From NCBI GenBank assembly GCA_002733715.2, contig NVWQ02000064.1:1587-65586 (forward strand): a DNA stretch of 64,000 bases, in the 5' to 3' direction. Below, piece after piece: positions 1 through 64,000 of this stretch. Below the pieces are notes generated by a model. The model was given only the letters and a program-made list of their open reading frames with translations, had not been told where the DNA came from and made no database searches. This DNA is from Methylophaga sp. Lineage in GTDB: Bacteria; Pseudomonadota; Gammaproteobacteria; Nitrosococcales; Methylophagaceae. Numbering within the stretch: position 1 is the stretch's first letter; each line of letters starts with the position of its first letter. The position numbers and the translations under genes are program-made.

Positions 1-2233
1 CATCATTGATACCATCTCCTGCCATGGCAACGATTCGACCTTCTGCCTGTAGTTGTTTAACAACCTCTGCTTTTTGTTCTGGCAACACTTCAGCATGCAC
101 TTGGTCAATATCTAGTTGAGATGCCACCGCATCGGCTGTTTTTCGGCTATCACCGGTCAACATGACCACACGTATACCTTCGGCGTGAAGATCGCGTATT
201 GCCTCTGGCGTACTATCTTTAATAGGATCGGCAACGCCAATTAGACCGGCAGCAACACCATCAATAGCAAATAACATAACGGTTTGTCCTTCAGCACGTT
301 GTTTATCTGCTTGCTGAGGCAACTCTCCTACATTGATGTTAAGACTCTGTAGTAATTTGATATTACCCAAGGCAAGTTTATGGCCATCAACAATTCCTGT
401 TACGCCTTTGCCAGTGATTGACTGAAAATCATCTGTTTGAGCAAGTTTAATGCTTTTATCTTCAGCACCTTTTACAATAGCTTCTGCTAATGGATGTTCA
501 CTTGCTCTTTCCAAGCTTGCTGCTAAACGTAAATTTTCGTCTTCTTTAAAATCATCTGTCGCGGTGACAGAAACTAATTTAGGTTTTCCTTCGGTCAAAG
601 TGCCTGTTTTATCCACCACCAAGGTGTCGACTTTTTGTAAAACTTCTAATGCTTCAGCATTTTTTATCAAGACCCCCATCATGGCGCCCTTGCCTGTTCC
701 CACCATAATGGACATCGGTGTAGCCAAACCCAATGCACATGGGCAAGCGATAATTAATACGGCAACGGCATTTATCAAGGCATAAGCTAATGCGGGTTCA
801 GGCCCCCAAATACTCCAAACAATAAACGTTATGATTGCAATGACTATCACAGCAGGAACAAAATACCCAGCTACCACATCCACTAACTTTTGAATGGGTG
901 CACGAGAGCGTTGAGCATCAGCTACCATTTTGACAATTTGTGAAAGTAAGGTATCTGCACCCACTCTTTCAGCTTTCATTAATAGACTACCCGTGCCATT
1001 AACGGTCGCACCTATTAATTTCTCTCCATCTGATTTTGTAACAGGAATCGGCTCACCCGTCACCATAGACTCATCAACATTACTTTCGCCTTCAGTGACT
1101 ACACCATCAACTGGGATTTTTTCTCCTGGCCTAACACGTAAGATATCTCCGACCTGAACGTGTTCTAGTGGAATATCTTCTTCTGTTCCATCTTCCCGTA
1201 CAATTCGGGCTGTTTTCGGTGCTAGTCCCAATAATAATTTGATGGCAGCATTTGTTTGGCTTCTTGCTCGCAACTCCATCACCTGCCCAAGTAAAACAAG
1301 TGCTGTAATAACCGCAGCTGCTTCAAAATAAACGGGCACAACACCTGATTCATTGAATACGGCTTGAGGGAATATTCCCGGTGCAACAACAGCTATAAAG
1401 CTATAGATCCATGCTATACCTACACCAATAGCAATCAAAGTGAACATATTCAGATTGCGAGTAATAATGGATTGCCAACCACGCTGAAAGAATACCCAGC
1501 CCGCCCACCATACAACAGGGGCTGATAATACAAGTTCAGCCCATTGTCTTGTAACAGGAGAAATAATGGCATTAATCGTTTCAGGCCAAAATTCAGCAAT
1601 CATTGCACTAAAAAATACAGGGATCGCCAATATGGCACTGACCCACAATCGCCGTGTCATATCCTTCAGTTCACTGTTATCCTCATTAATTTCTACCGTT
1701 CGCGGTTCTAATGCCATGCCACATTTTGGACAACTACCAGGGTGATCCTGCACAATTTCTGGGTGCATCGGACAGGTATATTCTGTTTTTGTTGTAGCAA
1801 GTGGCACATCTCTTGGTTCTAAAGCCATACCACATTTAGGGCAAGGCTCATTAGGATTGATTGATTCAACTTCAGGATGCATAGGACAGGTATAAATCAC
1901 CTCGCCATCGGTTGACCCTTTTGCTACAGGTAAAATGACATTGTTTTGTTCCTGTCCACCGCAACAACTATGTGGCTCATCCTTTGGCTTTGCTTTATTA
2001 TTGTCATGTTCTCCACCACAGCACCCTCCCGCCTTTTCTTCCTCAACTGAAGCTGTTTTATTATGGCCGCATCCACAGCCACCCTTTTTCTTATCTGACA
2101 AATAATCCTGAGGTGAAGCAATAAATTTAGTTAAGCAAGATTCACTACAAAAATAATAGGTCTCACCCTCTAATTTAGTAATGTGTTTACTGTTTTCATC
2201 CACTTTCATACCGCATACTGGATCAACGTTCAT
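1..2233 (-). CDS. copA: Cu(I)-translocating P1B-type ATPase; the C-terminal end runs off the window start
   Basis: Absent from the ORF track because it is open at the window edge. My minus-strand translation from the ATG at 2233 gives [37 protein letters not shown] (YHS/TRASH). This is followed by a Cys/Gly-rich linker ([21 protein letters not shown]) and two YTCPMHPE...[10 protein letters not shown] modules. Further on are TM6 [15 protein letters not shown] (Cu-type CPC), DKTGTLT, and MAGDGIND at nt 25-2, in frame with 2233. An AAGGGG RBS precedes the ATG. Confidence 0.9.
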
Positions 2234-2247
2234 TTTATTCCCCTTCA

Positions 2248-2649
2248 TCATATTGCTTCTATTAATTGGCAAATTGCATCACCATCCGGTGTACCATCCG
2301 GCATGGTTTGCCATTTATCTATTGCCTGCTCCATTCGATGTTGCAGGGTATTTAATTCGCTCAGTCTTTCTTGATTCTTTATAAGACGTTGTTCGATAAG
2401 ATCTCTCACTAGTGGGCAGGGTGACTCGTCTTTGTCACTATGATTTAAGATTATTTGAATATCATGCAATGTGAATCCCAATAATTTTGCACGGCGAATA
2501 AAGGCTGTTTTTTTCACTTCGTCGTGATCAAATAACTTATAGCCATTATCAGGATCACGAGAAGGTGTTAATAGCCCAATCCGCACATAATGACGAATCG
2601 CATCAGCGGTTATATTCACTTTTTTTGATAATTCACCCACTGTTAGCAT
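2248..2649 (-). CDS. MerR-family metal-responsive transcriptional regulator (CueR-like position, atypical metal loop)
   Basis: 133 aa with an N-terminal MerR HTH ([27 protein letters not shown]) and a long dimerisation helix. It has Cys78 and a single C-terminal Cys127 in a D/G/P-rich loop. Its stop lies 14 nt upstream of the copA ATG on the same strand. Confidence 0.8.
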
Positions 2650-2685
2650 TTAGATTCTCCAACACCATTTTTCGGTTCAATTAAG

Positions 2686-2717
2686 AGTGTAAATCCTAGG
2701 TGCGACACACAGGTCAA
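2686..2717 (-). promoter_or_regulatory. Candidate MerR-type promoter with a 20-nt spacer upstream of merR-copA
   Basis: On the minus strand: TTGACC (2717-2712), a 20-nt spacer, then TACACT (2691-2686), about 37 nt upstream of the merR ATG. The spacer contains the imperfect dyad CCTGTGTG-TCG-CACCTAGG. An over-long spacer is the hallmark of MerR-family-controlled promoters. Confidence 0.4.
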
Positions 2718-2739
2718 CACATTTCTTGCTACTCCATCA

Positions 2740-3423
2740 TTAATGTGCGTGATTATGTCCATCTGATGGCGTAGTTTGAACAGGCAAATCCTCCATTTCA
2801 TCATGAGCATGGCTTCCATGCTCCTCGGCAGGCTGCATTGCTTCACCCATCGGCTTTTCTATCATTTCAGGGGCGGTCATTTCATGACTGTCATTATGTC
2901 CATCTGAATTACTATCTGCTGAGGGTTCAGAACCATGACTATGATTGTGGCCATCTGCGCCTGCTTCAACTTTAGGCAATGACATCACACCTAACCCATA
3001 GCGATACACTGCCTCAGCACCCAACCAACCTGTTACCATTAGCATAATTGCTGCAACTATAGAAACCGATATAAACTTAAAGCCAGGTAGTTTTTTGCCG
3101 ATAGCCAAACGTATGCTTGAAAAACCAATTAATAAAAATAAAACGGCTGTGGGTATTGCCCAATTTCTATGCAAGGTCATCGCGGCATGTGACGGTGTAT
3201 CATGCGCCACGGAGTTGTAGGCGAACCAGCCAGCTATCACGGTAGCTATTGCAAATAGACAGCCTGTCCATAAACTCCAATTCGCCATATTTAACCATTG
3301 TTCTCGCCAACGATGATTAATAGGCAATAATAGTCTAAGCACATAAAATACGACTGATATACTAAGTAGTGCTATGGTGAAATGCGCTAATATTGGATGA
3401 TAATTCGGGATGATTTCTGGCAT
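2740..3423 (-). CDS. DUF2231-type integral membrane protein with a His-rich C-terminal tail
   Basis: 227 aa. The N-terminus NYHPILAHFTIALL and four TM segments fit DUF2231. The soluble tail carries three DGHN(H/D)(S/A)H repeats plus Met, Glu and His residues. Confidence 0.65.
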   Translation of the reverse strand: MPEIIPNYHPILAHFTIALLSISVVFYVLRLLLPINHRWREQWLNMANWSLWTGCLFAIATVIAGWFAYNSVAHDTPSHAAMTLHRNWAIPTAVLFLLIGFSSIRLAIGKKLPGFKFISVSIVAAIMLMVTGWLGAEAVYRYGLGVMSLPKVEAGADGHNHSHGSEPSADSNSDGHNDSHEMTAPEMIEKPMGEAMQPAEEHGSHAHDEMEDLPVQTTPSDGHNHAH

Positions 3424-3453
3424 GATTATTATTCCTTTTTGGAAAGAGTTACA

Positions 3454-3987
3454 TTAATATTGACTAAACACTTGTGTATTGCCATTTTCATCAAATGTTA
3501 ATACGTCATACCCTTTGGGAAGGAGACCTTCAGCTTGCATACCTGGTGAGAACCGTGGCATTCCTGGTGCTGTAAGACCTACAATATTTTGGGGCTTCTC
3601 TGCTAGCAACCTTTTAATATCACTGGCAGGAACATGCCCCTCTATGAGATAGCCGTCAATTAGGGCGGTATGACAGGATGCCAAACCTGGTATTACACCG
3701 AGTGACGATTTAACACTATTCATATCTTCACGGTTATGTGCCTGTACAGTAAATCCTGCAGTTTCAAGATGCGTTACCCATTTATGACAACAGGTACAGG
3801 TAGCTGATTTATAGACCACAATCTCTGGTAAGATCTGCTCTGTTTCTATCGCCGAAAGTACAGCATCTGCATTGTTTTTGGATGCCTTACTCCATGTACT
3901 GAATCCAATCATGCCGACAATAACTATCAAGGCAAAAATCAATACTTGAATTCGTTTTGATAGTTTAAATTTTTCTGGTTTATTCAT
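3454..3987 (-). CDS. copG: CopG/DUF411 periplasmic copper-binding protein
   Basis: 177 aa with a signal anchor, the CTCCHKW motif, a conserved SCH, and a C-terminal GMPRFSPGM. These are the family signatures of DUF411/CopG. Confidence 0.8.
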   Translation of the reverse strand: MNKPEKFKLSKRIQVLIFALIVIVGMIGFSTWSKASKNNADAVLSAIETEQILPEIVVYKSATCTCCHKWVTHLETAGFTVQAHNREDMNSVKSSLGVIPGLASCHTALIDGYLIEGHVPASDIKRLLAEKPQNIVGLTAPGMPRFSPGMQAEGLLPKGYDVLTFDENGNTQVFSQY

Positions 3988-4024
3988 TTTTTATCCTTTG
4001 GTAACCCTATTTTTCTGTTTGCTA

Positions 4025-4504
4025 TTATTTTGGCGAAGGTCGATGATAATAATGTATGGGGGCAGCAAGGTTATCTAATTCATTTTCTTCACTGTCATGA
4101 ACCCAAGCTCGCCGCAAACGTTCCATCCAATCACTACCTAGCTTTATTCCAATCTCAGCCAATCGATTTTCTATTTGTTGTCTTGTTACTTGTAGCAGGT
4201 CATAACTGATAGAAATTTTGTCATCGTCAATACTCACATCGTTGATTCCCATCATCTCAGCCAAGCTTGCCTTTAGCAATTCATTTGAGTCTTTGTCTAA
4301 TGGTGCCGCCAAAGTCATAATTCTGCGTTTCAGAATATGTTTATATTGTTTTTCAGCCTTAACAGTATATAGACTGGGATGGGCAATAAAGGTATCCCGG
4401 CATTGCTGAGAGCAAAAGTGGAAATACATTTTATGGTACTCAAGTGATGAAATGCTTGCGTCAGGCTTCATGCTACAAACATGACATAATTCAGATATTG
4501 TCAT
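4025..4504 (-). CDS. TRASH-domain protein fused to an HMA-like (ferredoxin-fold) domain lacking CxxC
   Basis: 159 aa. C7-x2-C10-x20-C31-x3-C35 fits the TRASH pattern C-x2-C-x19-22-C-x3-C. Residues 63-125 look like a heavy-metal-associated fold, but the GMTCxxC loop reads AAPLDKDS. It is the first gene downstream of the box at 4582. Confidence 0.55.
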   Translation of the reverse strand: MTISELCHVCSMKPDASISSLEYHKMYFHFCSQQCRDTFIAHPSLYTVKAEKQYKHILKRRIMTLAAPLDKDSNELLKASLAEMMGINDVSIDDDKISISYDLLQVTRQQIENRLAEIGIKLGSDWMERLRRAWVHDSEENELDNLAAPIHYYHRPSPK

Positions 4505-4581
4505 TGAGCCATCTCCTCCTTTAACTTTCTATTTATAAGTCAAATATTAAAGCGTATTCCCTGTCTGTTTTGTGACCTTTT

Positions 4582-4599
4582 CATTACAATTTTGTAATG
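4582..4599. promoter_or_regulatory. CusR/CopR-like palindromic box (copy 1)
   Basis: CATTACAA-TT-TTGTAATG is a perfect inverted repeat lying 78 nt upstream of the 4504 start. It has the same architecture as the E. coli CusR box ATGACAA-NN-TTGTCAT. The conserved flank CTGTC-N6-GTGAC sits 5 nt away (4561-4576). Confidence 0.6.
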
Positions 4600-4628
4600 A
4601 AAGAATAAAGGAAAAGGAGGTAAAGAAT

Positions 4629-6971
4629 TTACAGGTTGCGGTATCTACTCATATCCAATAAACCATCCAACTTTAGGACATCTTTTCTGTAGTGATGTAA
4701 ATCATCTAATACTGTCCATATTGCTGGACTCGTTCTACGAGCGCCAAATTGTGAAGCGAGCTGCATAAGAGCATTTTCATCTTTTGTCTTCACCAGTTGT
4801 TCAATAAAATCATCAACTGAATTGTTAGATAATGTGAAGATAAAATTTGGATAACTCCCTACTGTTCCTCTGAGAAGCGTAGTTGTATCTTCATCTGGTA
4901 AGCGCCTCAAATCTTCTCCAAAAATAAAGGACACATTACTATGTGCTTTATTTCTCAATAAAGTAAAAACATTTTGCAATTCTTTATCTTGATTGTAGAT
5001 TACTATATAAACAACTTCAGGCATCAACTTGATCCATGATGATGATTTTGCCTGTTTTTCATTCAGTGCCTTAAAGAGATTGCTATTCTGCTGAGTGAGG
5101 GAATCTTTTTGCCTGTTTCGAATTTGTTCAATAAGCTCTTTAAAATAATTCTCTGATTGAAACTGGACTTTTGTCGGAATATTAAACATCAACTTTGAAT
5201 GAAGAAAAAAAACTTTGGTTTGTGCCAGTATCCCGTCGTACCATCTCTTTAACTGTTCCTCCCTTTCTTTTTTAGGTAAAAAAGCAAGCGTAAGAGACTC
5301 GCTCTCCATACGTAGATAATCCATATAAAGCCGTGTTAACACTTGATGTGAAACATTGCCAAACACATTGTAATTAACTACAAGATTGTAATAAATACGT
5401 TCTAATGTTGGATAATCTAGCACCCAAGACGTGGCTGGTTTATTTCCTACAAACCCTCTTACCACCGTAGCACTATCAAAATGTCTAAATACTGTGAGCT
5501 TATCATTTTCTAACTTGGGATCTTGCCAAATAGCATTCAGTGAAAAGCCTTCTTTTGTAAGCGCATTTGTAGCATAAATATTATCTCGATACTCAAGGTA
5601 CTCTTGATGCTCTGTAAGGCGATCCAACCAACTTGAAGCAAAGTCACTAATTTCAGGATTATTTTTTGACAACGCCAAATAATCTAACCCATTTTTTAAG
5701 TATGTCTTATCAATAATAGCTAAATCATAGTCGGGTGAAAGAAAATTAACGAAAAAGTAATCATTAATAACATTAAGTGCAACCTGGCCACGACAAACGG
5801 GTCCTTTTATAAAGTTTGTTATGAAATAATAAGCATCATCGAGTAAAAATTGGTAACGTGCACGAGCGGGTATATCTTGAAATGTTAAAAATGGATTGCT
5901 GGCATATCGTTCGGTGTATTCGGGTAAATGTTTTACAGTCCACTTCTCAGAAAAAAATAGCTGTTTAAATCGTTCCAATTTATTGGGTGAGAGCATATAT
6001 GTAAAGTGTGTTTTATCAACTAGTGTTGATGTTATAGGTACTAATCTATAATAAAACTCTACCCCTGGCTCACCATTGGGATGAGCTGTAGGAATTTCTA
6101 TCGCTCGTTCACCTGGAGCAGTAACTGAACGAATCATTCTAAAAAAATAAGACTTTTTTTGATCCTTTAAAGTCATATGCCCTAAAAAAAGGTGCTCATA
6201 TATATAGCGCGAAACTAGTTTTTGTTCATTAGTACGACGATTTAAGAACAACTCCCATTCAGCCATTTGTTTGTTTACATTAGTCGTTATATTATGTTGA
6301 ACATCAAAATTTGGGGCCCCAACCTCAATCCATTGCTCTAGTAAGTCTTGTTCCTCTTCAGGTATTATTGCCATACCATAGGGCATACCAAATTGTGGAT
6401 TTTTATTCAGGAATTGCGATACTTCATCATTCGAAGGACAACTCAATTCGCGCGTAATATCAAGTGGAAAATGATTGGCTAACGGTTTACCATCATCCTG
6501 TTTGAATATTTTTTTTTGCTCAAGTAATTTTGCAACGATACTTTCTCTAGCGGATGCTTCATCAGGTGTAATAACTGAATGAAATTCTAATAGCCGCCAT
6601 TGTTGTGCTGAATGAGCATCAATAAATAATCTTGTAAGTTCGCCATCATTTATTCTTGATGGATTATAAAGCGGATTTGAGTTAGCCCCACGCACCAGAC
6701 CTTCGTAAGAAGTTAGTTTAAGTTGACATGGGGCATCATAACAACCATGACAAATTACACATCTATTATTAATGATCTTTTTAACTTGTTGCTGTGATGC
6801 GTCACTAAACTCAGTCGCCAGAATAGAGTTTGAAAATATAGAAATAAGTGAAGACAAAATAAAAAAAGATAAATATCGCCACAGACAACAATTTTTTTTA
6901 ATAGTAATTTTTCTAGGTGAAGGTATCACTACTCTATTCTGCTGCATTTTTATTCCAGTAACAGGCCACAC
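4629..6971 (-). CDS. cti: Fatty acid cis/trans isomerase (periplasmic heme-c enzyme)
   Basis: 780 aa with an N-terminal signal/anchor and the heme-c motif CVICH within NNRCVICHGCYDAPCQLKLTSYEGL. Size and overall pattern match Pseudomonas/Vibrio Cti. The real start may be the internal Met (MQQNR, nt 6947). Confidence 0.85.
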   Translation of the reverse strand: MWPVTGIKMQQNRVVIPSPRKITIKKNCCLWRYLSFFILSSLISIFSNSILATEFSDASQQQVKKIINNRCVICHGCYDAPCQLKLTSYEGLVRGANSNPLYNPSRINDGELTRLFIDAHSAQQWRLLEFHSVITPDEASARESIVAKLLEQKKIFKQDDGKPLANHFPLDITRELSCPSNDEVSQFLNKNPQFGMPYGMAIIPEEEQDLLEQWIEVGAPNFDVQHNITTNVNKQMAEWELFLNRRTNEQKLVSRYIYEHLFLGHMTLKDQKKSYFFRMIRSVTAPGERAIEIPTAHPNGEPGVEFYYRLVPITSTLVDKTHFTYMLSPNKLERFKQLFFSEKWTVKHLPEYTERYASNPFLTFQDIPARARYQFLLDDAYYFITNFIKGPVCRGQVALNVINDYFFVNFLSPDYDLAIIDKTYLKNGLDYLALSKNNPEISDFASSWLDRLTEHQEYLEYRDNIYATNALTKEGFSLNAIWQDPKLENDKLTVFRHFDSATVVRGFVGNKPATSWVLDYPTLERIYYNLVVNYNVFGNVSHQVLTRLYMDYLRMESESLTLAFLPKKEREEQLKRWYDGILAQTKVFFLHSKLMFNIPTKVQFQSENYFKELIEQIRNRQKDSLTQQNSNLFKALNEKQAKSSSWIKLMPEVVYIVIYNQDKELQNVFTLLRNKAHSNVSFIFGEDLRRLPDEDTTTLLRGTVGSYPNFIFTLSNNSVDDFIEQLVKTKDENALMQLASQFGARRTSPAIWTVLDDLHHYRKDVLKLDGLLDMSRYRNL

Positions 6972-7102
6972 AAAAATATACGTTAACAGATATTGAGAAT
7001 AAGATGGAATCTATCTATTGTACTGACGTATTTTATGGTGGCTGTTGTTTGGAGCAAATTTTGATGCATTAATATTGATACTTATGAGCTTCCATTTATC
7101 TG

Positions 7103-7136
7103 TACCCATGACCATTCAATCTGCTGGTCATGGGTA
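7103..7136. other. Perfect 12-bp stem / 10-nt loop hairpin between the TRASH gene and cti
   Basis: TACCCATGACCA-ttcaatctgc-TGGTCATGGGTA. It lies 18 nt downstream of the 7154 stop. No U-tract follows it on the minus-strand transcript. Confidence 0.6.
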
Positions 7137-7153
7137 TTGTTATATTGCCTGTC

Positions 7154-7339
7154 TTAATGTCCACCGCCACAGCAAGAATGATTCGGTGGCGTATCCTCAT
7201 TAGTATATTTTTTAGGCTCTGCCATAAACAATTGATAACAAGTATTAGAACAAAAATAATACTGTTTACCTTCATATTCTGCTGATGCAGATGCCATATC
7301 AACTTCCACATTCATCTTGCATACTGGATCATTTGCCAT
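7154..7339 (-). CDS. Stand-alone YHS/TRASH-domain small metal-binding protein
   Basis: 61 aa. DPVCKMNV...GKQYYFCSNTCYQLF parallels the CopA N-terminus (DPVCGMKV...[15 protein letters not shown]). The C-terminus reads HSCCGGGH. The overlapping 7096..7311 ORF is rejected. Confidence 0.8.
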   Translation of the reverse strand: MANDPVCKMNVEVDMASASAEYEGKQYYFCSNTCYQLFMAEPKKYTNEDTPPNHSCCGGGH

Positions 7340-7406
7340 ATCTATATCTCCTCGGTAATTAATGACATCCTTATTTATTATTCCTATGGCTAAATAGTAG
7401 CAAAAT

Positions 7407-7430
7407 TTGATGTCGTTATAATGACATCAA
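7407..7430. promoter_or_regulatory. Perfect 8-bp-arm dyad TTGATGTC-N8-GACATCAA adjacent to box copy 2
   Basis: Read directly from the sequence. The spacer GTTATAAT contains a TATAAT on the plus strand. The dyad overlaps the TGTC...TGAC flank that is conserved next to the other boxes. Confidence 0.5.
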
Positions 7431-7431
7431 G

Positions 7432-7448
7432 CTTACAATGTTGTAATG
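7432..7448. promoter_or_regulatory. CusR/CopR-like palindromic box (copy 2)
   Basis: CTTACAA-TG-TTGTAATG lies 93 nt upstream of the TRASH gene start at 7339. Its left flank aligns with the copy at 10621. Confidence 0.5.
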
Positions 7449-7665
7449 GGAAAATACTCCACAACCATTTTCTGTTATTCAGATTACTTACTTTTTATCG
7501 GGTGCATTCTAAATTTGAGATAGTCACTATTCAGGGCTGCAAGATTAGTTTATGCTTTGAAAATATAAGATGTAAAGGGGATAAATATAATGCAAACAAA
7601 ACAGGTCTTTAATAGCTTCAAAAATTCGATTCATTACCACATTCATCAGCTATAAACAGCTTGAA

Positions 7666-8460
7666 ATGTCATTAATGTTAAACCTAATCGATAATGAAAA
7701 ACCTAATAACCCAACCATCGTCATGTTGCATGGCTTAGGAGGCACACATCGCTATTGGAATACAGGCCTAGAGAACTTATCAAAATACTATCACATTGTA
7801 CGCCCCGATTTATTAGGGTTTGGTGACTCCCCTCAGCCTTGGCAAATTTATACTCAAGAAAAGCATATCAAGGCAATTGAACAAGCACTAGCAAGCTATC
7901 CTTCATTTATCTTGGTTGGTCATTCTTTAGGCGCTATACTAGCTCTCAGATTTGCTCAGAAACATCCTGACAGAGTGAAAGCGCTTGTTTTAATTAGCCT
8001 ACCTCTGTTTGTCAACAAGCCAAATGCTTACTCATGGATGAGGCAAACCCCAAGTGGATGGCTTATGACAAATATGGCCGTTGCAGCCCTTACTTGTATG
8101 ACCACAAGACGGCTAGCAAAAAAAATACTCCCTCATTTTCTCGATTCATACCCACCAGAAGTGATTAACGACCTAGTCAAGCATAATATTATGTCTTCAA
8201 TTTCAACTTTGTGGAAGGTTATTTATAACCAAGCTTTTCTTCAAGATATTCATAGTCTTGAATTAGATATGTCCGTTTATTGTATTCATGCAAAAAATGA
8301 TTCAACCGCACCTTATCAAACGGTACACAACCTCACTACCACCTTACCTAAATGGACATTGTCCACACTTGACAATTCAGGTCACCATCCTTGGTTATGG
8401 GATAATGAGAAGTGTATAGCTGTGGTGAACAATGCCATCAAAACTGTTTATTCATCTTGA
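7666..8460 (+). CDS. Alpha/beta-fold hydrolase
   Basis: 264 aa with an HGLGG oxyanion region and the GHSLGA nucleophile elbow (GxSxG). Confidence 0.7.
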   Translation: MSLMLNLIDNEKPNNPTIVMLHGLGGTHRYWNTGLENLSKYYHIVRPDLLGFGDSPQPWQIYTQEKHIKAIEQALASYPSFILVGHSLGAILALRFAQKHPDRVKALVLISLPLFVNKPNAYSWMRQTPSGWLMTNMAVAALTCMTTRRLAKKILPHFLDSYPPEVINDLVKHNIMSSISTLWKVIYNQAFLQDIHSLELDMSVYCIHAKNDSTAPYQTVHNLTTTLPKWTLSTLDNSGHHPWLWDNEKCIAVVNNAIKTVYSS

Positions 8461-8511
8461 ATGATACAGATATTAAATAGTGCGGATATTTTATGAGAAA
8501 ACAGAACCTTA

Positions 8512-9741
8512 CTAGTTTAACTCAGGCTGAATACGCCTCAATCTCATACCCAGAAATATCCCGCTAATTAGTAAACTGGCAGCGAACCAAAATGGCGCCT
8601 GAGTAAATATGCTGAAAAGTACTCCAGCAAAGACTGATCCTAGTGCCTGCCCCAAACTGCCGGCTGCGGTCTGTTTCCCCAATATTTTTCCATGAGATAT
8701 TTCGGAAGAGAGTGATGCTTCAAAAGCTAGAATAGGTACTAATACACCTGAACTTAATCCTATAAGTGCAACGGCTAGTAGCACTATTTCAAATCGTGAT
8801 ACTACAGGAAATATAATTAACCCCAACGCCATTAAGAGCAATGCCCCACTTATGATCTGAATAAAGGTAAATCGACGTACAAGTGCTGAGAACAGAAAAA
8901 CCTGGACAATGATCATCATTACACTACATACCATATACAAAATACCTATTTGAAAAGGGGAAAGGAGAAGTGTTTGTTGGCCTTGCAATGCTATTCCTAC
9001 TTCAAAACTACCCAGTGCAAACATGCCTAGTAGTGCTAAAATTAATAATATATTTGAAGGGTTGTTATCTTTTTTATTGTGTTTATCAATAACACTGCTT
9101 GAATTTGGCTTGATATTGTTTGGCTCATCCAATTTAATAATGAGTAGCCCCCAAACCATTAAGCCAAATAGTCCAGCGATCACAAATGGCAAAGAATTCG
9201 CATCAAAACCAGTTTTGTTCGTCCAAAAATCAAGACTACTTAGCCAGCCACCAATCACTGGCCCAATTAATATTCCGAATGTTGCAGATGCACTCATCCA
9301 AGCAAAGCGTCGCGCCCGACGTTCTTTAAAGCAGGAATCACTGATATAGGCAAGAGATACAGGTAAAACTGCAGAAGCTAAAGCGCCACCTAATGCACGC
9401 ATAAGATAAGCAAACCAAAGCTGTTGAGCAAAGCCAAACAATAGTAGGGCTAGAATACTACCACCGAGCCCTATTATAATTACAGGACGGCGACCTATAT
9501 TATCAGATAGCCTTCCCCAAATAGGTGCGCATATAAATAACATAAACATAAAGATGCCTGTCAGCATTCCGGTATGAAAGGCAACAGAAAAACCAGCGCT
9601 TCCTCCAAAACGGTTTTCCAATAAAAAAGGTAATATTGGTAAAGCTATGCCGTAGCCAATGGATATTGTAAAAACAGATACCATTAATAGCAAAAATTGC
9701 ATTTGGAATATAGGCATGACTCTGGAAAGCTTTTTTTTCAT
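8512..9741 (-). CDS. MFS transporter (DHA1/tetracycline-efflux-like)
   Basis: 409 aa with about 12 hydrophobic segments. An MFS motif-A-like GRLSDNIGRRPV sits after TM2. Confidence 0.75.
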   Translation of the reverse strand: MKKKLSRVMPIFQMQFLLLMVSVFTISIGYGIALPILPFLLENRFGGSAGFSVAFHTGMLTGIFMFMLFICAPIWGRLSDNIGRRPVIIIGLGGSILALLLFGFAQQLWFAYLMRALGGALASAVLPVSLAYISDSCFKERRARRFAWMSASATFGILIGPVIGGWLSSLDFWTNKTGFDANSLPFVIAGLFGLMVWGLLIIKLDEPNNIKPNSSSVIDKHNKKDNNPSNILLILALLGMFALGSFEVGIALQGQQTLLLSPFQIGILYMVCSVMMIIVQVFLFSALVRRFTFIQIISGALLLMALGLIIFPVVSRFEIVLLAVALIGLSSGVLVPILAFEASLSSEISHGKILGKQTAAGSLGQALGSVFAGVLFSIFTQAPFWFAASLLISGIFLGMRLRRIQPELN

Positions 9742-9831
9742 ATTGTTTTTAACATTAAATCGAAAACTGTTTTATAGGTAAATAAATTACAACTTGTTTT
9801 CATTGTCTTATGGGCAAGTTTAAAAACATGA

Positions 9832-10575
9832 TTACCAGTAATTTTCCACAGTGACCTGACCTTTTTCTTTTCGTTTATTTTTTTTAAACCCTTTTGACAA
9901 TAATATTTCAGTAGTATCTTTTACCATATTAGGATTGCCACATATCATGATCTGGGAACTTTCAGGCAAAAGTGGAATACCAGCATGTGCTTCAAGTAGT
10001 CCTTCTTCTATTGATTGAGGAATTCGCATTTGTAACGCAAACGAGGTTATAGCGCGGCTAACAAAAGGTATATATCGAAACTGTTCACCATATTCGGTTA
10101 AAAGTTTACTTATCGATTCTCTATAAGTCAGATCATCTTCATAGCGTACAGCGTGTACCAATATGATACGATCAAACCGCCGCCATGATTCTTTAGTATT
10201 TAAAATAGAAAGAAATGGGCCTATACCCGTTCCGGTAGAAAGTAACCATAAATACTTGGCTTGAGGTAGCTCAGATAACCTAAGAAAGCCAGATGCATGC
10301 CGTGAAATTAAAATTGAGTCACCCTGATCAAGCTTTACTAACTGAGTGGTTAGTAAACCACTTGGGACAAGCGTAAAATAAAACTCTAGTGGATTTTGGT
10401 GAGGTGCATTTACAAAGGAATACGGATGACTAACAAGATCACCGTCTATATCTAGTGCAAGCTTGGCAAATTGTCCTGCTTCAAATGGATCAACTTTGGC
10501 CTCGACTTGTAATGAAAACAGCTTGTCTGTCCATTTCTTTTTAGCGACTATCTTGCCATCTATAAATTTAGCCAT
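9832..10575 (-). CDS. fpr: Ferredoxin/flavodoxin-NADP+ reductase
   Basis: 247 aa, collinear with E. coli Fpr: WTDKLFSL..., AGQFAKL, YSFVN, LSTGTGIGPF, MICGNPNMV, and a C-terminal ...ENYW. Confidence 0.85.
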   Translation of the reverse strand: MAKFIDGKIVAKKKWTDKLFSLQVEAKVDPFEAGQFAKLALDIDGDLVSHPYSFVNAPHQNPLEFYFTLVPSGLLTTQLVKLDQGDSILISRHASGFLRLSELPQAKYLWLLSTGTGIGPFLSILNTKESWRRFDRIILVHAVRYEDDLTYRESISKLLTEYGEQFRYIPFVSRAITSFALQMRIPQSIEEGLLEAHAGIPLLPESSQIMICGNPNMVKDTTEILLSKGFKKNKRKEKGQVTVENYW

Positions 10576-10641
10576 GATTCATATCTCACTTCAGGTTAAA
10601 TATATAATAATAAAATAACCCTGTCGATTTAGTGACTTAAG

Positions 10642-10659
10642 CATTACAAATTTGTAATG
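10642..10659. promoter_or_regulatory. CusR/CopR-like palindromic box (copy 3), upstream of fpr
   Basis: CATTACAAA-TTTGTAATG is a perfect 18-nt palindrome 67 nt upstream of the fpr ATG. Downstream on the minus strand lie TCGACA (10627-10622), 17 nt, then TATATT (10604-10599). Confidence 0.6.
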
Positions 10660-10891
10660 GGACATTTTTTTAATTAAACGTAATATCAGGAAAGCTTTAT
10701 CTATATATTAAGGAATATGAATTTAATTAAGGTGCGTTTAATAGATGCAAATACTCATTTCTAATAGCTGCTGGCTATTATTGATAAATCTGCTTTGATA
10801 TCCACTAAAACAGATGGTTGGAACAAAATATTGATAAGTTTTGTACCTATATTAACCCAGAACCTAGGTTAAATAATAATTGTCAAACGAT

Positions 10892-11794
10892 TTAAAACCA
10901 AAACCTAACCCCTGCCACTAAACGTGCTTCATTTGGATCTCCACCTGACGCTTTCGTTAAGTCTTTTGTATTGCCAAATTGTGCGGCCCATTCAACCCCT
11001 ATATAAGGTGCAAATTCACGTGCTATTTCATAACGCAGTCGAATACCTGCACTTAAATCAGAAAGCCCACTACCAAGGCCACGTTTAGGATCAGATTTAC
11101 CATATAAATTCATTTCAAAACGAGGTTGCAGTATCAATTTCTGTGTCAGTAATAATTCATATTCCGACTCAAATCGCAGTGCCGTTCGACCTGACTTACC
11201 GACATAAGCAGCAACGTCTAATTCAAACCAATAAGGCGCTAGTCCTTGCACGCCAAAAGCCAACCAGGTTCTGTCAACATCTTCACGCCCATAATCATAA
11301 CGCACACCTAATTGCGCATCCCAAAAAGTAGCAATAGCATGTCCCCACAGCAATTCAGTTCTCGCTTCTTGTAAATTGCTACTGTCAATATCACCTTCTG
11401 CTTTGAGAACAAGACGATCATAGTCTCGCCCATACCATGCCTGTAGATCATACGTTGTTGATGTATTCTTATCCGATTTCACTTGCTCTAAGCGACTAAC
11501 CAATAATGAACCAAAATTATGCTCATCCGCTAATACTGGTCGAGGAATTTCACCAAAATCATAACCATCAGAAAATGCATGTGGGTCACGAGCATTGAGG
11601 GGGGCTTTGCCGCCTTGCATTGACCTGATTCGTGCATCATTATCCATCTGGAAATCATTTTCTGCTGAAGAGGCAGTATTTTCCTCACCTTGCATATTGC
11701 CATGATCCATTTTTTCCATTTCATCAGCTATAGCCTGCGTCATATTAAGAGAAAGTAGTATTGATACTAATCCCACAATAGGTCTAATTTTCAT
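10892..11794 (-). CDS. pcoB: Copper resistance outer-membrane protein CopB/PcoB
   Basis: 300 aa with a signal peptide and a Met/His-rich N-terminus (MEKMDHGNMQGE). The C-terminal beta-barrel part ends in ...VAGVRFWF. It lies immediately downstream of the multicopper oxidase. Confidence 0.85.
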   Translation of the reverse strand: MKIRPIVGLVSILLSLNMTQAIADEMEKMDHGNMQGEENTASSAENDFQMDNDARIRSMQGGKAPLNARDPHAFSDGYDFGEIPRPVLADEHNFGSLLVSRLEQVKSDKNTSTTYDLQAWYGRDYDRLVLKAEGDIDSSNLQEARTELLWGHAIATFWDAQLGVRYDYGREDVDRTWLAFGVQGLAPYWFELDVAAYVGKSGRTALRFESEYELLLTQKLILQPRFEMNLYGKSDPKRGLGSGLSDLSAGIRLRYEIAREFAPYIGVEWAAQFGNTKDLTKASGGDPNEARLVAGVRFWF

Positions 11795-11805
11795 TATGGT
11801 TCTCC

Positions 11806-13556
11806 TTACGCCACTACAACTTCACGAAACATTCCCGCATCCATGTGATAGAGCAAATGGCAATGCCATGCCCATCGACCTAATGCATCAGCCGTGACTA
11901 AAAAGCTAATACGTTGAGCAGGTTGCACACTAATGGTATGTCGTCGTGTCTGAAAATCTCCTCCAGGCGACAGTACTTCACTCCACAAGCCATGTAAATG
12001 CATGGGATGCGTCATCATAGTGTCATTATGTAAAATGACACGGACTCGTTCATTATGTTTAAAATGAATGGGGGTTGATTGTCCAAACTCCAATCCATCA
12101 AGTGACCATGTATAGCGTTCCATATTCCCTGTAAGATGGAGTTCTAGCTCACGTTCCCCATCTCGCTGGTCAATTGGGCCCCCTATTGTATGTAGATCAG
12201 CATACGTTAATACCTTACGGCCATTATTACGTAAACCGATGCCAGGATCATCAAGATTAGTGCGCGGTGTATCAACACGCATATCTACACTGGGACCATA
12301 TTCGGTTTTGGCATGATTTACTTTCACTGTTGGCATCCTATTCATGCCTTTCATATTGTGACCATTATGCTGCATGCCTTGCATGTCCATGCCATCATGC
12401 ATCATCGCACCCATCATATCAGCCATTGTGAGCCACTCTGCGGGGTCTATTTCTGGCACTTCAGCTTTCAATTCAAGATTCGGTGTTAATGTACCTCGTG
12501 CATAACCTGTTCGTCCTAGTGTTTGAGCAAAGATGGTGTAAGCACGATCATCTTTCGGTTCCACAATCACGTCATAGGTTTCACCCGGACCAAATCGAAA
12601 TTCATCAACCGTTACAGGTTCAACATCTTGACCATCGACTTGCACAACGGTCATTTTTAATCCCGGAATACGTACATCAAAATAGGTTTGGGTACCACTA
12701 CTAATAAAGCGTAACCGTATACATTCACCTCGTTTAAATAAACCTGTCCAGTTGCCTGCTGGTGTGGTGCCATTCATAAGGTAGGTGTAGGTTGCGGCTG
12801 ATAAATCAGCGAGATCGGTGGGGCTCATCCTCGCCCGATTCCACATGCGACGTTTGCTCAGAGCCTTTTCTAAGCCCATATCAGATGCATCTTTAAAGAA
12901 ATCTATCGCTGTAGGCTGATTATAATTATAGTAATCGCTTTGCTTTTTTAATTTTGCAAATACATCCATCGGATCTTTGTCTGTCCAGTCGGATAACTGA
13001 ACCACGTAATCACGATCTGCTTTAATTCGATCACTTTCAGCCGGTTCTATAATATGGCACCATACATGCCTGTTTGTTCTTGAAAGCCAGAATGTGAGTG
13101 ATACCAATAGGTACCTGCTTGCTGCACTTTGAATTGATAAACAAATGTTTCACCTGGTGCAATACCTGCGAAACTCACTCCTGGCACACCATCCATTTGG
13201 TATGGCAACAAAATTCCATGCCAATGAAGAGAGGTATGAACGGATAAGCGATTAGTGACTTTGATGGTAACCGTATCACCTTCACGCCAACGTAAAGTAG
13301 GTGCGGGAATAGATCCATTTACAGTCGTTGCCATCCGTGGTTTTCCGGTAAAATTAACCATCGTTTCAGCAATAGTTAATTCAAATGCTGTACCTGTCAA
13401 TACCGGTGCCCCCCCTGTTTCTGTCTCAGCTATTTGTGCTGACAGTGCGGGGTTCAACCACGAAGACAGTCCAAGTATAGTGCCACCGGCAACTAGACCC
13501 TGTACAAATTGTCTTCGTGAACTTGATGTTAATATGGGCTGCTTATATTTTTCCAT
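11806..13556 (-). pseudogene. pcoA: CopA/PcoA multicopper oxidase interrupted by a 1-nt frameshift
   Basis: The N-terminal ORF 13047..13556 has a Tat signal (SSRRQFVQGL) and HWHG/WYHSHSG copper sites, and ends ...YGAIL*. The C-terminal ORF 11806..13107 resumes at HIIEPAE. It carries a Met-rich loop (MADMMGAMMHDGMDMQGMQHNGHNMKGM) and the HPMHLHG and HCHLLYHMDAGM copper sites. Restoring one base near 13053-13055 gives the family-typical YGAIIIEPAE. Confidence 0.85.
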
Positions 13557-13630
13557 TACTAATTGTCCTGAATATTCTCTTGTTTGTGATAATCATATGC
13601 ATAGTATGAGTTCACTATGTCGTCAGAATG

Positions 13631-13657
13631 ATTACAAACTCATGACTTTTTTGTAAT
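13631..13657. promoter_or_regulatory. Degenerate CusR/CopR-like site upstream of pcoA
   Basis: ATTACAA-N13-TTGTAAT, within which ATGACTT-TT-TTGTAAT (13642-13657) has a good right half-site and a weak left half-site. It lies 75-100 nt upstream of the pcoA start at 13556. Confidence 0.3.
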
Positions 13658-13702
13658 CAAATCTTGATTCTATACCTGTTATCATTCTTGGATTCAACTG
13701 AA

Positions 13703-16700
13703 TCAAGTGATCTTTTTGATCGAATGTTTTCTCCAAGCAAAATAAACAACAGGCAACACCAATAAGGTCATAATAAGTGCCGAAATCATACCGCCCACCA
13801 TGGGTGCGGCAATACGACTCATCACTTCAGATCCCGTTCCAGTACCATACATTACAGGCAATAAACCGACAATAATTGCTGCTGCGGTCATCATAACGGG
13901 CCTAACTCGCATGCCTGCACCATCCATTATGGCTTGGCGTAAAACTTCTACTGTTGGCTTAATGCCTTGTTGTTCACAGTCACTACGCATTCGTTCATAA
14001 GCTTGATTTAAATATATCAACATGATGACACTGATTTCAACTGCAACTCCGGCTAAAGCAATAAAGCCAACACCAACAGCGACAGAAAATTTAAAATCAA
14101 GAAATACCATTAATTGGATACTCCCTACCATTGCAAACGGTAGCGTCCCCATAATAATAGCGACCTCTGCAACACGTCGAAAGTTAATGTAAAGTAAAAT
14201 AATTATTATCGCTAAGGTAATTGGAATCACATAGGTCAGCTTTTCTTTGGCACGTTGCATATATTCATACTGCCCTGACCAAATTAAAGAATATCCTGCT
14301 GGTAGCTCTATTTGTTCTTTCACCACTTTTTGTGCATCTACCACATACGTACCGACATCTACATTTTCTATATCTATGTAAGTCCAGCCATTAAGTCGTG
14401 CATTTTCACTCTTAATTGCCGGTGGACCATCTTCAATATAAATGTCTGCTACATCACCCAAGGCTATACGTTCATTTTTTGAGGTTATTATCGGTAACAA
14501 TGCCATTTGTTCAGGCGAGTTTCGATAATCTTGTGGATAACGAATATTGATTGGGTAACGCTCTAAACCTTCAACCGATTGAGAGACATTTATACCACCC
14601 ACTGCTGTGGCTATTACCTGTTGTATGTCCGCAATATTAAGACCGTAACGTGCTGCCTTTGCACGTTGAATATCGATTTTAATATAACGCCCCCCCGCAA
14701 CACGCTCTGAATAAACAGATGCCGTGCCTGGAACATCCTTAATGATTGTTTCTAATTGCTGGCCTATTTGTTGAATAACCTGCAGATCTGGACCAGCTAC
14801 TTTTATTCCCACAGGGGTCTTGATACCCGTTGCTAGCATATCGATACGTGTTTTTATCGGCATAACCCATGCATTGGTTACACCAGGGAACTTAATCAAA
14901 CTATCTAATTCTTTTTTGAGTTTCTCCGTGGTCATGCCCTCGCGCCATTCTGAATGAGGTTTGAGCTGAATAAACGTTTCTATCATGGTCAAAGGTGCTG
15001 GATCGGTTGCCGTTTCAGCTCGTCCCACCTTACCAAAGACAGTTTTCACTTCCGGTATTGTACGAATTAATTTATCTGTTTGTTGCAGTAATTGACGTGC
15101 TTGACCAATAGATATACCAGGATAGGTTGTAGGCATATACATTAAATCACCCTCATCTAAAGGCGGAATAAATTCACTACCAATATTTTTTGCAGGCATA
15201 AAACCTATTACAGCAATCACTATTGCAATCACTATAGTGAGTAACGGAAGCTTTAACACCCCTTTTAATGCTGGCATATACATCCATGTTAACAAGCGAT
15301 TAACCGGGTTTTTATGTTCAGGAAGAATCTTGCCACGCACAAAATAACCCATTAATACCGGCACCAAGGTAATCGCAAGAAAAGCCGATGCCGCCATTGC
15401 ATAGGTTTTGGTAAATGCTAACGGTGCAAACATTCGTCCTTCTTGTGCCTCTAATGTAAATACAGGGACAAAGCTAATAGTAATAATCAACAGACTAAAA
15501 AAGAGCGCAGGACCCACTTCGGTCGCTGAGTCAATAACAATTTGCCAGCGATTTTCCTTGGTCAATGGCGTACGTTCTATGTGCTTGTGCATATTTTCAA
15601 TCATCACAATAGCACCGTCAATCATAGCACCGATGGCTATGGCGATACCTCCTAATGACATAATGTTGGCGTTAATACCTTGGGCATGCATAATAATAAA
15701 TGCAGCCAATATACCCACTGGTAAACTGACAATGGCCACTAATGATGAGCGAATATGGAAAAGAAAAATCATGCAGACGAATGCCACAACAATAAATTCT
15801 TCTAATAATTTGTGTCCTAGGTTTTCAACCGCACGTTCAATCAAAGCGCTGCGATCATACACCGTTACAATTTCAACGCCTTCGGGCAAACCTGCTTTTA
15901 ATTCTTCCAATTTTGCTTTTATGCCATTAATGGTGGTTTGAGCATTTTCACCAAAACGCATAATCACAATGCCACCCACCGTTTCACCTTCGCCGTTTAA
16001 TTCAGCAATACCTCGGCGCATTTGTGGACCGGTACTAATCTCTGCCACATCTTTTAGCAGTAAGGGCGTGCCATTATTATTTACGCCTAGAGGTATATTG
16101 TTAAGATCATCAATACCTTTTATATAACCCGTCGCACGCACCATATATTCCGCTTCAGCCATTTCAACTACAGAAGCGCCAATTTCCTGATTACCTCGCT
16201 GAATAGCCACCTGGATTTGAGTCAGTGGAATACCATAAGCACGCAATTTATCTGGGTCAACCTGTACCTGATACTGCTTAACCATACCACCTATTGCAGA
16301 AACTTCAGATACACCAGACACAGTTTGTAACTCATATTTTAAGAACCAATCTTGAATACTGCGAAGCTGGCTAATATCATTTTGACCTGTTTTATCTACT
16401 AGTGCATAGATATAGACCCAACCCACACCCGTTGCATCAGGCCCTAACTGAGGTTTTGCGGTAGGTGGTAAATTGGGTGCAACCTGACTTAAGTATTCAA
16501 GCACCCGGCTTCTAGCCCAATATAAATCTGTTTTTTCATCAAATATTATATAAACGTAAGAATCGCCAAAGAAAGAATAACCACGCACTGTCACTGCACC
16601 CGGAACAGATAACATCGCCGTTGTCAGTGGATACGTCACTTGATCCTCTACTACTTGCGGGGCTTGCCCAGGATAACTGGTTTTGATAATAACCTGCACA

Positions 16701-16831
16701 TCAGACAAATCAGGTATCGCATCCAACGGTGTGTTTTTTACCGAATAAAGACCAAGTCCAACGATAATCAATGCTGCCAGTATGACAAAAAAACGATTAT
16801 TAACTGACCAACGAATAATGCCTACAATCAT
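13703..16831 (-). CDS. cusA: Cu(I)/Ag(I) HME-RND efflux pump, inner-membrane subunit
   Basis: 1042 aa, 12-TM RND protein. The TM4 signature AIGAMIDGAIVMIEN matches the Cus type (E. coli AIGAMVDAAIVMIEN) rather than the Czc type. Confidence 0.9.
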   Translation of the reverse strand: MIVGIIRWSVNNRFFVILAALIIVGLGLYSVKNTPLDAIPDLSDVQVIIKTSYPGQAPQVVEDQVTYPLTTAMLSVPGAVTVRGYSFFGDSYVYIIFDEKTDLYWARSRVLEYLSQVAPNLPPTAKPQLGPDATGVGWVYIYALVDKTGQNDISQLRSIQDWFLKYELQTVSGVSEVSAIGGMVKQYQVQVDPDKLRAYGIPLTQIQVAIQRGNQEIGASVVEMAEAEYMVRATGYIKGIDDLNNIPLGVNNNGTPLLLKDVAEISTGPQMRRGIAELNGEGETVGGIVIMRFGENAQTTINGIKAKLEELKAGLPEGVEIVTVYDRSALIERAVENLGHKLLEEFIVVAFVCMIFLFHIRSSLVAIVSLPVGILAAFIIMHAQGINANIMSLGGIAIAIGAMIDGAIVMIENMHKHIERTPLTKENRWQIVIDSATEVGPALFFSLLIITISFVPVFTLEAQEGRMFAPLAFTKTYAMAASAFLAITLVPVLMGYFVRGKILPEHKNPVNRLLTWMYMPALKGVLKLPLLTIVIAIVIAVIGFMPAKNIGSEFIPPLDEGDLMYMPTTYPGISIGQARQLLQQTDKLIRTIPEVKTVFGKVGRAETATDPAPLTMIETFIQLKPHSEWREGMTTEKLKKELDSLIKFPGVTNAWVMPIKTRIDMLATGIKTPVGIKVAGPDLQVIQQIGQQLETIIKDVPGTASVYSERVAGGRYIKIDIQRAKAARYGLNIADIQQVIATAVGGINVSQSVEGLERYPINIRYPQDYRNSPEQMALLPIITSKNERIALGDVADIYIEDGPPAIKSENARLNGWTYIDIENVDVGTYVVDAQKVVKEQIELPAGYSLIWSGQYEYMQRAKEKLTYVIPITLAIIIILLYINFRRVAEVAIIMGTLPFAMVGSIQLMVFLDFKFSVAVGVGFIALAGVAVEISVIMLIYLNQAYERMRSDCEQQGIKPTVEVLRQAIMDGAGMRVRPVMMTAAAIIVGLLPVMYGTGTGSEVMSRIAAPMVGGMISALIMTLLVLPVVYFAWRKHSIKKIT

Positions 16832-18354
16832 TATTTAGCCCCTTGTTCACTATCTTTAAGCTGGATATCTGTTATCACAAAATTGCCATTATCAATCGTA
16901 AATACAAAATGAATTTTTGTTCCTTTTTCTAAATCAGCAATATCGACTTTTTTATCGACAATAAAATCCACTGTCGCCGAGGCCCTATTCCATTTTGCAA
17001 TAGGACCTCGGCTAATATTAATCATCCTATGATCTACCATTATAGAATTTATTACGCCATCCACTTCCGCTGACATATCTTTGTTTTGCTCATCCTTTAT
17101 ATCCATCCCATCCATATCCATTCCATGGTTTAGTCGTCTAAAGTCAGACGTTTTACTTGACTCTGAATCAATCAAGAACTGTGCTGAAGTGACTACTTTT
17201 TCACCCTCACTCACACCTTCTATTATTTCAATATTATTATCATCTGAGCGACCAATTTTTACTTGTACAGCTTTAAATGCACCTTCTCCTAACGCCAATA
17301 CGACCCTATCCATATCACCTGTTCTAATCACCGCTTCACGAGGCAATAATAAAACGGGTTGCGCTTTATCAGCATGAATGGTAATTTGAGTAAACATATT
17401 GGGCATTAATGCCCGATCTTTATTCGAGAAACGTAAGCGCACTCGCAAAGTACGCGTTGAAGCTTCTAGTGTAGGGTAGATGTAATCCACCTTACCTTGC
17501 CACTCTCTACCCGGAATATAATCTAGCGTCATAGTTACAGGTAGCCCTACCTTTACTTGTCCTGCTTGGCGTTCAAAAATCTCAGCTTGAACCCAAACCT
17601 CATCCAATACCCCAATAGACAGCATGGTTGTATCAGGTTTTACAAAAAAACCTTCACGAATATTGAGCATGGCTATCACACCTGATCGCGGTGCGTAAAA
17701 AGTCACTGACTGTTTAACTTTTCGATTCTTCTTCAAGTTACGAATAAAACCAGAAGATATTGCTAGTGATTTTAATCGCGCTTCTGCTGCCTTAATTAAC
17801 CGCTCATTTTTTCTTTGTAAAGCAATAAGATACTCTTCTTGTGCATTTACTAGGTTAGGTGAATACAGTGTATATAATGGCTGGCCGCGTTTTACAGGAT
17901 CGCCTGATGCCTTAACATATAGTTTTTCTACCCAACCCTCCACGCGAGGATGAACATGAATTAATTGATCTTCATCATATTGAACATAGCCCACGGTTCT
18001 AATGCCGGTATGCAATGCCTTACGTACCACAGACGTCGTACGTACTCCTAAATTATTGATAATATCTGGAGAAATTCTGATTGTGCCAGGACCTTCATCA
18101 GGCCCATTTGAGTTATCTGCATAGACGGGGATTAAATCCATTCCCATTGGTGACTTTCCAGGATTATCGCTTTTAAAGTTAGGATCCATTGGTGCAACCC
18201 AATACAGTGGCTTCTCCTCATCTGCCTGCATATTATCTGCCTCCATTTCCGTCGACACTATCGTTGATAATAAATCAGGTTTGATATATTTAATCGTAGC
18301 GATGCCAATAGTGGCACCAATCACAAGCAATAAGAGGCTTTTTAATACTTTCAT
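16831..18354 (-). CDS. cusB: Cus-type periplasmic adaptor with a C-terminal CusF-like domain
   Basis: 507 aa. The N-terminal metal motif is YWVAPMDPNFKSDNPGKSPMGMDLIPVY, followed by lipoyl/beta-barrel MFP domains. The last ~75 aa are collinear with CusF. A 1-nt overlap joins it to cusA. Confidence 0.85.
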   Translation of the reverse strand: MKVLKSLLLLVIGATIGIATIKYIKPDLLSTIVSTEMEADNMQADEEKPLYWVAPMDPNFKSDNPGKSPMGMDLIPVYADNSNGPDEGPGTIRISPDIINNLGVRTTSVVRKALHTGIRTVGYVQYDEDQLIHVHPRVEGWVEKLYVKASGDPVKRGQPLYTLYSPNLVNAQEEYLIALQRKNERLIKAAEARLKSLAISSGFIRNLKKNRKVKQSVTFYAPRSGVIAMLNIREGFFVKPDTTMLSIGVLDEVWVQAEIFERQAGQVKVGLPVTMTLDYIPGREWQGKVDYIYPTLEASTRTLRVRLRFSNKDRALMPNMFTQITIHADKAQPVLLLPREAVIRTGDMDRVVLALGEGAFKAVQVKIGRSDDNNIEIIEGVSEGEKVVTSAQFLIDSESSKTSDFRRLNHGMDMDGMDIKDEQNKDMSAEVDGVINSIMVDHRMINISRGPIAKWNRASATVDFIVDKKVDIADLEKGTKIHFVFTIDNGNFVITDIQLKDSEQGAK

Positions 18355-18357
18355 TCT

Positions 18358-19728
18358 TTAATTTCCTTCATTCAATACTGAATCAATATTATTTATTTCT
18401 AAGTAATAATTAAGTTGTGAGATTGTTTTCTGACTATCGACATTTATTCCCAAATAATCTATTTCAGCATCTAACACATCAATACGCGCCCGCACTACCT
18501 CAGAAAAATCACCTTCATCATTGGTATAAGCGGTAAGCGCGGCTTCTGCTTGCTCGCGAATTTTAGGCAACAACTCTTGCTCATAAAGTTGCGAGCGCTG
18601 TCCTAACCGTTCTAATTGCGCTTTGTTAGCCTGAAAAGCAGCAATCATTTTGCGTAGCAATAACCATTTTTGAGTTTTAATCGCCTCTGATTCTGAAATT
18701 GAAGCTTGAAGTTGTTTGTCTTGTTTATTTTCAGTGAATAGGGGTAAATCGAAATTAATTCCAATTGATAAAAAATCAGCTCTACTTCTACCATTAGGCG
18801 TATCAGCCCGATAGCTATAAGCCGCATTTAGTCCCCATTGTGGCTTATATTTCTGTTTAGTTAATTCCACATTAGCCTCACTCGCTTGGATTCGACTTTC
18901 AAGCGCTAAATAAGAAGGGTGCCGAACGAGGTAATTCACTAGTTTTTCTGAAAGAATATCGTCATCAAGCTCTAACAAATCAGGTTGTTTTAATACCAGA
19001 GCAGGTAAAGATTGATTGTCAGTATCGTCTAAAGAAACGTTTATTGAATCTGTATAGTGCTCAACAAACTGTCCGCTAACCCATTGAATTAACTTCTTTT
19101 GAGCAACATCTTGTTTCTGTTTTAATTTAGTAAGTCGATCGTCTAAGCGAGTAAGTTCAAGTTGGGCACGAACAACATCTTGCTGTTGGGTGCCGCCATA
19201 AGCTGAGGAGTAACTGGCTGTAGAAATTTCAAGCAACTGTTCAAATAAGCCACGATCTTGTTCAATAAGACGAATACTTTCTTTAGCATTAAACACATCG
19301 AACCAATGTGCCGCCACCTTAACAGCAATTTGTGCTTTTCTATCTTCTCGCAGATGAGGGTTTTGATTGCTTAATAATTGTAGTTTTTTACTTTGTAATT
19401 GTAATGTATCCCCCCTCGGAAACATTTGGCTGATCCCCGCTTTTAACTGAGTCATATTTTCTTGGTTATAATCAAAGCCATCGGTGGGTACGTTAAGCAA
19501 TCCAATTGATACAATAGGGTCGGAAAGCGCCATTGCTGCAATTGATTCCGACTCTAACGCTGCTTGTTTATATTTGTTTCCAACCAGCCATGGATCGTTT
19601 TGCTGAGCCTGTTTAATTGCTAAATCTAATGTAAGCATTGTATCGCCAGCATATAACGTCATACTGGTTGCTAATGACAGGAAAGCCAAAAGATAACAAT
19701 TAAACCGTATTGTGAAAGGTACGTTCAT
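18358..19728 (-). CDS. cusC: TolC-family outer-membrane factor of the Cus system
   Basis: 456 aa with a signal peptide and two tandem OEP repeats. It sits 3 nt upstream of cusB. Confidence 0.8.
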   Translation of the reverse strand: MNVPFTIRFNCYLLAFLSLATSMTLYAGDTMLTLDLAIKQAQQNDPWLVGNKYKQAALESESIAAMALSDPIVSIGLLNVPTDGFDYNQENMTQLKAGISQMFPRGDTLQLQSKKLQLLSNQNPHLREDRKAQIAVKVAAHWFDVFNAKESIRLIEQDRGLFEQLLEISTASYSSAYGGTQQQDVVRAQLELTRLDDRLTKLKQKQDVAQKKLIQWVSGQFVEHYTDSINVSLDDTDNQSLPALVLKQPDLLELDDDILSEKLVNYLVRHPSYLALESRIQASEANVELTKQKYKPQWGLNAAYSYRADTPNGRSRADFLSIGINFDLPLFTENKQDKQLQASISESEAIKTQKWLLLRKMIAAFQANKAQLERLGQRSQLYEQELLPKIREQAEAALTAYTNDEGDFSEVVRARIDVLDAEIDYLGINVDSQKTISQLNYYLEINNIDSVLNEGN

Positions 19729-19730
19729 TT

Positions 19731-19904
19731 CTATTCCTCAAATAATAAAAAGCTGTGAAATGGGATCGCTTCTAGTGTGTGCTGGTGACTATCGTTTTGG
19801 GGAGGGTGGTCTATAAGCTCTTCCTCAATATAAGGAATATGATGGTCATGTTTAACCGTATTATGGCTTACTTCTCCTTCCTTAATTCTACCACTTCTTT
19901 CCAT
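19731..19904 (-). CDS. Possible small His-rich acidic protein (57 aa) at the head of cusCBA
   Basis: My translation: MERSGRIKEGEVSHNTVKHDHHIPYIEEELIDHPPQNDSHQHTLEAIPFHSFLLFEE*. It falls below the ORF-track cut-off. Its stop overlaps the cusC RBS (GAGGAATAGaaATG). The ORF's own RBS is weak and there is no signal peptide. Confidence 0.25.
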   Translation of the reverse strand: MERSGRIKEGEVSHNTVKHDHHIPYIEEELIDHPPQNDSHQHTLEAIPFHSFLLFEE

Positions 19905-19972
19905 TGTGACTTTACCCGCTATTTATTTAGGACTAGGATAATCCCAATTTCCTGACTACTCAGTGACGTTAA

Positions 19973-19990
19973 TATTACAAATTTGTAATG
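19973..19990. promoter_or_regulatory. CusR/CopR-like palindromic box (copy 4) in the cusC / cusR divergent region
   Basis: TATTACAAA-TTTGTAATG lies 35 nt upstream of the cusR ATG and 245 nt upstream of the cusC ATG. The flank CTGAC-N6-GTGAC sits 5 nt to the left, in the same orientation as copies 1 and 3. Confidence 0.6.
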
Positions 19991-20024
19991 TGACTATTCA
20001 TCAAATATCGGGTAACCTTTAAAG

Positions 20025-20708
20025 ATGAAGTTATTAATTGTCGAAGATGAAATCAAAACAGGTGAATACCTTAGGCAAGGTTTAACTGAAGCTGGGTTTG
20101 TTGTTGATTTAATTCATAATGGCTTAGATGGTTACCATCATGCGATGACTGAATCCTATGACTTGGTCATTTTAGATGTGATGCTGCCTGATTTAGACGG
20201 CTGGCGCATATTAAAATCATTGCGTGATGCCAACAAAACGATGCCGGTATTATTTCTGACCGCGCGTGATAGCGTTGAAGATAGAGTAAAAGGATTAGAG
20301 CTAGGTGCTGATGATTATCTCGTCAAACCTTTTGCTTTCTCTGAATTACTAGCCCGCGTTCGCACTATTATTCGTCGGGGAAGCACTGACACTCAACAAC
20401 ATATTTTAACTATTGCCGATCTTGAGTTAGATTTAACGCGTCATCGTGTAACACGATCCAATCAACGTATTAATCTTACAGCTAAAGAATTTTTACTTTT
20501 AGAATTGTTGATTCGCCATAAAGGCGAAGTTTTGCCTCGCTCTTTAATTGCTTCACAAGTGTGGGATATGAATTTTGACAGTGACACGAATGTCATTGAT
20601 GTTGCTATTCGCCGTTTACGCTCTAAAATCGATGATAACTTTGAAGATAAACTCATTCATACCGTTCGAGGAATGGGGTATATGCTAGATTTACCTGATA
20701 GTATTTAA
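20025..20708 (+). CDS. cusR: Heavy-metal (copper) OmpR-family response regulator
   Basis: 227 aa with a receiver domain (phospho-acceptor Asp in [13 protein letters not shown]) and a winged-helix output domain. It is adjacent to a cusS-type kinase and divergent from cusCBA. Confidence 0.85.
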
Positions 20709-20710
20709 TC

Positions 20711-22096
20711 ATGTCACAACCCACATCACTTACATTACGGCTCACACTATTATTTAGCATTGTTGCCACCATTGTCTTTCTTTCTTTCGGTTGGATTATG
20801 GAACGTTCTATCGAGAAACATTTTGAAATGGGCGATATAAAAGAGTTAAAACTCATATCTAATGCTGTGATACCCATATTGCAATCTGTCGATGCCAAAC
20901 AAGATGCAGCGCATCTTCAACAACGCTTTGACGACATATTGATTGGTCATCACCATCCCTTGCTTCGCATTACTGATAGCATTGGTAAGTTAATCTACAA
21001 CAGTCCAGAGTTGGACCTTACGCAAATTCCTATCCCCTTATCGACGTTACCTGAGCAACAACTAGTAAAAAAATGGCAGAATGACAATAATCATTACCGT
21101 ATATTATTTCAGCCTGCTAAAAGTAATACCGGCATGGCCTATACAGTTATGGTGGCTATTTCTACTGATTTTCATCAGCATTTTATCGCTAATTTCCGCC
21201 TTATTTTATGGGGAATGGTGTTGTTAGGTATTTTTGTAATGGGCTTAATGAGCTGGCTGGCAGTACGCTATGGCCATCGTCCTTTACGCTATATTACCGA
21301 TCAAATCAGCCATATTAGTAGCAATGAATTAAGCACGCGGCTTGATCCTCATGACGTACCCATTGAGCTCTCGAACTTAGCAACCTCATTTAATGACTTG
21401 TTAATGCGTATGGATAAGGCTTTTGATCAACTATCGAACTTTTCTGCTGACATTGCCCATGAGTTACGTACACCGGTCACTAATTTAATGACACAAACAC
21501 AAGTCGCTCTTTCTAGAACACGCAGCAATGAAGAATATCAAGAAGTGCTTTATTCTAATATGGAAGAGTTTGAACGTTTATCTCAAATGATTGCTGACAT
21601 GCTATTTCTGGCTAAAACGGACAATAAAATTGATCCGATTGAAATGGAAGATGTCGATTTAGAACAAGAAATACACAGCTTATTCGATTATTATGAAGCT
21701 TGGGCTGAAGAGAATGGCGTTTCACTCATCGTTGAAGGCAGTGTTCAACTTCAATGTAACCGTTTAATGCTACGAAGGGCAATCAGTAATCTTCTCTCTA
21801 ATGCAATACGGTATACCCGTAAAGGACAGGACGTTACTATAACGCTTAGCCAGGTTGAATACAGTGCCAGTATTGTTGTGCAAAACCCAGGCGAGCCAAT
21901 TCTGACTGAACATCTATCTAAATTATTCGATCGTTTTTACCGAGTTGATCCATCACGTCAACGCATCAGCGAAGGCACAGGACTAGGCTTAGCGATTACT
22001 AAATCAATTGTTGAAGCTCATGGCGGTAGTATTCACGCCACCTCAGACGAATCAAAAACTCAATTTCAGATCATTATTCCGATAGACTCTGAATAA
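20711..22096 (+). CDS. cusS: Heavy-metal sensor histidine kinase
   Basis: 461 aa with two TM segments flanking a periplasmic domain, HAMP, an H-box (FSADIAHELRTPVTNL), and N/G boxes (LLSNAIRYT, GTGLGLAI). Confidence 0.85.
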   Translation: MSQPTSLTLRLTLLFSIVATIVFLSFGWIMERSIEKHFEMGDIKELKLISNAVIPILQSVDAKQDAAHLQQRFDDILIGHHHPLLRITDSIGKLIYNSPELDLTQIPIPLSTLPEQQLVKKWQNDNNHYRILFQPAKSNTGMAYTVMVAISTDFHQHFIANFRLILWGMVLLGIFVMGLMSWLAVRYGHRPLRYITDQISHISSNELSTRLDPHDVPIELSNLATSFNDLLMRMDKAFDQLSNFSADIAHELRTPVTNLMTQTQVALSRTRSNEEYQEVLYSNMEEFERLSQMIADMLFLAKTDNKIDPIEMEDVDLEQEIHSLFDYYEAWAEENGVSLIVEGSVQLQCNRLMLRRAISNLLSNAIRYTRKGQDVTITLSQVEYSASIVVQNPGEPILTEHLSKLFDRFYRVDPSRQRISEGTGLGLAITKSIVEAHGGSIHATSDESKTQFQIIIPIDSE

Positions 22097-22367
22097 GCAT
22101 TGAAAGTATCTCTACAATCCTTTCTACATCGTAATCTTACCTAGATCATAATAGTAAAAATCGGCAATTTTTCTAGTAGGGCTGGCAATGTGGTTTAGCA
22201 TTGCTTGTAATTTTAGTATGAAAATATTTCACATTTCAGCTCTAATTGCTTGGTGTGATGGACCTTGAAAACCAATATAGCTAACTTATATTCAACCATA
22301 AATTATTACGCTGAACAATATATGGGGGGCTGTTAGTCAATCTACAGGTAAAAGCAGCTGAATGTGC

Positions 22368-22538
22368 CTACTGGCGACTAATCGACCCCGCTTCGCTCTC
22401 CATGTCGATCAGCGTTGGAAAATCTTCTTCAATTAACTTTTCTACCGCTTGGGTTGCTTGAAACTGATTATCAAATAGCCCTAAGATTAATATTAATCTC
22501 GGTTGCATATTCTTGAACTGTTTTTTACTTTTAGCCAT
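22368..22538 (-). CDS. Possible small ORF (56 aa) downstream of glgP
   Basis: MAKSKKQFKNMQPRLILILGLFDNQFQATQAVEKLIEEDFPTLIDMESEAGSISRQ*. A good RBS (GAAGGTGAAAAATG) precedes it. The LGLFDNQxQAxQAVEKL stretch resembles the start of YflT/DUF1269-type stress proteins. Confidence 0.3.
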   Translation of the reverse strand: MAKSKKQFKNMQPRLILILGLFDNQFQATQAVEKLIEEDFPTLIDMESEAGSISRQ

Positions 22539-22573
22539 TTTTCACCTTCAGTAATCAATAACCGTGGATATTT

Positions 22574-25099
22574 TTAGTGGTGCCATAGTATTAGGTTCTG
22601 CTCTGCTGGAATTTGTGCATCTGCGTGGTAAGGCACCACGCGTGGCGTAAACATATTTGGATCCAATCTTGTTTCAATATCAGCCTGATAACAATAACCA
22701 TGAATAGCACCGCTAATTTTTTCATGGCATTGGCATTGGATAACTAAAGGTGCATTATTTATTACCAAATCAGAATAAAGCTCCACTTGAACTTCATCTG
22801 GAGATATTTCACCTAAATAAATATGTATTTTAAATAAGTGCCCTGCATCACTTTTTGTTATCTCTAAATTGCTAAAATGAATTTGTTCCCAATGTTGTTG
22901 AAGTCTATGACTCCAGTCAAATAATTGTTTGGCAATTTCACCCTTGTTAGATTCACGCTGTTTGTATGCGACATGAGCTGGATGATAAAATTTTTCTACA
23001 TACTCGCGTACCATACGATTACTGCTAAATTGAGGAGCCAAGGTCATCAAGCTATTTCTGACAAGGCGCAACCATTGTCGAGGAATTCCTTGTGCATCTC
23101 GATTATAAAATAACGGAATAATTTCATTTTCTAGTCGTTGATAAAGCTGTTCAGCTTCGACATGATCCCAATCTAAACTAGAACCATGTTCTTGGCCATC
23201 GCCAACAAACCACCCAACATTTTCAGAAAAAGCCTCTGCCCACCATCCATCTAATTCAGATAAATTCAAACCACCATTAGCTAGAATCTTCATGCCACTA
23301 GTGCCACACGCCTCCCATGGACGGCGCGGAGTGTTAATCCAAACATCAACGCCTTGCACTAAATGCTGTGCTAGCGCAATATCATAATCTTCGAGGAACA
23401 CGACGTGTCCCCGAATACTAGGATCACTCACAAAGTCTATCCATTGCTTAATCATTAACTGACCATTAGCATCACTTGGATGAGCCTTGCCTGCAATAAT
23501 CAATTGCACAGGCCTAGTATTATTCGTTAATAAACGAATCAGCCGCGCTTTATCATGTAAAAGTAGATTAGGACGTTTATAGGTAGCAAATCGTCGAGCA
23601 AAACCAAGTGTTAAAGCGTTGGGATCTAACACCTGCTCTGTTTCATCGATTTGTTCAGGTGATGCCCCTATTTGCCCCATCTGGATGGCTAAACGTTTTC
23701 GTGCATAGTGAAGAAGATCTTCTCGTTCTTTTGTGCGTAACGTCCATAATGTCTCGTCACTAATTGCTTGAATAGAATGATGTAAGCTTTCTGTATTGCC
23801 TAGCCAGCGTTGTTTTCCACAAGCGTCAGTCCATAGTTTATCTGCCCATGATGAATCCCACGAAGGCACATGAATACCATTGGTGACATGACTTACAGGC
23901 ACCTCATTTTTTGGCCAGCGAGGATACAGATTTTTAAATAACTGACGGCTCACTTTGCCATGAAGCTCACTTACGCCATTACTACGAGCACAGCCTCTCA
24001 TGGCAAGATAAGCCATATTAAAGGGTTCAGAAGTATCGTTAGGATTTTCACGACCTAAAGCTAGAAGCTGTTGTAAAGTTAACCCTGTCTTGCTCAAAAA
24101 GTTATGAAATATTGGAAAGTATTTTTCAATCAACTGAGGTTGAAAAGTGTCAAAACCGGCGACGACCGGGGTGTGAGTTGTGAAGATATTACCTGCACGC
24201 GTTGCCCAGACGGCCTCTTGAAAAGAACACTCTTTTTGTTCCATATATTGGCGCGCACGCTCTAAAACAACAAAGGCAGCATGACCTTCATTAAGATGGC
24301 AAACAGAAATATCATCTCCTATCGCATCGAGTAGTCGCCAGCCACCAATACCTAACACTAATTCTTGTAGAAAACGTAATTCATTATTACCCCCATATAG
24401 TTTACTAGTGATACCTCGATCAAGAGGACTATTAATGGGATCATTACTATCCAGCAAATACAACTGAACTCGACCTACATTAACCTGCCAGACACGTAAC
24501 ATTAATTTTCTGCCAGGTAGGTTTAAGGTGATATATAAACACTCGCCATTTTCTTTACATAATGGCTGAATAGGTAACGTTGAAGGCTCATTGTATGGGT
24601 AAATTGCAAGTTGATGACCTTGCGCATCTAGCATTTGTCGGAAATAACCTTCTTGATAAAGTAAACCAATACCTATAACGGTCAGCCCCAGGTCGCTGGC
24701 CGTTTTAAGGTAGTCACCAGCTAAAATCCCTAAGCCTCCAGCATAAATAGGAAGTGCTTCACCAAGGCCAAATTCCATACTAAAGTAGGCAACTTTACCA
24801 ATATCTAAGTCAGTTTTATTTTCATCATACCAACTACCCGTAGATAGATAGCTTGTTCGTTCTTCAGTAAGCCGGTTTAATTCCTGACAAAATTCTTCAT
24901 CTTCAGCAAGCTGTTGCAATCGCTGTTTTGAAAGGTGCTGTAATAACGTCCATGGATTTTTAGTACGTTCCCACGTTTCCTCATCTAGCATACGCCATAA
25001 TACATCGGCCTTATGGCTCCAAGTCCAGCGTAAATCTAAAACTAAGTCACTAAGAGTCTGCAGATTTTGTGGTAAATCTGCTGGAAAAAAGAATGACAT
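22574..25099 (-). CDS. glgP: Alpha-glucan (glycogen/maltodextrin) phosphorylase, long alpha-glucan-family type
   Basis: 841 aa. Recognised motifs include LDLRWTWSH at the N-terminus, GGLGILAGDYLK, and EACGTSGMK (PLP lysine region). Confidence 0.85.
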   Translation of the reverse strand: MSFFFPADLPQNLQTLSDLVLDLRWTWSHKADVLWRMLDEETWERTKNPWTLLQHLSKQRLQQLAEDEEFCQELNRLTEERTSYLSTGSWYDENKTDLDIGKVAYFSMEFGLGEALPIYAGGLGILAGDYLKTASDLGLTVIGIGLLYQEGYFRQMLDAQGHQLAIYPYNEPSTLPIQPLCKENGECLYITLNLPGRKLMLRVWQVNVGRVQLYLLDSNDPINSPLDRGITSKLYGGNNELRFLQELVLGIGGWRLLDAIGDDISVCHLNEGHAAFVVLERARQYMEQKECSFQEAVWATRAGNIFTTHTPVVAGFDTFQPQLIEKYFPIFHNFLSKTGLTLQQLLALGRENPNDTSEPFNMAYLAMRGCARSNGVSELHGKVSRQLFKNLYPRWPKNEVPVSHVTNGIHVPSWDSSWADKLWTDACGKQRWLGNTESLHHSIQAISDETLWTLRTKEREDLLHYARKRLAIQMGQIGASPEQIDETEQVLDPNALTLGFARRFATYKRPNLLLHDKARLIRLLTNNTRPVQLIIAGKAHPSDANGQLMIKQWIDFVSDPSIRGHVVFLEDYDIALAQHLVQGVDVWINTPRRPWEACGTSGMKILANGGLNLSELDGWWAEAFSENVGWFVGDGQEHGSSLDWDHVEAEQLYQRLENEIIPLFYNRDAQGIPRQWLRLVRNSLMTLAPQFSSNRMVREYVEKFYHPAHVAYKQRESNKGEIAKQLFDWSHRLQQHWEQIHFSNLEITKSDAGHLFKIHIYLGEISPDEVQVELYSDLVINNAPLVIQCQCHEKISGAIHGYCYQADIETRLDPNMFTPRVVPYHADAQIPAEQNLILWHH

Positions 25100-25205
25100 A
25101 TAAACTCCTTAAAACAATACTGCTCTACTACGTATACCCTGCTTACCTTAACTTCTAAAGTTAACGTAATTTTATTATCATTTTATGTATAACTTAATAA
25201 AGTAT

Positions 25206-25223
25206 CTGTCATTTAGGTGACAG
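25206..25223. promoter_or_regulatory. Crp/Fnr-family-type palindrome CTGTCA-N6-TGACAG with a downstream -10
   Basis: Perfect 6-bp arms. A TATAAT lies at 25244-25249. If the TSS is about 25256, the dyad centre (25214.5) sits at -41.5, a class II activator position. A GGAGG RBS at 25262-25266 precedes the ATG at 25273. Confidence 0.5.
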
Positions 25224-25272
25224 TTGTTATCGATAGCATCAGATATAATTCAATAAACGTTGGAGGAAAATA

Positions 25273-25677
25273 ATGTTATTTGGATTATTATTCATCTGGA
25301 TCATCAGTACGGTTGGTTTGCTACTTGTCACTAAAATTGTACCTGGGGTACGAGCACACTCTATTGGTGACTTATTTATAGCAGCATTGATACTAGGATT
25401 CATCAATGCTTTTATACGTCCATTATTATGGGTGTTAACCTTGCCTTTAACTGTATTATCCTTTGGATTATTTGCCTTATTTATAAATGCCTTTATGATC
25501 CAAATTACAGCAATGATAGTGTCTGGTTTTGAAGTGGATGACTTCCCCAATGCCTTTATGGCAGCGATAATAATGGTGTTATTAGCCATTGCCGGGTTTA
25601 TTTTTGTGGAATGGTTTTTATTTGGTAGTGTATTTTGGGTTAACTTTAATACTAGTCATTTAGGTCTTGGAATGTAA
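25273..25677 (+). CDS. DUF360 / holin-4_2-family small membrane protein
   Basis: 134 aa with four TM segments. LILGFINAFIRPLLWVLTLPLTVLSFGLFALFINAFMI is typical of PF04020. A TAATG overlap joins it to ackA. Confidence 0.7.
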   Translation: MLFGLLFIWIISTVGLLLVTKIVPGVRAHSIGDLFIAALILGFINAFIRPLLWVLTLPLTVLSFGLFALFINAFMIQITAMIVSGFEVDDFPNAFMAAIIMVLLAIAGFIFVEWFLFGSVFWVNFNTSHLGLGM

Positions 25678-26876
25678 TGAAAGTAAATAAATCATTACAA
25701 ACTGTTTTAGTTATCAACAGTGGCTCATCAAGCCTAAAATTCTCACTGTTTTTAATTAAAAACCCTACCAATCTAAAGTTATTATATAAAGGCGAGATAA
25801 CACATATAGGGGAAAATAATAGCTCGTTTTCTGTTCACGACAACGAAACCCAGACAATACATCGGGCAATTGATGCCAACGATCATAAGCAGGCACTACA
25901 GCAATTTTTCCATTGGTTTAACAACGATACGCAATCATTAGAAATTGTAGCTGTAGGCCACCGTATTGTTCATGGTGGAATAAAGCTTCACCAACCAACA
26001 TTACTTTCAGAACAGGTTATTGATTACTTAAAAACACTGATCCCCTTAGCACCAAACCATCAGCCTGCCAATTTACAAGCTGTAGATTTACTGAATAAAC
26101 TTCAACCTACCCTTCCTCAAATAGCTTGTTTTGATACGGCATTTCATGCAAGCAGGCCAGATGTTGAGCAGTTTTTTGCCTTACCAAAAATACCTGCATT
26201 GAAAGATATACGGCGATATGGATTTCATGGTTTATCTTATGAATATATTGCCTCTGTATTGCCAGATTATCTAGGTGAACAGGCTCAAGGAAAAATCATT
26301 GTGGCACATCTAGGCTATGGAGCCAGCTTATGTGCAATTAAAAATCGTCGTAGTATGGCGACAACGATGACGTTTACTCCCTTAGACGGTATTCCAATGG
26401 CAACGCGTAGTGGCTCCATTGATCCCGCAGTTGTTTTGTATCTACAGCAACAAGGTATGACAAATCAGCAAATTTCAGATTTATTATATTTTCAATCAGG
26501 TTTATTAGGCGTTTCAGGCATCAGTGGCGACCTTCAAACCTTATTGAACAAACCTACACCAGAATCACGCTTTGCTATTGAATTATTTATACACAATATA
26601 GTACGCGCTATTGGTTCATTGGCAGCCACACTAGGTGGGCTAGACGCACTGATCTTTACAGGTGGAATAGGTGAAAATGAAATTGGCATCAGGGCTGCGA
26701 TTGCTGAAAAATGTAAGTGGCTTGGATTGAAGATAAATGCAGAAAGTAATGAGCAAAACAAACCTTGTATTTCACATCAAGATAGTAAGCTATCTGCTTG
26801 GGTAATAAGAACAAATGAAGAGTTAATCATTGCTCAATACACGCTTGCCACATTAAATAAACACGATAAGGATTAA
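25677..26876 (+). CDS. ackA: Acetate kinase
   Basis: 399 aa with [21 protein letters not shown], and the FHGLSYEY and TGGIGEN motifs. Confidence 0.9.
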
Positions 26877-26878
26877 CA

Positions 26879-29281
26879 ATGATACCTACAAATTTTACCA
26901 TTACAGAACAACCTTTATCTGCAAATGAATTAGGCAAAATTGATGCTTGGTGGCGAGCGGCAAACTATCTTTCAATTGGGCAAATATATTTATTGGATAA
27001 TCCTTTGTTAGAAGCGCCTCTTTCTTTAGCTCATATTAAACCTCGCTTGCTCGGACATTGGGGCACAACACCAGGCTTAAACCTTATTTATACACATCTT
27101 AATCGTGTGATTAAATCCCAAGACTTAAATATGATTTACATCACCGGCCCTGGTCATGGTGCGCCAGGTATTATTGCCAATACTTATCTTGAAGGCAGTT
27201 ATACCGATTTATATCCTAATATCACTCAAAATAAATCAGGTTTGCAACACCTATTTAAGCAATTTTCTTTTCCTGGCGGTATCCCCAGCCATACTGCGCC
27301 TGAAACACCCGGCTCAATTCATGAAGGTGGTGAACTTGGTTATTCGCTCAGTCACGCATTTGGTGCTGCGTTTGATAATCCTGATCTAATAGTGACGTGT
27401 GTAGTGGGCGATGGCGAAGCTGAAACAGGTCCGGCAGCAACAGCATGGCATTCTAATAAGTTTCTCAATCCTAAACGCGATGGTGCAGTATTACCTATAT
27501 TGCATCTTAATGGCTATAAAATTGCTAATCCAACAGTATTAGCTCGTATTAGTAGCGAAGAATTGGTAAACCTTTTCAGAGGCTATGGTTATAAACCTTA
27601 TTTGGTTGAGGGCGCTGAACCTTCATCCGTACATCAAGCAATGGCTGCAACCTTAGATGCGGTTATTGCTGAAATCAAAAACATTCAACACAATGCTCGA
27701 CAATCCGGTGATTCTACTCGGCCTCTTTGGCCTATGATTATTTTACGGACCCCTAAAGGTTGGACTTGTCCTAAAGAGCTTGATGGTTTAAGACTAGAAG
27801 ACTACTGGCGAGCTCACCAAGTGCCATTTGCTGAGTTGGCTGAAAAACCAGATCATATTCAAACATTAGAAAAGTGGATGAAAAGTTATCATCCTGAACA
27901 ATTATTTGATCATCAGGGGCGACTGAAAGAAGATATTGCCAGTCTTGCACCTGAAGGACAACGCCGTATGGGATCGAATCCTCACACTAATGGCGGCTTA
28001 ATGCTACGTGACCTTTTGTTACCAGATTATCGAGATTACGCTGTGAAGGTTGCTACACCCGGGACTATTTTAGGTGAGGCAACACGTAAAATGGGCGAAT
28101 ATCTCCGTGATGTGATGACGTTAAACGATCAATATTCAAATTTCCGAATTATGGGCCCAGATGAGACTAAATCTAACCGCCTAGGTGCTGTATTAGATGT
28201 AACCAATCGTAGTTGGATGGCTGAAACATTCAGTTATGATGACCATCTAGCTGCAGATGGTAGGGTGATGGAAATTTTATCAGAACATACCTGTGAGGGC
28301 TGGTTAGAAGGCTATTTATTGACTGGGCGGCATGGACTGTTTTCATGTTATGAAGCTTTTATTCATATCATTGACTCCATGTTCAATCAACATGCTAAAT
28401 GGCTTAAAGTCAGCAAAGAAATTGCTTGGCGACGCCCTATCGCCTCACTAAATATTTTACTTACTTCTCATGTTTGGCGACAAGATCACAATGGGTTCTC
28501 ACATCAAGACCCAGGTTTTATTGGTCATGTGATCAATAAAAAATCAGAGATTATACGTGTTTATCTGCCAGCTGATGCCAATACACTGCTTTGTGTGACA
28601 CAGCATTGTTTACAAAGTCGTGATCGTGTCAATGTTATTGTCGCTGGCAAACAGCCAGAACTACAATGGCTCGATATGGATGCAGCAACTCGCCATTGTC
28701 AAACAGGTATCGGTATTTGGGAATGGGCTAGTAATGATAAAGATAGTGAGCCTGATGTTGTTATGGCTTGTGCAGGAGATATCCCCACGCTTGAAACATT
28801 AGCTGCTGTCAAAATTCTTAATGAACATTTACCTGAATTAACAATAAGGGTGGTCAATATTGTTGACTTGATGACATTGGAGTCTAAAGAGCAGCACCCT
28901 AGTGGTCTTAATGACAAAGATTACGATGATCTATTTCCAACTAACATACCTGTTATTTTTGCATTCCATGGTTATCCTTGGCTTATTCATCGCTTGACCT
29001 ACCAACGCCACAATCATGATGATATTCATGTTCATGGTTATAAAGAAGAAGGCACAACAACAACACCGTTTGATATGACAGTATTGAATGATTTAGATCG
29101 TTTTCATTTAGTTAAAAATGTCGTTGATCGTATTGAAGGACTGGGTTCGAAACGTGCTTACTTAAAACAATTAATGCGTGACAAGTTGATTGAACACAAG
29201 CAATACATCTTTGACCATGGTCAGGATTTACCTGAAATTAGAGAGTGGCGCTGGCAAGCTAACGAAACTAAAAGAAGCTAA
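26879..29281 (+). CDS. xfp: Xylulose-5-P/fructose-6-P phosphoketolase
   Basis: 800 aa with [34 protein letters not shown], and GDGEAETGP (TPP binding). The length is typical of Xfp. Confidence 0.9.
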
Positions 29282-29284
29282 AAT

Positions 29285-30823
29285 ATGAAGAACAAAACAT
29301 CAACTATGCCCTCGCTTAAACTTCGCCGTGTTGCTATAGATACGTATAAAGAAAATGTAGCTTATTTACATCGCGACTGTCTTCTTTATCGAACAGAAGG
29401 ATTTCAAGCGCTTAGCAAGATTGAAATTCACCGTATAGGCAATGGAAATCCTGTTATAGCGGTATTGAATATTGTTGATGATGAAATAATTACGGCACCG
29501 GATCAATTAGGATTAAGTGAGCAAGTTTTTCAGCAACTTAATCTTGCTGAAGGTACTGAGGTCTTTATTAGCCATGCGTCACCACCTTCATCACTTAAAT
29601 CTGTTCACCTTAAAATTGCGGGCGAACGCCTGAGTTATGATGCCTATCATAAAATTATCCAAGACATAGTCAATAACCGTTATTCAAAGATTGAAATTAC
29701 AGCATTTTTAGTGGGTTGTGCCGAATCCGGTATGGAGCGTGACGAAATTTTAAGTTTAACTCGAGCGATGGTAAATACAGGGGAACGACTTGATTGGGGA
29801 GAGGATCTTGTCTCAGATAAACACTGTATTGGCGGTATTCCTGGCAATAGAACGACCATGTTAATCGTTCCTATTGTTGCAGCCCATGGCATGTTAATAC
29901 CTAAAACATCAAGCCGAGCCATTACCTCTCCTGCAGGCACAGCAGATACGATGGAAGTATTAGCTAATGTAAATCAGTCGCAACAGAAACTCCGTAAAAT
30001 GGTGCATCAACAACGTGCTTTCATAGTATGGGGAGGCACCGCTAATTTAGCGCCTGCAGATGATATTCTAATTGCTGTTGAGCGCCCTCTTTCTATGGAT
30101 TCAACTGGGCAAATGGTGGCGTCAATACTCTCAAAAAAAGTGGCTGCAGGTGCAACGCATTTATTAATTGATATTCCTATAGGCAAAACGGCAAAAGTTC
30201 GTAACTCAACTGAAGGCCAAAAGCTACGAAAAACATTTCAATATGTTGGTGACAAAATAGGCCTGCATATTGAGGTGGTTTTGACCAATGGTAGCCAGCC
30301 TATTGGCCGTGGAATAGGCCCTGTACTTGAAACAATAGATGTGATGAAAGTGCTTGAAAATGATCCCGAAGCCCCGCATGATCTACGCGAAAAATCATTA
30401 CAACTTGCAGGGCGAATAATCGAGTTTGATTTTGATGTGCGTGGCGGCCAAGGCTATGAAATTGCCCGTGATATTCTTGAGTCTGGGCGAGCCTTAGAAA
30501 AAATGAATGCCATAATCAATTCTCAGGGCAGAAATTTAGTCCTCCCAGAATTAGGTAAGTTACAGCATCAGATTGTTGCTTCTAAAGATGGCTTTATTGA
30601 AGCAATTGATAATCTTAAAATAGCGAGAATTGCACGGCTAGCAGGTGCGCCTATGGATAAATCTGCTGGAATATATCTGAATAAAAAAGTAGGCGATAAC
30701 GTTAAAAAAGGAGAAGTTTTATTTACCATTTACGCCCAATTTAATGCTGACTTTAAATTTGCAATAGCAGCAGCAGATAAAGAACCCTCTTATTCAATTC
30801 AAAGCGAGCTTAACCATGACTGA
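29285..30823 (+). CDS. Thymidine-phosphorylase-family enzyme with an N-terminal extension (archaeal AMP-phosphorylase-like)
   Basis: 512 aa with a ~90-aa extra N-terminal domain (LKLRRVAIDTYKENVAYLHRDC...). It is followed by glycosyltransferase-family-3 motifs (DKHCIGGIPGNRTT, TSPAGTADTME) and a PYNP C-terminal domain. Confidence 0.7.
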   Translation: MKNKTSTMPSLKLRRVAIDTYKENVAYLHRDCLLYRTEGFQALSKIEIHRIGNGNPVIAVLNIVDDEIITAPDQLGLSEQVFQQLNLAEGTEVFISHASPPSSLKSVHLKIAGERLSYDAYHKIIQDIVNNRYSKIEITAFLVGCAESGMERDEILSLTRAMVNTGERLDWGEDLVSDKHCIGGIPGNRTTMLIVPIVAAHGMLIPKTSSRAITSPAGTADTMEVLANVNQSQQKLRKMVHQQRAFIVWGGTANLAPADDILIAVERPLSMDSTGQMVASILSKKVAAGATHLLIDIPIGKTAKVRNSTEGQKLRKTFQYVGDKIGLHIEVVLTNGSQPIGRGIGPVLETIDVMKVLENDPEAPHDLREKSLQLAGRIIEFDFDVRGGQGYEIARDILESGRALEKMNAIINSQGRNLVLPELGKLQHQIVASKDGFIEAIDNLKIARIARLAGAPMDKSAGIYLNKKVGDNVKKGEVLFTIYAQFNADFKFAIAAADKEPSYSIQSELNHD

Positions 30824-31703
30824 TTCAACATTATTACTGGGGTTTCCTGAATATCATTCACAGGCACGTCGTTTAGCTAATGCCTCTGCTTTACCTTATG
30901 CTGAGGTTAAAATCCATCGTTTCCCTGATGGCGAAAGTAAAATAACACTTCCTGCACAGTTGCCAAAACATATTATTATTTGTCGTAGCTTAAATGCCCC
31001 TAATGAGAAGTTACTTGAATTATTTATGGTCGCAGCAAATGTGCGAGATCAAGGTGCTAAAACTATTAGCTTAATCTCCCCTTACCTTTGTTATATGCGT
31101 CAGGATAAAGCATTTCATACAGGCGAAGTGATAAGTCAACACGTTATTGGTAATATGTTGGCAAGTTATTTTGACAACATTTTAACTGTCGATGCACACT
31201 TACACCGCATATCACAACTGTCACAGGCGATACCTACCAAAAAAGCGATTAATCTCACCGCAACAGAGCCCATGGCTCATTTTATCCAAAAAAATATTAA
31301 ACAGCCCTTTCTTATCGGACCTGATGAGGAATCAGAGCAATGGGTTGCTGATATCGCCTCTCATTATAATATGGATTATAGTGTCGCCACCAAACAACGC
31401 TATGGCGACAAAAACGTTAAGGTTTCACTACCTGATGCTGACTATCGAAACCGTAATATCATCTTGGTTGACGATATAGCCAGTACAGGCAAAACATTAT
31501 TAGCAGCCACTAAAGAGTTGGCGAGATTTTCTCCAGCGTCTGTTTCCGTGTTAGTAACACATGCCTTATTTATTGATGATGCCCTAGCAGAATTAGAGCG
31601 TGAAAATATAAGTAATATTTGGAGCTGTGACACGATTCCTCATCACACAAACAGTGTCTTTCTGGCCGCTTTTTTTGCCAAAGCACTTGAGGAGATATTC
31701 TAA
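30816..31703 (+). CDS. Ribose-phosphate pyrophosphokinase (PRPP synthetase)-like protein
   Basis: 295 aa with the PRPP-binding loop IILVDDIASTGKTL and a YLCYMRQDK region. An 8-nt overlap (ATGACTGA) joins it to the preceding gene. Confidence 0.7.
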   Translation: MTDSTLLLGFPEYHSQARRLANASALPYAEVKIHRFPDGESKITLPAQLPKHIIICRSLNAPNEKLLELFMVAANVRDQGAKTISLISPYLCYMRQDKAFHTGEVISQHVIGNMLASYFDNILTVDAHLHRISQLSQAIPTKKAINLTATEPMAHFIQKNIKQPFLIGPDEESEQWVADIASHYNMDYSVATKQRYGDKNVKVSLPDADYRNRNIILVDDIASTGKTLLAATKELARFSPASVSVLVTHALFIDDALAELERENISNIWSCDTIPHHTNSVFLAAFFAKALEEIF

Positions 31704-31705
31704 AT

Positions 31706-34332
31706 ATGACAATACAAATTGATACTAAAGCTACCGATGAATACAGTGGTCAAAATGTTGAAGACATATTAAGAAGTTGGTCAATTGACGTTGAGTATGG
31801 TCTCAATGAAAGTCAAGTTAAAACAAGGTTTGAACACTTTGGTGCTAATGAAATTAAAACTAAGGAAGAACCCTTATGGCACCGCATATTTCGGCGTTTT
31901 TGGGGGCCTATTCCATGGATGATTGAAATTGCAGCTATTCTTTCTGCTGTGGTACAAAAATGGGAAGACTTTATTATTATTAGTGTCATGCTACTGATCA
32001 ATGCAGTTTTAGATTTTTTTCAAGAACATCGTGCATTAAATGCACTCAAAGCATTGAAACAGCAAGTTACACTTAATGTGAACGTGTTAAGACAGGGGCA
32101 TTTTATTGCTATACCCTCTTCTGAATTGGTACCTGGTGATATTGTTCACTTACGTATTGGCGATATTATTCCAGCGGATGTTCACCTTTTTGATGGTGAC
32201 TATCTATCAATTGATGAATCTTCATTAACAGGCGAATCATTACCGGTAACAAAGCGTCCCAACGATGTCGCTTATGCCAACACAATTATCAAACAAGGTG
32301 AAATGCGAGCCCTTGTCGTCAATACAGGCGTAAATACTCGATTTAACTCAGTTGCATCATTAGTTGCTAAAGCATCATTAGAAGAGCGTAGCCATTTTCA
32401 AAAAATGGTTATTCAAATAGGTGATTTTTTAATTATCTTATCACTCTCATTAGTGTCACTGGTCATCATCGTCGGATTATTCCGACATGAAGATTTTATG
32501 GATCTAACCCGTTTTGCATTGGTGTTAACTGTCGCAGCTATCCCAGTCGCTTTACAGCAGTATTATCGGTAACCATGGCTGTAGGGGCGCTTAATTTAGC
32601 TCGAAAAAAAGCCATTGTTTCTCGTCTTACTGCAATCGAAGAATTGGCAGGTGTTGATATTTTCTGTTCAGATAAAACGGGAACATTAACCAAAAATGAA
32701 ATGAGCGTCGCCCCCCCAATACTTTGTGATGGACACTCAGAACAAGAGTTGTTTTTCTATGCGGTGCTTGCCTCACGCAAAGAAAACAATGATCCTATAG
32801 AAGCGCCTCTTTTTTATTATTTAGCACAACATTTTCCTGATAGCAGTTGGCAGCAGTGGCAACAAAAAAGCTTTACGCCTTTTGATCCAATAAGCAAACA
32901 GACTTCTGCAGTAGTCAGCAAAGATAATGTTCAACTTACTGTTTTTAAGGGCGCGCCTCAAGTAATACTAAATATGACAGAGATGTCTGATAACGAGCTG
33001 ATTGCTATTAATAAAAGTATTGACTCGCTGGCTAGTAAGGGCTACCGAACGCTGGCAGTGGCAATTCAATATGAGGGTAAAAGTGTTGATTTGATCGGCC
33101 TTATTCCTCTTATCGATCCGCCGCGAGAAGATTCAAAACAAGTTATAAAAGATATGCGTAAATATGGTGTAGAAGTCAAAATGATTACAGGTGACAATAT
33201 CGCTATTGCACGTGAAATTGGTCATATGTTGGGTTTTAAAAAACGTGCCGTACGCTCGACACAAGTGACCGGAAAGTCAGGTCAGGAAATTATAGAGTTA
33301 TCACGCTCCTTATCGCACGCCATTTATCATAAACTGAATCCGAATGTATCTCATAAAGAGGCCCAACATTTTGCTGATACAGTTATAGAAGAACTGGATC
33401 AAATTTATGATACTAGTCTGCTAAAACAACAATTTATTCATACCCATGAATCAGCATTGGTGGCAATGATTGAATCGGTCGATATTTTTGCAGAAGTATT
33501 ACCAGAAGATAAATATGCCATTGTTGATACACTACAAAAAGCCGGGCACATTGTTGGTATGACAGGTGATGGAGTCAATGATGCTCCCGCGCTAAAAAAA
33601 GCAGACTGTGGTTTTGCTGTGTCGAATGCAACGGATGCCGCCCGAGCTGCCGCAGATATCATTTTAACGGAGCCTGGATTATCAGTGATTAACCATGCTA
33701 TTGAACAATCGCGCTACACATTTGAACGAATGAAAAGTTATGCCATGTTTCGTATTGCTGAAACTATTCGTATTATCATATTTATTTCGTTAAGCATTAT
33801 ATTGTTTAATTTTTACCCTCTTACTGCCTTGATGGTTATATTGCTAGCCTTACTGAATGATCTACCTATTATGGCTATTGCCTACGACAATAATGAATTA
33901 GACAGCAACCCTGTACGTTGGAATATGAAAGAATTATTTACCGTTGCCACTGTTTTAGGTATCACCGGTGTTTCAGCTTCATTTTTATTATTTTTTATAC
34001 TCCGTCAGTATGGATTAGAAGAAAATATCATTCAAACAATTATCTTTCTTAAACTGCTGATTGCAGGACATAGCACTATTTTTGTTACTCGAAATAAAGG
34101 TTGGTTTTGGGATACGCCCTTACCTTCGCCTATATTGCTTACTGCTATTTTTGGTACTGAGATTATCGGTACCTTATTTGCTGTGAACGGTATTTTTGTG
34201 ACCGCTATCAGTTGGCAATTTGCACTGTTAGCTTGGGGATATGCATTTATGGAATTTTTGTTAAATGACGTTGTAAAAATAGGTCTCTATAAACTTATCA
34301 ATGATCGAGAAACTGCCGCTCTTTCAATCTAA
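31706..34332 (+). pseudogene. P3A-type (plasma-membrane H+-ATPase-like) P-type ATPase split by a 1-nt frameshift
   Basis: ORF 31706..32572 ends ...AAIPVALQQYYR*. ORF 32575..34332 starts MAVGALNLARKKAIVSRLTAIEELAGVDIFCSDKTGTLT. Adding one C at about 32555 (TTA CAG -> TTA CCA G) restores the family-typical IPVALPAVLSVTMAVGA. Other motifs present: FWGPIPWMIEIAAILS, TGES, MTGDGVNDAPALKKAD, and LNDLPIMAIAYDN. Confidence 0.85.
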
Positions 34333-34400
34333 TACATTAATTTCTATATAAATAACTTATACTAATATTTGTAAACTTTAAACTAAATTGGAACACTCTC

Positions 34401-35429
34401 ATGGCCAAAAAAATCATCATTCTATTTGTACTCATACTTGCGACAGCTATAGGAATATATTATTTTTTGAACTCAAAGAACACCGTTGATGACACAAAGA
34501 TTGTTCTTTACGGGAATATCGATATCAGAGAGGCTCAGCTTGCATTTAATAGTAGTGAACATATAAATAAGTTGCTAGTGCAAGAAGGGGAACATGTAAA
34601 AAAAGGCCAACTATTGGCAACATTACATACTGAATTATTAGAATACGAGCTATTACAAGCTCAAGCTAAACTGATAGCAGATCAACAAAAATTAAAAAAA
34701 CTTGAGACGGGTTATCGAAAAGAAGAGATTGATAAAGCTAAAGCCCAATATCGTGCCGCCAAAGCTAAGGAAAAAGCAGCGATAGACAACTATCATAGAC
34801 TAAGCCCCCTTCTAAAGAAAAAGCTTGTGTCTCCAGAGGATGTTGAAAATGCTCAAGCATCAGCCGATGTTGCCCGAGCAGAAAGTCAGGCAGTTTATCA
34901 AGCACTTGTTTTATTAAAATCAGGCTTTCGTAAAGAAGATATTGCCGTAGCTAAAGCCGCTGTTACCGGTAGTGAAGCAACAGTTCAATTGATACAACAA
35001 AAGCTGGATGATACCCATCTTTATGCGCCTGATAATGGCATTATAAGAGATCGTATTCTTGAACTTGGGGAAATGGCTTTCCCTCAATCACCAGTGATGA
35101 CGCTTGCTTTTACAAATCCTGTATGGGTTCGTGCTTATTTATCTGAACCTGACTTAGGGAAAATTGCACTAGGCAGTCCTGCGACTATTTATACTGATAG
35201 CTACCCAAATAAAAGCTACCAAGGATGGGTGGGCTATATGTCACCTACTGCTGAATTTACTCCTAAAACTGTACAGACTGAACAATTACGCACACGGTTG
35301 GTTTACTCCATTCGAATTTATGCTTGTAATCCTCAAGATGAACTTCGTTTGGGCATGCCTGTTACCGTTCATTTGGCAGCGGATATCCCGCCCTCAGCAC
35401 AAGCTTCTGCCACCTCAGTCTGCCAATAA
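34401..35429 (+). CDS. HlyD-family membrane-fusion protein (YbhG-like)
   Basis: 342 aa with a signal anchor and a coiled-coil hairpin flanked by beta-barrel segments. It is the first gene of the ABC-2 exporter operon. Confidence 0.8.
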   Translation: MAKKIIILFVLILATAIGIYYFLNSKNTVDDTKIVLYGNIDIREAQLAFNSSEHINKLLVQEGEHVKKGQLLATLHTELLEYELLQAQAKLIADQQKLKKLETGYRKEEIDKAKAQYRAAKAKEKAAIDNYHRLSPLLKKKLVSPEDVENAQASADVARAESQAVYQALVLLKSGFRKEDIAVAKAAVTGSEATVQLIQQKLDDTHLYAPDNGIIRDRILELGEMAFPQSPVMTLAFTNPVWVRAYLSEPDLGKIALGSPATIYTDSYPNKSYQGWVGYMSPTAEFTPKTVQTEQLRTRLVYSIRIYACNPQDELRLGMPVTVHLAADIPPSAQASATSVCQ

Positions 35430-35431
35430 TA

Positions 35432-37168
35432 ATGTTTAATTCAGTTCTTTCGATTACTAATGTAAGTAAAAGCTTCCTTCGTGGCAATAAGAAAATTTCA
35501 GCTTTAAAGGATGTTAGCTTTTCAATTACCCCAGGCCAAGTAACAGGGTTAATAGGTCCTGATGGAGCAGGGAAAACAACGCTTCTACGCTTAATTTCTG
35601 GGCTTCTTAATGCGGATACAGGGCAGGTATCTGTATTAGGTTTTGATACGCGTTCTGATTCATTACGCATTCAAGCTTCCATCGGTTATATGCCACAACG
35701 ATTTGGTCTTTATGAAGATCTCACTGTTCAAGAAAATTTAAATTTATATGCAGATCTACAAAATATCACTCAACAAGATCGAGCTAAACGGTTTATTGAA
35801 TTAATGCACATGACGGGGCTAAAACCCTTTGTAAATCGCTTAGCGGGTAAGTTATCGGGTGGAATGAAACAAAAACTAGGCCTTGCCTGTACTTTAATCA
35901 AATCACCAAAGTTATTGTTACTAGATGAAGCCACAGTAGGCGTCGATCCCGTTTCGCGTAGAGAGTTATGGGAAATTGTCTATTCACAAGTTTCACAATC
36001 TGCAATGACTGTTTTATTAGCAACAGCCTATTTAGATGAAGCGGAGCGTTGCGATGATGTGCTGCTGTTACATGAAGGCAAGTTAATCAAACAAGCACCA
36101 CCTGAGCAGTTTACTGATGAAGTTGCTGGACGCGTATTCCACATTAGCTCAACTACCCAAAGTCATCGTTCTTTGCAAGCTGAGTTAAGTCAGGCTAATG
36201 GAGTACTCGATGCACTAATTGATACAGAATCAGTCCGTGTAGTAATGCAAAAAAATCAACAAGCTAATATTGCGCATATTTTACCTAATCATAAAAACAT
36301 TACCGTCACGCCTATAAAACCACATTTTGAAGATGCTTTTATAGCAATGTTAAAAACAAAATCTGTACTGCGTCAACAATCATTGAAGCATAAAACTGAC
36401 AGTGCAAATGAGGATGGAGACGTAATAAAGGTAGAACATCTAGTTCGTCAGTTTGGTGATTTTATTGCCGTAAATGATATCGGCTTTTCAGTGAAACAAG
36501 GTGAAATTTTTGGCCTATTAGGCGCTAACGGTGCGGGTAAATCAACCACCTTTCGTATGTTGTGTGGTCTGTTGCCATCATCAAGCGGTTACCTATCTAT
36601 TGCGGGCAAAGATTTACGAGATTCCACTGCAGATGCCCGAAGTCGCATTGGCTATATGGCGCAGAAATTCTCTTTATATAGTCAATTATCCGTACAACAG
36701 AATCTAACGTTTTTTTCCAGCGCTTATGGATTAAGAAATCATCAACAGAAGGAACGTATTGAATGGGCATTAACGACATTTGAATTAGAAAACTATCGTG
36801 ATAGTAATGCTGGCCTACTACCATTAGGTTTCAAACAACGGCTTTCATTTGCTGCAGCATTGATGCATGACCCAGATATTTTATTTCTTGATGAGCCTAC
36901 TTCTGGCGTCGATCCGCTTGCTCGACGTGAATTTTGGGAGCGTACCAATATGTTAGCAGAAAGTGGTGTCACTATTTTAGTTACAACACATTTTATGGAA
37001 GAAGCTAATTATTGTGACCGATTAGTTATTATGGAAAGCGGGAAAATTTTATCAAGTGGTACGCCTAAGGAGTTAAGACTTCAGGCAAAAACTGTAGATA
37101 ACCCTGATCCCACGATGGAGGATGCCTTTATATACCTGATTGAACAAAGGCAGCATCATGACTCATAA
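35432..37168 (+). CDS. ABC transporter ATP-binding protein with duplicated ATPase domains (YbhF-like)
   Basis: 578 aa with two Walker A motifs (GPDGAGKTT, GANGAGKST), two LSGG signatures, and two Walker B motifs (LLLDEAT, LFLDEPT). Confidence 0.9.
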   Translation: MFNSVLSITNVSKSFLRGNKKISALKDVSFSITPGQVTGLIGPDGAGKTTLLRLISGLLNADTGQVSVLGFDTRSDSLRIQASIGYMPQRFGLYEDLTVQENLNLYADLQNITQQDRAKRFIELMHMTGLKPFVNRLAGKLSGGMKQKLGLACTLIKSPKLLLLDEATVGVDPVSRRELWEIVYSQVSQSAMTVLLATAYLDEAERCDDVLLLHEGKLIKQAPPEQFTDEVAGRVFHISSTTQSHRSLQAELSQANGVLDALIDTESVRVVMQKNQQANIAHILPNHKNITVTPIKPHFEDAFIAMLKTKSVLRQQSLKHKTDSANEDGDVIKVEHLVRQFGDFIAVNDIGFSVKQGEIFGLLGANGAGKSTTFRMLCGLLPSSSGYLSIAGKDLRDSTADARSRIGYMAQKFSLYSQLSVQQNLTFFSSAYGLRNHQQKERIEWALTTFELENYRDSNAGLLPLGFKQRLSFAAALMHDPDILFLDEPTSGVDPLARREFWERTNMLAESGVTILVTTHFMEEANYCDRLVIMESGKILSSGTPKELRLQAKTVDNPDPTMEDAFIYLIEQRQHHDS

Positions 37169-38291
37169 GCAGTACCCTTCATTGATGAGATTATCTGGAC
37201 TAATTCGCAAAGAAATGTGGCAAATATTTCGTGATCCTTCCAGTATTGGAATCGCCTTTCTTATGCCACTATTGTTATTGCTACTCTTTGGTTATGGTGT
37301 TTCACTCGATGCTAAAGATATTAAACTAGGAATTGTGATTGAAAATCCCGATCTTACTACTCAATCACTTGCAGGTTCATTTGAGCGTTCAGACTACTTT
37401 AAGCCTTTCCCATTTAGTAGTATCCAAGAAGCACAGCAAGCTTTGAGAGAAAGGAGAATTACTAGTATTCTCTGGTTAAGAAACAATTTTTCTGAGCAGT
37501 TGTTATCTGGCCAACAAGCACCTATTTCAGTCATTATCAATGCTGTAGATTCAAATCAAGCCAATATCACTAAGGGCTATATTCAAGGCGTTTGGCTTGC
37601 TTGGCTCACTGAATATTCCGCAGTACAGGGTAAGTCTCTCCCTTTACCCGTAACTTTAGAACAACGAGTTTGGTTTAATCCAGCGCTATCTAGTCGAATG
37701 TTTTTAGTGCCTGGAATTATTGCAATTATTATGACTTTAATTGGTTCACTGTTAACAGCAATGGTGGTGGCTCGTGAATGGGAGCGTGGAACAATGGAAG
37801 CATTAATGGCTACCCCGTTACATATTGGCGAAATGCTACTAGGTAAACTTGTCCCTTATTTTATTTTAGGTATGGGAGGCATGCTGTTCAGTGTGGCCGT
37901 TGCCGTTTGGCAATTTAATGTGCCATTACTTGGTTCATTATGGATATTAATAATTAGTTCAGCTTTATTTATGCTGGTTGCTCTTTTAATTGGCTTGCTT
38001 ATTTCAATACTTTCAAAAAATCAATTTGTCGCAGGACAAATTGCCATTTTAGTCACCTTTCTACCTGCATTTATTTTATCAGGGTTTTTATTTGACATTA
38101 ACTCCATGCCCATAGCAATACAATTTATAACACACATTGTCCCTGCCCGTTATTTTGTTGCAATCTTACAAACACTCTTTCTTGCAGGTGATGTTTGGCC
38201 GGTAATTTTAAGTAATTTAGCGGCCTTATTAATCATGTTCTTGTTCTTGTTTGCCATTGTTTGGCGTAAATCCTATAAACGTTTGGACTAA
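37158..38291 (+). CDS. ABC-2 type permease (YbhS-like)
   Basis: Six TM segments and ABC-2 family features. The ORF track opens at a TTG (37140). The ATG at 37158 (MTHKQYPS) is my preferred start and overlaps the upstream stop by 11 nt. Confidence 0.8.
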   Translation: MTHKQYPSLMRLSGLIRKEMWQIFRDPSSIGIAFLMPLLLLLLFGYGVSLDAKDIKLGIVIENPDLTTQSLAGSFERSDYFKPFPFSSIQEAQQALRERRITSILWLRNNFSEQLLSGQQAPISVIINAVDSNQANITKGYIQGVWLAWLTEYSAVQGKSLPLPVTLEQRVWFNPALSSRMFLVPGIIAIIMTLIGSLLTAMVVAREWERGTMEALMATPLHIGEMLLGKLVPYFILGMGGMLFSVAVAVWQFNVPLLGSLWILIISSALFMLVALLIGLLISILSKNQFVAGQIAILVTFLPAFILSGFLFDINSMPIAIQFITHIVPARYFVAILQTLFLAGDVWPVILSNLAALLIMFLFLFAIVWRKSYKRLD

Positions 38292-38297
38292 TCAGTA

Positions 38298-39407
38298 ATG
38301 CGAAATATTCTAGCTTTAGCAATCAAAGAGTTCTTGGCACTTTTCCGAGACAAACGTAGCCTGTTAGTTATTATTGGCCCGCCTATCATGCAATTGGTTA
38401 TCTTTGGCTTTGCTGCCACTTACGATCTTAATCATGTTCCTATTGCTATTTACAATCAAGATGAAGGGGAATATTCACGAGATTTTATAAGTCAAATTGC
38501 AGGTTCAGAAAATTTTACTATTATTAAATCTATTGACCATGATAGTGAAATTCCGCCACTTATCAATAATAGAAAAGCGTTACTTGTCGTTACTATCGGA
38601 CCCAATTTTAGTGCCGATCTTCATCGTCATCATCATGCTTCTATACAGGCTATATTAGATGGGCGTAACTCTAATACAGCAATGATTGCAATGAATTATC
38701 TACGCACTATATTATTTGAGTTTAACCAGACATGGGCACAAAAACATGGGCTTGGCTCAGCGCTAACCGTTCAACTTAAAATGCGCAGTTGGTATAACGA
38801 AAACTTGCGTTCACAATGGTTTATTATTCCAGGAATTGTGGGGTTGTTAACATTAGTTGTAACCTTAATAGTCACCTCTCTTTCTGTTGCCAGAGAACGA
38901 GAAGAAGGCACGTTTGATCAACTACTTGTCACACCGATGCGTCCTATCGAAATACTGTTAGGTAAAGCGATCCCTGGTGTTGTTATCGGATTATTTGAAG
39001 CCTCGTTTATTATTGTAGTTGCCGTAACTCTATTTGATATTCCTCTGCGTGGCAATATTGGTGCCCTTTATCTAGGGCTAGTGCTATTTATCCTATCTGC
39101 AACAGGGCTAGGATTGATGATTTCATCTATTGCTGTTACTCAACAACAAGCAGTGATGGGGGCATTTTTATTTTTGGTGCCTGCTGTTATTTTATCTGGT
39201 TTTTCTACACCTATTGCTAATATGCCTGAGGCATTGCAATGGTTGACATTACTTGATCCTCTTCGTTATTTTCTAACTATTGTACGAGGGGTTTTCCTTG
39301 AGGGCGATAGTTATGCTCTTCTTTTAAATCAATATTGGCCAATGGCAATAATTAGTTTTATTTCACTTGCTTTTGCTGGCTGGCTATTCCGCCATAGAAT
39401 GTATTAA
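38298..39407 (+). CDS. ABC-2 type permease (YbhR-like)
   Basis: 369 aa, a paralogue of the preceding permease (shared EREEGT/EWERGT and LDPLRYF-type motifs). Confidence 0.8.
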   Translation: MRNILALAIKEFLALFRDKRSLLVIIGPPIMQLVIFGFAATYDLNHVPIAIYNQDEGEYSRDFISQIAGSENFTIIKSIDHDSEIPPLINNRKALLVVTIGPNFSADLHRHHHASIQAILDGRNSNTAMIAMNYLRTILFEFNQTWAQKHGLGSALTVQLKMRSWYNENLRSQWFIIPGIVGLLTLVVTLIVTSLSVAREREEGTFDQLLVTPMRPIEILLGKAIPGVVIGLFEASFIIVVAVTLFDIPLRGNIGALYLGLVLFILSATGLGLMISSIAVTQQQAVMGAFLFLVPAVILSGFSTPIANMPEALQWLTLLDPLRYFLTIVRGVFLEGDSYALLLNQYWPMAIISFISLAFAGWLFRHRMY

Positions 39408-39417
39408 AAGCTGTTAA

Positions 39418-40188
39418 ATGAATTTCTTAACACGCTACCTTACTCGTAGAATACTAAAAAAAAATGCCATACCATTTAAACAATGGCGTGATATTACATC
39501 ACGTATTCCTTTAGTACAATTCAGAACAAATAAAGAAAAAGCACGACTTAGACTACTAAGTACATTATTCATTCACAAAAAATCATTTACCGGCGCCCAT
39601 GATTTAACTATAACGATGGATATGGCTATTACGATAGCCTGCCAAGCCTGTATAGAAATTTTATATTTGGGATTAAACGCCTTTAATGGCTGGATAGAGA
39701 TTATTATTTATCCTGCTGCATTTGTTGTACAGCGAGAAACGATGGATGAAAATGGTATTGTGCACAAGCAAGTCAATAATTTAAGCGGCGAATCATGGGG
39801 AAAAGGCCCCGTTATTCTGTCTTGGGAAGACGTGGAAAAGGATAGCTATTCACTGCACTCTGGGCATAATATTATCATTCATGAATTTGCCCATAAATTA
39901 GATATACTCTCTGGCAGAGCAAATGGGCAACCTCCGCTGCCGCCTAATATGTCAAAAGAAAAATGGTCTGAATATTTAGGAAAGGCTTATGAACGGCTAG
40001 TCAGTAAAATTAATCATCATGAACATACCTATATTAATAATTATGCCGCCACCAACTCAGCAGAGTTTTATGCTGTGTGTTGTGAATATTTTTTTACTGC
40101 TCCTCATAGTCTCAAACAACATAGCCCTGATGTTTATGGGCAACTACAAGCTTATTTTAGACAAAATCCTATTGAATTGTGGGATTGA
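39418..40188 (+). CDS. mtfA: MtfA-family (peptidase M90) zinc metallopeptidase
   Basis: 256 aa, collinear with E. coli MtfA: IIIYPAAFVV, SGESWGKGPVILSWEDV, HEFAHKLD (HExxH), and AEFYAVCCEYFF. Confidence 0.8.
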   Translation: MNFLTRYLTRRILKKNAIPFKQWRDITSRIPLVQFRTNKEKARLRLLSTLFIHKKSFTGAHDLTITMDMAITIACQACIEILYLGLNAFNGWIEIIIYPAAFVVQRETMDENGIVHKQVNNLSGESWGKGPVILSWEDVEKDSYSLHSGHNIIIHEFAHKLDILSGRANGQPPLPPNMSKEKWSEYLGKAYERLVSKINHHEHTYINNYAATNSAEFYAVCCEYFFTAPHSLKQHSPDVYGQLQAYFRQNPIELWD

Positions 40189-40239
40189 CTATTTGAAACT
40201 CGGGTATACTGTTACTTTCAATTAAAAATCAGGTTAAAA

Positions 40240-40659
40240 ATGAAAATTTGTGCCGTAGATCTTAAAGCAAACGATGCAATTATTTGCCTTATGTCGCTTT
40301 CTGATGGTTTATATAATTTACATGATTGTAGGATAAAAAAACTTTCGATTGTTGATGCAACAAGCACTGAGCAACTTAGATGCTTTCAAGTTGATTTTGT
40401 TAAATTGATGGAAGATTATCAAATCGAGAAAGTGGTTATTCGCGAGCGAATGACTAAAGGTAAATTTGCTGGTGGCGCGGTTAGTTTTAAATTAGAAGCC
40501 GCAATTCAGCTTAATAATTCACTAGAGGTTTCACTTCTATCTCCCTCTAAAATAAAAGAAACAATTAAAAATAGTCGTATAAAAATGAGCTTTTCTGAGA
40601 CAGGATTAAAACAGTTTCAAGAGCAGGCTTTTATGACAGGTTTTGCTTTTCTTGAGTAG
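40240..40659 (+). CDS. DUF3010-like hypothetical protein
   Basis: 139 aa. MKICAVDLKANDAIICLMS... and VVIRERMTKGKFAGGAVSFKLEAAIQL resemble my recollection of DUF3010. The assignment is from memory only. Confidence 0.4.
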   Translation: MKICAVDLKANDAIICLMSLSDGLYNLHDCRIKKLSIVDATSTEQLRCFQVDFVKLMEDYQIEKVVIRERMTKGKFAGGAVSFKLEAAIQLNNSLEVSLLSPSKIKETIKNSRIKMSFSETGLKQFQEQAFMTGFAFLE

Positions 40660-40695
40660 CACTAAAGCTAATTTCCTTCTGGGATGAAAATTTCT

Positions 40696-42594
40696 TTAAG
40701 TTCTGTCGTTAAAGAACTGAGCCACATCTTCAATTTTTTGTGTAATGGGCATAGCGGGCAAACTACGTAAAAATAGTTTTCCATAAGGTTTGGTTAAAAA
40801 CCGTGGGTCACACAGCACTAACACACCATAATCTTTAGGATCTCGAATTAAACGTCCTATGCCCTGCTTTAGTTGAATAACCGCAGCAGGGATCTGAATG
40901 CTGGAAAACGGATTGCCGCCCCGCTCTCTAAGTGCATCAATACGTGCTTGTAATACGGGATCACCCGGCGAGGCAAAGGGAATTTTGTCGATCATAACGC
41001 AGGATAAAGCTTCGCCCCGCACATCAACGCCTTCCCAGAAGCTATTTGTGCCTAATAAAACTGCATTGCCATGCTGACGAAAATTATCTAACAATTTTGC
41101 TTTTGAAGCGGTGCCTTGCACCATTAACGGATAATCTATTTCAGCCAGTGCTTCGGCAACAACATTCATTGAGCGATAGCTGGTAAATAATAGGAAAGTT
41201 CGTCCTTTACTGTATTCAATGATCTGGGTTGCTAACTCAATAATATGTTGGTTATAACTATCGTCTTTAGGCTCAACAGGAATATGAGGCATATAAAGCA
41301 GGCTTTGTTTCTCAAAGTTGAAGGGGCTTGGCCATATTTTAGTTTCAGCATCATGAATGCCTAGCTGCTGGCTAAAATTATTAAATTTTCCTGCAACGGT
41401 TAGTGTTGCTGAGGTGAAAATCCATGCCGTTGGCTTTTCATCCATCCATTGTTGAAAATAATGACTTACTTCGTGGGGAGTAGCGTGTAACACTAGGCCT
41501 GTCGCACGAATATCTGCCCATAAAATCATATTGTCATCGGGCTTTTTATGTTCAAAAAACTCCAACAGCGTTATTAATTCATCACAACGTGTATGACACT
41601 GTTGCAAGCCTTTTCCACGCTCTGCGGCCAATTCGAGTTGTTCTAATAAGTCAGTTAAACAACTGATCAGATCAGCTAATTTTAATTTTACGCCTAGTTT
41701 TTCTAAGATCTGCAGCCACGGTGTGCGTTGGTCATTATCCCCTACGCTAGTACGTAATCTGTGCATTGCTGCCTCAACTTTATCAGCATAATCGCGTATT
41801 TTCCCCATATCCTCGGCATCTTGTTCCATTTCACTAATGCTGTCTCTGCATAGTTCTTGAATTTGATGACTGCTAACGCGATCACCTAAAAACTGGCTAG
41901 CTATTTCAGGAAGTTGATGTGCTTCATCAATGATATAGGCATCAGCACTAGGTAAAACTTCACCCTGCCCTGATGATTTTAACGCCATATCTGACATTAA
42001 TAAGTGATGATTAATAACAACAATATCAGCTTCTTGTGCCTTTTTTCGTGCATCTAATACGAAGCATTCATCATAATTAGGGCATTCTTGCCCTAGGCAA
42101 TTATCGATTGTAGAGGTCACTTTTGACCATAATGGTGAGTTATCTTCTAAGATATCACTTTCACTTAAATCGCCGCTTTTGGTTTTATTCGACCATTCTG
42201 CTAATTCTTGTAGTGTTTCATGATGATATTTTTGGTGAGGATCAGTTTGGGCTATATTAAGGCGATAGTGACAAAGGTAGTTGCTACGCCCTTTTAATAA
42301 TGCTGCTCGAAAGGGTGTGGTGAGCGCTTTTCTTAATGTGGGAATGTCTTTATTAAAAAGTTGGTCCTGTAAGTTTTTTGTTCCCGTAGAGATAAATACT
42401 TTTTGACCAGATAATATTGCCGGTGCAAGATAGGCGTATGTTTTTCCTGTTCCCGTGCCCGCTTCTGCAATTAACGTTGTGCTTTCGACCAATGTTTTTT
42501 CGATGATTGTTGCCATTTCGAGCTGCTGCGCTCGTGGTGCATAATCTTTAATTTGTGTAGATAGTAAACCGCCATCGCCAAATACTTGCTTCAT
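40696..42594 (-). CDS. yoaA: DinG-family Fe-S ATP-dependent DNA helicase YoaA
   Basis: About 632 aa, collinear with E. coli YoaA: AEAGTGTGKTYAYLAPA, LLKGRSNYLC, the Fe-S Cys cluster CLGQECPNYDECF, and DEAH (IIDEAHQL). The track starts at TTG 42597, but the ATG at 42594 is more likely. Confidence 0.85.
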   Translation of the reverse strand: MKQVFGDGGLLSTQIKDYAPRAQQLEMATIIEKTLVESTTLIAEAGTGTGKTYAYLAPAILSGQKVFISTGTKNLQDQLFNKDIPTLRKALTTPFRAALLKGRSNYLCHYRLNIAQTDPHQKYHHETLQELAEWSNKTKSGDLSESDILEDNSPLWSKVTSTIDNCLGQECPNYDECFVLDARKKAQEADIVVINHHLLMSDMALKSSGQGEVLPSADAYIIDEAHQLPEIASQFLGDRVSSHQIQELCRDSISEMEQDAEDMGKIRDYADKVEAAMHRLRTSVGDNDQRTPWLQILEKLGVKLKLADLISCLTDLLEQLELAAERGKGLQQCHTRCDELITLLEFFEHKKPDDNMILWADIRATGLVLHATPHEVSHYFQQWMDEKPTAWIFTSATLTVAGKFNNFSQQLGIHDAETKIWPSPFNFEKQSLLYMPHIPVEPKDDSYNQHIIELATQIIEYSKGRTFLLFTSYRSMNVVAEALAEIDYPLMVQGTASKAKLLDNFRQHGNAVLLGTNSFWEGVDVRGEALSCVMIDKIPFASPGDPVLQARIDALRERGGNPFSSIQIPAAVIQLKQGIGRLIRDPKDYGVLVLCDPRFLTKPYGKLFLRSLPAMPITQKIEDVAQFFNDRT

Positions 42595-42597
42595 CAA

Positions 42598-43509
42598 TTA
42601 ACCACCAATACGAACACTAACAGCCCAAGCTACAAAGCTACCAGTGATAAAAAATATAGTAATATAGCCGATCAGATGAAATTTGTAACGCTTGATGAGA
42701 TTTTCTTCTGATAAAGTTGAAAGTATGAAGGCTTGATTTGTATTATGGGACATTTCAAGTAGATTTAGCGGTTGTTGGCTTGCATGGTGGCCATATTCGC
42801 GTTGTATTTGTCGTTCTGCTGCCATACGTACCTGTTGCCATTCTTGTTGGTTTAATTCACCATTATTATCTTTATCATATTTGAGCAATAATAAATTAGG
42901 TGATTTTTTCCACTGACGTAATAATGTGCTTACGTGCAATCTGTGATGGTGTCTTTCTGCACGATCCACCGTTTTAAACAAACCAATAGCATACAGTGGT
43001 TCAGATTCGGTAATGAGTTCTTCGGTATAGCGGCGTGGTTGCATAAAGTCACGTTTATACCAAACACGTTTATCGGTAGTGACTACGTCTGCATCATCTG
43101 GGTCAATAATGCAACGCCCTGTTTCATCTTCAATTAAGAATAATTCTTCACTAGTTTTCTTTTTTATTACCTGCCAAGATGTTGTTGTATTACCCTTGCT
43201 ATCGTGGTGTGTTACTTCTTTTTCAATGATATAACGAAACCAAACACAAGATCGGCTAGATATGGGTGATGTGAGCGAAGAACCATCCATTAGCTGTGCT
43301 TTGCCGTTAAGCTCAACATAACCTTGGGCTGCACTACGAATTTTAGAGGTGGGTGTGTTTTCGATTAGACGGGTGACGTGATGTCTTTTAACCATAAGGT
43401 AAAAAGCATAAAGCCCTATTGTGCTGATTAAAACAGTGGCAACTAAAAATTCAGTGTCACTATAATTTGGAATATCAGCCGCAACAGCATCAAAAAACTC
43501 GCGTATCAT
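42598..43509 (-). CDS. GIDE-domain membrane protein with an embedded canonical EF-hand loop
   Basis: 303 aa with N- and C-terminal TM segments. A GIDE-like core (SAAQGYVELNGKA...CVWFRY...) precedes the EF-hand loop D212-K-D-N-N-G-E-L-N-Q-Q-E223. It lies downstream of lemA, as is usual for this family. Confidence 0.6.
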   Translation of the reverse strand: MIREFFDAVAADIPNYSDTEFLVATVLISTIGLYAFYLMVKRHHVTRLIENTPTSKIRSAAQGYVELNGKAQLMDGSSLTSPISSRSCVWFRYIIEKEVTHHDSKGNTTTSWQVIKKKTSEELFLIEDETGRCIIDPDDADVVTTDKRVWYKRDFMQPRRYTEELITESEPLYAIGLFKTVDRAERHHHRLHVSTLLRQWKKSPNLLLLKYDKDNNGELNQQEWQQVRMAAERQIQREYGHHASQQPLNLLEMSHNTNQAFILSTLSEENLIKRYKFHLIGYITIFFITGSFVAWAVSVRIGG

Positions 43510-43522
43510 AAAACTGATTTAA

Positions 43523-44104
43523 TTAGTTATCAAATAATTGACCGATATTAACATCCGTTGTTTCTTCCGCGGCAAACTCTAATAATTCAAAACTCTTAAA
43601 GTTAAAAAAGCGGGCAATAATTACATCAGGAAATTGTTCGATTCGCACATTATTATTATTGACACTTTCATTATAAAATTCACGGCGATCGGCGATATCA
43701 TTTTCTAGGCCAGTGATTCGAACTTGTAGATGTTGAAATGTTTCATTTGCTTTTAAATCGGGATACGCTTCAGCAACGGCAAATAAGCTGCCCAAACCTA
43801 AACGCATGGCACCTTCTGCCTTACCTAATGCAGCTATATCACCTGATTGTTGAGCTGTGGCTACGGATGTGCGAGCTTGCATCACTTTTTCAAGGGTTTC
43901 TTGCTCATATTCCATATATTGCTTACATGTTTCAACCAGCTTGGGCAGTTCATCATGGCGCTGTTTAAGTAATACATCAATATTTGCCCAGGCTTTACTT
44001 ACGGCATGTTTGAGACTGACCAACCCATTGTAAATAGAAACAAGATAAAAAACAGCAACGGCAATAACGCCCCAAAATATAAATTTTGATACATCTATAT
44101 CCAC
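43523..44104 (-). CDS. lemA: LemA-family membrane protein
   Basis: 193 aa with one N-terminal TM, then YNGLVSLKHAVSKAWANIDVLLKQRHDELPKLVE and ...RREFYNESVNNNN..., as is typical of LemA. Confidence 0.85.
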   Translation of the reverse strand: MDIDVSKFIFWGVIAVAVFYLVSIYNGLVSLKHAVSKAWANIDVLLKQRHDELPKLVETCKQYMEYEQETLEKVMQARTSVATAQQSGDIAALGKAEGAMRLGLGSLFAVAEAYPDLKANETFQHLQVRITGLENDIADRREFYNESVNNNNVRIEQFPDVIIARFFNFKSFELLEFAAEETTDVNIGQLFDN

Positions 44105-44129
44105 AACTTTCTCCCTGCTTTAGTTAACA

Positions 44130-44588
44130 TCATTTATTCCAGACCAATTGACCAATTCGCTTAAATTGAGCTACAGACATGGCGCCTCGCTTTTTATTTG
44201 CTGAGCTAGACTCCGAGCCTGTTGCTTCTTTGATATCTTCTGCTGTCGCTTCATACATTTCAACAGGCATATAGTCATCATCAAACAGCACTAGTACAAC
44301 ATTGTCCCATCGGCCATCGGCCTTAACTTGGCCTATACGTGGGCTGGATTTGCTATCTTCAAAAATCACACGGCCTTTGATTAAAATTCGCAAGCCATCT
44401 CTATCACCCGTGCCAATCGCATCGTGGCCAAGTGTAAGATCATCAATTAAATTTAATGTTAATGTTTTGGCCACATCATAACGTGCAATTTCACCCGTCA
44501 CAGCAAGTGTTGAGCCGGTAGCTTGCCGGTATTTAGCGGCAAGTTGACGTGTTTCGGACATTAACTTGTCAATTGAATAGAGTTCCAT
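44130..44588 (-). CDS. Hypothetical protein, possible PD-(D/E)xK-like fold
   Basis: 152 aa with no TM segment. The pattern GEIARYDV ... GHDAIG ... LRILIKGR ... VVLVLFD resembles a minimal restriction-endonuclease-like core. I recognise no family. Confidence 0.3.
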   Translation of the reverse strand: MELYSIDKLMSETRQLAAKYRQATGSTLAVTGEIARYDVAKTLTLNLIDDLTLGHDAIGTGDRDGLRILIKGRVIFEDSKSSPRIGQVKADGRWDNVVLVLFDDDYMPVEMYEATAEDIKEATGSESSSANKKRGAMSVAQFKRIGQLVWNK

Positions 44589-44622
44589 ACTAAAGCTCTG
44601 AATTATAAATATTTAATTATGC

Positions 44623-44664
44623 AAAAAAAACGGCCTAACTAAATAATCTTAGATAGACCGTTTT
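44623..44664 (-). terminator. Rho-independent terminator after fae (A/T tracts on both sides, potentially bidirectional)
   Basis: Stem ACGGCCTAACTAA / TTAGATAGACCGT (11 of 13 bp) with a 6-nt loop. On the minus-strand transcript it is followed by eight U residues. It lies 24 nt downstream of the fae stop. Confidence 0.75.
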
Positions 44665-44687
44665 AATCTTAATTGCTAGAAATAATC

Positions 44688-45236
44688 TTACTTTTTAGCA
44701 TCTAATGCTCTTTGATAGTATTTATGTACCAATTTTTCTTGATTTTCTAATAAGAAATCAATGCTTGGTTCATTGTTCATTGCTTTTTCAATCGCTCTAC
44801 GTGTTGCTTCACGGTGAATATTGAACAAGGCTTCGTGATCTAAATCTTCAACTTTTTCAACGCCAGGGCTTAACCATACAGATACGATGATACCTAAGTC
44901 ATTTGCTTTCTCTTTCGGGATAGTACCGTTACGAACAGCATCTAATACGCCGTTTGAAATTGCACCTTGAACCGTACCCATTAGGATATTTGTGTAAGCA
45001 GTATCTTTAACAGTCACTTTACTAACCATAATAGTTGCTGGTTTAACCATCATATCGGTGTTCATTAATGATAAAACACGAGTATGGCCTTTGACTTGGT
45101 CACCTAGTAAATTAGCAAATGCAGTACCAAAAGGACCGTCTAATTCGCCGATAATAACTTCAGGTTCTGCTGCTGTGAATGCTGGGCCACCTGCTAGTAA
45201 ACATTCACCAACACGCATTGTCATTTTTTCGCTCAT
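44688..45236 (-). CDS. fae: Formaldehyde-activating enzyme family protein (Fae / Fae-like)
   Basis: 182 aa. The RVGECLLAGGP...IIGELDGPFGTAFANLL...KPATIMVSKVTV... pattern and the length fit Fae (H4MPT-dependent formaldehyde condensation). Confidence 0.65.
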   Translation of the reverse strand: MSEKMTMRVGECLLAGGPAFTAAEPEVIIGELDGPFGTAFANLLGDQVKGHTRVLSLMNTDMMVKPATIMVSKVTVKDTAYTNILMGTVQGAISNGVLDAVRNGTIPKEKANDLGIIVSVWLSPGVEKVEDLDHEALFNIHREATRRAIEKAMNNEPSIDFLLENQEKLVHKYYQRALDAKK

Positions 45237-45407
45237 GGGATAACTCTCCGTTTAATTTAAATTAGATTTAAGGAACATTCGAATTGTTTAACACATTCAT
45301 CTTTTCCTAGAAAACCATACAATTATCCTTGTCTGAAATGGATGTCGCAACTATCTAATAGTTTATAGGTCTATCAAACAGCGTTAAAATTAGTCTAATC
45401 TTTTTTA

Positions 45408-45809
45408 TTGAGTACCGAAATGTCAGAAGTTAAACCCCCTTATGAGCGTATTGGCGGTGAACAAGCTGTTCGCAAGTTATGCCAAACTTTTTATCAGATA
45501 ATGTGTAATACGCCACAAACACAACTAATTCGCGCAATGCATCCTGAAAATATTGGCATTAGTGAAGAAAAACTGTATTTATTTTTAACCGGTTGGTTAG
45601 GTGGTCCTCCTCTTTACACTGACCAATATGGTCATCCGAGGCTTCGAGCTCGACATTTGCCATTTTCAATTGGCATTGAAGAACGCGATCAATGGTTATA
45701 TTGTATGGCACAGGCATTAAAAACCATGGATATAGATCAAATCTTTGCAGAACAATTAATCAGTTCATTTTCTCAAACGGCTGATTTTATGAGGAATAAA
45801 CCCGAATAA
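45408..45809 (+). CDS. glbO: Group II truncated hemoglobin (trHbO)
   Basis: YERIGGEQAVRKLCQTFY..., HPRLRARHLPFSIGIEERDQWLYCMAQAL. The track start at 45408 is a TTG; the ATG at 45420 (MSEVKPP) is an alternative. Confidence 0.85.
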   Translation: MSTEMSEVKPPYERIGGEQAVRKLCQTFYQIMCNTPQTQLIRAMHPENIGISEEKLYLFLTGWLGGPPLYTDQYGHPRLRARHLPFSIGIEERDQWLYCMAQALKTMDIDQIFAEQLISSFSQTADFMRNKPE

Positions 45810-45821
45810 AAAAGGATAATT

Positions 45822-46577
45822 ATGATGAAGATTGGTGCGTTTATTATTGGCGACGTACTGCTTTCAGGAAAGCGTGAAGACCGACACTTCAGTTATCTGC
45901 AATCATTATTAGCAAAACGTGGCCTAGAATTAGACTGGACGATTATCGTTGGTGATGAGCCCGAGCAATTACAACGTTTTTTAGCGTTTAGTTTGTCCAG
46001 TGATGACTTGGTGTTTAGCTTTGGTGGTATAGGTGCTACGCCCGATGATCGGACGCGACAAACGGTTGCTAAAGTTGCAGAAGTGCCACTATTACCTCAC
46101 CCTGAAGCTGTATCGCTAATAGAACAGCAATTTGGTGAAATGGCCTACCCTAATCGTATTCTTATGGCGAATTTGCCTGAAGGCAGTCGCATTATTCCTA
46201 ACCCAATTAATAATGTGCCAGGATTTTCATTCAAAAACCATCATTTTATGCCTGGATTTCCTGAAATGTCATGGCCCATGTCAGAATGGATCTTAGATAA
46301 CCTTTATCCTGATCTTAGAAATGAATCACCAGAAAGTGAACAAATTATTTATATTCTTAATGGCCATGAATCAGAGCTGTTAGATGCCATGGGTAGAATA
46401 GTAGTAGATTATCCAGAATTGCGATTATCAAGCTTGCCTCACCATGGCAAACGACCTCACATTGAGCTCAGTTTGCGCGGCAATAACGACTTAATAATAA
46501 AAGCGATGAACTTTATGAAGCAAGAAGTTGAATCTACTGGTTTTTCTTGGGTTTATCAACTTGATGATAGCAAGTAA
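45822..46577 (+). CDS. Molybdopterin-binding (MoCF/CinA N-terminal-type) domain protein
   Basis: 251 aa with GDVLLSGKREDRH...VFSFGGIGATPDDRT, typical of MoaB/MogA/CinA-N domains. The C-terminal half is unassigned. Confidence 0.55.
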   Translation: MMKIGAFIIGDVLLSGKREDRHFSYLQSLLAKRGLELDWTIIVGDEPEQLQRFLAFSLSSDDLVFSFGGIGATPDDRTRQTVAKVAEVPLLPHPEAVSLIEQQFGEMAYPNRILMANLPEGSRIIPNPINNVPGFSFKNHHFMPGFPEMSWPMSEWILDNLYPDLRNESPESEQIIYILNGHESELLDAMGRIVVDYPELRLSSLPHHGKRPHIELSLRGNNDLIIKAMNFMKQEVESTGFSWVYQLDDSK

Positions 46578-47476
46578 AAAGCCACTGTTAATGTTAACAA
46601 GCTAGTGATGGTTGTTAAGGTAACTGCTGCGGCATAAAGCTCGCTATCTAATTGGTAGCGTTCACAAATAACAATCCCAAAAATCATCGTCGGCATCGCT
46701 GCAATTAAGGTCACGGGAATAATAAGCTGTTCAGCCAAATCAATCACATGACTTAGCCCAAATACGCTGAGCGGTACAATGATCAAAGTAATAGCGGCCA
46801 CAATAGATAGTAAGGGCAAAAAGCGTAATCGTAGACTATCCCATCGAATACTCATGCCAAGTACGATCATCATTAAAGGCACAACGGCTGAGGCTAAGAT
46901 AGATAAGTTGGCATTTAAAAACTCAGGTTGCTCTACCCCACTTAGGTTGAGTGTTACACCCAGAGCTACTGCCCATAAAGGTGGGATTTTCACTAATTCA
47001 CGCAAGGGATGAACTTCGGTTTCATTATCGCCGTAATGATGAGCCAGCAGCATACCGAATGATAATAATATTGGTGTGCAAGCGAACAGATCATATTGCA
47101 ATACAATAGCAAGTGAATGTTCGCCTATAACTTGATTTAATACGGGTAAGCCAAGATAGGTCGCGTTGGGAAAAGCTGCGGCTAATAGCAATGTGCCGGT
47201 TTGTTTTTTACTGACGTTGAAAAACCGCAAAGCCAACCACATCAACAGCAAACCGATGCTCACACCACACATGGCCAAGAATGATATTTGCAGTGATGAA
47301 CTGTTTAACGGGGTTGTCCATATTACATTTAATACCAACGCTGGCAGCAATATATAGAAGACCAAATCTGTAATAGCACGACGATGTGACAGTACAGAGA
47401 TATGCTGAGGTGCAACATGTTTCCATGCCACACCACATGCGATTAACAGCGCCATTTGTAATAATGCTGCTAACAT
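46556..47476 (-). CDS. AEC (auxin efflux carrier) family transporter
   Basis: 306 aa with about 10 TM segments and a typical AEC N-terminus. It overlaps the 45822..46577 gene convergently by 22 nt. Confidence 0.65.
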   Translation of the reverse strand: MLAALLQMALLIACGVAWKHVAPQHISVLSHRRAITDLVFYILLPALVLNVIWTTPLNSSSLQISFLAMCGVSIGLLLMWLALRFFNVSKKQTGTLLLAAAFPNATYLGLPVLNQVIGEHSLAIVLQYDLFACTPILLSFGMLLAHHYGDNETEVHPLRELVKIPPLWAVALGVTLNLSGVEQPEFLNANLSILASAVVPLMMIVLGMSIRWDSLRLRFLPLLSIVAAITLIIVPLSVFGLSHVIDLAEQLIIPVTLIAAMPTMIFGIVICERYQLDSELYAAAVTLTTITSLLTLTVAFYLLSSS

Positions 47477-47520
47477 ATATTTTTATGATTATTGAAAATA
47501 AAAAAAATTTCAATAAAGTC

Positions 47521-47600
47521 CGTCATCCCCGTGAAAACGGGGATCCAACGATAGTGACTATAGCCACTGCCCATGGATTCCCACTTTCGTGGAAATGACG
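47521..47600. repeat. Inverted pair of REP-like hairpin units
   Basis: CGTCATCCCCGTGAAAACGGGGATCC (47521-47546) pairs with the reverse complement of 47575-47600 (CGTCATTTCCACGAAAGTGGGAATCC). Each unit is itself a stem-loop of the form ATyCCC-N8-GGrrAT. The 28-nt spacer contains ATAGTGACTAT. Confidence 0.7.
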
Positions 47601-47645
47601 AAGCTAGACTTTTCATATTCAAATAATTTTGAGTATATAACTCAT

Positions 47646-48764
47646 CTATTTAATAGCTAAAATTTCTTTTAAGGCTGACACGCATAACAATACATTTTCA
47701 CGTCGAGCTGAATATCCCATTAGACCGATTCGCCATACTTTGCCCGCTAAATCACCTAAACCAGCCCCTATTTCTAGGTTATAGTCATTTAACAAGCTAG
47801 AACGAACAGCCGCTTCATCAATACCATCAGGGATGAAAACCGTGTTTAATTGCGGTAAACGATCAGCTTCGTTTACTAAAAAACCTATGCCCATTGATTC
47901 TAGGCCTGCTTTTAGTAATTGATGGTTAGCTTGATGACGCGCCCATGAATTTTCAAGCCCCTCCTCCATCAACATCACTAATGATTCATGTAAACCATAA
48001 AGTGTATTAACCGGTGCAGTGTGATGGTAGGCGCGTTTTGCCCCTTTGCCCCAATAGCCCATGACAAGGTTAAGATCCAAGAACCAACTAGTAACGGGCG
48101 TTTTGCGGTTGGTTAACTTATGGATCGCACGTTCGTTAAAACTAATGGGGGAAATACCAGGAGGTGCTGAAAGACATTTTTGCGTGCCGGAATAAATGGC
48201 ATCAATTCCCCAGTCGTCTACTCTAAGCTCTGAACCCGCTAATGATGTCACCGCATCCACAATAGTCAGACAATCGTGTTGTTGAGCCAATGCACATAAT
48301 GCTTTAGCATCAGATGCTACACCTGTCGATGTTTCAGCATGTACAAACGCTACAATTTTTGCATCAGGATTTTCTTTCAGCGCCTGCTCTACTTTATCAA
48401 AAGAAACGGCTTCGCCCCATTTGTCTTCAACGATAACAGCCTCGCCACCTAAACGGGTGACATTTTCTTTCATTCGGTTACCGAATACACCATTTATACA
48501 AACAATGACTTTATCGCCCGGCTCAACTAAGTTAGCAAAACAAGTTTCCATACCCGCACTGCCTGGCGCTGAAACTGGCATTGTTAGCTCATTTTCTGTT
48601 TGGTAGGCATATTTCAACGCCTCTTTCGTTTCATCCATCATGCCGATAAAGGCTGGATCAAGATGGCCAATGGTAGGGCGAGCCATGGCTTGAAGCACTC
48701 GAGGATGAACATCAGAAGGGCCAGGGCCCATTAAAGTACGAACAGGAGGATTAAATGATTGCAT
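47646..48764 (-). CDS. Class V aminotransferase (serine-glyoxylate / alanine-glyoxylate type)
   Basis: 372 aa. The N-terminus GPGPSDVHPRVLQAM and the PLP lysine in SGTQKCLSAPPG are present. It is divergent from glcD. Confidence 0.75.
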   Translation of the reverse strand: MQSFNPPVRTLMGPGPSDVHPRVLQAMARPTIGHLDPAFIGMMDETKEALKYAYQTENELTMPVSAPGSAGMETCFANLVEPGDKVIVCINGVFGNRMKENVTRLGGEAVIVEDKWGEAVSFDKVEQALKENPDAKIVAFVHAETSTGVASDAKALCALAQQHDCLTIVDAVTSLAGSELRVDDWGIDAIYSGTQKCLSAPPGISPISFNERAIHKLTNRKTPVTSWFLDLNLVMGYWGKGAKRAYHHTAPVNTLYGLHESLVMLMEEGLENSWARHQANHQLLKAGLESMGIGFLVNEADRLPQLNTVFIPDGIDEAAVRSSLLNDYNLEIGAGLGDLAGKVWRIGLMGYSARRENVLLCVSALKEILAIK

Positions 48765-48809
48765 AAAAAGTGGTTTCTTAAAGTCAAAAATGTAATTATA
48801 GTAATACCT

Positions 48810-50240
48810 ATGTTAATTACTCAAGAATTATCGCGTGTATTGCCGAAAAAAACTGTCTTAGTGGGCGATGAAATGACACGTCCATTTGAATGTGACGCGC
48901 TTAGTGTTTACAGGCAAAAACCGTTAGCGGTAGTGTTACCTGACACAATCGCGCAGATTAAACAGATCATTGCAATTTGCAAAAAACACAATACTCCAAT
49001 CGTTACCCGTGGTGCTGGCACGGGGCTTGCCGGTGGTGCACTCCCCCTAAAAAATAGCGTTGTACTGGGCTTATCTAAGTTAACTAAAGTAAAATCAATT
49101 AACCCTCAAGAGCGATATGCAGTCGTCGAACCGGGTGTTAGAAATATTGTGATCAGCGAGGTCGCAGACCAATATAATTTGTATTATGCTCCCGATCCAT
49201 CCTCACAAATAGCCTGCACCATTGGCGGCAATGTTGCGGAAAATTCTGGCGGAGTGCATTGTTTGAAATATGGGCTGACGGTACACAATATTATTGCCAT
49301 CAAAATGTTGACTATCGATGGCGAAGAAGTCACATTAACACGCCATGACGAGGGTTTAGGTCTACTCGCCTTAATGAATGGTTCAGAAGGTTTGTTGGGC
49401 ATTATTACTGAAGTAACCGTTAAACTTTTACCCAAACCAGAAAGTGCACGCGTTATTCTTGCCGCTTTTGATAATGTTACTGATTGCGCCAATGCCATCA
49501 CGAAGATCATTACCGCAGGGATTATTCCGGCAGGCTTAGAAATGATGGATAAATTTGCCATTGAAGCGGCAGAAGATTTTGCACATGCAGGCTATCCGAA
49601 AGAGGCACAAGCACTCATTTTATGTGAATTAGACGGCGACAATACACAGCTTCAGCAACAACTAGATACCGTATTACCCCTATTGGCTAACGCGTCGACC
49701 CTACGTGTTTCTCAAAGTGAACAAGAACGCTTAACCTTCTGGAAAGGGCGTAAATCAGCCTTTCCGGCTGTTGGACGATTATCGCCCGATTATTATTGTA
49801 TGGATGGCACCATTCCACGTCGTTATCTTGCCGAAGTATTAGAAAAAATCACCGCACTATCACAGCATTATGGCTTACGTGTCGCCAATGTATTCCACGC
49901 TGGAGATGGTAATCTGCACCCTCTTATTCTATATGATGCCAATAAAAAAGGTGAATTAGAAAAAACCGAAAAATTTGGTACGGAAATCTTAAAATTATGC
50001 GTTGATGTGGGCGGTAGTATCACAGGCGAACACGGTGTGGGCATTGAAAAATTAGATGCCATGTGCCACCAATTTCATCCTGATGAGCTAGAGATCCTTC
50101 ACCAAATAAAAGCATTGTTTGATCCGCATAACTTACTCAACCCGGGCAAAGCCGTACCAACACTACACCGCTGTGCTGAATTAGGGGCAATGCATGTTCA
50201 TAATGGTGAATTGCCACATCCACACTTAGAACGGTTTTAG
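48810..50240 (+). CDS. glcD: Glycolate oxidase FAD-binding subunit GlcD
   Basis: The FAD-binding PCMH domain (VTRGAGTGLAGGALP) and a C-terminal ...LFDPHNLLNPGK are present. The track start at 48759 overlaps the divergent gene; I prefer the ATG at 48810 (MLITQEL). Confidence 0.8.
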   Translation: MLITQELSRVLPKKTVLVGDEMTRPFECDALSVYRQKPLAVVLPDTIAQIKQIIAICKKHNTPIVTRGAGTGLAGGALPLKNSVVLGLSKLTKVKSINPQERYAVVEPGVRNIVISEVADQYNLYYAPDPSSQIACTIGGNVAENSGGVHCLKYGLTVHNIIAIKMLTIDGEEVTLTRHDEGLGLLALMNGSEGLLGIITEVTVKLLPKPESARVILAAFDNVTDCANAITKIITAGIIPAGLEMMDKFAIEAAEDFAHAGYPKEAQALILCELDGDNTQLQQQLDTVLPLLANASTLRVSQSEQERLTFWKGRKSAFPAVGRLSPDYYCMDGTIPRRYLAEVLEKITALSQHYGLRVANVFHAGDGNLHPLILYDANKKGELEKTEKFGTEILKLCVDVGGSITGEHGVGIEKLDAMCHQFHPDELEILHQIKALFDPHNLLNPGKAVPTLHRCAELGAMHVHNGELPHPHLERF

Positions 50241-50243
50241 CGA

Positions 50244-50807
50244 ATGGACATTGAAGAAATACAACAACGCATTAAGCAAGCTGAAAAACTACATATTACT
50301 GAAAAATCTCATAATGATGAGGCACGATTAGATATGTCTGGCTATGCAGGGGTCATTGAATATTACCCCGAAGAATTAGTGATAACAGTGAAAGCCGGCA
50401 CAACGATCGCTACGATTGAACATGTACTGGCACAACAGGGTCAAGCACTCACCTTTTCTGTTGAAAATAGTAATGCCATCACTATTGGCTGCGCTTATGC
50501 CGTTGGTAGCCCTGAACTCAGCGATGCAGTGTTGGGCATTAAAATAATTGATGGCCAAGGGCGATTACTACGTTTCGGAGGGCAAGTCATGAAAAATGTT
50601 GCTGGTTACGATGTGGCCAGACTATTGGTAGGTTCACGCGGCAAACTTGCCGTTATTTGTGAAGTTAGTTTTAAGGTATTGCCATTAGCCTACTGCCAAC
50701 AACAAAACAGAGAGAAAATACTCAATACACCGAATAAATCAGCCACGGTAATAAAAATTGAACAAGGGTTAAAAACAATTTTCGATCCAAAGGGTGTATT
50801 TATTTAA
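50244..50807 (+). CDS. glcE: Glycolate oxidase subunit GlcE, unusually short
   Basis: 187 aa. The FAD-binding part (LRFGGQVMKNVAGYDVARLLVGSRG) is collinear with E. coli GlcE up to ...VLP. It then jumps to the C-terminal LKTIFDPKGVF motif. A TAATG overlap joins it to glcF. Confidence 0.7.
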   Translation: MDIEEIQQRIKQAEKLHITEKSHNDEARLDMSGYAGVIEYYPEELVITVKAGTTIATIEHVLAQQGQALTFSVENSNAITIGCAYAVGSPELSDAVLGIKIIDGQGRLLRFGGQVMKNVAGYDVARLLVGSRGKLAVICEVSFKVLPLAYCQQQNREKILNTPNKSATVIKIEQGLKTIFDPKGVFI

Positions 50808-51979
50808 TGCAAACTAAAATCCCCGAACAAATTATAAATACCCCTCAGGGCAAGAAAGCAGATGCTATTCTCAGGTCCTGTGTTCACTGTGGATTTTGCT
50901 CCGCTACCTGCCCTACTTATCAAATTTCAGGCAATGAATTAGATTCGCCACGAGGGCGAATTTACTTAATTAAATCTGCTTTAGAAAACAATGAGGTTAG
51001 TCAAAGTTCAATTCAATACTTGGACCAATGTCTAACATGCCGAGCTTGTGAATCAACCTGCCCTTCTGGGGTTGAATATGGTCAATTAGTCGATATAGGT
51101 CGAGAGCTGGTTGAGCCAAAACGACCGCTATGGCAAAAAGCTTATCGTGCTAGTGTTCGTCTATTTCTAACCACGCCTATTTTGTTTAACACTATCGCAC
51201 TATTTATTAAACATTCATCCATAAGCACGCCAGAAATCACAGCGGAAATCACAACGGCACAGGTATTACTACTCACAGGATGTGTCCAGCCATCTTTAGC
51301 TCCCAATATTAATCATGTCACTAAGAATGTATTAGCAACACTGGGCGTAGAAGTTATTGAAACAGCACAAACTGAATGTTGTGGTGCACTAGAACATCAT
51401 TTGTCGGCTCAGCAAAAGGCGTTGCAACAAATTAAAAATAACATCGACACCTGGTCTGAATTAATAGGATCGGGGGTTGAGGCCATTATCTCTACGGCCA
51501 GTGGTTGCGGTGTAATGGTGAAAGACTATAAAACATTGTTTGAACAAAATGATCCGTACTATCAAAAAGCGGTGATGGTGTCGGAGAAAACTAAAGATAT
51601 TGCCGAATATTTGCTAGAAAAAGATTTATCGGTTTTGAATATTAAAGCAAATAATATTTCATATCATGCGCCTTGCACCCTGCAGCATGGCCAAAAGCTG
51701 CCGGGCATTGCAGAGAAGGTATTAGCTAAAGTAGGTATTCACGTAAACACTATTACTGATAGTCATTTATGCTGTGGTTCGGCGGGTAGCTATTCTATTT
51801 TTCAACCTACAATATCAAAACAGCTAAGAAAAAATAAATTACAGCATTTATCCGCTTCAAATCCTGATACTATTGTTACTGCTAATATTGGTTGTTTAAT
51901 GCATCTTTCATCGGGTACTGATATACCGGTTAAGCATTGGGTTGAATTATTGGATATCGATAAGAACTCTCATCTTTAG
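50807..51979 (+). CDS. glcF: Glycolate oxidase iron-sulfur subunit GlcF
   Basis: 390 aa with two 4Fe-4S motifs (CVHCGFCSATCP, CLTCRACESTCP) and two CCG-type Cys-rich repeats. Confidence 0.85.
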   Translation: MQTKIPEQIINTPQGKKADAILRSCVHCGFCSATCPTYQISGNELDSPRGRIYLIKSALENNEVSQSSIQYLDQCLTCRACESTCPSGVEYGQLVDIGRELVEPKRPLWQKAYRASVRLFLTTPILFNTIALFIKHSSISTPEITAEITTAQVLLLTGCVQPSLAPNINHVTKNVLATLGVEVIETAQTECCGALEHHLSAQQKALQQIKNNIDTWSELIGSGVEAIISTASGCGVMVKDYKTLFEQNDPYYQKAVMVSEKTKDIAEYLLEKDLSVLNIKANNISYHAPCTLQHGQKLPGIAEKVLAKVGIHVNTITDSHLCCGSAGSYSIFQPTISKQLRKNKLQHLSASNPDTIVTANIGCLMHLSSGTDIPVKHWVELLDIDKNSHL

Positions 51980-52155
51980 AGCTATTATCTAAGATTGGCA
52001 GTAATCAAGCCCATTGATTTGGCCGCACAAATAGAAGCATTTGCCCTGCCTGGATTAGCAGAGCTAAGTTAAAGCTATCGTTTATAATGTAGAGCAATTA
52101 ACGGGGGAGCAACGAGCAACGTGCCTTATTTGCAGCATCAAAGCTGTTATGGCCA

Positions 52156-52437
52156 ATGCCCGCCGGGGCAGCTGATCAGCCCAATAAAGCGACGGCGGAT
52201 TTAAATGTATTACTGGCTAAATTACAATCTATCGTCAAAGATGTTAGTGCAACAACGCAGCAGTTGCCGGGCGTATTATCACGAAGTGAAGATTTGATAG
52301 ATAATTCTGTTGAGCTCACTGACAAACTCAATAATCATTGGTTATTGGGTGGCAGTGGTGACGTCGAAGACACTGTGAAATCATGGCCTTCAATTCACTC
52401 TATTGATGACTCGCCTTATGATGAAATAAGCGAATAA
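52156..52437 (+). pseudogene. Probable 3' remnant of an MlaD/MCE-family gene
   Basis: 93 aa with no N-terminal TM or MCE domain. Its coiled-coil tail pattern (LNVLLAKLQSIVKDV...LTDKLNNHWLLGG) resembles MCE-protein C-termini. The frame is closed 54 nt upstream, and the upstream 175 nt hold only broken frames. Confidence 0.3.
52399..52434 (+). repeat. Direct repeat, left copy (31/36 identical to 58705-58740)
   Basis: TCTATTGATGACTCGCCTTATGATGAAATAAGCGAA encodes SIDDSPYDEISE at the end of the remnant ORF. Confidence 0.8.
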
Positions 52438-52553
52438 TGATGACATTGATTCTGCACAAGATGAAAAGTCTCACTTGTCCACTCAGCCCATTTCAAGAAT
52501 ATGCTGGCCCACTAATCACTACTACTTACAACTATGGATCTGACTCCGTTTTT

Positions 52554-52574
52554 AACCTAGAACCTAGAACCTAG
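52554..52574. repeat. Tandem heptamer (AACCTAG)x3
   Basis: Read directly from the sequence. It lies in the intergenic region upstream of the RND operon. Confidence 0.9.
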
Positions 52575-52718
52575 AATAGCTGTGGTATTATAAGTTTTTT
52601 CTATGCTCTTCCAGCGTACGTCGTGACTTAGGAAACAGCAAGTTATTTTAATCTTCAAACGTAAGAAATAGTTAGTAACCTGATATCAAAGTCATTCAGC
52701 AATAACAAGGAAAACCAA

Positions 52719-53792
52719 ATGCGAATTCCGTCTCCCCCATCTTTAGTCATTCTTATGACCTCCTTGCTTATAGCCTGTGATTCGGGAGCGCCACTGCCCG
52801 AGGAAAAAGTAGAAAAATTGGTTCGACCTGCAAAATTGATTGAGGTTGGCAAGACTAGCGATGATGTATTCTTAAATTATCCTGCTGTGATCAAATCGCA
52901 ACAGCTTAGTTCGCTATATTTTGAAGTAGGAGGCATGGTGAATGAGCTGCCCGTGATTCAAGCGCAGCAAGTTAAAAAAGGCGACGTGTTGGCAAAACTT
53001 GATCAACGCGATTTACTGGCAAAATTGGCGTCTGCTAAAGCAACGTATAACAATGCCAATACAGAATATCAACGTGGATTGCGTCTATTGAAAGAAGATG
53101 CCATTTCCAAAAGTAAGGTGGGCGAACGAAAGTCTAACCGTGATGTAGCAAAGTCCAGTGTTGAAACGGCGGAAAAAGCATTGCAGGATTCTGTATTGAT
53201 CGCTCCGTATGATGGCAGCATTGCAAAGGTAGATATAAAAATACGTCAGGTAGTTCAAGCGGGGAAGCCTGTTATCGATATTCTCGGTAAAGACGGCGGT
53301 TTAAAGGCCATCATCAATCTACCGTCGAGTATTCTTGCTAAATCTGGTGGCCGCGAACCAACAACAGATTCCTATATCGTGCTAAATGCTGCACCTGATC
53401 GTCAAATTCCCGTTACCTTCAAAGAAGCAGCTTTACAGGCTGATGCGGCTTCACAAACGTATGAAATTGTATTCACTTTCGAAGCCCCTGAATATGTGAT
53501 TATTTTGCCTGGGATGAATGGCGTCGTCTGGCTTAGAGACCCCACTAGATCGACTTCTGAGATCAACAGGATACGTATTCCCCTTACTGCAATTGCCACC
53601 GATGGCGACCAAAAATATGTCTGGGTAGTCGATCAAAATACGATGACGGTCTCGAAAAGAAATGTTGTGATCGAAGCCAATGTGGGAACAATGATAGGGA
53701 TCATCAGTGGTTTGAAACCGGGTGACAGCATTGTTGCTACTGGTATTTCTGCACTTTCTGAAGGTATGAAGGTGTCTAAATGGTCAAAATAA
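52719..53792 (+). CDS. RND efflux periplasmic adaptor lipoprotein (MFP)
   Basis: 357 aa with the lipobox LLIAC and HlyD_D23-type domains. Confidence 0.85.
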   Translation: MRIPSPPSLVILMTSLLIACDSGAPLPEEKVEKLVRPAKLIEVGKTSDDVFLNYPAVIKSQQLSSLYFEVGGMVNELPVIQAQQVKKGDVLAKLDQRDLLAKLASAKATYNNANTEYQRGLRLLKEDAISKSKVGERKSNRDVAKSSVETAEKALQDSVLIAPYDGSIAKVDIKIRQVVQAGKPVIDILGKDGGLKAIINLPSSILAKSGGREPTTDSYIVLNAAPDRQIPVTFKEAALQADAASQTYEIVFTFEAPEYVIILPGMNGVVWLRDPTRSTSEINRIRIPLTAIATDGDQKYVWVVDQNTMTVSKRNVVIEANVGTMIGIISGLKPGDSIVATGISALSEGMKVSKWSK

Positions 53793-53841
53793 ATCCATAC
53801 ACTTCATTTTTGATCAGAATAAGATTTAGCAGGAAATCAAT

Positions 53842-56800
53842 ATGAACATTGCAGAATTTTCCATCAAAAATAGAATACTCAGTGTTATTGTTATTCTAAT
53901 TTGTCTATATGGCGGCTGGAACGCTTACCAGACAATGCCACGGTTTGAAGATCCAGAGTTTACGATCAGAACAGCGTTGATATTTACCTCTTATCCGGGG
54001 GCTAGCCCCGAAGAAGTTGCTGCCGAAGTTTCAGAACCTTTGGAAACGGCCTTACAGCAATTGCAGGAAGTCAAAAAAATAAATTCCAAGTCTACAGCGG
54101 GTCTGTCTGAGATTACCGTTGATATTAAATATAAATTCTCGAAAGACAAAGCGGCCTTACAGACTGTATGGGCCAAACTGCGTAATAAGATAAAAGATGC
54201 CGAGTCTTCGTTACCCGAAGGCACCGGAACGCCGTTAGTAAACGATGGTTTTGGCGATCTTTATGGCTGGTCATATTTTATAACAGGTGAAGATTACAGC
54301 CCGGCAGAGCTACGTACCTACGCCAAAGCGCTGCAAAAAGAAATTCTGCAAGTTGAAAATGTTGGCAAAGTTGCTCTGGCCGGTGAGCAGAAAGAACAGA
54401 TTTTTGTTGAAATGACGCGAGAACAATCGGCGGCGTTAGGCGGATCGGTTTCCAACCTTTACGACATTCTTAGTCAGCAGAATGCAGTGGTATCAGCAGG
54501 CAATGTAAGCATTGGCGATCAACGTCTGAGCATTGATCCATCGGGTGCCATCGATACTATTGAATCCATTAAAAACCTGCTGGTCTCCACCTCTTCTGAT
54601 GGCAAAATAACTTACCTTAGTGACATTGCCAATGTTTATCGTGGCTATAAAACACCGACCCAACAAATTGTTCGTTACGATGGCAAGTTTGCCATTGCCT
54701 TAGGGGTATCTAGTACTTCTGGTGGCAATGTGGTGAAGATCGGTAAAGCGGTTGATCAAAAAATTCGTGATGCCCAAAGTCGTAGACCTTTAGGGATGGA
54801 GGTTTCTACTTATTATAATCAGGGAGAGGTCGTTGAGGCATCGGTTGATAATTTTGTGGTCAACGTCCTTGCGGCTTTAGCCATCGTTATTGTTACTTTG
54901 TTTATATTTATGGGCTTACGCTCAGCGATTGTGATTGGCTTTATTCTTTTACTGACCATTGCCGCCACACTGTTAACCATGAAGTTAATGGGTATTCCGA
55001 TGCACCGAATTTCGCTCGGTGCATTGATCATCGCGTTAGGCATGATGGTAGACAACGCCATTGTTGTGACTGAGGGTATTCTGGTTGGCGTACAACGTGG
55101 AATTAAAAAGCTAGACATTGCTAAAAAAATCGTAACCCAGACAAAATGGCCATTGCTAGGCGGAACATTGGTCGGGATTATTGCCTTTGCACCAATTGGT
55201 TTTGCACCCGGCCAAACAGCCGAATATACCGGCGATTTATTTTGGGTGATCATGATATCCCTAATGTTTAGTTGGGTTTTTGCGATTACCATCACACCGT
55301 TGGGTTGTTATGTACTGTTTCCTGAAGCTGAAAATAATGCCGAAATAAAAGAAGAAGGTGCTTTTTTCCGCATTTATAAAAAAATGATGCGTGCTGCACT
55401 GCATATTCGGTGGTTAATACTCCCAGCCGCCGTAGGACTATTGCTTGTTGCTGTCTGGGGCGCACAATTTATGACGCAGGGATTTTTCCCCACCTCCACT
55501 ACACCACAACTGGTGGTAGATTACTGGCTACCGGAAGGTACCCGCATAGAACGCACTGAAAAGGATATGGGAGAAATTGAAGCTTTTATCCGCAAAATGG
55601 ACAATGTAAATACAGTACAAACCTTGATTGGACAAGGTGGTATTCGTTATATGCTCACTTATGCACCCGAGTCGCCCAACAGTTCTTATGGACAGTTTCT
55701 GGTGAAGGTAGATGATTACCGTAAAACGAATGCCATGATGCCAGAAATTCAGGCGTTTATTAAAAGCAACTACCCTGATGCAGATGCTAAAGCGTGGCGT
55801 TTTATTTTAGGGCCTGGTGGCGGTTCAGCGGTTGAAGCTGAATTTAGAGGATCCGATCCTAAAATTTTACGTCAACTGGCGAACCAGGCCACTGACATTA
55901 TGCGTGCCGAGCGTACCTTGTCAGTCAAAAATGACTGGCGTGTTCCGGTTAGCGTTATCGAGCCCGTTTACTCTGAAATCAAAGCCCGTCGAGCCGGCGT
56001 TTCCAGACAAGATTTAGCGGAGGCTTTAACAAAGCATTACTCAGGAAAACAGGTTGGCGTGTATCGAGAAGGTGAGGATCTTATTCCTATTATCGCGCGT
56101 GATCCGGGGACTGCAACAGCCTCAATTGATGATATTAAAAGTCTTCAGGTCTTGAGTTCAGCTACCGGAAAAATGCTACCCATTGCACAGGTGACGGATG
56201 GCTTTAGAACCATCTGGCGTGATGGTCAAGTTCGCAGTGAAAACCGAACCTTAATTATTAAGGCGCAATCTGATCCCTATCCAGATGAACTGGCAGCCAC
56301 ATTGTTAAACCGCATGCGTGCCGATATTGCCGCTATCGAATTACCCAATGGTTACACCTTACAGTGGGGAGGTGAGGAGAAAGCCTCAACCGACTCCAAT
56401 AGTGATCTTATGTCGACCATTCCAATGGGGCTATTGGCCATGGTGCTGGTGGTGGTTATTTTATTTGGCAAAATCAAACAGCCATTAGTGATCTGGCTGG
56501 TTGTCCCCGGCCTGTTTATTGGTGTGGTATTTGGTTTGGTGGTCACAGGTATTCCACTAGAATTTATGGGCATCCTCGGTATTCTTTCTCTATCAGGGCT
56601 ACTGATTAAAAATGCGATTGTATTAGTCGATCAGATGGATTTTGAAATTAACGATGGCAAAGCGCGATTTGATGCGGTAGTGGATGCGGCCACCAGCAGA
56701 GTACGCCCTGTGATGATGGGAACATTAACAACAGTGCTCGGCGTAATACCCCTGTTTTTTGATGCCTTTTTCCAATCAATGGCGGTAGTCATTGTTTTCG

Positions 56801-56898
56801 GTTTGACCTTTGCCACCTTGTTAACGCTTTTAGTGGTGCCTGTACTTTACGCTGTATTCTTCAATATTAAATCTGCGGAGACATCTCATGAGAGTTAG
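53842..56898 (+). CDS. RND (AcrB/HAE1-type) efflux transporter
   Basis: 1018 aa, 12 TM segments, with two large periplasmic loops and the typical N-terminus MNIAEFSIKNRILSVIV. Confidence 0.9.
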   Translation: MNIAEFSIKNRILSVIVILICLYGGWNAYQTMPRFEDPEFTIRTALIFTSYPGASPEEVAAEVSEPLETALQQLQEVKKINSKSTAGLSEITVDIKYKFSKDKAALQTVWAKLRNKIKDAESSLPEGTGTPLVNDGFGDLYGWSYFITGEDYSPAELRTYAKALQKEILQVENVGKVALAGEQKEQIFVEMTREQSAALGGSVSNLYDILSQQNAVVSAGNVSIGDQRLSIDPSGAIDTIESIKNLLVSTSSDGKITYLSDIANVYRGYKTPTQQIVRYDGKFAIALGVSSTSGGNVVKIGKAVDQKIRDAQSRRPLGMEVSTYYNQGEVVEASVDNFVVNVLAALAIVIVTLFIFMGLRSAIVIGFILLLTIAATLLTMKLMGIPMHRISLGALIIALGMMVDNAIVVTEGILVGVQRGIKKLDIAKKIVTQTKWPLLGGTLVGIIAFAPIGFAPGQTAEYTGDLFWVIMISLMFSWVFAITITPLGCYVLFPEAENNAEIKEEGAFFRIYKKMMRAALHIRWLILPAAVGLLLVAVWGAQFMTQGFFPTSTTPQLVVDYWLPEGTRIERTEKDMGEIEAFIRKMDNVNTVQTLIGQGGIRYMLTYAPESPNSSYGQFLVKVDDYRKTNAMMPEIQAFIKSNYPDADAKAWRFILGPGGGSAVEAEFRGSDPKILRQLANQATDIMRAERTLSVKNDWRVPVSVIEPVYSEIKARRAGVSRQDLAEALTKHYSGKQVGVYREGEDLIPIIARDPGTATASIDDIKSLQVLSSATGKMLPIAQVTDGFRTIWRDGQVRSENRTLIIKAQSDPYPDELAATLLNRMRADIAAIELPNGYTLQWGGEEKASTDSNSDLMSTIPMGLLAMVLVVVILFGKIKQPLVIWLVVPGLFIGVVFGLVVTGIPLEFMGILGILSLSGLLIKNAIVLVDQMDFEINDGKARFDAVVDAATSRVRPVMMGTLTTVLGVIPLFFDAFFQSMAVVIVFGLTFATLLTLLVVPVLYAVFFNIKSAETSHES

Positions 56899-58285
56899 TC
56901 GGTTAACCCCTTTAGTGATCATAGCGTTATTCAGTACATCTTGTGTCACCAACACGACAAAACAAGATAGCCAAAAAGCGGCAGATGAAGCTGTTGGAAA
57001 ACTTGATGTTCCAAACAACTGGACTGCTCCCGATCTCATTAAGTATGAAGATGTACACGCGCCGACGAAATGGATAGAAAGCTTTAACGATCCGGTGATG
57101 CTTAAGCTTATCGAAGAAGGCAAAGCTAACAATCTAAATTTAAAAGTAACCGCCGCGAATATGGATAAAGCTTGGCTTTTGGCCGATCAATCAAACTCAG
57201 CCCTTAAACCTACCGCTGATTTATCATTAGGAGCAAATCAGGCTGGTGGCGGAAAAGGCAATTCATCAACCACAGGACAATTCAATGTAGGCGTGAATGT
57301 CAGCTGGGAGCTAGATGTTTGGGGTCGCCTGAAAGCCGGTATCGATGCCGCTACTGCTAATGCGCAATCTGTTGAGGCCGACTATATTTATGCTCAGCAA
57401 TCCTTAAGTGCAAGTATTGCAAAATCATATCTAAAAGTGATTGAAACGAAACTTCAAACTGATCTGACAAAGAAAAATCAGGCCACCCTTGAGAAAACCA
57501 TGCACATCACTCAAGTGAGATATGACAACGGCATGACCTCGGCACAAGATGTTGCTGTTAATAAATCAAATTTAGCGGTTGTTGAAGAACAACTGATCAC
57601 ACTCGAAGGCTCTCAGCGTGATGCGCTTCGAGCATTAGAAGTATTACTGGGTCGCTATCCCAGTGCTTCGGCTGATACCCCTGATGGGCTGCCTGATTTA
57701 CCGTTATCACCTCCGGCGGGCATCCCTTCTGAAGTATTAGAACGACGACCTGATGTGGTTTCTGCTGAAAGGAAGATAGCACAAGCATATAACGCCACCT
57801 ATCAAGCTAAAACTGCCCATTTGCCAAAATTCTCATTAACTGCCGATCTCAGTAATGCATCTGGTTCACTGTTGGATATTCTCAACCCGACCAATCTACT
57901 TTGGCAACTTGCATCAAATATTGTCGCGCCATTGTTTGATGATGGCAAGCGTAAAATAGACACTGAAATAGCCACGGTCGAGCAAAAACAGGCTGTATCA
58001 AATTATGCACAAACTGCATTAACCGCTTTTTCAGAGGTAGAAACTGACCTTGATCAAGGCGGCACCTTAGCTCGGCGTGAAATTGCACTGACTGAAGTCC
58101 TCACCCAAAGTAATAAGGCGTATCGCATTGCCGATTTAAGGTACAAAGAAGGTGAAATCGGTTTGCTGGATACCCTCCAACTCCAGCAACAAGCCATTGC
58201 TGCCGAGAGTAATTTGATCTCAATCAAACGTCTGCAACTGGAACAGCGCATTAATTTATATTTGGCGTTGGGAGGAAGCTGGTAA
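56888..58285 (+). CDS. Outer-membrane factor (NodT/TolC family) of the RND system
   Basis: 465 aa with a signal peptide carrying Cys (LFSTSC) and two OEP repeats. An 11-nt overlap joins it to the RND gene. Confidence 0.85.
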   Translation: MRVSRLTPLVIIALFSTSCVTNTTKQDSQKAADEAVGKLDVPNNWTAPDLIKYEDVHAPTKWIESFNDPVMLKLIEEGKANNLNLKVTAANMDKAWLLADQSNSALKPTADLSLGANQAGGGKGNSSTTGQFNVGVNVSWELDVWGRLKAGIDAATANAQSVEADYIYAQQSLSASIAKSYLKVIETKLQTDLTKKNQATLEKTMHITQVRYDNGMTSAQDVAVNKSNLAVVEEQLITLEGSQRDALRALEVLLGRYPSASADTPDGLPDLPLSPPAGIPSEVLERRPDVVSAERKIAQAYNATYQAKTAHLPKFSLTADLSNASGSLLDILNPTNLLWQLASNIVAPLFDDGKRKIDTEIATVEQKQAVSNYAQTALTAFSEVETDLDQGGTLARREIALTEVLTQSNKAYRIADLRYKEGEIGLLDTLQLQQQAIAAESNLISIKRLQLEQRINLYLALGGSW

Positions 58286-58289
58286 TACA

Positions 58290-58643
58290 GTGGAATTTAC
58301 GCTTACCTTTATCGAACTATTTTTCTGGTCTATTTATCTGATTGCGCCATTACTAGTATTTTTAAGTTTTGTGGTCGTTGTGCTGGGGCAAATCGTTTGC
58401 CATCTTGAAAAATGGAATAAGTTTGATGGCTTTTATTGGACATTCATAACCGCAACCACAGTCGGTTATGGTGACATTCGCCCTTTGAAAAAAGTATCCA
58501 AAGTACTGTCCGTTTTTATTGCCTTAATTGGCATCATGTTGACAGGAATAATGATAGCAGTGACGCTTAATACGACATCGGTCGCATTTGAAAAGCATGT
58601 TGATAAAAGTGTTATTGAACAAGTCAAAGAGAGGTTTAAGTAA
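58290..58643 (+). CDS. Minimal two-TM potassium channel (KcsA-like pore only)
   Basis: 117 aa. The order is TM1, pore helix, the TATTVGYGD selectivity filter, then TM2. It starts at a GTG 4 nt after the OMF stop. Confidence 0.8.
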   Translation: MEFTLTFIELFFWSIYLIAPLLVFLSFVVVVLGQIVCHLEKWNKFDGFYWTFITATTVGYGDIRPLKKVSKVLSVFIALIGIMLTGIMIAVTLNTTSVAFEKHVDKSVIEQVKERFK

Positions 58644-58704
58644 AACTAGAAGTCATTAGGATTGAATGAGATTTGTATTGAAGAAACATAACAAGCTAAG
58701 ATGT

Positions 58705-58740
58705 TCTATCGATGAATCGCCTTATGATGAAATTACTGAA
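58705..58740 (+). repeat. Direct repeat, right copy
   Basis: TCTATCGATGAATCGCCTTATGATGAAATTACTGAA encodes SIDESPYDEITE in a 27-codon mini-frame. The stop of that frame overlaps the GTG start at 58746 (GTGA). Confidence 0.8.
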
Positions 58741-58745
58741 ACAGC

Positions 58746-59378
58746 GTGAGCAAAAAGCTTAAACTACTTTTATGGTTAATTTTTGTTACGGTGACTGCAG
58801 TTTTATTACTTGCCCTGAGCATAACGCAGTTAGATGACAAGTTTTCAAGTCGAATGCGAGAGCTTGTACAGCAAAATATAAACAATTATATTGCAAGAAT
58901 ATCGGTGAGCACCGCCAATGATTCACTGACTATTGTGGATACTTCTATTTTACATGCCTGCGCTTTAACGGGTGTTGCGGTAAGCCGTTTTAGCTATCCA
59001 GAAGCATCCACTTCATTATTTCACACTATTTACGGTAATGGTGAGGATCTTGAATTATCCTCATCATATTTCAAACAAAGCATATATTTACGGGATAAAA
59101 TTAAAGAGCTCGGTAATGGTCAATATGGTCCGTTGAGCTTAAAACAAAGTGATGATTGGCGATTATCTTTAGCACTCAACCCCTACTATCTCACCATCAC
59201 CGATGAAAAAATAAAATTATTCCACCCAAAGATAGTATTTGCAGCGCCAAATGCGCAAGACGTTTATACCGTTGTACCCATTGGCAAGTTAGATATTAAG
59301 GTTTACGATAATATTATTTCAGCTTTAGAGCCTAGCCCTTTTTACGTGTTTTCAGAATGGGATATCAATAAACTTTAA
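58746..59378 (+). CDS. Hypothetical membrane-anchored protein
   Basis: 210 aa with a GTG start and one N-terminal TM. I recognise no family. Confidence 0.5.
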   Translation: MSKKLKLLLWLIFVTVTAVLLLALSITQLDDKFSSRMRELVQQNINNYIARISVSTANDSLTIVDTSILHACALTGVAVSRFSYPEASTSLFHTIYGNGEDLELSSSYFKQSIYLRDKIKELGNGQYGPLSLKQSDDWRLSLALNPYYLTITDEKIKLFHPKIVFAAPNAQDVYTVVPIGKLDIKVYDNIISALEPSPFYVFSEWDINKL

Positions 59379-60741
59379 CTAACTTTTTATTTGTTATGCC
59401 TAATCGACCTGTTTTAACGGCATTACGTCTAATACCTTTATGGGGTGCAATAAAATAAAGATCACCATTTTGTCCTAATATTTGCTGTGGTACACCTACT
59501 GATTTAGCAATTTTGGCATTGGCTTTTAAGTGATGTAATTCGCCATGTACAGGAATGGCGCAGTCAGGTTGAACCCAGTCATACATTAATTTGAGCTCGT
59601 CAGCAGCCGGATGTCCTGAAGCGTGAATAGTTACCGCACTATTGTCGGCAGTAATGACATTCAACTTCATAGCCTTCAGTCGTTCAATTAAGGCTTCAAT
59701 GGCTATTTCATTGCCAGGGATCATCTTAGAGCTAAAAATCACGGTATCATTAGGCTCTAGCTGTAAATCTCGAAATGTATTCATGCTCAATCGATTTAAG
59801 GCTGTTCTGGGTTCACCTTGGCTTCCTGTTGCAACTAATAAGACATTATTTGCAGGTAAATATGCCAAATGGGAGGGATCAACTAAAGTTTTTCCATATT
59901 GCCAAACATCAGTGACTCTAGCTGCTGAGACCATATTTATTAAAGAACGCCCTAAAAGACCTAGGTGGCGATCGGTTTCTTGTGCAATTTTAGCTAAGGT
60001 ATGTAAACGAGCAATATTGCTGCCAAAACAAGCTACAACAACACGGCCTGTCGCCTGTTCAATATGTTGTTTCAAACCATTGTATAAACTGGCTTCGGTA
60101 TTAGAGTGGCCTTGAATATTGGCATTAGTGGAGTCACAGACCATCACGTCAATCTGCTCATTAGCCATGGCTTGATAACGTGGTTTATCAAATTGTTCAC
60201 CTACCAGAGGTGCTGAGTCTAACTTCCAGTCGGCAGTATGAAAGACCTTACCTACTGGCGTGCTAATAAGTAAGGCATAAGGGTCAGGAATTGAATGTGT
60301 TAATGCTACCCATTCAACATTAAAGGGACCAATTTGACGATGATCGCCCTTATTGACAATGATGACAGGTACTTTTTTATCTAGCCCTACTTCCACTAAT
60401 TTTCGTCTTAATATTTCGGCGGTAAAGGCAGTGGTGTAAATAGGGCAGCGTAATTGATGCCACAAATAAGGCACTGCACCTATATGGTCTTCGTGGGCAT
60501 GTGTAATGACTAGCCCTACTAATGATTCACGACGTTTACTAATAAAAGCCGGATCAGCCATTTGAACATGAGGTTTGATATTACTTAGTGCTTCACCATC
60601 AATATCGGTGTTTTTCTCAAATGTAACACCACAATCAACCATTAGCCACTTACCATTATGACCATATAGGTTCATATTCATCCCTATTTCGCCCGTGCCT
60701 CCTAAGGGTAAAAACCAAAAGTCAGATGCATCAGGTGTCAT
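59365..60741 (-). CDS. rnj: RNase J-family beta-CASP metallo-beta-lactamase ribonuclease
   Basis: 458 aa with PLGGTGEIGMN, ITHAHEDHIGAVPYLW (HxHxDH), and a beta-CASP region. It is shorter than Bacillus RNase J (no C-terminal domain). Confidence 0.7.
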   Translation of the reverse strand: MTPDASDFWFLPLGGTGEIGMNMNLYGHNGKWLMVDCGVTFEKNTDIDGEALSNIKPHVQMADPAFISKRRESLVGLVITHAHEDHIGAVPYLWHQLRCPIYTTAFTAEILRRKLVEVGLDKKVPVIIVNKGDHRQIGPFNVEWVALTHSIPDPYALLISTPVGKVFHTADWKLDSAPLVGEQFDKPRYQAMANEQIDVMVCDSTNANIQGHSNTEASLYNGLKQHIEQATGRVVVACFGSNIARLHTLAKIAQETDRHLGLLGRSLINMVSAARVTDVWQYGKTLVDPSHLAYLPANNVLLVATGSQGEPRTALNRLSMNTFRDLQLEPNDTVIFSSKMIPGNEIAIEALIERLKAMKLNVITADNSAVTIHASGHPAADELKLMYDWVQPDCAIPVHGELHHLKANAKIAKSVGVPQQILGQNGDLYFIAPHKGIRRNAVKTGRLGITNKKLVKVY

Positions 60742-60804
60742 AGTGTATTTTAGCCATAATTATTGAGGTTATTCCGCGTTGTTTAATCTAATTTAGATAA
60801 TAAA

Positions 60805-60813
60805 TGATATAAT
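60805..60813 (+). promoter_or_regulatory. Extended -10 element TGaTATAAT upstream of oadG
   Basis: TG at 60805-60806 and TATAAT at 60808-60813, 46 nt upstream of the GTG start. No good -35 element is present. Confidence 0.35.
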
Positions 60814-60858
60814 AGCTTATTAATTTGTAGTTAATTAATTTTAAAAAGGATCTGGTAA

Positions 60859-61149
60859 GTGGAAGAATATAGCTTATTAAGTGAAGGTATGAACCTTATG
60901 CTATTTGGCATGGGCTTTGTTTTTGTTTTTTTAACCTTGTTGGTTTTTGCAACAAAGTTAATGTCGAAGTTAATTACTAAATATGAAAAAAATGTAGGGG
61001 TCATTCCTGATTCTGGCGTGTCATCTCCATCCACCTTTATTCCAAAACATGGTCCACTTATAGAGCAAGTCCCTACTACTAAAAACAGCGATGTTGCGGT
61101 GGTTTCGGTAATCACTGCTGCTATACACAAATTTCGTTCGCGTAAATAA
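60859..61149 (+). CDS. oadG: Oxaloacetate decarboxylase gamma subunit
   Basis: 96 aa with a GTG start preceded by AAGGA and a single TM (LMLFGMGFVFVFLTLLVF). It sits directly upstream of oadA. Confidence 0.6.
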   Translation: MEEYSLLSEGMNLMLFGMGFVFVFLTLLVFATKLMSKLITKYEKNVGVIPDSGVSSPSTFIPKHGPLIEQVPTTKNSDVAVVSVITAAIHKFRSRK

Positions 61150-61167
61150 TTAGAAGATATTTATAAT

Positions 61168-62943
61168 ATGGCTAAATCAAAACAAGCACTAGGCATTACA
61201 GACGTTGTATTACGTGATGCACATCAATCATTATTTGCAACACGTTTACGCCTAGATGACATGCTTCCCATTGCTGGAAAACTGGACCAAATCGGTTACT
61301 GGTCAGTGGAAACATGGGGCGGCGCAACATTTGATTCATGTATTCGCTACTTAGGCGAAGATCCTTGGCATCGTATTCGTAGTTTAAAAGAAGCGATGCC
61401 TAATACACGTCAACAAATGTTACTGCGCGGTCAAAATTTATTAGGTTATCGTCATTATGCCGACGATGTAGTGCGTAAATTTGTTGAACGTGCCGCAATT
61501 AACGGTGTTGATGTATTCCGTGTATTTGATGCGATGAATGATCCACGTAATCTTGAAACCGCCATTAAAGCCGTAAAAGAAAATGATCGTCATGCCCAAG
61601 GTACTATTTCATATACATTGAGCCCTGTTCATGATCTCAATAACTGGACTGATTTGGCTAAACGTATTGAAGACATGGGAGCCCATTCTTTATGCATTAA
61701 AGATATGGCGGGGCTACTGAAACCTTTCACAGCTTATGAGCTGGTGAAAAAGCTTAAACAAGCTGTTGATATCCCTATACAGTTGCACTCTCATGCAACA
61801 ACAGGTTTATCTACAGCCACTATTTTAAAAGCGGTTGAAGCAGGTATCGATAATATCGATAGTGCTATTTCTACCATGTCGATGACATACGGTCACTCAG
61901 CAACGGAAACGATTGTATCCATATTTGAAGATACAGATCATGCTACGGGCTTAAATGTTGAATTATTAGCAGAAGTGGCAGACTACTTTCGCGAAGTACG
62001 TAAAAAATATGCACCATGGGAAGGCTCATTAAAAGGTGTTGATGCACGCATTCTTGATGCACAGGTCCCAGGCGGCATGTTAACCAATATGGAAAGTCAG
62101 CTTCGTGAACAAGGTGCCAGTGACCGATTTGCCGAAGTATTAGCTGAAATCCCACGTGTTCGTGAAGATTTAGGTTTTATTCCACTAGTCACGCCTACAT
62201 CACAGATTGTGGGTACGCAATCTGTGTTAAATGTTTTAACAGGCGAACGATATAAAAACATTGCAAAAGAAACCGAAGGTATTCTAAAAGGTGAATACGG
62301 TGCTGCCCCTGCCCCGTTTAATAAAGAGTTACAGGAACGAGTGCTTGATGGCTCAGAAGCTATTAGCTGTCGCCCAGCGGATTTAATTGAACCTGAAATG
62401 GAAAGATTAACAGCTGAATTACAAGAGATTGCTGAAAAAGATAATATTCAGCTTGAAGATGGTGATCGTGAAATAGATGATGTATTAACGTATGCACTAT
62501 TTACCCAAGTCGGCCTTAAGTTCTTAGAAAACCGTAACAACCCTGATGCTTTTGAGCCTATTCCAACGATTGAAGCTGCTGAAGGTGCAACTCGGACACC
62601 AGGTGATGAAGAAGTGTATACCATTGCGGTGAATGGCCAGAGTTATGTCGTTCAGGTGAATGAAGGTGGTGACATTAGTAATATCACCACATCAGCACCT
62701 ATAGCTGCCGCTCCTACAGCAGCTACATCAGGTGAACCTGTTACAGCACCTCTTGCAGGTAGTATCTGGAAAGTTGAAGTAGCTGCTGGACAACAAGTTC
62801 AAGAAGGCGATGTACTTGTCATCCTTGAAGCGATGAAAATGGAAACACAAATTGTTGCTGAAAAAGCAGGCACTATTTCAGATGTTTCAGTTAAACCTGG
62901 AGACACCGTAAAAGTCGGCGATCTTCTTGTCTCAATTGCATAA
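61168..62943 (+). CDS. oadA: Oxaloacetate decarboxylase alpha subunit (carboxyltransferase + biotinyl domain)
   Basis: 591 aa with LRDAHQSL, the HxH site (QLHSHATTG), and a C-terminal biotinyl motif [10 protein letters not shown]. Confidence 0.9.
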
Positions 62944-62955
62944 TTAGGAATCCAA

Positions 62956-64000
62956 ATGGATCAATTAGTACAGCTATGGCACAACACTGGCCTATATCAA
63001 ATGACACCTGGACAAGGTTTCATGATTTTAATTGGCATGTTATTACTCTACCTTGCAATCAACAAGAACTTTGAACCATTATTGTTGGTACCGATTGGTT
63101 TTGGTGGCGTATTAGCAAATATCCCCGGTGCAGGATTGGCCGAAGCCGGTGGTGTGTTGCATATGTTCTACACCGTGGGTATCGAAAGTGGTGCATTCCC
63201 ACTAATTATCTTTATGGGCGTAGGGGCAATGACTGATTTTGGTCCCCTGCTCGCTAACCCTAAAACCTTATTTTTAGGTGCGGCTGCTCAATTTGGTATT
63301 TTTGCTACCTTGATGGGTGCAGTTGGCTTATCTTATTTTGGAATTATGGATTTCAGTTTGGCAGATGCTGCAGCGATAGGGATTATAGGAGGTGCAGATG
63401 GTCCTACATCCATCTATGTCGCCAGTAAGTTAGCTCCAGATCTATTGGGCGCTATTGCGGTTGCTTCATACTCTTATATGGCATTGGTACCACTGATTCA
63501 ACCACCGATTATGCGTGCATTAACGACTGAATCGGAGCGTAAAATTAAAATGGTGCAACAGCGTGAAGTGTCACACCGGGAGAAAATTATTTTCCCACTT
63601 TTGTTGTTACTCTTAGTTGCCTTTTTACTGCCTGATGCGGCACCATTATTAGGTATGTTCTGTTTCGGTAATTTAATGAAAGAATGTGCGGTAGTTGATC
63701 GTCTAAGCAATACTACGCAAAACTCGTTGATTAATACGGTAACGATTTTCTTAGGGCTAGCTGTCGGTTCAAAACTAAGTGCTGATAAGTTTTTAGATAT
63801 TACAACTCTAGGAATTGTAATCCTGGGTTTAGGTGCCTTTTCGATTGGTACCGCTTCGGGTGTAATTATGGCTAAGATTATGAATAAGTTTGGCGGTGGC
63901 GGCATCAACCCATTAATTGGTTCTGCAGGCGTATCGGCAGTACCTATGGCTGCTCGTGTATCTAATAAGCTAGGCTTGGAAGCTGATCCTCACAACTTCT
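62956..64000 (+). CDS. oadB: Na+-translocating decarboxylase beta subunit; the 3' end runs off the window
   Basis: Absent from the ORF track because it is open at the edge. My translation from the ATG at 62956 gives [60 protein letters not shown]..., typical of OadB/GcdB. Confidence 0.85.

Follow-up and report, generated by a model that had tools for sequence, protein, structure and literature searches.

The 64-kb stretch of DNA analysed here (the window) derives from a Methylophaga MAG, that is, from a marine methylotroph. On its minus strand lies a glgP-like gene for an alpha-glucan (maltodextrin/glycogen-type) phosphorylase with an N-terminal DUF3417 domain (22574..25099; TIGR02094, 829.9 bits versus a cutoff of 191.7; PF11897 and PF00343). 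It diverges, across a shared control region of 173 nt, from a run of plus-strand genes. The first of these encodes a four-TM membrane protein of the DUF360 family (25273..25677; PF04020, Phage_holin_4_2, 95.4 bits), followed by acetate kinase AckA (25677..26876; TIGR00016, 371.3 versus 293.4; PF00871) and a xylulose-5-P/fructose-6-P phosphoketolase, Xfp, with XFP_N, XFP and XFP_C domains (26879..29281; NF003619, 1468.7 versus 962). Next come a 512-aa TP-family enzyme of the archaeal AMP-phosphorylase type (29285..30823; NF003338, 700.7 and TIGR02645, 623.5, both above cutoff), a 295-aa prs-like ribose-phosphate diphosphokinase of the archaeal type (30816..31703; NF005537, 359.4 versus 322), and a split P3A-type P-type ATPase (31706..34332), both halves of which have TIGR01647 as their best model (293.7 and 566.3 bits). 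Profile models uphold the families originally assigned to glgP and the operon genes, and gene calls confirm every ORF placement claimed between 22574 and 31703, including the divergent position of glgP.

The junctions within this run are exactly as first described. There is a 1-nt TAATG overlap at 25677 between the DUF360 gene and ackA, gaps of 2 nt (ackA/xfp) and 3 nt (xfp/TP-like), an 8-nt overlap between the TP-like and prs-like genes (ATGACTGA), and a 2-nt gap before the ATPase. In NCBI's copy the TP-like protein has 505 aa rather than 512, so that its true start may be M8 at 29306, in which case the xfp/TP-like gap would be 24 nt. Sequence scans for internal promoters and terminators, which had been named as signs of independent transcription, yielded no evidence for signals in the junctions: promoter-like sites number 72 versus 64.5±9.3 expected, and every plus-strand terminator-like match falls within coding sequence. 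The original prediction of a single tight unit from 25273 to 34332 is therefore borne out in its packing, but the ATPase is not one ORF and the run extends past 34332.

Beyond the ATPase, Pfam matches on the plus strand identify a YbhGFSR-like exporter composed of an HlyD-type adaptor (34401-35429), a double ABC ATPase (35432-37168) and two ABC-2 permeases (37140-38291 and 38298-39407). The co-directional run ends with genes for an M90 (MtfA-like) peptidase and a DUF3010 protein (39418..40659). The successive gaps after the ATPase are 68 nt, 2 nt, an overlap, 6, 10 and 51 nt, and a hairpin scan found no terminator-like hairpins in the gaps from 34332 to 40659, the 68-nt gap included. Judged from its organization, the region from 22574 to at least 34332 is best described as one regulatory unit, which probably reaches approximately position 40659; the exporter is thus possibly encoded on the operon transcript.

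In this assembly the ATPase, originally presented as a single gene, lacks one nucleotide of the Pro codon in its conserved IPVALPAVLSVTM motif; this 1-nt deletion, located between 32555 and 32556, leaves ORFs at 31706-32572 (288 aa) and 32575-34332 (585 aa). Inserting one C restores an ATPase of 875 aa, whose 79% identity to the intact 873-aa orthologue of a close relative (locus L081) extends over the entire length. A copA gene for a multicopper oxidase is also split by a 1-nt deletion, near 13050. Because two such deletions occur within the same 64 kb, a real pseudogene is no more likely than an assembly error. The region could alternatively be rearranged and eroding, with a true frameshift in an invariant motif of the pump. 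Consistent with such decay, a 56-aa remnant of a YflT-domain stress protein lies by the copper island and immediately 3ˊ of glgP (22368..22538, minus strand); in tblastn it is 57% identical to residues 1-42 of a 194-aa YflT protein at locus L082, and full-length YflT genes neighbour the operon modules in L082, L169 and L170. We nevertheless consider decay improbable, since the pump halves match the intact orthologue over their full length with no other lesions, the other operon genes are all intact, and a second lone 1-nt deletion, in copA, looks more like an error of MAG assembly or sequencing.

The best structural matches of the ATPase are AHA2 (5ksd) and Pma1 (7vh5), together with 1mhs. The DKTGT motif and the equivalents of AHA2 Asn106, Arg655 and Asp684, residues whose roles have been described (PMC10654040), are conserved. 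These features point to H+ as the probable transported ion, although what prokaryotic P3A ATPases transport has yet to be established (PMC10654040).

The TP-like enzyme most closely resembles a solved structure from T. kodakarensis (4ga5/4ga6, E = 2e-105) and scores 522.5 against TIGR03327 (AMP_phos), slightly below the cutoff of 535, making it a candidate nucleoside-monophosphate phosphorylase. For the prs-like protein, the best PDB matches are 4twb, 1u9y and 3lpn, with which its RQDK, DAH and VDDIxSTG motifs align. A survey of 80 proteobacterial TP-like loci, each from a different species, found the prs-like gene directly 3ˊ of the TP-like gene in 74, whereas xfp, ackA, glgP and DUF360 genes were within 10 kb in none and a P3A ATPase was close in only two; of these neighbours, only the prs-like gene is general. 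In relatives such as L002, L084 and L086-L088, an ordinary promoter of the TTGACC-N17-TATAAC type precedes the pair, without the palindrome described below, which argues that the role of this cassette is general and independent of the palindrome regulon. The two genes appear to be an independent, widely conserved pair recruited to the operon, most likely to handle the adenylate pool. The TP-like enzyme would convert AMP or another NMP and Pi to the base and ribose-1,5-bisphosphate, clearing AMP and liberating ribose, while the prs-like enzyme, as a PRPP synthase, would serve re-salvage. The suggestion that nucleotide ribose is itself fermented is not sustained, as no enzyme is evident that leads from ribose-1,5-bisphosphate to pentose phosphates or a phosphoketolase substrate.

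The control region includes the palindrome CTGTCA-N6-TGACAG (25206..25223), the sole perfect TGTCA-N6-TGACA sequence in the 64 kb. A −10 hexamer for the operon (TATAAT, 25244..25249, plus strand), which lacks a −35 hexamer, and a −10-like hexamer for glgP (TAAAAT, 25180..25185, minus strand) are each located 20 nt from it. Perfect copies number six in four genomes (one each in the window and L081, two each in L082 and L169), all in promoters of the operon-type modules; the expectation, estimated from base composition, is about 0.07 per 64 kb. When one mismatch or fewer is allowed, which is the only case covered by the shuffle control, five sites are found versus a shuffle mean of 2.4. A TAnnnT hexamer is present 20-21 nt from the palindrome at 11 of 11 gene-facing flanks and at none of three others, against a background of 6.2%. 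The perfect palindrome and the −10 geometry common to these modules in four genomes are new here. This spacing corresponds to a class II CRP/FNR-type activator layout, and we propose that the palindrome is a candidate class II (−41.5) site serving both divergent promoters. It is not an FNR/Anr/FixK box: its sequence is TGTCA-N6-TGACA, and reading the control region by eye revealed no TTGAT-N4-ATCAA. In addition, both of the Crp-family proteins encoded next to the L082 motif lack an FNR-type cysteine cluster. For these reasons oxygen can be put forward as the inducing signal by analogy only. No regulator or USP gene was found within the window.

One close relative, L081 (TP-like protein 90% identical, pump intact), has its genes in exactly this order, and other Methylophaga-like genomes carry the modules in shuffled form. 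In L082/L083 the arrangement is TP-prs | glgP | DUF360-ackA-xfp-ATPase, with glgP again divergent as it is in L081, and genes for YflT, an MBL/beta-CASP RNase, PpsA and two Crp-family proteins lie beside it. The TP-prs pair is followed directly by the YbhGFSR-like set in L084/L085; in L086 and L087, TP-prs-ATPase directly precedes an M90 peptidase gene and an ORF of 137 aa. The same ABC set is near xfp-YflT-MBL in L169, xfp sits inside a glgA/B/C cluster in L171, and L170 combines a P3A ATPase with GlgX-DUF360-ackA-xfp-STAS-H+-PPase. The DUF360 gene is 5ˊ of ackA-xfp in L081, L082, L083 and L170, and adjoins P3A ATPases in L090 and L093. Because the same modules (glgP, DUF360-ackA-xfp, TP-prs, the P3A ATPase and the YbhGFSR-like ABC set) re-associate in varied orders in related genomes, their linkage is not accidental. 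Among 80 P3A-ATPase loci, TP or prs genes are near the ATPase in none, ackA in seven, xfp in four, glgP in four, PpsA in seven and MBL/beta-CASP in six, with Usp, PPK2, class I aldolase and LOG-type enzymes at 6-7 each. Distant lineages repeat the link between pump and fermentation, as in the contiguous ackA-xfp-ATPase of L143. Full fusion of the modules is rare, and does not constitute a general system.

We consider it somewhat better than an even chance that the locus is an activator-controlled fermentation and proton-pump unit for energy supply without respiration. A dimeric CRP/FNR-family activator would bind at 25206-25223, about 41.5 bp 5ˊ of the two −35-less promoters, and switch the unit on upon failure of the respiratory energy supply. 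Leftward output would be glgP; rightward output would be DUF360-ackA-xfp-TPlike-prslike-P3A ATPase, perhaps continuing into the exporter. On established enzymology, GlgP would draw on stored glucan, releasing glucose-1-P without spending ATP, and the rearrangement enzymes of a RuMP-cycle methylotroph would furnish F6P and Xu5P. Phosphoketolase would convert these to acetyl-phosphate with zero net redox change, acetate kinase would yield ATP and acetate, and the pump would spend ATP on H+ expulsion, holding the membrane potential and removing the acid load. The signal, the flux directions, H+ as the pumped ion and what the TP-like and prs-like enzymes act on are inferred.

Alternatively, Xfp and AckA might serve growth, by carbon-efficient C2 units or overflow, with TP-prs, the ATPase and the ABC set being co-located stress or housekeeping genes that share no common energy function. 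The Methylophaga host, indicated by the NCBI name of a protein with 100% identity, a Fae gene within the window, the xfp gene in the glycogen synthesis cluster of L171 (consistent with general carbon-storage traffic) and the solitary TP-prs of most genomes all fit this carbon-economy explanation. We judge it unlikely. Xfp is consistently paired with AckA, not Pta or Acs, both in the window and in L081, L082, L170 and L143, which indicates formation of ATP rather than acetyl-CoA. Moreover, the predicted activator-dependent promoter is common to the degradative glgP, the modules repeatedly occur with ion pumps (P3A ATPases, and H+-PPase in L170), and the homologous Bradyrhizobium operons are induced by microoxia (PMC9104804).

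It is similarly doubtful that the pump, perhaps with the DUF360 protein and the ABC exporter, serves to dispose of Xfp-AckA protons and acetate, or to withstand acid from outside or stress of other kinds, instead of sustaining proton motive force. Acid is the product of acetate kinase, the pump gene is directly 3ˊ of xfp in L082 and L143, and plant and fungal P3A pumps double as cytosolic pH-stats (PMC10654040). Against this, no acetate-forming genes lie within 10 kb of the TP-prs-ATPase units of L086 and L087. The reaction is physically identical to that of the energy-supply model, and the two readings are therefore not exclusive.

The preferred energy-supply model has parallels in low-oxygen loci of other proteobacteria, where similar co-localisation had been suggested at the outset and is supported by the literature. 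Two operons of B. diazoefficiens, xfp-ack (bll2518-17) and TP-prs-MBL (bll3117-15), depend on FixK2, their expression at 0.5% O2 being 10-fold and 6.6- to 30-fold lower, respectively, in ΔfixK2; ppsA, a USP and an HlyD/ABC operon are likewise FixK2-dependent in Bradyrhizobium (PMC9104804). A table of microoxia-regulated genes and proteins likewise lists the phosphoketolase gene bll2518 and the TP-prs-MBL genes bll3115-3117 (PMC6515984). A cyanobacterial phosphoketolase is described as activated upon a fall in ATP (PMC10365998). A maintenance-energy role is plausible: co-regulated modules and low-oxygen homologues favour it, but the pump is frameshifted, the fusion is rare and the ribose step has no enzyme. 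Whereas xfp-ack and TP-prs-MBL are separate FixK2 operons in Bradyrhizobium, the xfp-ack and TP-prs genes are in one operon here. The lxa locus of B. cenocepacia, which is required for anoxic survival (PMC3721108), resembles the Methylophaga run in having ackA, a P-type cation ATPase and an ABC system. The Methylophaga operon is a compact, differently wired version of low-oxygen or energy-stress gene sets known from other bacteria.

The ORF calls for the window contain every gene named in the original prediction, and each of the operon junctions described there is exact in the sequence. Curated protein models confirm the families of the products, which are an alpha-glucan phosphorylase with a DUF3417 domain (glgP, 22574-25099, −) and, on the + strand, a DUF360/PF04020 membrane protein (25273-25677), acetate kinase (ackA), phosphoketolase (xfp), a 512-aa thymidine phosphorylase (TP)-family protein (TP-like, 29285-30823), a 295-aa PRPP-synthetase-like protein (prs-like, 30816-31703) and a P3A-type ATPase (31706-34332). 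The phosphoketolase scores 1468.7 bits against the NF003619 cutoff of 962 and matches all three XFP domains (PF09364, PF03894 and PF09363). The kinase scores 371.3 bits with TIGR00016 (cutoff 293.4) and 365 bits with PF00871, matches that identify an acetate/propionate kinase. The minimal junction ahead of the TP-like gene is 3 nt as called, but it might be 24 nt because the deposited protein begins at M8. The co-directional run had been thought to end with the pump at 34332. Instead, it goes on with short gaps to 40659, through a YbhGFSR-like HlyD/ABC/ABC-2 exporter, an M90 peptidase and a DUF3010 protein. No hairpin was found in the 68-nt AT-rich stretch that follows the pump gene, and Rfam and tRNA scans of the 64-kb window returned no match.

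The ATPase gene is not the single intact ORF that had been assumed. The Pro codon of IPVALPAVLSVTM has lost one base, between 32555 and 32556, and this deletion splits the reading frame into two ORFs. Restoring the base yields an 875-aa pump that is 79% identical from end to end to the orthologue of a close relative (locus L081), which is intact at 873 aa, and the reading frame is unbroken in the orthologues of L081, L086 and L087. The window holds a second isolated 1-nt deletion in its 64 kb, in the gene for a CopA-type multicopper oxidase (11806-13556, −). This gene is read as two overlapping ORFs because of a change from ATAATT to ATATT at about 13042-13061, and inserting one base gives a 583-aa ORF. 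Such a recurrence suggests that the MAG contains sequencing or assembly errors, and for this reason we give an assembly error at least the same likelihood as a true pseudogene in explaining the break in the pump. A programmed frameshift or a split pump was considered and rejected because of the nature of the lesion, which is the simple loss of 1 nt from an invariant motif, and because of the similar loss in copA.

Both halves of the pump have TIGR01647, the P3A equivalog model, as their first-ranked match (293.7 and 566.3 bits), with each half alone falling below the 615.5 cutoff. When the repaired pump is ranked against the structure database, AHA2 (527 bits) and Pma1 (508 and 498 bits) stand far above P2 and P3B pumps, the best P2 pump reaching 301 bits. 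In the aligned segments LLNDLPIM, ETIRII, LINAVLDF and CSDKTGT, the residues of the proton path, whose roles are described in PMC10654040, are kept along with DKTGT, namely the Asp of TM6 (D684 in AHA2), the Arg of TM5 (R655) and the Asn of TM2 (N106). By best model and structure match, the protein is predicted to be a P3A ATPase of the plasma-membrane type.

The TP-like protein finds its best structure match in the AMP phosphorylase of T. kodakarensis (4ga5/4ga6, E = 2e-105), with the 4ga5 alignment covering residues 70-500, and matches to PyNP and TP are at 1e-41 or weaker. It carries an N-terminal extension that is absent from TP and PyNP, and its profile match begins at residue 10-11. The protein passes TIGR02645, the archaeal-type 'putative thymidine phosphorylase' model (623.5 versus 434.6), and at 522.5 bits lies narrowly below the cutoff of 535 for the AMP_phos equivalog TIGR03327. 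It may work like an NMP phosphorylase and is a possible member of the characterised AMP phosphorylase family. The prs-like protein passes NF005537 (359.4 versus a cutoff of 322) with the FPDGE, RQDK, DAH and VDDIASTG motifs aligned. Its best structures are 4twb, 1u9y and 3lpn, which we take to be archaeal class III PRPP synthases (Sulfolobus, M. jannaschii and Thermoplasma). Model and motifs thus point to an archaeal-type ribose-phosphate diphosphokinase. Our literature search found no characterised bacterial AMP phosphorylase, only papers on CPR and archaeal RuBisCO pathways, and a paper on a Methylophaga reactor transcriptome mentions the housekeeping prsA alone.

The conservation of this neighbourhood was surveyed from the TP side with one genome per species, using the best 80 loci (59-77% identity) from Gamma-, Beta-, Zeta- and some Deltaproteobacteria. 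The association of TP-like with prs-like holds, as the latter lies directly downstream in 74 of the 80 loci, and three of the six loci that lack it there stop at a contig end. The other associations do not extend across this sample. Specifically, xfp, ackA, glgP and DUF360 are absent within 10 kb of the TP-like gene in all 80 loci, and a close P3A pump adjoins it in only two (L003 and L005). De novo clustering of neighbours revealed weak recurrent partners (DUF1614 in 12 loci, an ABC exporter in 10, an MBL/beta-CASP protein in eight and HD-GYP in six) and no fixed third gene. Because prs-like is the only fixed partner and the pump is a rare one, the TP-like and prs-like genes (TP-prs) constitute an autonomous two-gene cassette.

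Close relatives tell a different story from this survey. In L081, whose TP-like protein is 90% identical, the gene order is the same as in the window and the pump is intact. At 84% identity (L082/L083), TP-prs is preceded by leftward-running genes for Crp, Trx, Crp, PpsA, MBL/beta-CASP and a YflT-domain protein, and is followed by glgP, also leftward, and then by DUF360-ackA-xfp-ATPase. L082 comes from assembly GCA_054017435.1 and L086 from GCA_048262315.1. The loci at 80% (L084/L085) carry TP-prs-YbhGFSR, those at 75% (L086/L087, Methylophaga) carry TP-prs-ATPase-M90, and L088 has TP-prs by itself. When approached from the xfp side, L169 shows an ABC system and then xfp-YflT-MBL, L170 shows a P3A ATPase and a YflT-like gene followed by GlgX-DUF360-ackA-xfp-STAS-H+-PPase, and L171 places xfp within a glgA/B/C cluster. 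A pump-side survey of 80 metagenomic P3A loci (45-71% identity) found ackA near seven, xfp near four, glgP near four, PpsA near seven and MBL/beta-CASP near six, with ackA-xfp-ATPase contiguous in L143, and TP or prs near none of the 80. Other recurrent neighbours of these pumps are Usp (7/80; none is present in the window), PPK2, class I aldolase, PHB depolymerase and a LOG-type enzyme ('possible lysine decarboxylase' family), some members of which are NMP nucleosidases. These modules form a pool that has been joined repeatedly in changing orders, and among the loci seen the arrangement in the window is the most condensed.

Several observations accompany these neighbourhoods. In L170, an H+-translocating pyrophosphatase gene (13264-15264) is found two genes downstream of GlgX-DUF360-ackA-xfp and the P3A ATPase gene 6 kb upstream, placing two ion pumps beside the same fermentation module. 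The YflT-domain stress protein (194 aa) that adjoins these modules in relatives is matched in the window, at its N-terminus only, by a 56-aa ORF (22368-22538, −) between the copper genes and glgP. This ORF seems to be what is left of the gene after truncation at the point where the copper island meets the cluster. That island (10892-22096) is a complete copper-resistance locus directly upstream, with genes for CopB, CopA, CusA, CusB (with a CusF domain), CusC and CusRS, and is unrelated to the operon. Further upstream are MerR, DUF2231, DUF411 and YHS genes (2248-4504) and a gene for a 780-aa fatty acid cis/trans isomerase (CTI; 4629-6971, −), a membrane stress-adaptation enzyme best known from Pseudomonas and Vibrio. 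Divergent genes for Fae (formaldehyde-activating enzyme) and a truncated-haemoglobin-type globin (44688-45809) are located 4 kb downstream of the cluster. GlcD-GlcE-GlcF-like glycolate oxidase genes occupy 48759-51979. The middle ORF there has only 187 aa and matches FAD_binding_4 in part, and it may represent a further case of truncation or frameshift. Finally, an RNase J-like MBL/beta-CASP gene (59365-60741, −) is only distantly related to the one co-regulated with TP-prs in relatives, with 31% identity over 89 aa.

The 173-nt control region between glgP and DUF360 contains the only perfect TGTCA-N6-TGACA palindrome in the window (25207-25222; 25206-25223 when extended to CTGTCA...TGACAG). 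Perfect copies also occur between glgP and DUF360 in L081 and L082, between YflT and TP-prs in L082, and upstream of both xfp and YflT-MBL in L169. A TAnnnT hexamer starts 20-21 nt from the palindrome in 11 of 11 gene-facing flanks and in none of three others, compared with a background of 6.2%. The window has TATAAT as the hexamer on the operon side (25244-25249, +) and TAAAAT on the glgP side (25185-25180, −). Given this spacing, we infer that the palindrome is positioned near −41.5 of promoters without a −35 element, which is the class II layout of CRP/FNR sites and makes it a candidate site for such a regulator. The same geometry suggests that it is used bidirectionally, with glgP and the operon switched together.

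The control region lacks a box of the FNR/Anr/FixK type (TTGA-N6-TCAA core) and has TGTCA-N6-TGACA instead, and no TTGAT-N4-ATCAA-like site was seen on reading 25100-25272 by eye. Upstream of TP-like genes in 80 diverse genomes, TGTCA-N6-TGACA is absent save for one match with one mismatch. Therefore, the palindrome is a clade-specific feature and not a universal one of the TP-prs cassette. The TTGAT-N4-ATCAA sequence is present upstream of TP-like in 4 of 76 loci where about 1.4 would be expected, an excess too weak to support a claim. Relatives without the palindrome have a conserved TTGACC-N17-TATAAC-like promoter ahead of TP-prs. In two unrelated genomes (L002, about 9815-9930; L086, about 9610-9720), a tRNA-like sequence recognised by eye precedes this promoter just upstream of TP-prs, and it could mark a preferred insertion point for the cassette.

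A candidate regulator is found in L082 (57-2574, −), where two Crp-family genes flank genes for a thioredoxin and a 113-aa ORF of unknown function. A palindrome with one mismatch lies at 1765, upstream of the orf113-thioredoxin-Crp operon. Both Crp-family proteins lack the FNR cysteine cluster. One, of 237 aa, has an FNR-like recognition helix (ETLSR), and the helix of the other, a 242-aa protein, reads RQVVNR, making the latter the candidate binding factor for TGTCA-N6-TGACA. CooA uses Arg-Gln and binds half-sites of the TGTCA type, a possible resemblance that is a lead and not a test. Neither protein has a homologue in the window or in the other loci, and no regulator for the operon was found encoded in the window. 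The CusRS pair (20025-22096) was considered for this role and rejected, as it belongs to the adjacent CopB/CopA/CusCBA copper island. A literature search for the motif string gave no match.

In light of these corrections, the observation of the operon is real, and its interpretation in the original prediction as a module for maintenance energy independent of respiration is partly supported. Presumably, glucan would be opened by phosphorolysis at no ATP cost, and an obligate respirer would have no need of an electron sink because phosphoketolase cleavage is redox-neutral. ATP would come from acetate kinase, and the pump, at 1 H+ per ATP, could keep the membrane potential high even when the phosphorylation potential is low. 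We infer these steps from established enzymology. The role of the TP-like and prs-like proteins is the weakest link of this scheme. Removal of AMP with later salvage would fit the recurrent TP-prs-ATPase unit, and also the LOG-type enzymes near other P3A pumps if these are NMP nucleosidases. No enzyme joining ribose-1,5-bisphosphate to the pentose phosphates was found.

A more elaborate proposal, which we regard as unlikely, makes this pair a bacterial version of the nucleotide-ribose pathway of archaea. When energy fails, RNA would be degraded to 5'-NMPs by the co-regulated RNase J-like MBL/beta-CASP protein, and the NMP phosphorylase would remove AMP and free ribose-1,5-bisphosphate. The ribose would then pass, with the prs-like enzyme, to phosphoketolase, acetyl-phosphate and ATP, and the P3A pump would energise the membrane at 1 H+ per ATP with the respiratory chain idle. 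If true, this proposal would provide the first physiological role for bacterial P3A ATPases and for the widespread TP-prs cassette.

Many strict aerobes, among them methylotrophs, methanotrophs, nitrifiers and sulfur oxidisers, outlast anoxia by energising themselves in ways that are only partly understood. Under a single switch, the predicted functions of the locus bring together a source of ATP that is redox-neutral (glycogen to acetyl-phosphate), a cassette for handling adenylates and a proton pump driven by ATP, and so offer a compact, testable model. They also provide a physiological context in which the function of bacterial P3A ATPases and of the TP-prs pair becomes directly testable. 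This pair shows at least 60% identity across Gamma-, Beta- and Zetaproteobacteria and is a FixK2 target in Bradyrhizobium. In addition, the palindrome and the candidate Crp-family regulator that adjoins it in one genome give an experimental handle on the signal.

The AMP phosphorylase TK0353 of Thermococcus kodakarensis (PDB 4ga4-4ga6) is similar to the TP-like protein in length (~500 aa), in its extra N-terminal domain and in the catalytic blocks GGxPGNxT and SSRAITSxAGTAD. However, the score of the TP-like protein stays slightly below the AMP_phos cutoff and places it with the sister model TIGR02645, and its fixed partner is a Prs-type kinase, whereas the archaeal pentose bisphosphate pathway employs ribose-1,5-bisphosphate isomerase and RuBisCO. 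The pump has Arabidopsis AHA2 and the Pma1 proteins of yeast and Neurospora as its top structural matches and shares their DKTGT and the Asn, Arg and Asp of the proton path. It lacks the long regulatory N- or C-termini of these eukaryotic proteins, has an extra insert of ~40 aa between two AHA2-aligned regions (query residues 521-587) and, unlike AHA2 and Pma1, is encoded in an operon with ATP-forming enzymes. A 2023 review describes the transport function of prokaryotic P3A ATPases, found mainly in methanogens, as one that 'remains to be determined' (PMC10654040).

Redox-neutral substrate-level phosphorylation from sugar phosphates by Xfp and AckA is known from the bifid shunt and non-oxidative glycolysis. 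A study on the ATP-sensitive cyanobacterial phosphoketolase offers a precedent for action when ATP falls (PMC10365998). Unlike in the window, the genes of these systems stand apart from any proton pump or nucleotide phosphorylase cassette. Phosphoketolase goes unmentioned in a review on methanotrophs under anoxia.

The original prediction also pointed to low-oxygen loci in other proteobacteria, and such precedents exist. The lxa locus of B. cenocepacia J2315 is an island of 50 genes required for anoxic survival of an obligate aerobe, and it encodes acetate kinase, a cation-transporting P-type ATPase, ABC/outer-membrane transport, a metal-dependent RNase and CRP-family regulators, and is rich in USPs, PHA synthesis, pta and ribonucleotide reductase (PMC3721108). 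Its gene order varies among species, and many of its promoters carry an inverted repeat of 4 bp whose halves are separated by 6 bp (PMC3721108). Neither phosphoketolase nor a TP-like/Prs pair appears in the text of that paper (PMC3721108). The lxa motif shares TGA-N6-TCA with Anr/Fnr boxes, and the window motif differs. In B. diazoefficiens, bll2518-bll2517 (phosphoketolase and acetate kinase) and bll3117-bll3116-bll3115 (TP family, Prs and MBL hydrolase) each have a FixK2 box and fall 10-fold and 6.6- to 30-fold, respectively, in a ΔfixK2 strain at 0.5% O2, and the same FixK2 list includes ppsA, USP, nitroreductase and an HlyD/ABC operon (PMC9104804). The genes bll2518 and bll3115-3117 are also listed among microoxia-regulated genes and proteins (PMC6515984).

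The window shares the Xfp-Ack and TP-prs families with these Bradyrhizobium operons, with enzyme functions predicted by family in both, and the MBL hydrolase is shared with L082 and L169. Of the gene content typical of lxa and FixK2 loci, the window has ackA, the ATPase and an ABC system, and MBL/beta-CASP, PpsA, YflT and Crp are found in its relatives only. Both organisms have a promoter palindrome for a CRP/FNR-family activator, which is a predicted one in the window. In Bradyrhizobium, however, the operons are separate, lie at distant loci and carry a TTGA-N6-TCAA FixK box, whereas the window has one fused operon with TGTCA-N6-TGACA and adds glgP and DUF360, and its P3A pump is absent from the Bradyrhizobium table (PMC9104804). 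By analogy with Bradyrhizobium and lxa, a low-oxygen link for the operon would not be new in kind. What is new is the fusion into one operon with glgP, the different operator and, probably, the P3A type of the ATPase.

Follow-up and report, generated by a model that had tools for sequence, protein, structure and literature searches.

The window (the whole stretch of Methylophaga sp. DNA analysed, 64,000 nt) carries, within an ackA–xfp–...–P-type-ATPase operon, a pair of overlapping genes that is a conserved module in about a tenth of the Pseudomonadota sampled and no peculiarity of one operon. Judged by profile scores and a structural model, the first gene is a full-length AMP/NMP-phosphorylase look-alike, neither a classical thymidine phosphorylase nor TrpD, and the second encodes PrsL, a Prs-like, archaeal-type paralogue of PRPP synthase. 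The best reading of the comparative data is that the pair probably serves low-oxygen phosphorolytic nucleotide-ribose salvage, and we lean towards regarding it as a bacterial module for phosphorolytic NMP turnover that is wired here into a low-oxygen or energy-stress operon. Phosphorolysis of nucleotides to ribose-1,5-bisphosphate (R15P) is regarded as a speciality of archaea (and CPR) that is tied to RuBisCO; here, a close structural relative occurs in approximately one in nine sampled Pseudomonadota and is tightly associated with a PRPP-synthase paralogue dedicated to it, not with an isomerase and RuBisCO. If the module were solved, two 'family protein' annotations that are very common would gain functions, and part of the response to low oxygen and dormancy (the use of RNA and AMP once respiration stops) would be accounted for; metabolic engineering could also gain a cheaper PRPP or pentose phosphate route around phosphoketolase.

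Gene organization

The operon lies on the forward strand and begins with a gene for a small membrane protein of the Phage_holin_4_2/DUF360 family (25273–25677; PF04020, 95 bits), followed by the acetate kinase gene ackA (25677–26876; PF00871, 365 bits; TIGR00016, 371 bits) and the phosphoketolase gene xfp (26879–29281; XFP_N, XFP and XFP_C; NF003619, 1468 bits), which is directly upstream of the phosphorylase gene with a 3-nt gap. The phosphorylase gene (29285–30823, forward strand) encodes 512 amino acids from an ATG start; an in-frame ATG at 29306 is a second possible start, and the database copy has 505 amino acids. The PrsL gene (30816–31703, forward strand; 295 amino acids) also has an ATG start, which is backed by homologues that begin at the same aligned position. 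Lying 3 nt past PrsL, a gene for a P-type pump resembling plasma-membrane H+-ATPases (31706–34332, forward strand) is frameshifted in the assembly and comprises two open reading frames in different frames (31706–32572 and 32575–34332), the N-terminal and C-terminal parts of which score 293.7 and 566.3 bits, respectively, against TIGR01647. An α-glucan phosphorylase gene (22574–25099, reverse strand; TIGR02094, 829.9 bits) is transcribed divergently from the operon.

The PrsL ATG lies 5 nt ahead of the TGA stop of the phosphorylase gene (the junction reads ...ACC ATG ACT GAT...), which produces an 8-nt overlap, ATGACTGA (30816–30823, forward strand), that is directly visible in the sequence. 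This overlap, already described in an earlier note on this DNA, is an arrangement indicating translational coupling as far as the sequence can be read; in other genomes, a 4-nt overlap with the upstream gene occurs in at least 11 of 25 paired loci.

The phosphorylase

Profile searches placed the phosphorylase above the cut-offs of NF003338 (700.7 bits; cut-off, 434) and TIGR02645 (623.5 bits; cut-off, 434.6) and just under that of the AMP_phos equivalog model TIGR03327 (522.5 bits; cut-off, 535). Each of these models spans residues ~10–509, including the extra N-terminal domain. The top sequence match in the PDB was the AMP phosphorylase of Thermococcus kodakarensis (4GA5/4GA4; E value, 1.9e-105), and an AF2 model of the protein (pLDDT, 93.6) matched 4GA5_A with TMq 0.91 and TMt 0.94 (rmsd of 2.0 Å over 503 columns, 39% identity), compared with TMq ~0.7 and 23–28% identity for nucleoside phosphorylases. 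Aligned with the Thermococcus enzyme, which phosphorolyses AMP, CMP and UMP to R15P (PMC9700705), the motifs of the phosphate, ribose and base sites show identical residues or conservative replacements. The characterized enzyme (TK0352; PDB 4GA4–4GA6) belongs to the pentose bisphosphate pathway, or 'NMP shunt', and has in common with the window protein an extra N-terminal domain, a TP helical domain and an α/β domain, at 39–44% identity; the window protein differs in its bacterial host, its score below the AMP_phos cut-off and its lack of an R15P isomerase or type III RuBisCO partner. The earlier note had assigned the protein to the AMP-phosphorylase-like TP family on account of the extra N-terminal domain, and both the profile coverage and the 4GA5 match bear this out. 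The comparison of AMP phosphorylase and thymidine phosphorylase models that it had proposed gave a split result: the NF003338 and TIGR02645 assignments held and the thymidine phosphorylase models were not reached, whereas the AMP_phos equivalog was approached closely but likewise not reached.

A classical DeoA/Pdp identity (thymidine or pyrimidine-nucleoside phosphorylase) was rejected, with scores of 154.3 bits against TIGR02643 (cut-off, 570.7), 226.4 against TIGR02644 (409), 210.6 against NF004490 (269) and 176.3 against NF004747 (559). Public annotation names the two proteins 'thymidine phosphorylase (family protein)' and 'ribose-phosphate diphosphokinase'. Contig C46 carries a TP paralogue, which we rejected as a further functional copy: a TGA replaces a conserved Trp codon, a frameshift lies near residue 413 and there is no accompanying PrsL. 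A literature search found no biochemical study of any bacterial member of the clade or of the phosphorylase–PrsL pair.

PrsL

PrsL scored above the cut-offs of the subfamily model NF005537 (359.4 bits; cut-off, 322) and the superfamily model TIGR01251 (187.2 bits; cut-off, 113), and its top PDB matches were Prs chains of ~285 amino acids (4TWB, 1U9Y and 3LPN), in agreement with the short Prs-like partner described earlier. We take these chains to be phosphate-independent 'class III' PRPP synthases of Sulfolobus, Methanocaldococcus and Thermoplasma; PrsL is of like length (~285–295 amino acids) and shares all of their catalytic motifs. Across 19 aligned sequences, housekeeping Prs among them, FxDGE, RQD, DxH, the KxR loop and the DD..T ribose-5-phosphate loop are invariant, and PrsL accordingly looks catalytically competent. 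Two motifs are specific to the PrsL family, DPHLHR and PDEESxQW, where other Prs proteins show DxHxxQ and PDxG(G/A), in keeping with a subfamily of its own (NF005537). PrsL is not a class I housekeeping PRPP synthase (NF002320, 121.2 bits versus 297; NF003428, 59.4 versus 536), and the gene for that enzyme sits elsewhere, on contig C56 (NF003428, 540 bits). The archaeal short equivalog was also rejected (NF002095, 194.9 bits versus 296), although it is still the nearest characterized group. With its ATP and ribose-5-phosphate motif set complete, the PrsL sequence demands no new substrate such as R15P. If the enzyme uses R5P alone, however, nothing explains how R15P would become the substrate of PrsL. 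What the Prs-like enzyme does is the central question of the module.

Distribution and partners

In a survey sample of 401 Pseudomonadota genomes, in which presence was defined as a score over the cut-off, the phosphorylase was found in 46, PrsL in 42 and both in 41. PrsL was thus found almost only alongside the phosphorylase (41 of 42 genomes), although prs is present in every genome anyway; in 35 of 42 loci, PrsL was the next gene downstream, in the same orientation. One natural PrsL–TP fusion protein was also detected (P0131). Carriers include free-living autotrophs, relatives of methylotrophs and rhizobia. Chance adjacency of a plain pyrimidine or thymidine nucleoside phosphorylase and a redundant PRPP synthase, which would match the names in the public annotation, is hardly credible: the classical models TIGR02643, TIGR02644 and NF004490 are not reached, and the co-occurrence, adjacency, fusions and conserved overlaps far exceed chance.

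Other TP homologues are fused to PhnN (TIGR02322, 164–212 bits; cut-off, 156), a kinase that turns R15P into PRPP. In a phylogenetic tree (disregarding the outgroup row OUT_L088, a mis-extracted open reading frame on a very long branch), the PhnN-fused clade is nested among PrsL-paired homologues and adjoins the window protein's own clade. In this sister clade (Bosea, Methylobacterium, Oxalobacteraceae and others), PhnN takes the place of the phosphorylase partner and, like Prs enzymes, yields PRPP, although it has a guanylate-kinase fold unrelated to PrsL; the fusion loci encode NadC together with an NMT1-type ABC transporter where PrsL loci have stress genes. For three fusion representatives (P0155, P0126 and P0131), the contigs are too short to include a gene neighbourhood. 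An archaeal relative (P0157; TIGR03327, 581 bits, above the cut-off) shares an operon with type III RuBisCO and an e2b2-like (isomerase-like) gene.

The commonest third partner is a β-CASP RNase-like gene, which adjoins the pair in at least 11 of 42 loci and is present in 26 of 46 phosphorylase-positive genomes versus 50 of 355 negative ones. It is missing from the other 20 positive genomes, and in the present genome it sits in an island on contig C46, away from the pair. Phosphoketolase-family genes of two branches adjoin the pair in four other families; xfp and ackA lie beside it in just ~5 of 43 loci, and the phosphoketolase link is therefore recurrent but facultative.

The earlier note had offered two readings, nucleotide-ribose salvage and synthesis of an unknown ribosylated product, and held that sequence could decide neither. 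This was too pessimistic, as comparative genomics favours salvage, because PhnN, a kinase that uses R15P, occurs fused to relatives, because the archaeal relatives' operon contains type III RuBisCO and an e2b2-like gene, and because both the β-CASP RNase-like gene and phosphoketolase-family genes of two branches recur near the pair. The second reading, by which PrsL would make PRPP and the TP-fold enzyme would ribosylate an unknown base in the manner of TrpD (or, in reverse, convert NMP and PPi to PRPP), now seems improbable. It draws on the PRPP-yielding nature of both partner types in the clade, Prs-like and PhnN, and on the membership of the PRPP-using TrpD in the TP fold (ranks 20–50 in the structure search). 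The protein nevertheless scores only 44.3 bits against the TrpD profile (cut-off, 199), over the N-terminal half alone, and its model matches TrpD with TM ~0.5 at 15% identity, versus 0.91 and 39% for AMP phosphorylase; its phosphate- and ribose-site motifs, moreover, match those of the Pi-using Thermococcus enzyme in the alignment. As NadC, a separate PRPP-using enzyme, adjoins the PhnN-fusion genes, the TP domain need not be a transferase.

Fate of R15P

R15P isomerase was found in none of the 401 Pseudomonadota genomes, including all 46 phosphorylase carriers, whereas the control search was positive in three archaea. PhnN was present in just 3 of the approximately 15–16 pair-bearing genomes checked and absent from the present genome. 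Known consumers of R15P are thus mostly missing from genomes with the pair, which points to a missing reaction with PrsL as the obvious candidate enzyme: the conserved partner of the bacterial phosphorylase is a Prs-like enzyme, replacing the archaeal isomerase and RuBisCO. The earlier statement that neither R15P isomerase nor RuBisCO is encoded holds for the window; elsewhere, the genome has a RuBisCO large subunit gene on contig C22 (general model, 790.6 bits; type III, 396 versus a cut-off of 497), beside a CbbR-like regulator, and a single IF-2B-family gene, which scores as MtnA (TIGR00512, 468 bits; R15P-isomerase model, 199.6 versus 314). These two genes, together with the operon of P0157, which is of just this kind, could suggest an archaeal-style shunt in which Prs, Apt and the phosphorylase generate R15P and the MtnA-like isomerase converts it to RuBP for the genome's RuBisCO. 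We assign this shunt very little probability, given the sub-threshold isomerase score, the lack of R15P isomerase throughout the sample and a RuBisCO that is not of type III and lies on another contig, next to the CbbR-like regulator.

Proposed function and low-oxygen context

In the salvage pathway that we favour, the 512-amino-acid enzyme would convert NMP and Pi to nucleobase and R15P, like the archaeal NMP phosphorylase, as homology and structure suggest. Gene association suggests that the co-translated PrsL would then pass the ribose phosphate on via PRPP, either by making PRPP from R15P and ATP, as PhnN does for the sister clade, or by acting on R5P as a PRPP synthase that is insensitive to regulation. 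Because the Prs reaction is reversible (PRPP + AMP ↔ R5P + ATP), the sugar could reach the pentose-phosphate pool under either option. From the operon context, the upstream phosphoketolase may cleave the pentose phosphate, after which acetate kinase would yield ATP, which the downstream P-type pump could use for membrane energization. The NMPs would probably come from RNA breakdown, given that the β-CASP RNase-like gene is the commonest third partner; its island in this genome has the same palindromic operator candidate as the operon of the pair.

A bolder version, which we put forward tentatively as a possibility, is that a bacterial 'pentose bisphosphate' branch exists whose missing enzyme for R15P consumption is PrsL, taking R15P to R5P via PRPP, with RNA as an anaerobic energy reserve. 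If so, PrsL would conserve the N-glycosidic bond energy in the form of a phosphoanhydride (net R15P + AMP → R5P + ADP, or similar) and RNA would be fermented through phosphoketolase and acetate kinase.

Energy-charge buffering is an unlikely but substantive alternative to ribose salvage. Under this explanation, the phosphorylase would strip AMP under stress (the job of AMP nucleosidase) and thereby pull adenylate kinase towards ATP, PrsL would be an ordinary unregulated synthase, and, on recovery, Apt would use the saved adenine to make AMP again, with ribose being no significant source of carbon or energy. Consistent with this, the genome lacks AMP nucleosidase and has Apt, the PrsL motifs are those of an ordinary Prs (closer to the short archaeal enzymes than to class I), the stress islands hold USPs and PpsA, another AMP-linked enzyme, and microoxic induction is reported in Bradyrhizobium (PMC6515984; matched by name and order). 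Buffering is silent, however, on the fate of R15P, and explains neither why a special Prs paralogue should co-occur so strictly, prs being in every genome, nor the PhnN fusions, the recurrent β-CASP gene and the phosphoketolase neighbours.

The Bradyrhizobium genes in question are the trio bll3117–bll3116–bll3115 of B. diazoefficiens, induced at 0.5% O2 at both the protein and transcript levels (PMC6515984); this TP-family/Prs/MBL trio was matched to the pair by gene names and order alone. The low-oxygen-activated (lxa) locus of Burkholderia cenocepacia contains USPs, acetate kinase, a metal-dependent RNase, a cation ATPase and Anr/CRP-type regulators, and so resembles the present stress islands in its gene mix, although the lxa paper mentions no TP-family or Prs gene (PMC3721108). 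Neither study gave these genes a function (PMC3721108, PMC6515984). In 42 other loci, a search of the 500 nt preceding the phosphorylase gene for FNR boxes (TTGAT-N4-ATCAA) and TGTCA-N6-TGACA found one FNR-like site, no more than background; this near-empty result makes the regulatory link one seen in this genome alone. Here, the intergenic region between glgP and the operon contains a perfect palindrome, CTGTCA-N6-TGACAG (25206–25223), as a candidate Crp/Fnr-family operator. Exact TGTCA-N6-TGACA occurs at 7 sites in the whole 2.83-Mb genome, 1 of them at the operon and 4 in the C46 stress island, which contains USP, P-type ATPase, β-CASP and PpsA genes and a Crp/Fnr-family regulator.

Family and fold of the phosphorylase

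We assigned the 512-aa TP-family product of 29285–30823 (+ strand; the phosphorylase) by profile scans and comparison with solved structures, the check that the earlier note had proposed. Over residues of about 10–509, the protein matched NF003338 (700.7 bits; curated cut-off, 434) and TIGR02645 (623.5 bits; cut-off, 434.6), and it reached 522.5 bits against the AMP phosphorylase equivalog model TIGR03327, slightly below the cut-off of 535. It failed every classical thymidine or pyrimidine-nucleoside phosphorylase model. The best solved relative was the AMP phosphorylase of Thermococcus kodakarensis (4GA5/4GA4; E = 1.9e-105), which phosphorolyses AMP, CMP and UMP to the base and ribose-1,5-bisphosphate (R15P) (PMC9700705); in the alignment, the phosphate-, ribose- and base-site motifs correspond residue for residue. 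An AlphaFold model made with 28 homologues as input (pLDDT 93.6) superposed on 4GA5_A with a TMq of 0.91 and an rmsd of 2.0 Å (503 columns, 39% identity), compared with a TMq of about 0.7 for nucleoside phosphorylases and about 0.5 for TrpD. Given this superposition, the extra N-terminal domain described earlier from the sequence alone is real and of the archaeal type. A PRPP-dependent, TrpD-like transferase that ribosylates a base had also been considered, and the neighbouring PRPP synthase-like gene would suit it; the phosphorylase fails the TrpD model and we regard such an activity as quite improbable. Inteins that include a LAGLIDADG endonuclease domain interrupt the catalytic alpha/beta domain of AMP phosphorylase homologues P0154, P0163, P0165, P0187, P0208, P0213, P0237 and P0247 (900–1017 aa).

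PrsL and the operon

The 295-aa Prs-like product of 30816–31703 (+ strand; PrsL) belongs to Prs subfamily NF005537 (359.4 bits; cut-off, 322) and is closer to short archaeal PRPP synthases (4TWB, 1U9Y and 3LPN) than to class I enzymes. When PrsL was aligned with 17 homologues of other genomes, a natural fusion and the housekeeping Prs of its own genome, all catalytic motifs (FxDGE, PYxxYxRQD, DxH, the KxR loop and the DD...T ribose-5-phosphate loop) were invariant. The subfamily is marked by the signatures DPHLHR and PDEESxQW, at places where other Prs proteins have DxHxxQ and PDxG(G/A). Because an ordinary class I prs is encoded elsewhere in the genome (contig C56; NF003428, 540 bits), PrsL is an additional, dedicated paralogue.

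Both ORFs, taken from the ORF list, lie in a closely packed run of genes on the + strand (25273–34332), with no terminator-like sites of note between them, and the 8-nt overlap of the two genes reported in the earlier note is present (ATGACTGA). Family scans placed ackA (acetate kinase; 25677–26876) and xfp (phosphoketolase; 26879–29281) upstream, a P-type ATPase of the plasma-membrane proton pump type, in two pieces (31706–32572 and 32575–34332; + strand), downstream, and an alpha-glucan phosphorylase gene divergent from the operon. The first gene (25273–25677) of what would be a fermentative operon encodes a small membrane protein (Phage_holin_4_2/DUF360, 134 aa) and shares one base with ackA. 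The ATPase is broken at 32572/32575 into ORFs of 288 and 585 aa in different frames (TIGR01647, 293.7 and 566.3 bits, respectively), reflecting either a genuine frameshift or an assembly error; a genuine frameshift would mean that the operon is disrupted at its energy-spending end.

Conservation and recurrent neighbours

Public data hold more than 8,000 relatives of the phosphorylase, the nearest named ones from Methylophaga and Thiotrichales. The phosphorylase family exceeded its cut-off in 46 of 401 evenly sampled Pseudomonadota genomes and PrsL in 42, with both in 41; the PrsL copy of the lone PrsL-only genome has an internal stop. In 35 of 42 fetched loci, PrsL directly follows the phosphorylase gene in the same orientation, commonly with a 4-nt overlap; in another two it lies no more than 6 kb away. 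The two are also found as a natural PrsL–phosphorylase fusion (P0131; N-terminal part, 382 bits against NF005537). Chance neighbourhood is excluded. Each of the two proteins falls into a large family that is already annotated, so the genes as such are not novel; that they are simply unrelated ordinary enzymes, as such annotation might suggest, is hardly credible. We found no biochemical description of their association in the literature.

The commonest third gene, adjacent in at least 11 of the 42 loci, encodes a protein of ~460 aa with beta-CASP, RMMBL and metallo-beta-lactamase domains; beta-CASP homologues occur in 26 of 46 phosphorylase-positive genomes versus 50 of 355 phosphorylase-negative ones. 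P-type ATPases are found near the pair in eight other loci, acetate kinase in three to four, and phosphoketolase-family genes of two different branches in four other families. One of these branches is divergent (L067:5239–7599, L069:4709–7066 and L071:5531–8200; about 785–890 aa) and lies next to the pair in three unrelated families, with weak XFP_N and XFP matches and no XFP_C match; it may use a substrate different from that of canonical Xfp.

Possible fate of ribose-1,5-bisphosphate

At E ≤ 1e-70, the R15P isomerase model found nothing in the 401 Pseudomonadota genomes and detected the enzyme in three control archaea. The genome under study does have MtnA, its sole IF-2B-family gene (468 bits), and a RuBisCO, the components that an archaeal-style route would need; MtnA scores 199.6 bits against the R15P isomerase cut-off of 314, the RuBisCO conforms to the general large-subunit model rather than the type III one, and we consider a route through MtnA to RuBisCO very improbable. 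PhnN, the ribose-1,5-bisphosphate phosphokinase that forms PRPP, exceeded its cut-off in 3 of 15 pair-bearing genomes drawn from 14 families; it was not found in the genome under study, where the best match (52 bits) is presumably guanylate kinase. Should R15P be the product of the phosphorylase, the majority of carriers would be without a known enzyme to consume it.

The main argument for PrsL is that, as known R15P consumers are mostly missing and PrsL is the only constant companion of the phosphorylase, PrsL may be the enzyme that handles its product. Given its fully canonical motifs, PrsL could equally well be a normal synthase using ribose-5-phosphate. In a rival account, AMP removal by the phosphorylase would buffer the energy charge, with PrsL as a plain synthase; we find this possible though rather unlikely.

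A second island and possible low-oxygen control

A phosphorylase pseudogene lies on contig C46 of the same genome (66767–68292, minus strand; L075:6768–8293; 82% identical over 412 residues), following a SpoIIAA–USP fusion gene. It has decayed: TGA replaces the conserved Trp codon in its VWGG motif, there is a frameshift near residue 413, and PrsL is absent downstream. Both genes belong to the C46 island, which also holds, in the 69000–81000 region, a beta-CASP RNase-like gene, a type II P-type ATPase, PEP synthase and a Crp/Fnr-family regulator (L075:17578–18324). The palindrome TGTCA-N6-TGACA, a candidate operator, occurs seven times in the 2.83-Mb genome, five of them at these two stress loci: one upstream of the window's operon (25206–25223) and four in the island, including two in promoter regions (the USP/pseudogene unit and the ATPase). 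Since this rare palindrome is common to both, the operon and the island look like one putative regulon with a half-site that is neither FNR nor CRP.

In Bradyrhizobium diazoefficiens, bll3117–bll3115 ('thymidine phosphorylase family protein', 'ribose-phosphate pyrophosphokinase' and 'MBL fold metallo-hydrolase') belong to the 62 proteins with the strongest induction at 0.5% O2, with transcripts and a phosphoketolase likewise induced (PMC6515984); they share the gene order of locus L049, a match by name and order rather than sequence. Much the same kinds of gene (USPs, acetate kinase, metal-dependent RNase, cation ATPase and Anr-like regulators) are found at the low-oxygen-activated locus of Burkholderia cenocepacia, the phosphorylase–PrsL pair being unmentioned in the paper's main text (PMC3721108).

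We favour, with moderate confidence, a stress-induced mechanism in which the operon would be turned on when oxygen or energy is limiting. NMPs, presumably mostly from RNA decay, would be phosphorolysed to base and R15P, and PrsL would pass the sugar phosphate via PRPP to the pool of ribose-5-phosphate. In this organism, pentose phosphate could then be converted to acetyl phosphate and ATP by the phosphoketolase and acetate kinase encoded next to the pair, and a P-type pump could use the ATP.

Partners of related phosphorylases

An N-terminal PhnN domain is present in 15 of the best 150 representatives (50% identity), with such fusions common in Bosea, Methylobacterium, Oxalobacteraceae and others; all seven scanned against NCBIfam exceeded the TIGR02322 cut-off of 156 (164–212 bits). 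In a maximum-likelihood tree of 170 rows, the PhnN-fused proteins form a single clade (support, 99), nested in a 46-row clade (99) with the window's 17-row clade (100) and other PrsL-paired proteins. The partner position is thus held by a fused R15P kinase in the sister clade and by PrsL in the window's clade. An 86-row clade (97) contains every bacterial paired form, and intein-bearing, archaeal-type sequences diverge below it. One of the lower-branching sequences, P0157 (581 bits, above the AMP_phos cut-off), comes from an archaeal contig with TBP, MCM and RFC neighbours, where its gene forms an overlapping operon (L092:3933–7488) with an e2b2-like gene and a type III RuBisCO; the e2b2-like protein is unusually short (268 aa) and scores 131 bits against the R15P isomerase cut-off of 314. 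Archaeal relatives adjoin genes of the route from R15P through RuBP to carboxylation, of which the e2b2-like member is only isomerase-like, and the bacterial pair differs from this pathway in its defining partners.

In Methylobacterium (L079:7157–10061), an Oxalobacteraceae bacterium (L080:7157–10040) and Bosea (L082:7148–10043), a NadC gene precedes the PhnN–phosphorylase fusion gene by 8–20 nt, with Pfam QRPTase domains in all three and TIGR00078 scores of 317–327 bits for the two scanned (L080 and L082). NadC, phosphorylase and PhnN could close a cycle from PRPP through a mononucleotide and R15P back to PRPP, which, if true, would amount to ATP-driven decarboxylation of a quinolinate-like acid. 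NMT1-type ABC transporter genes adjoin the L079 and L080 fusions.
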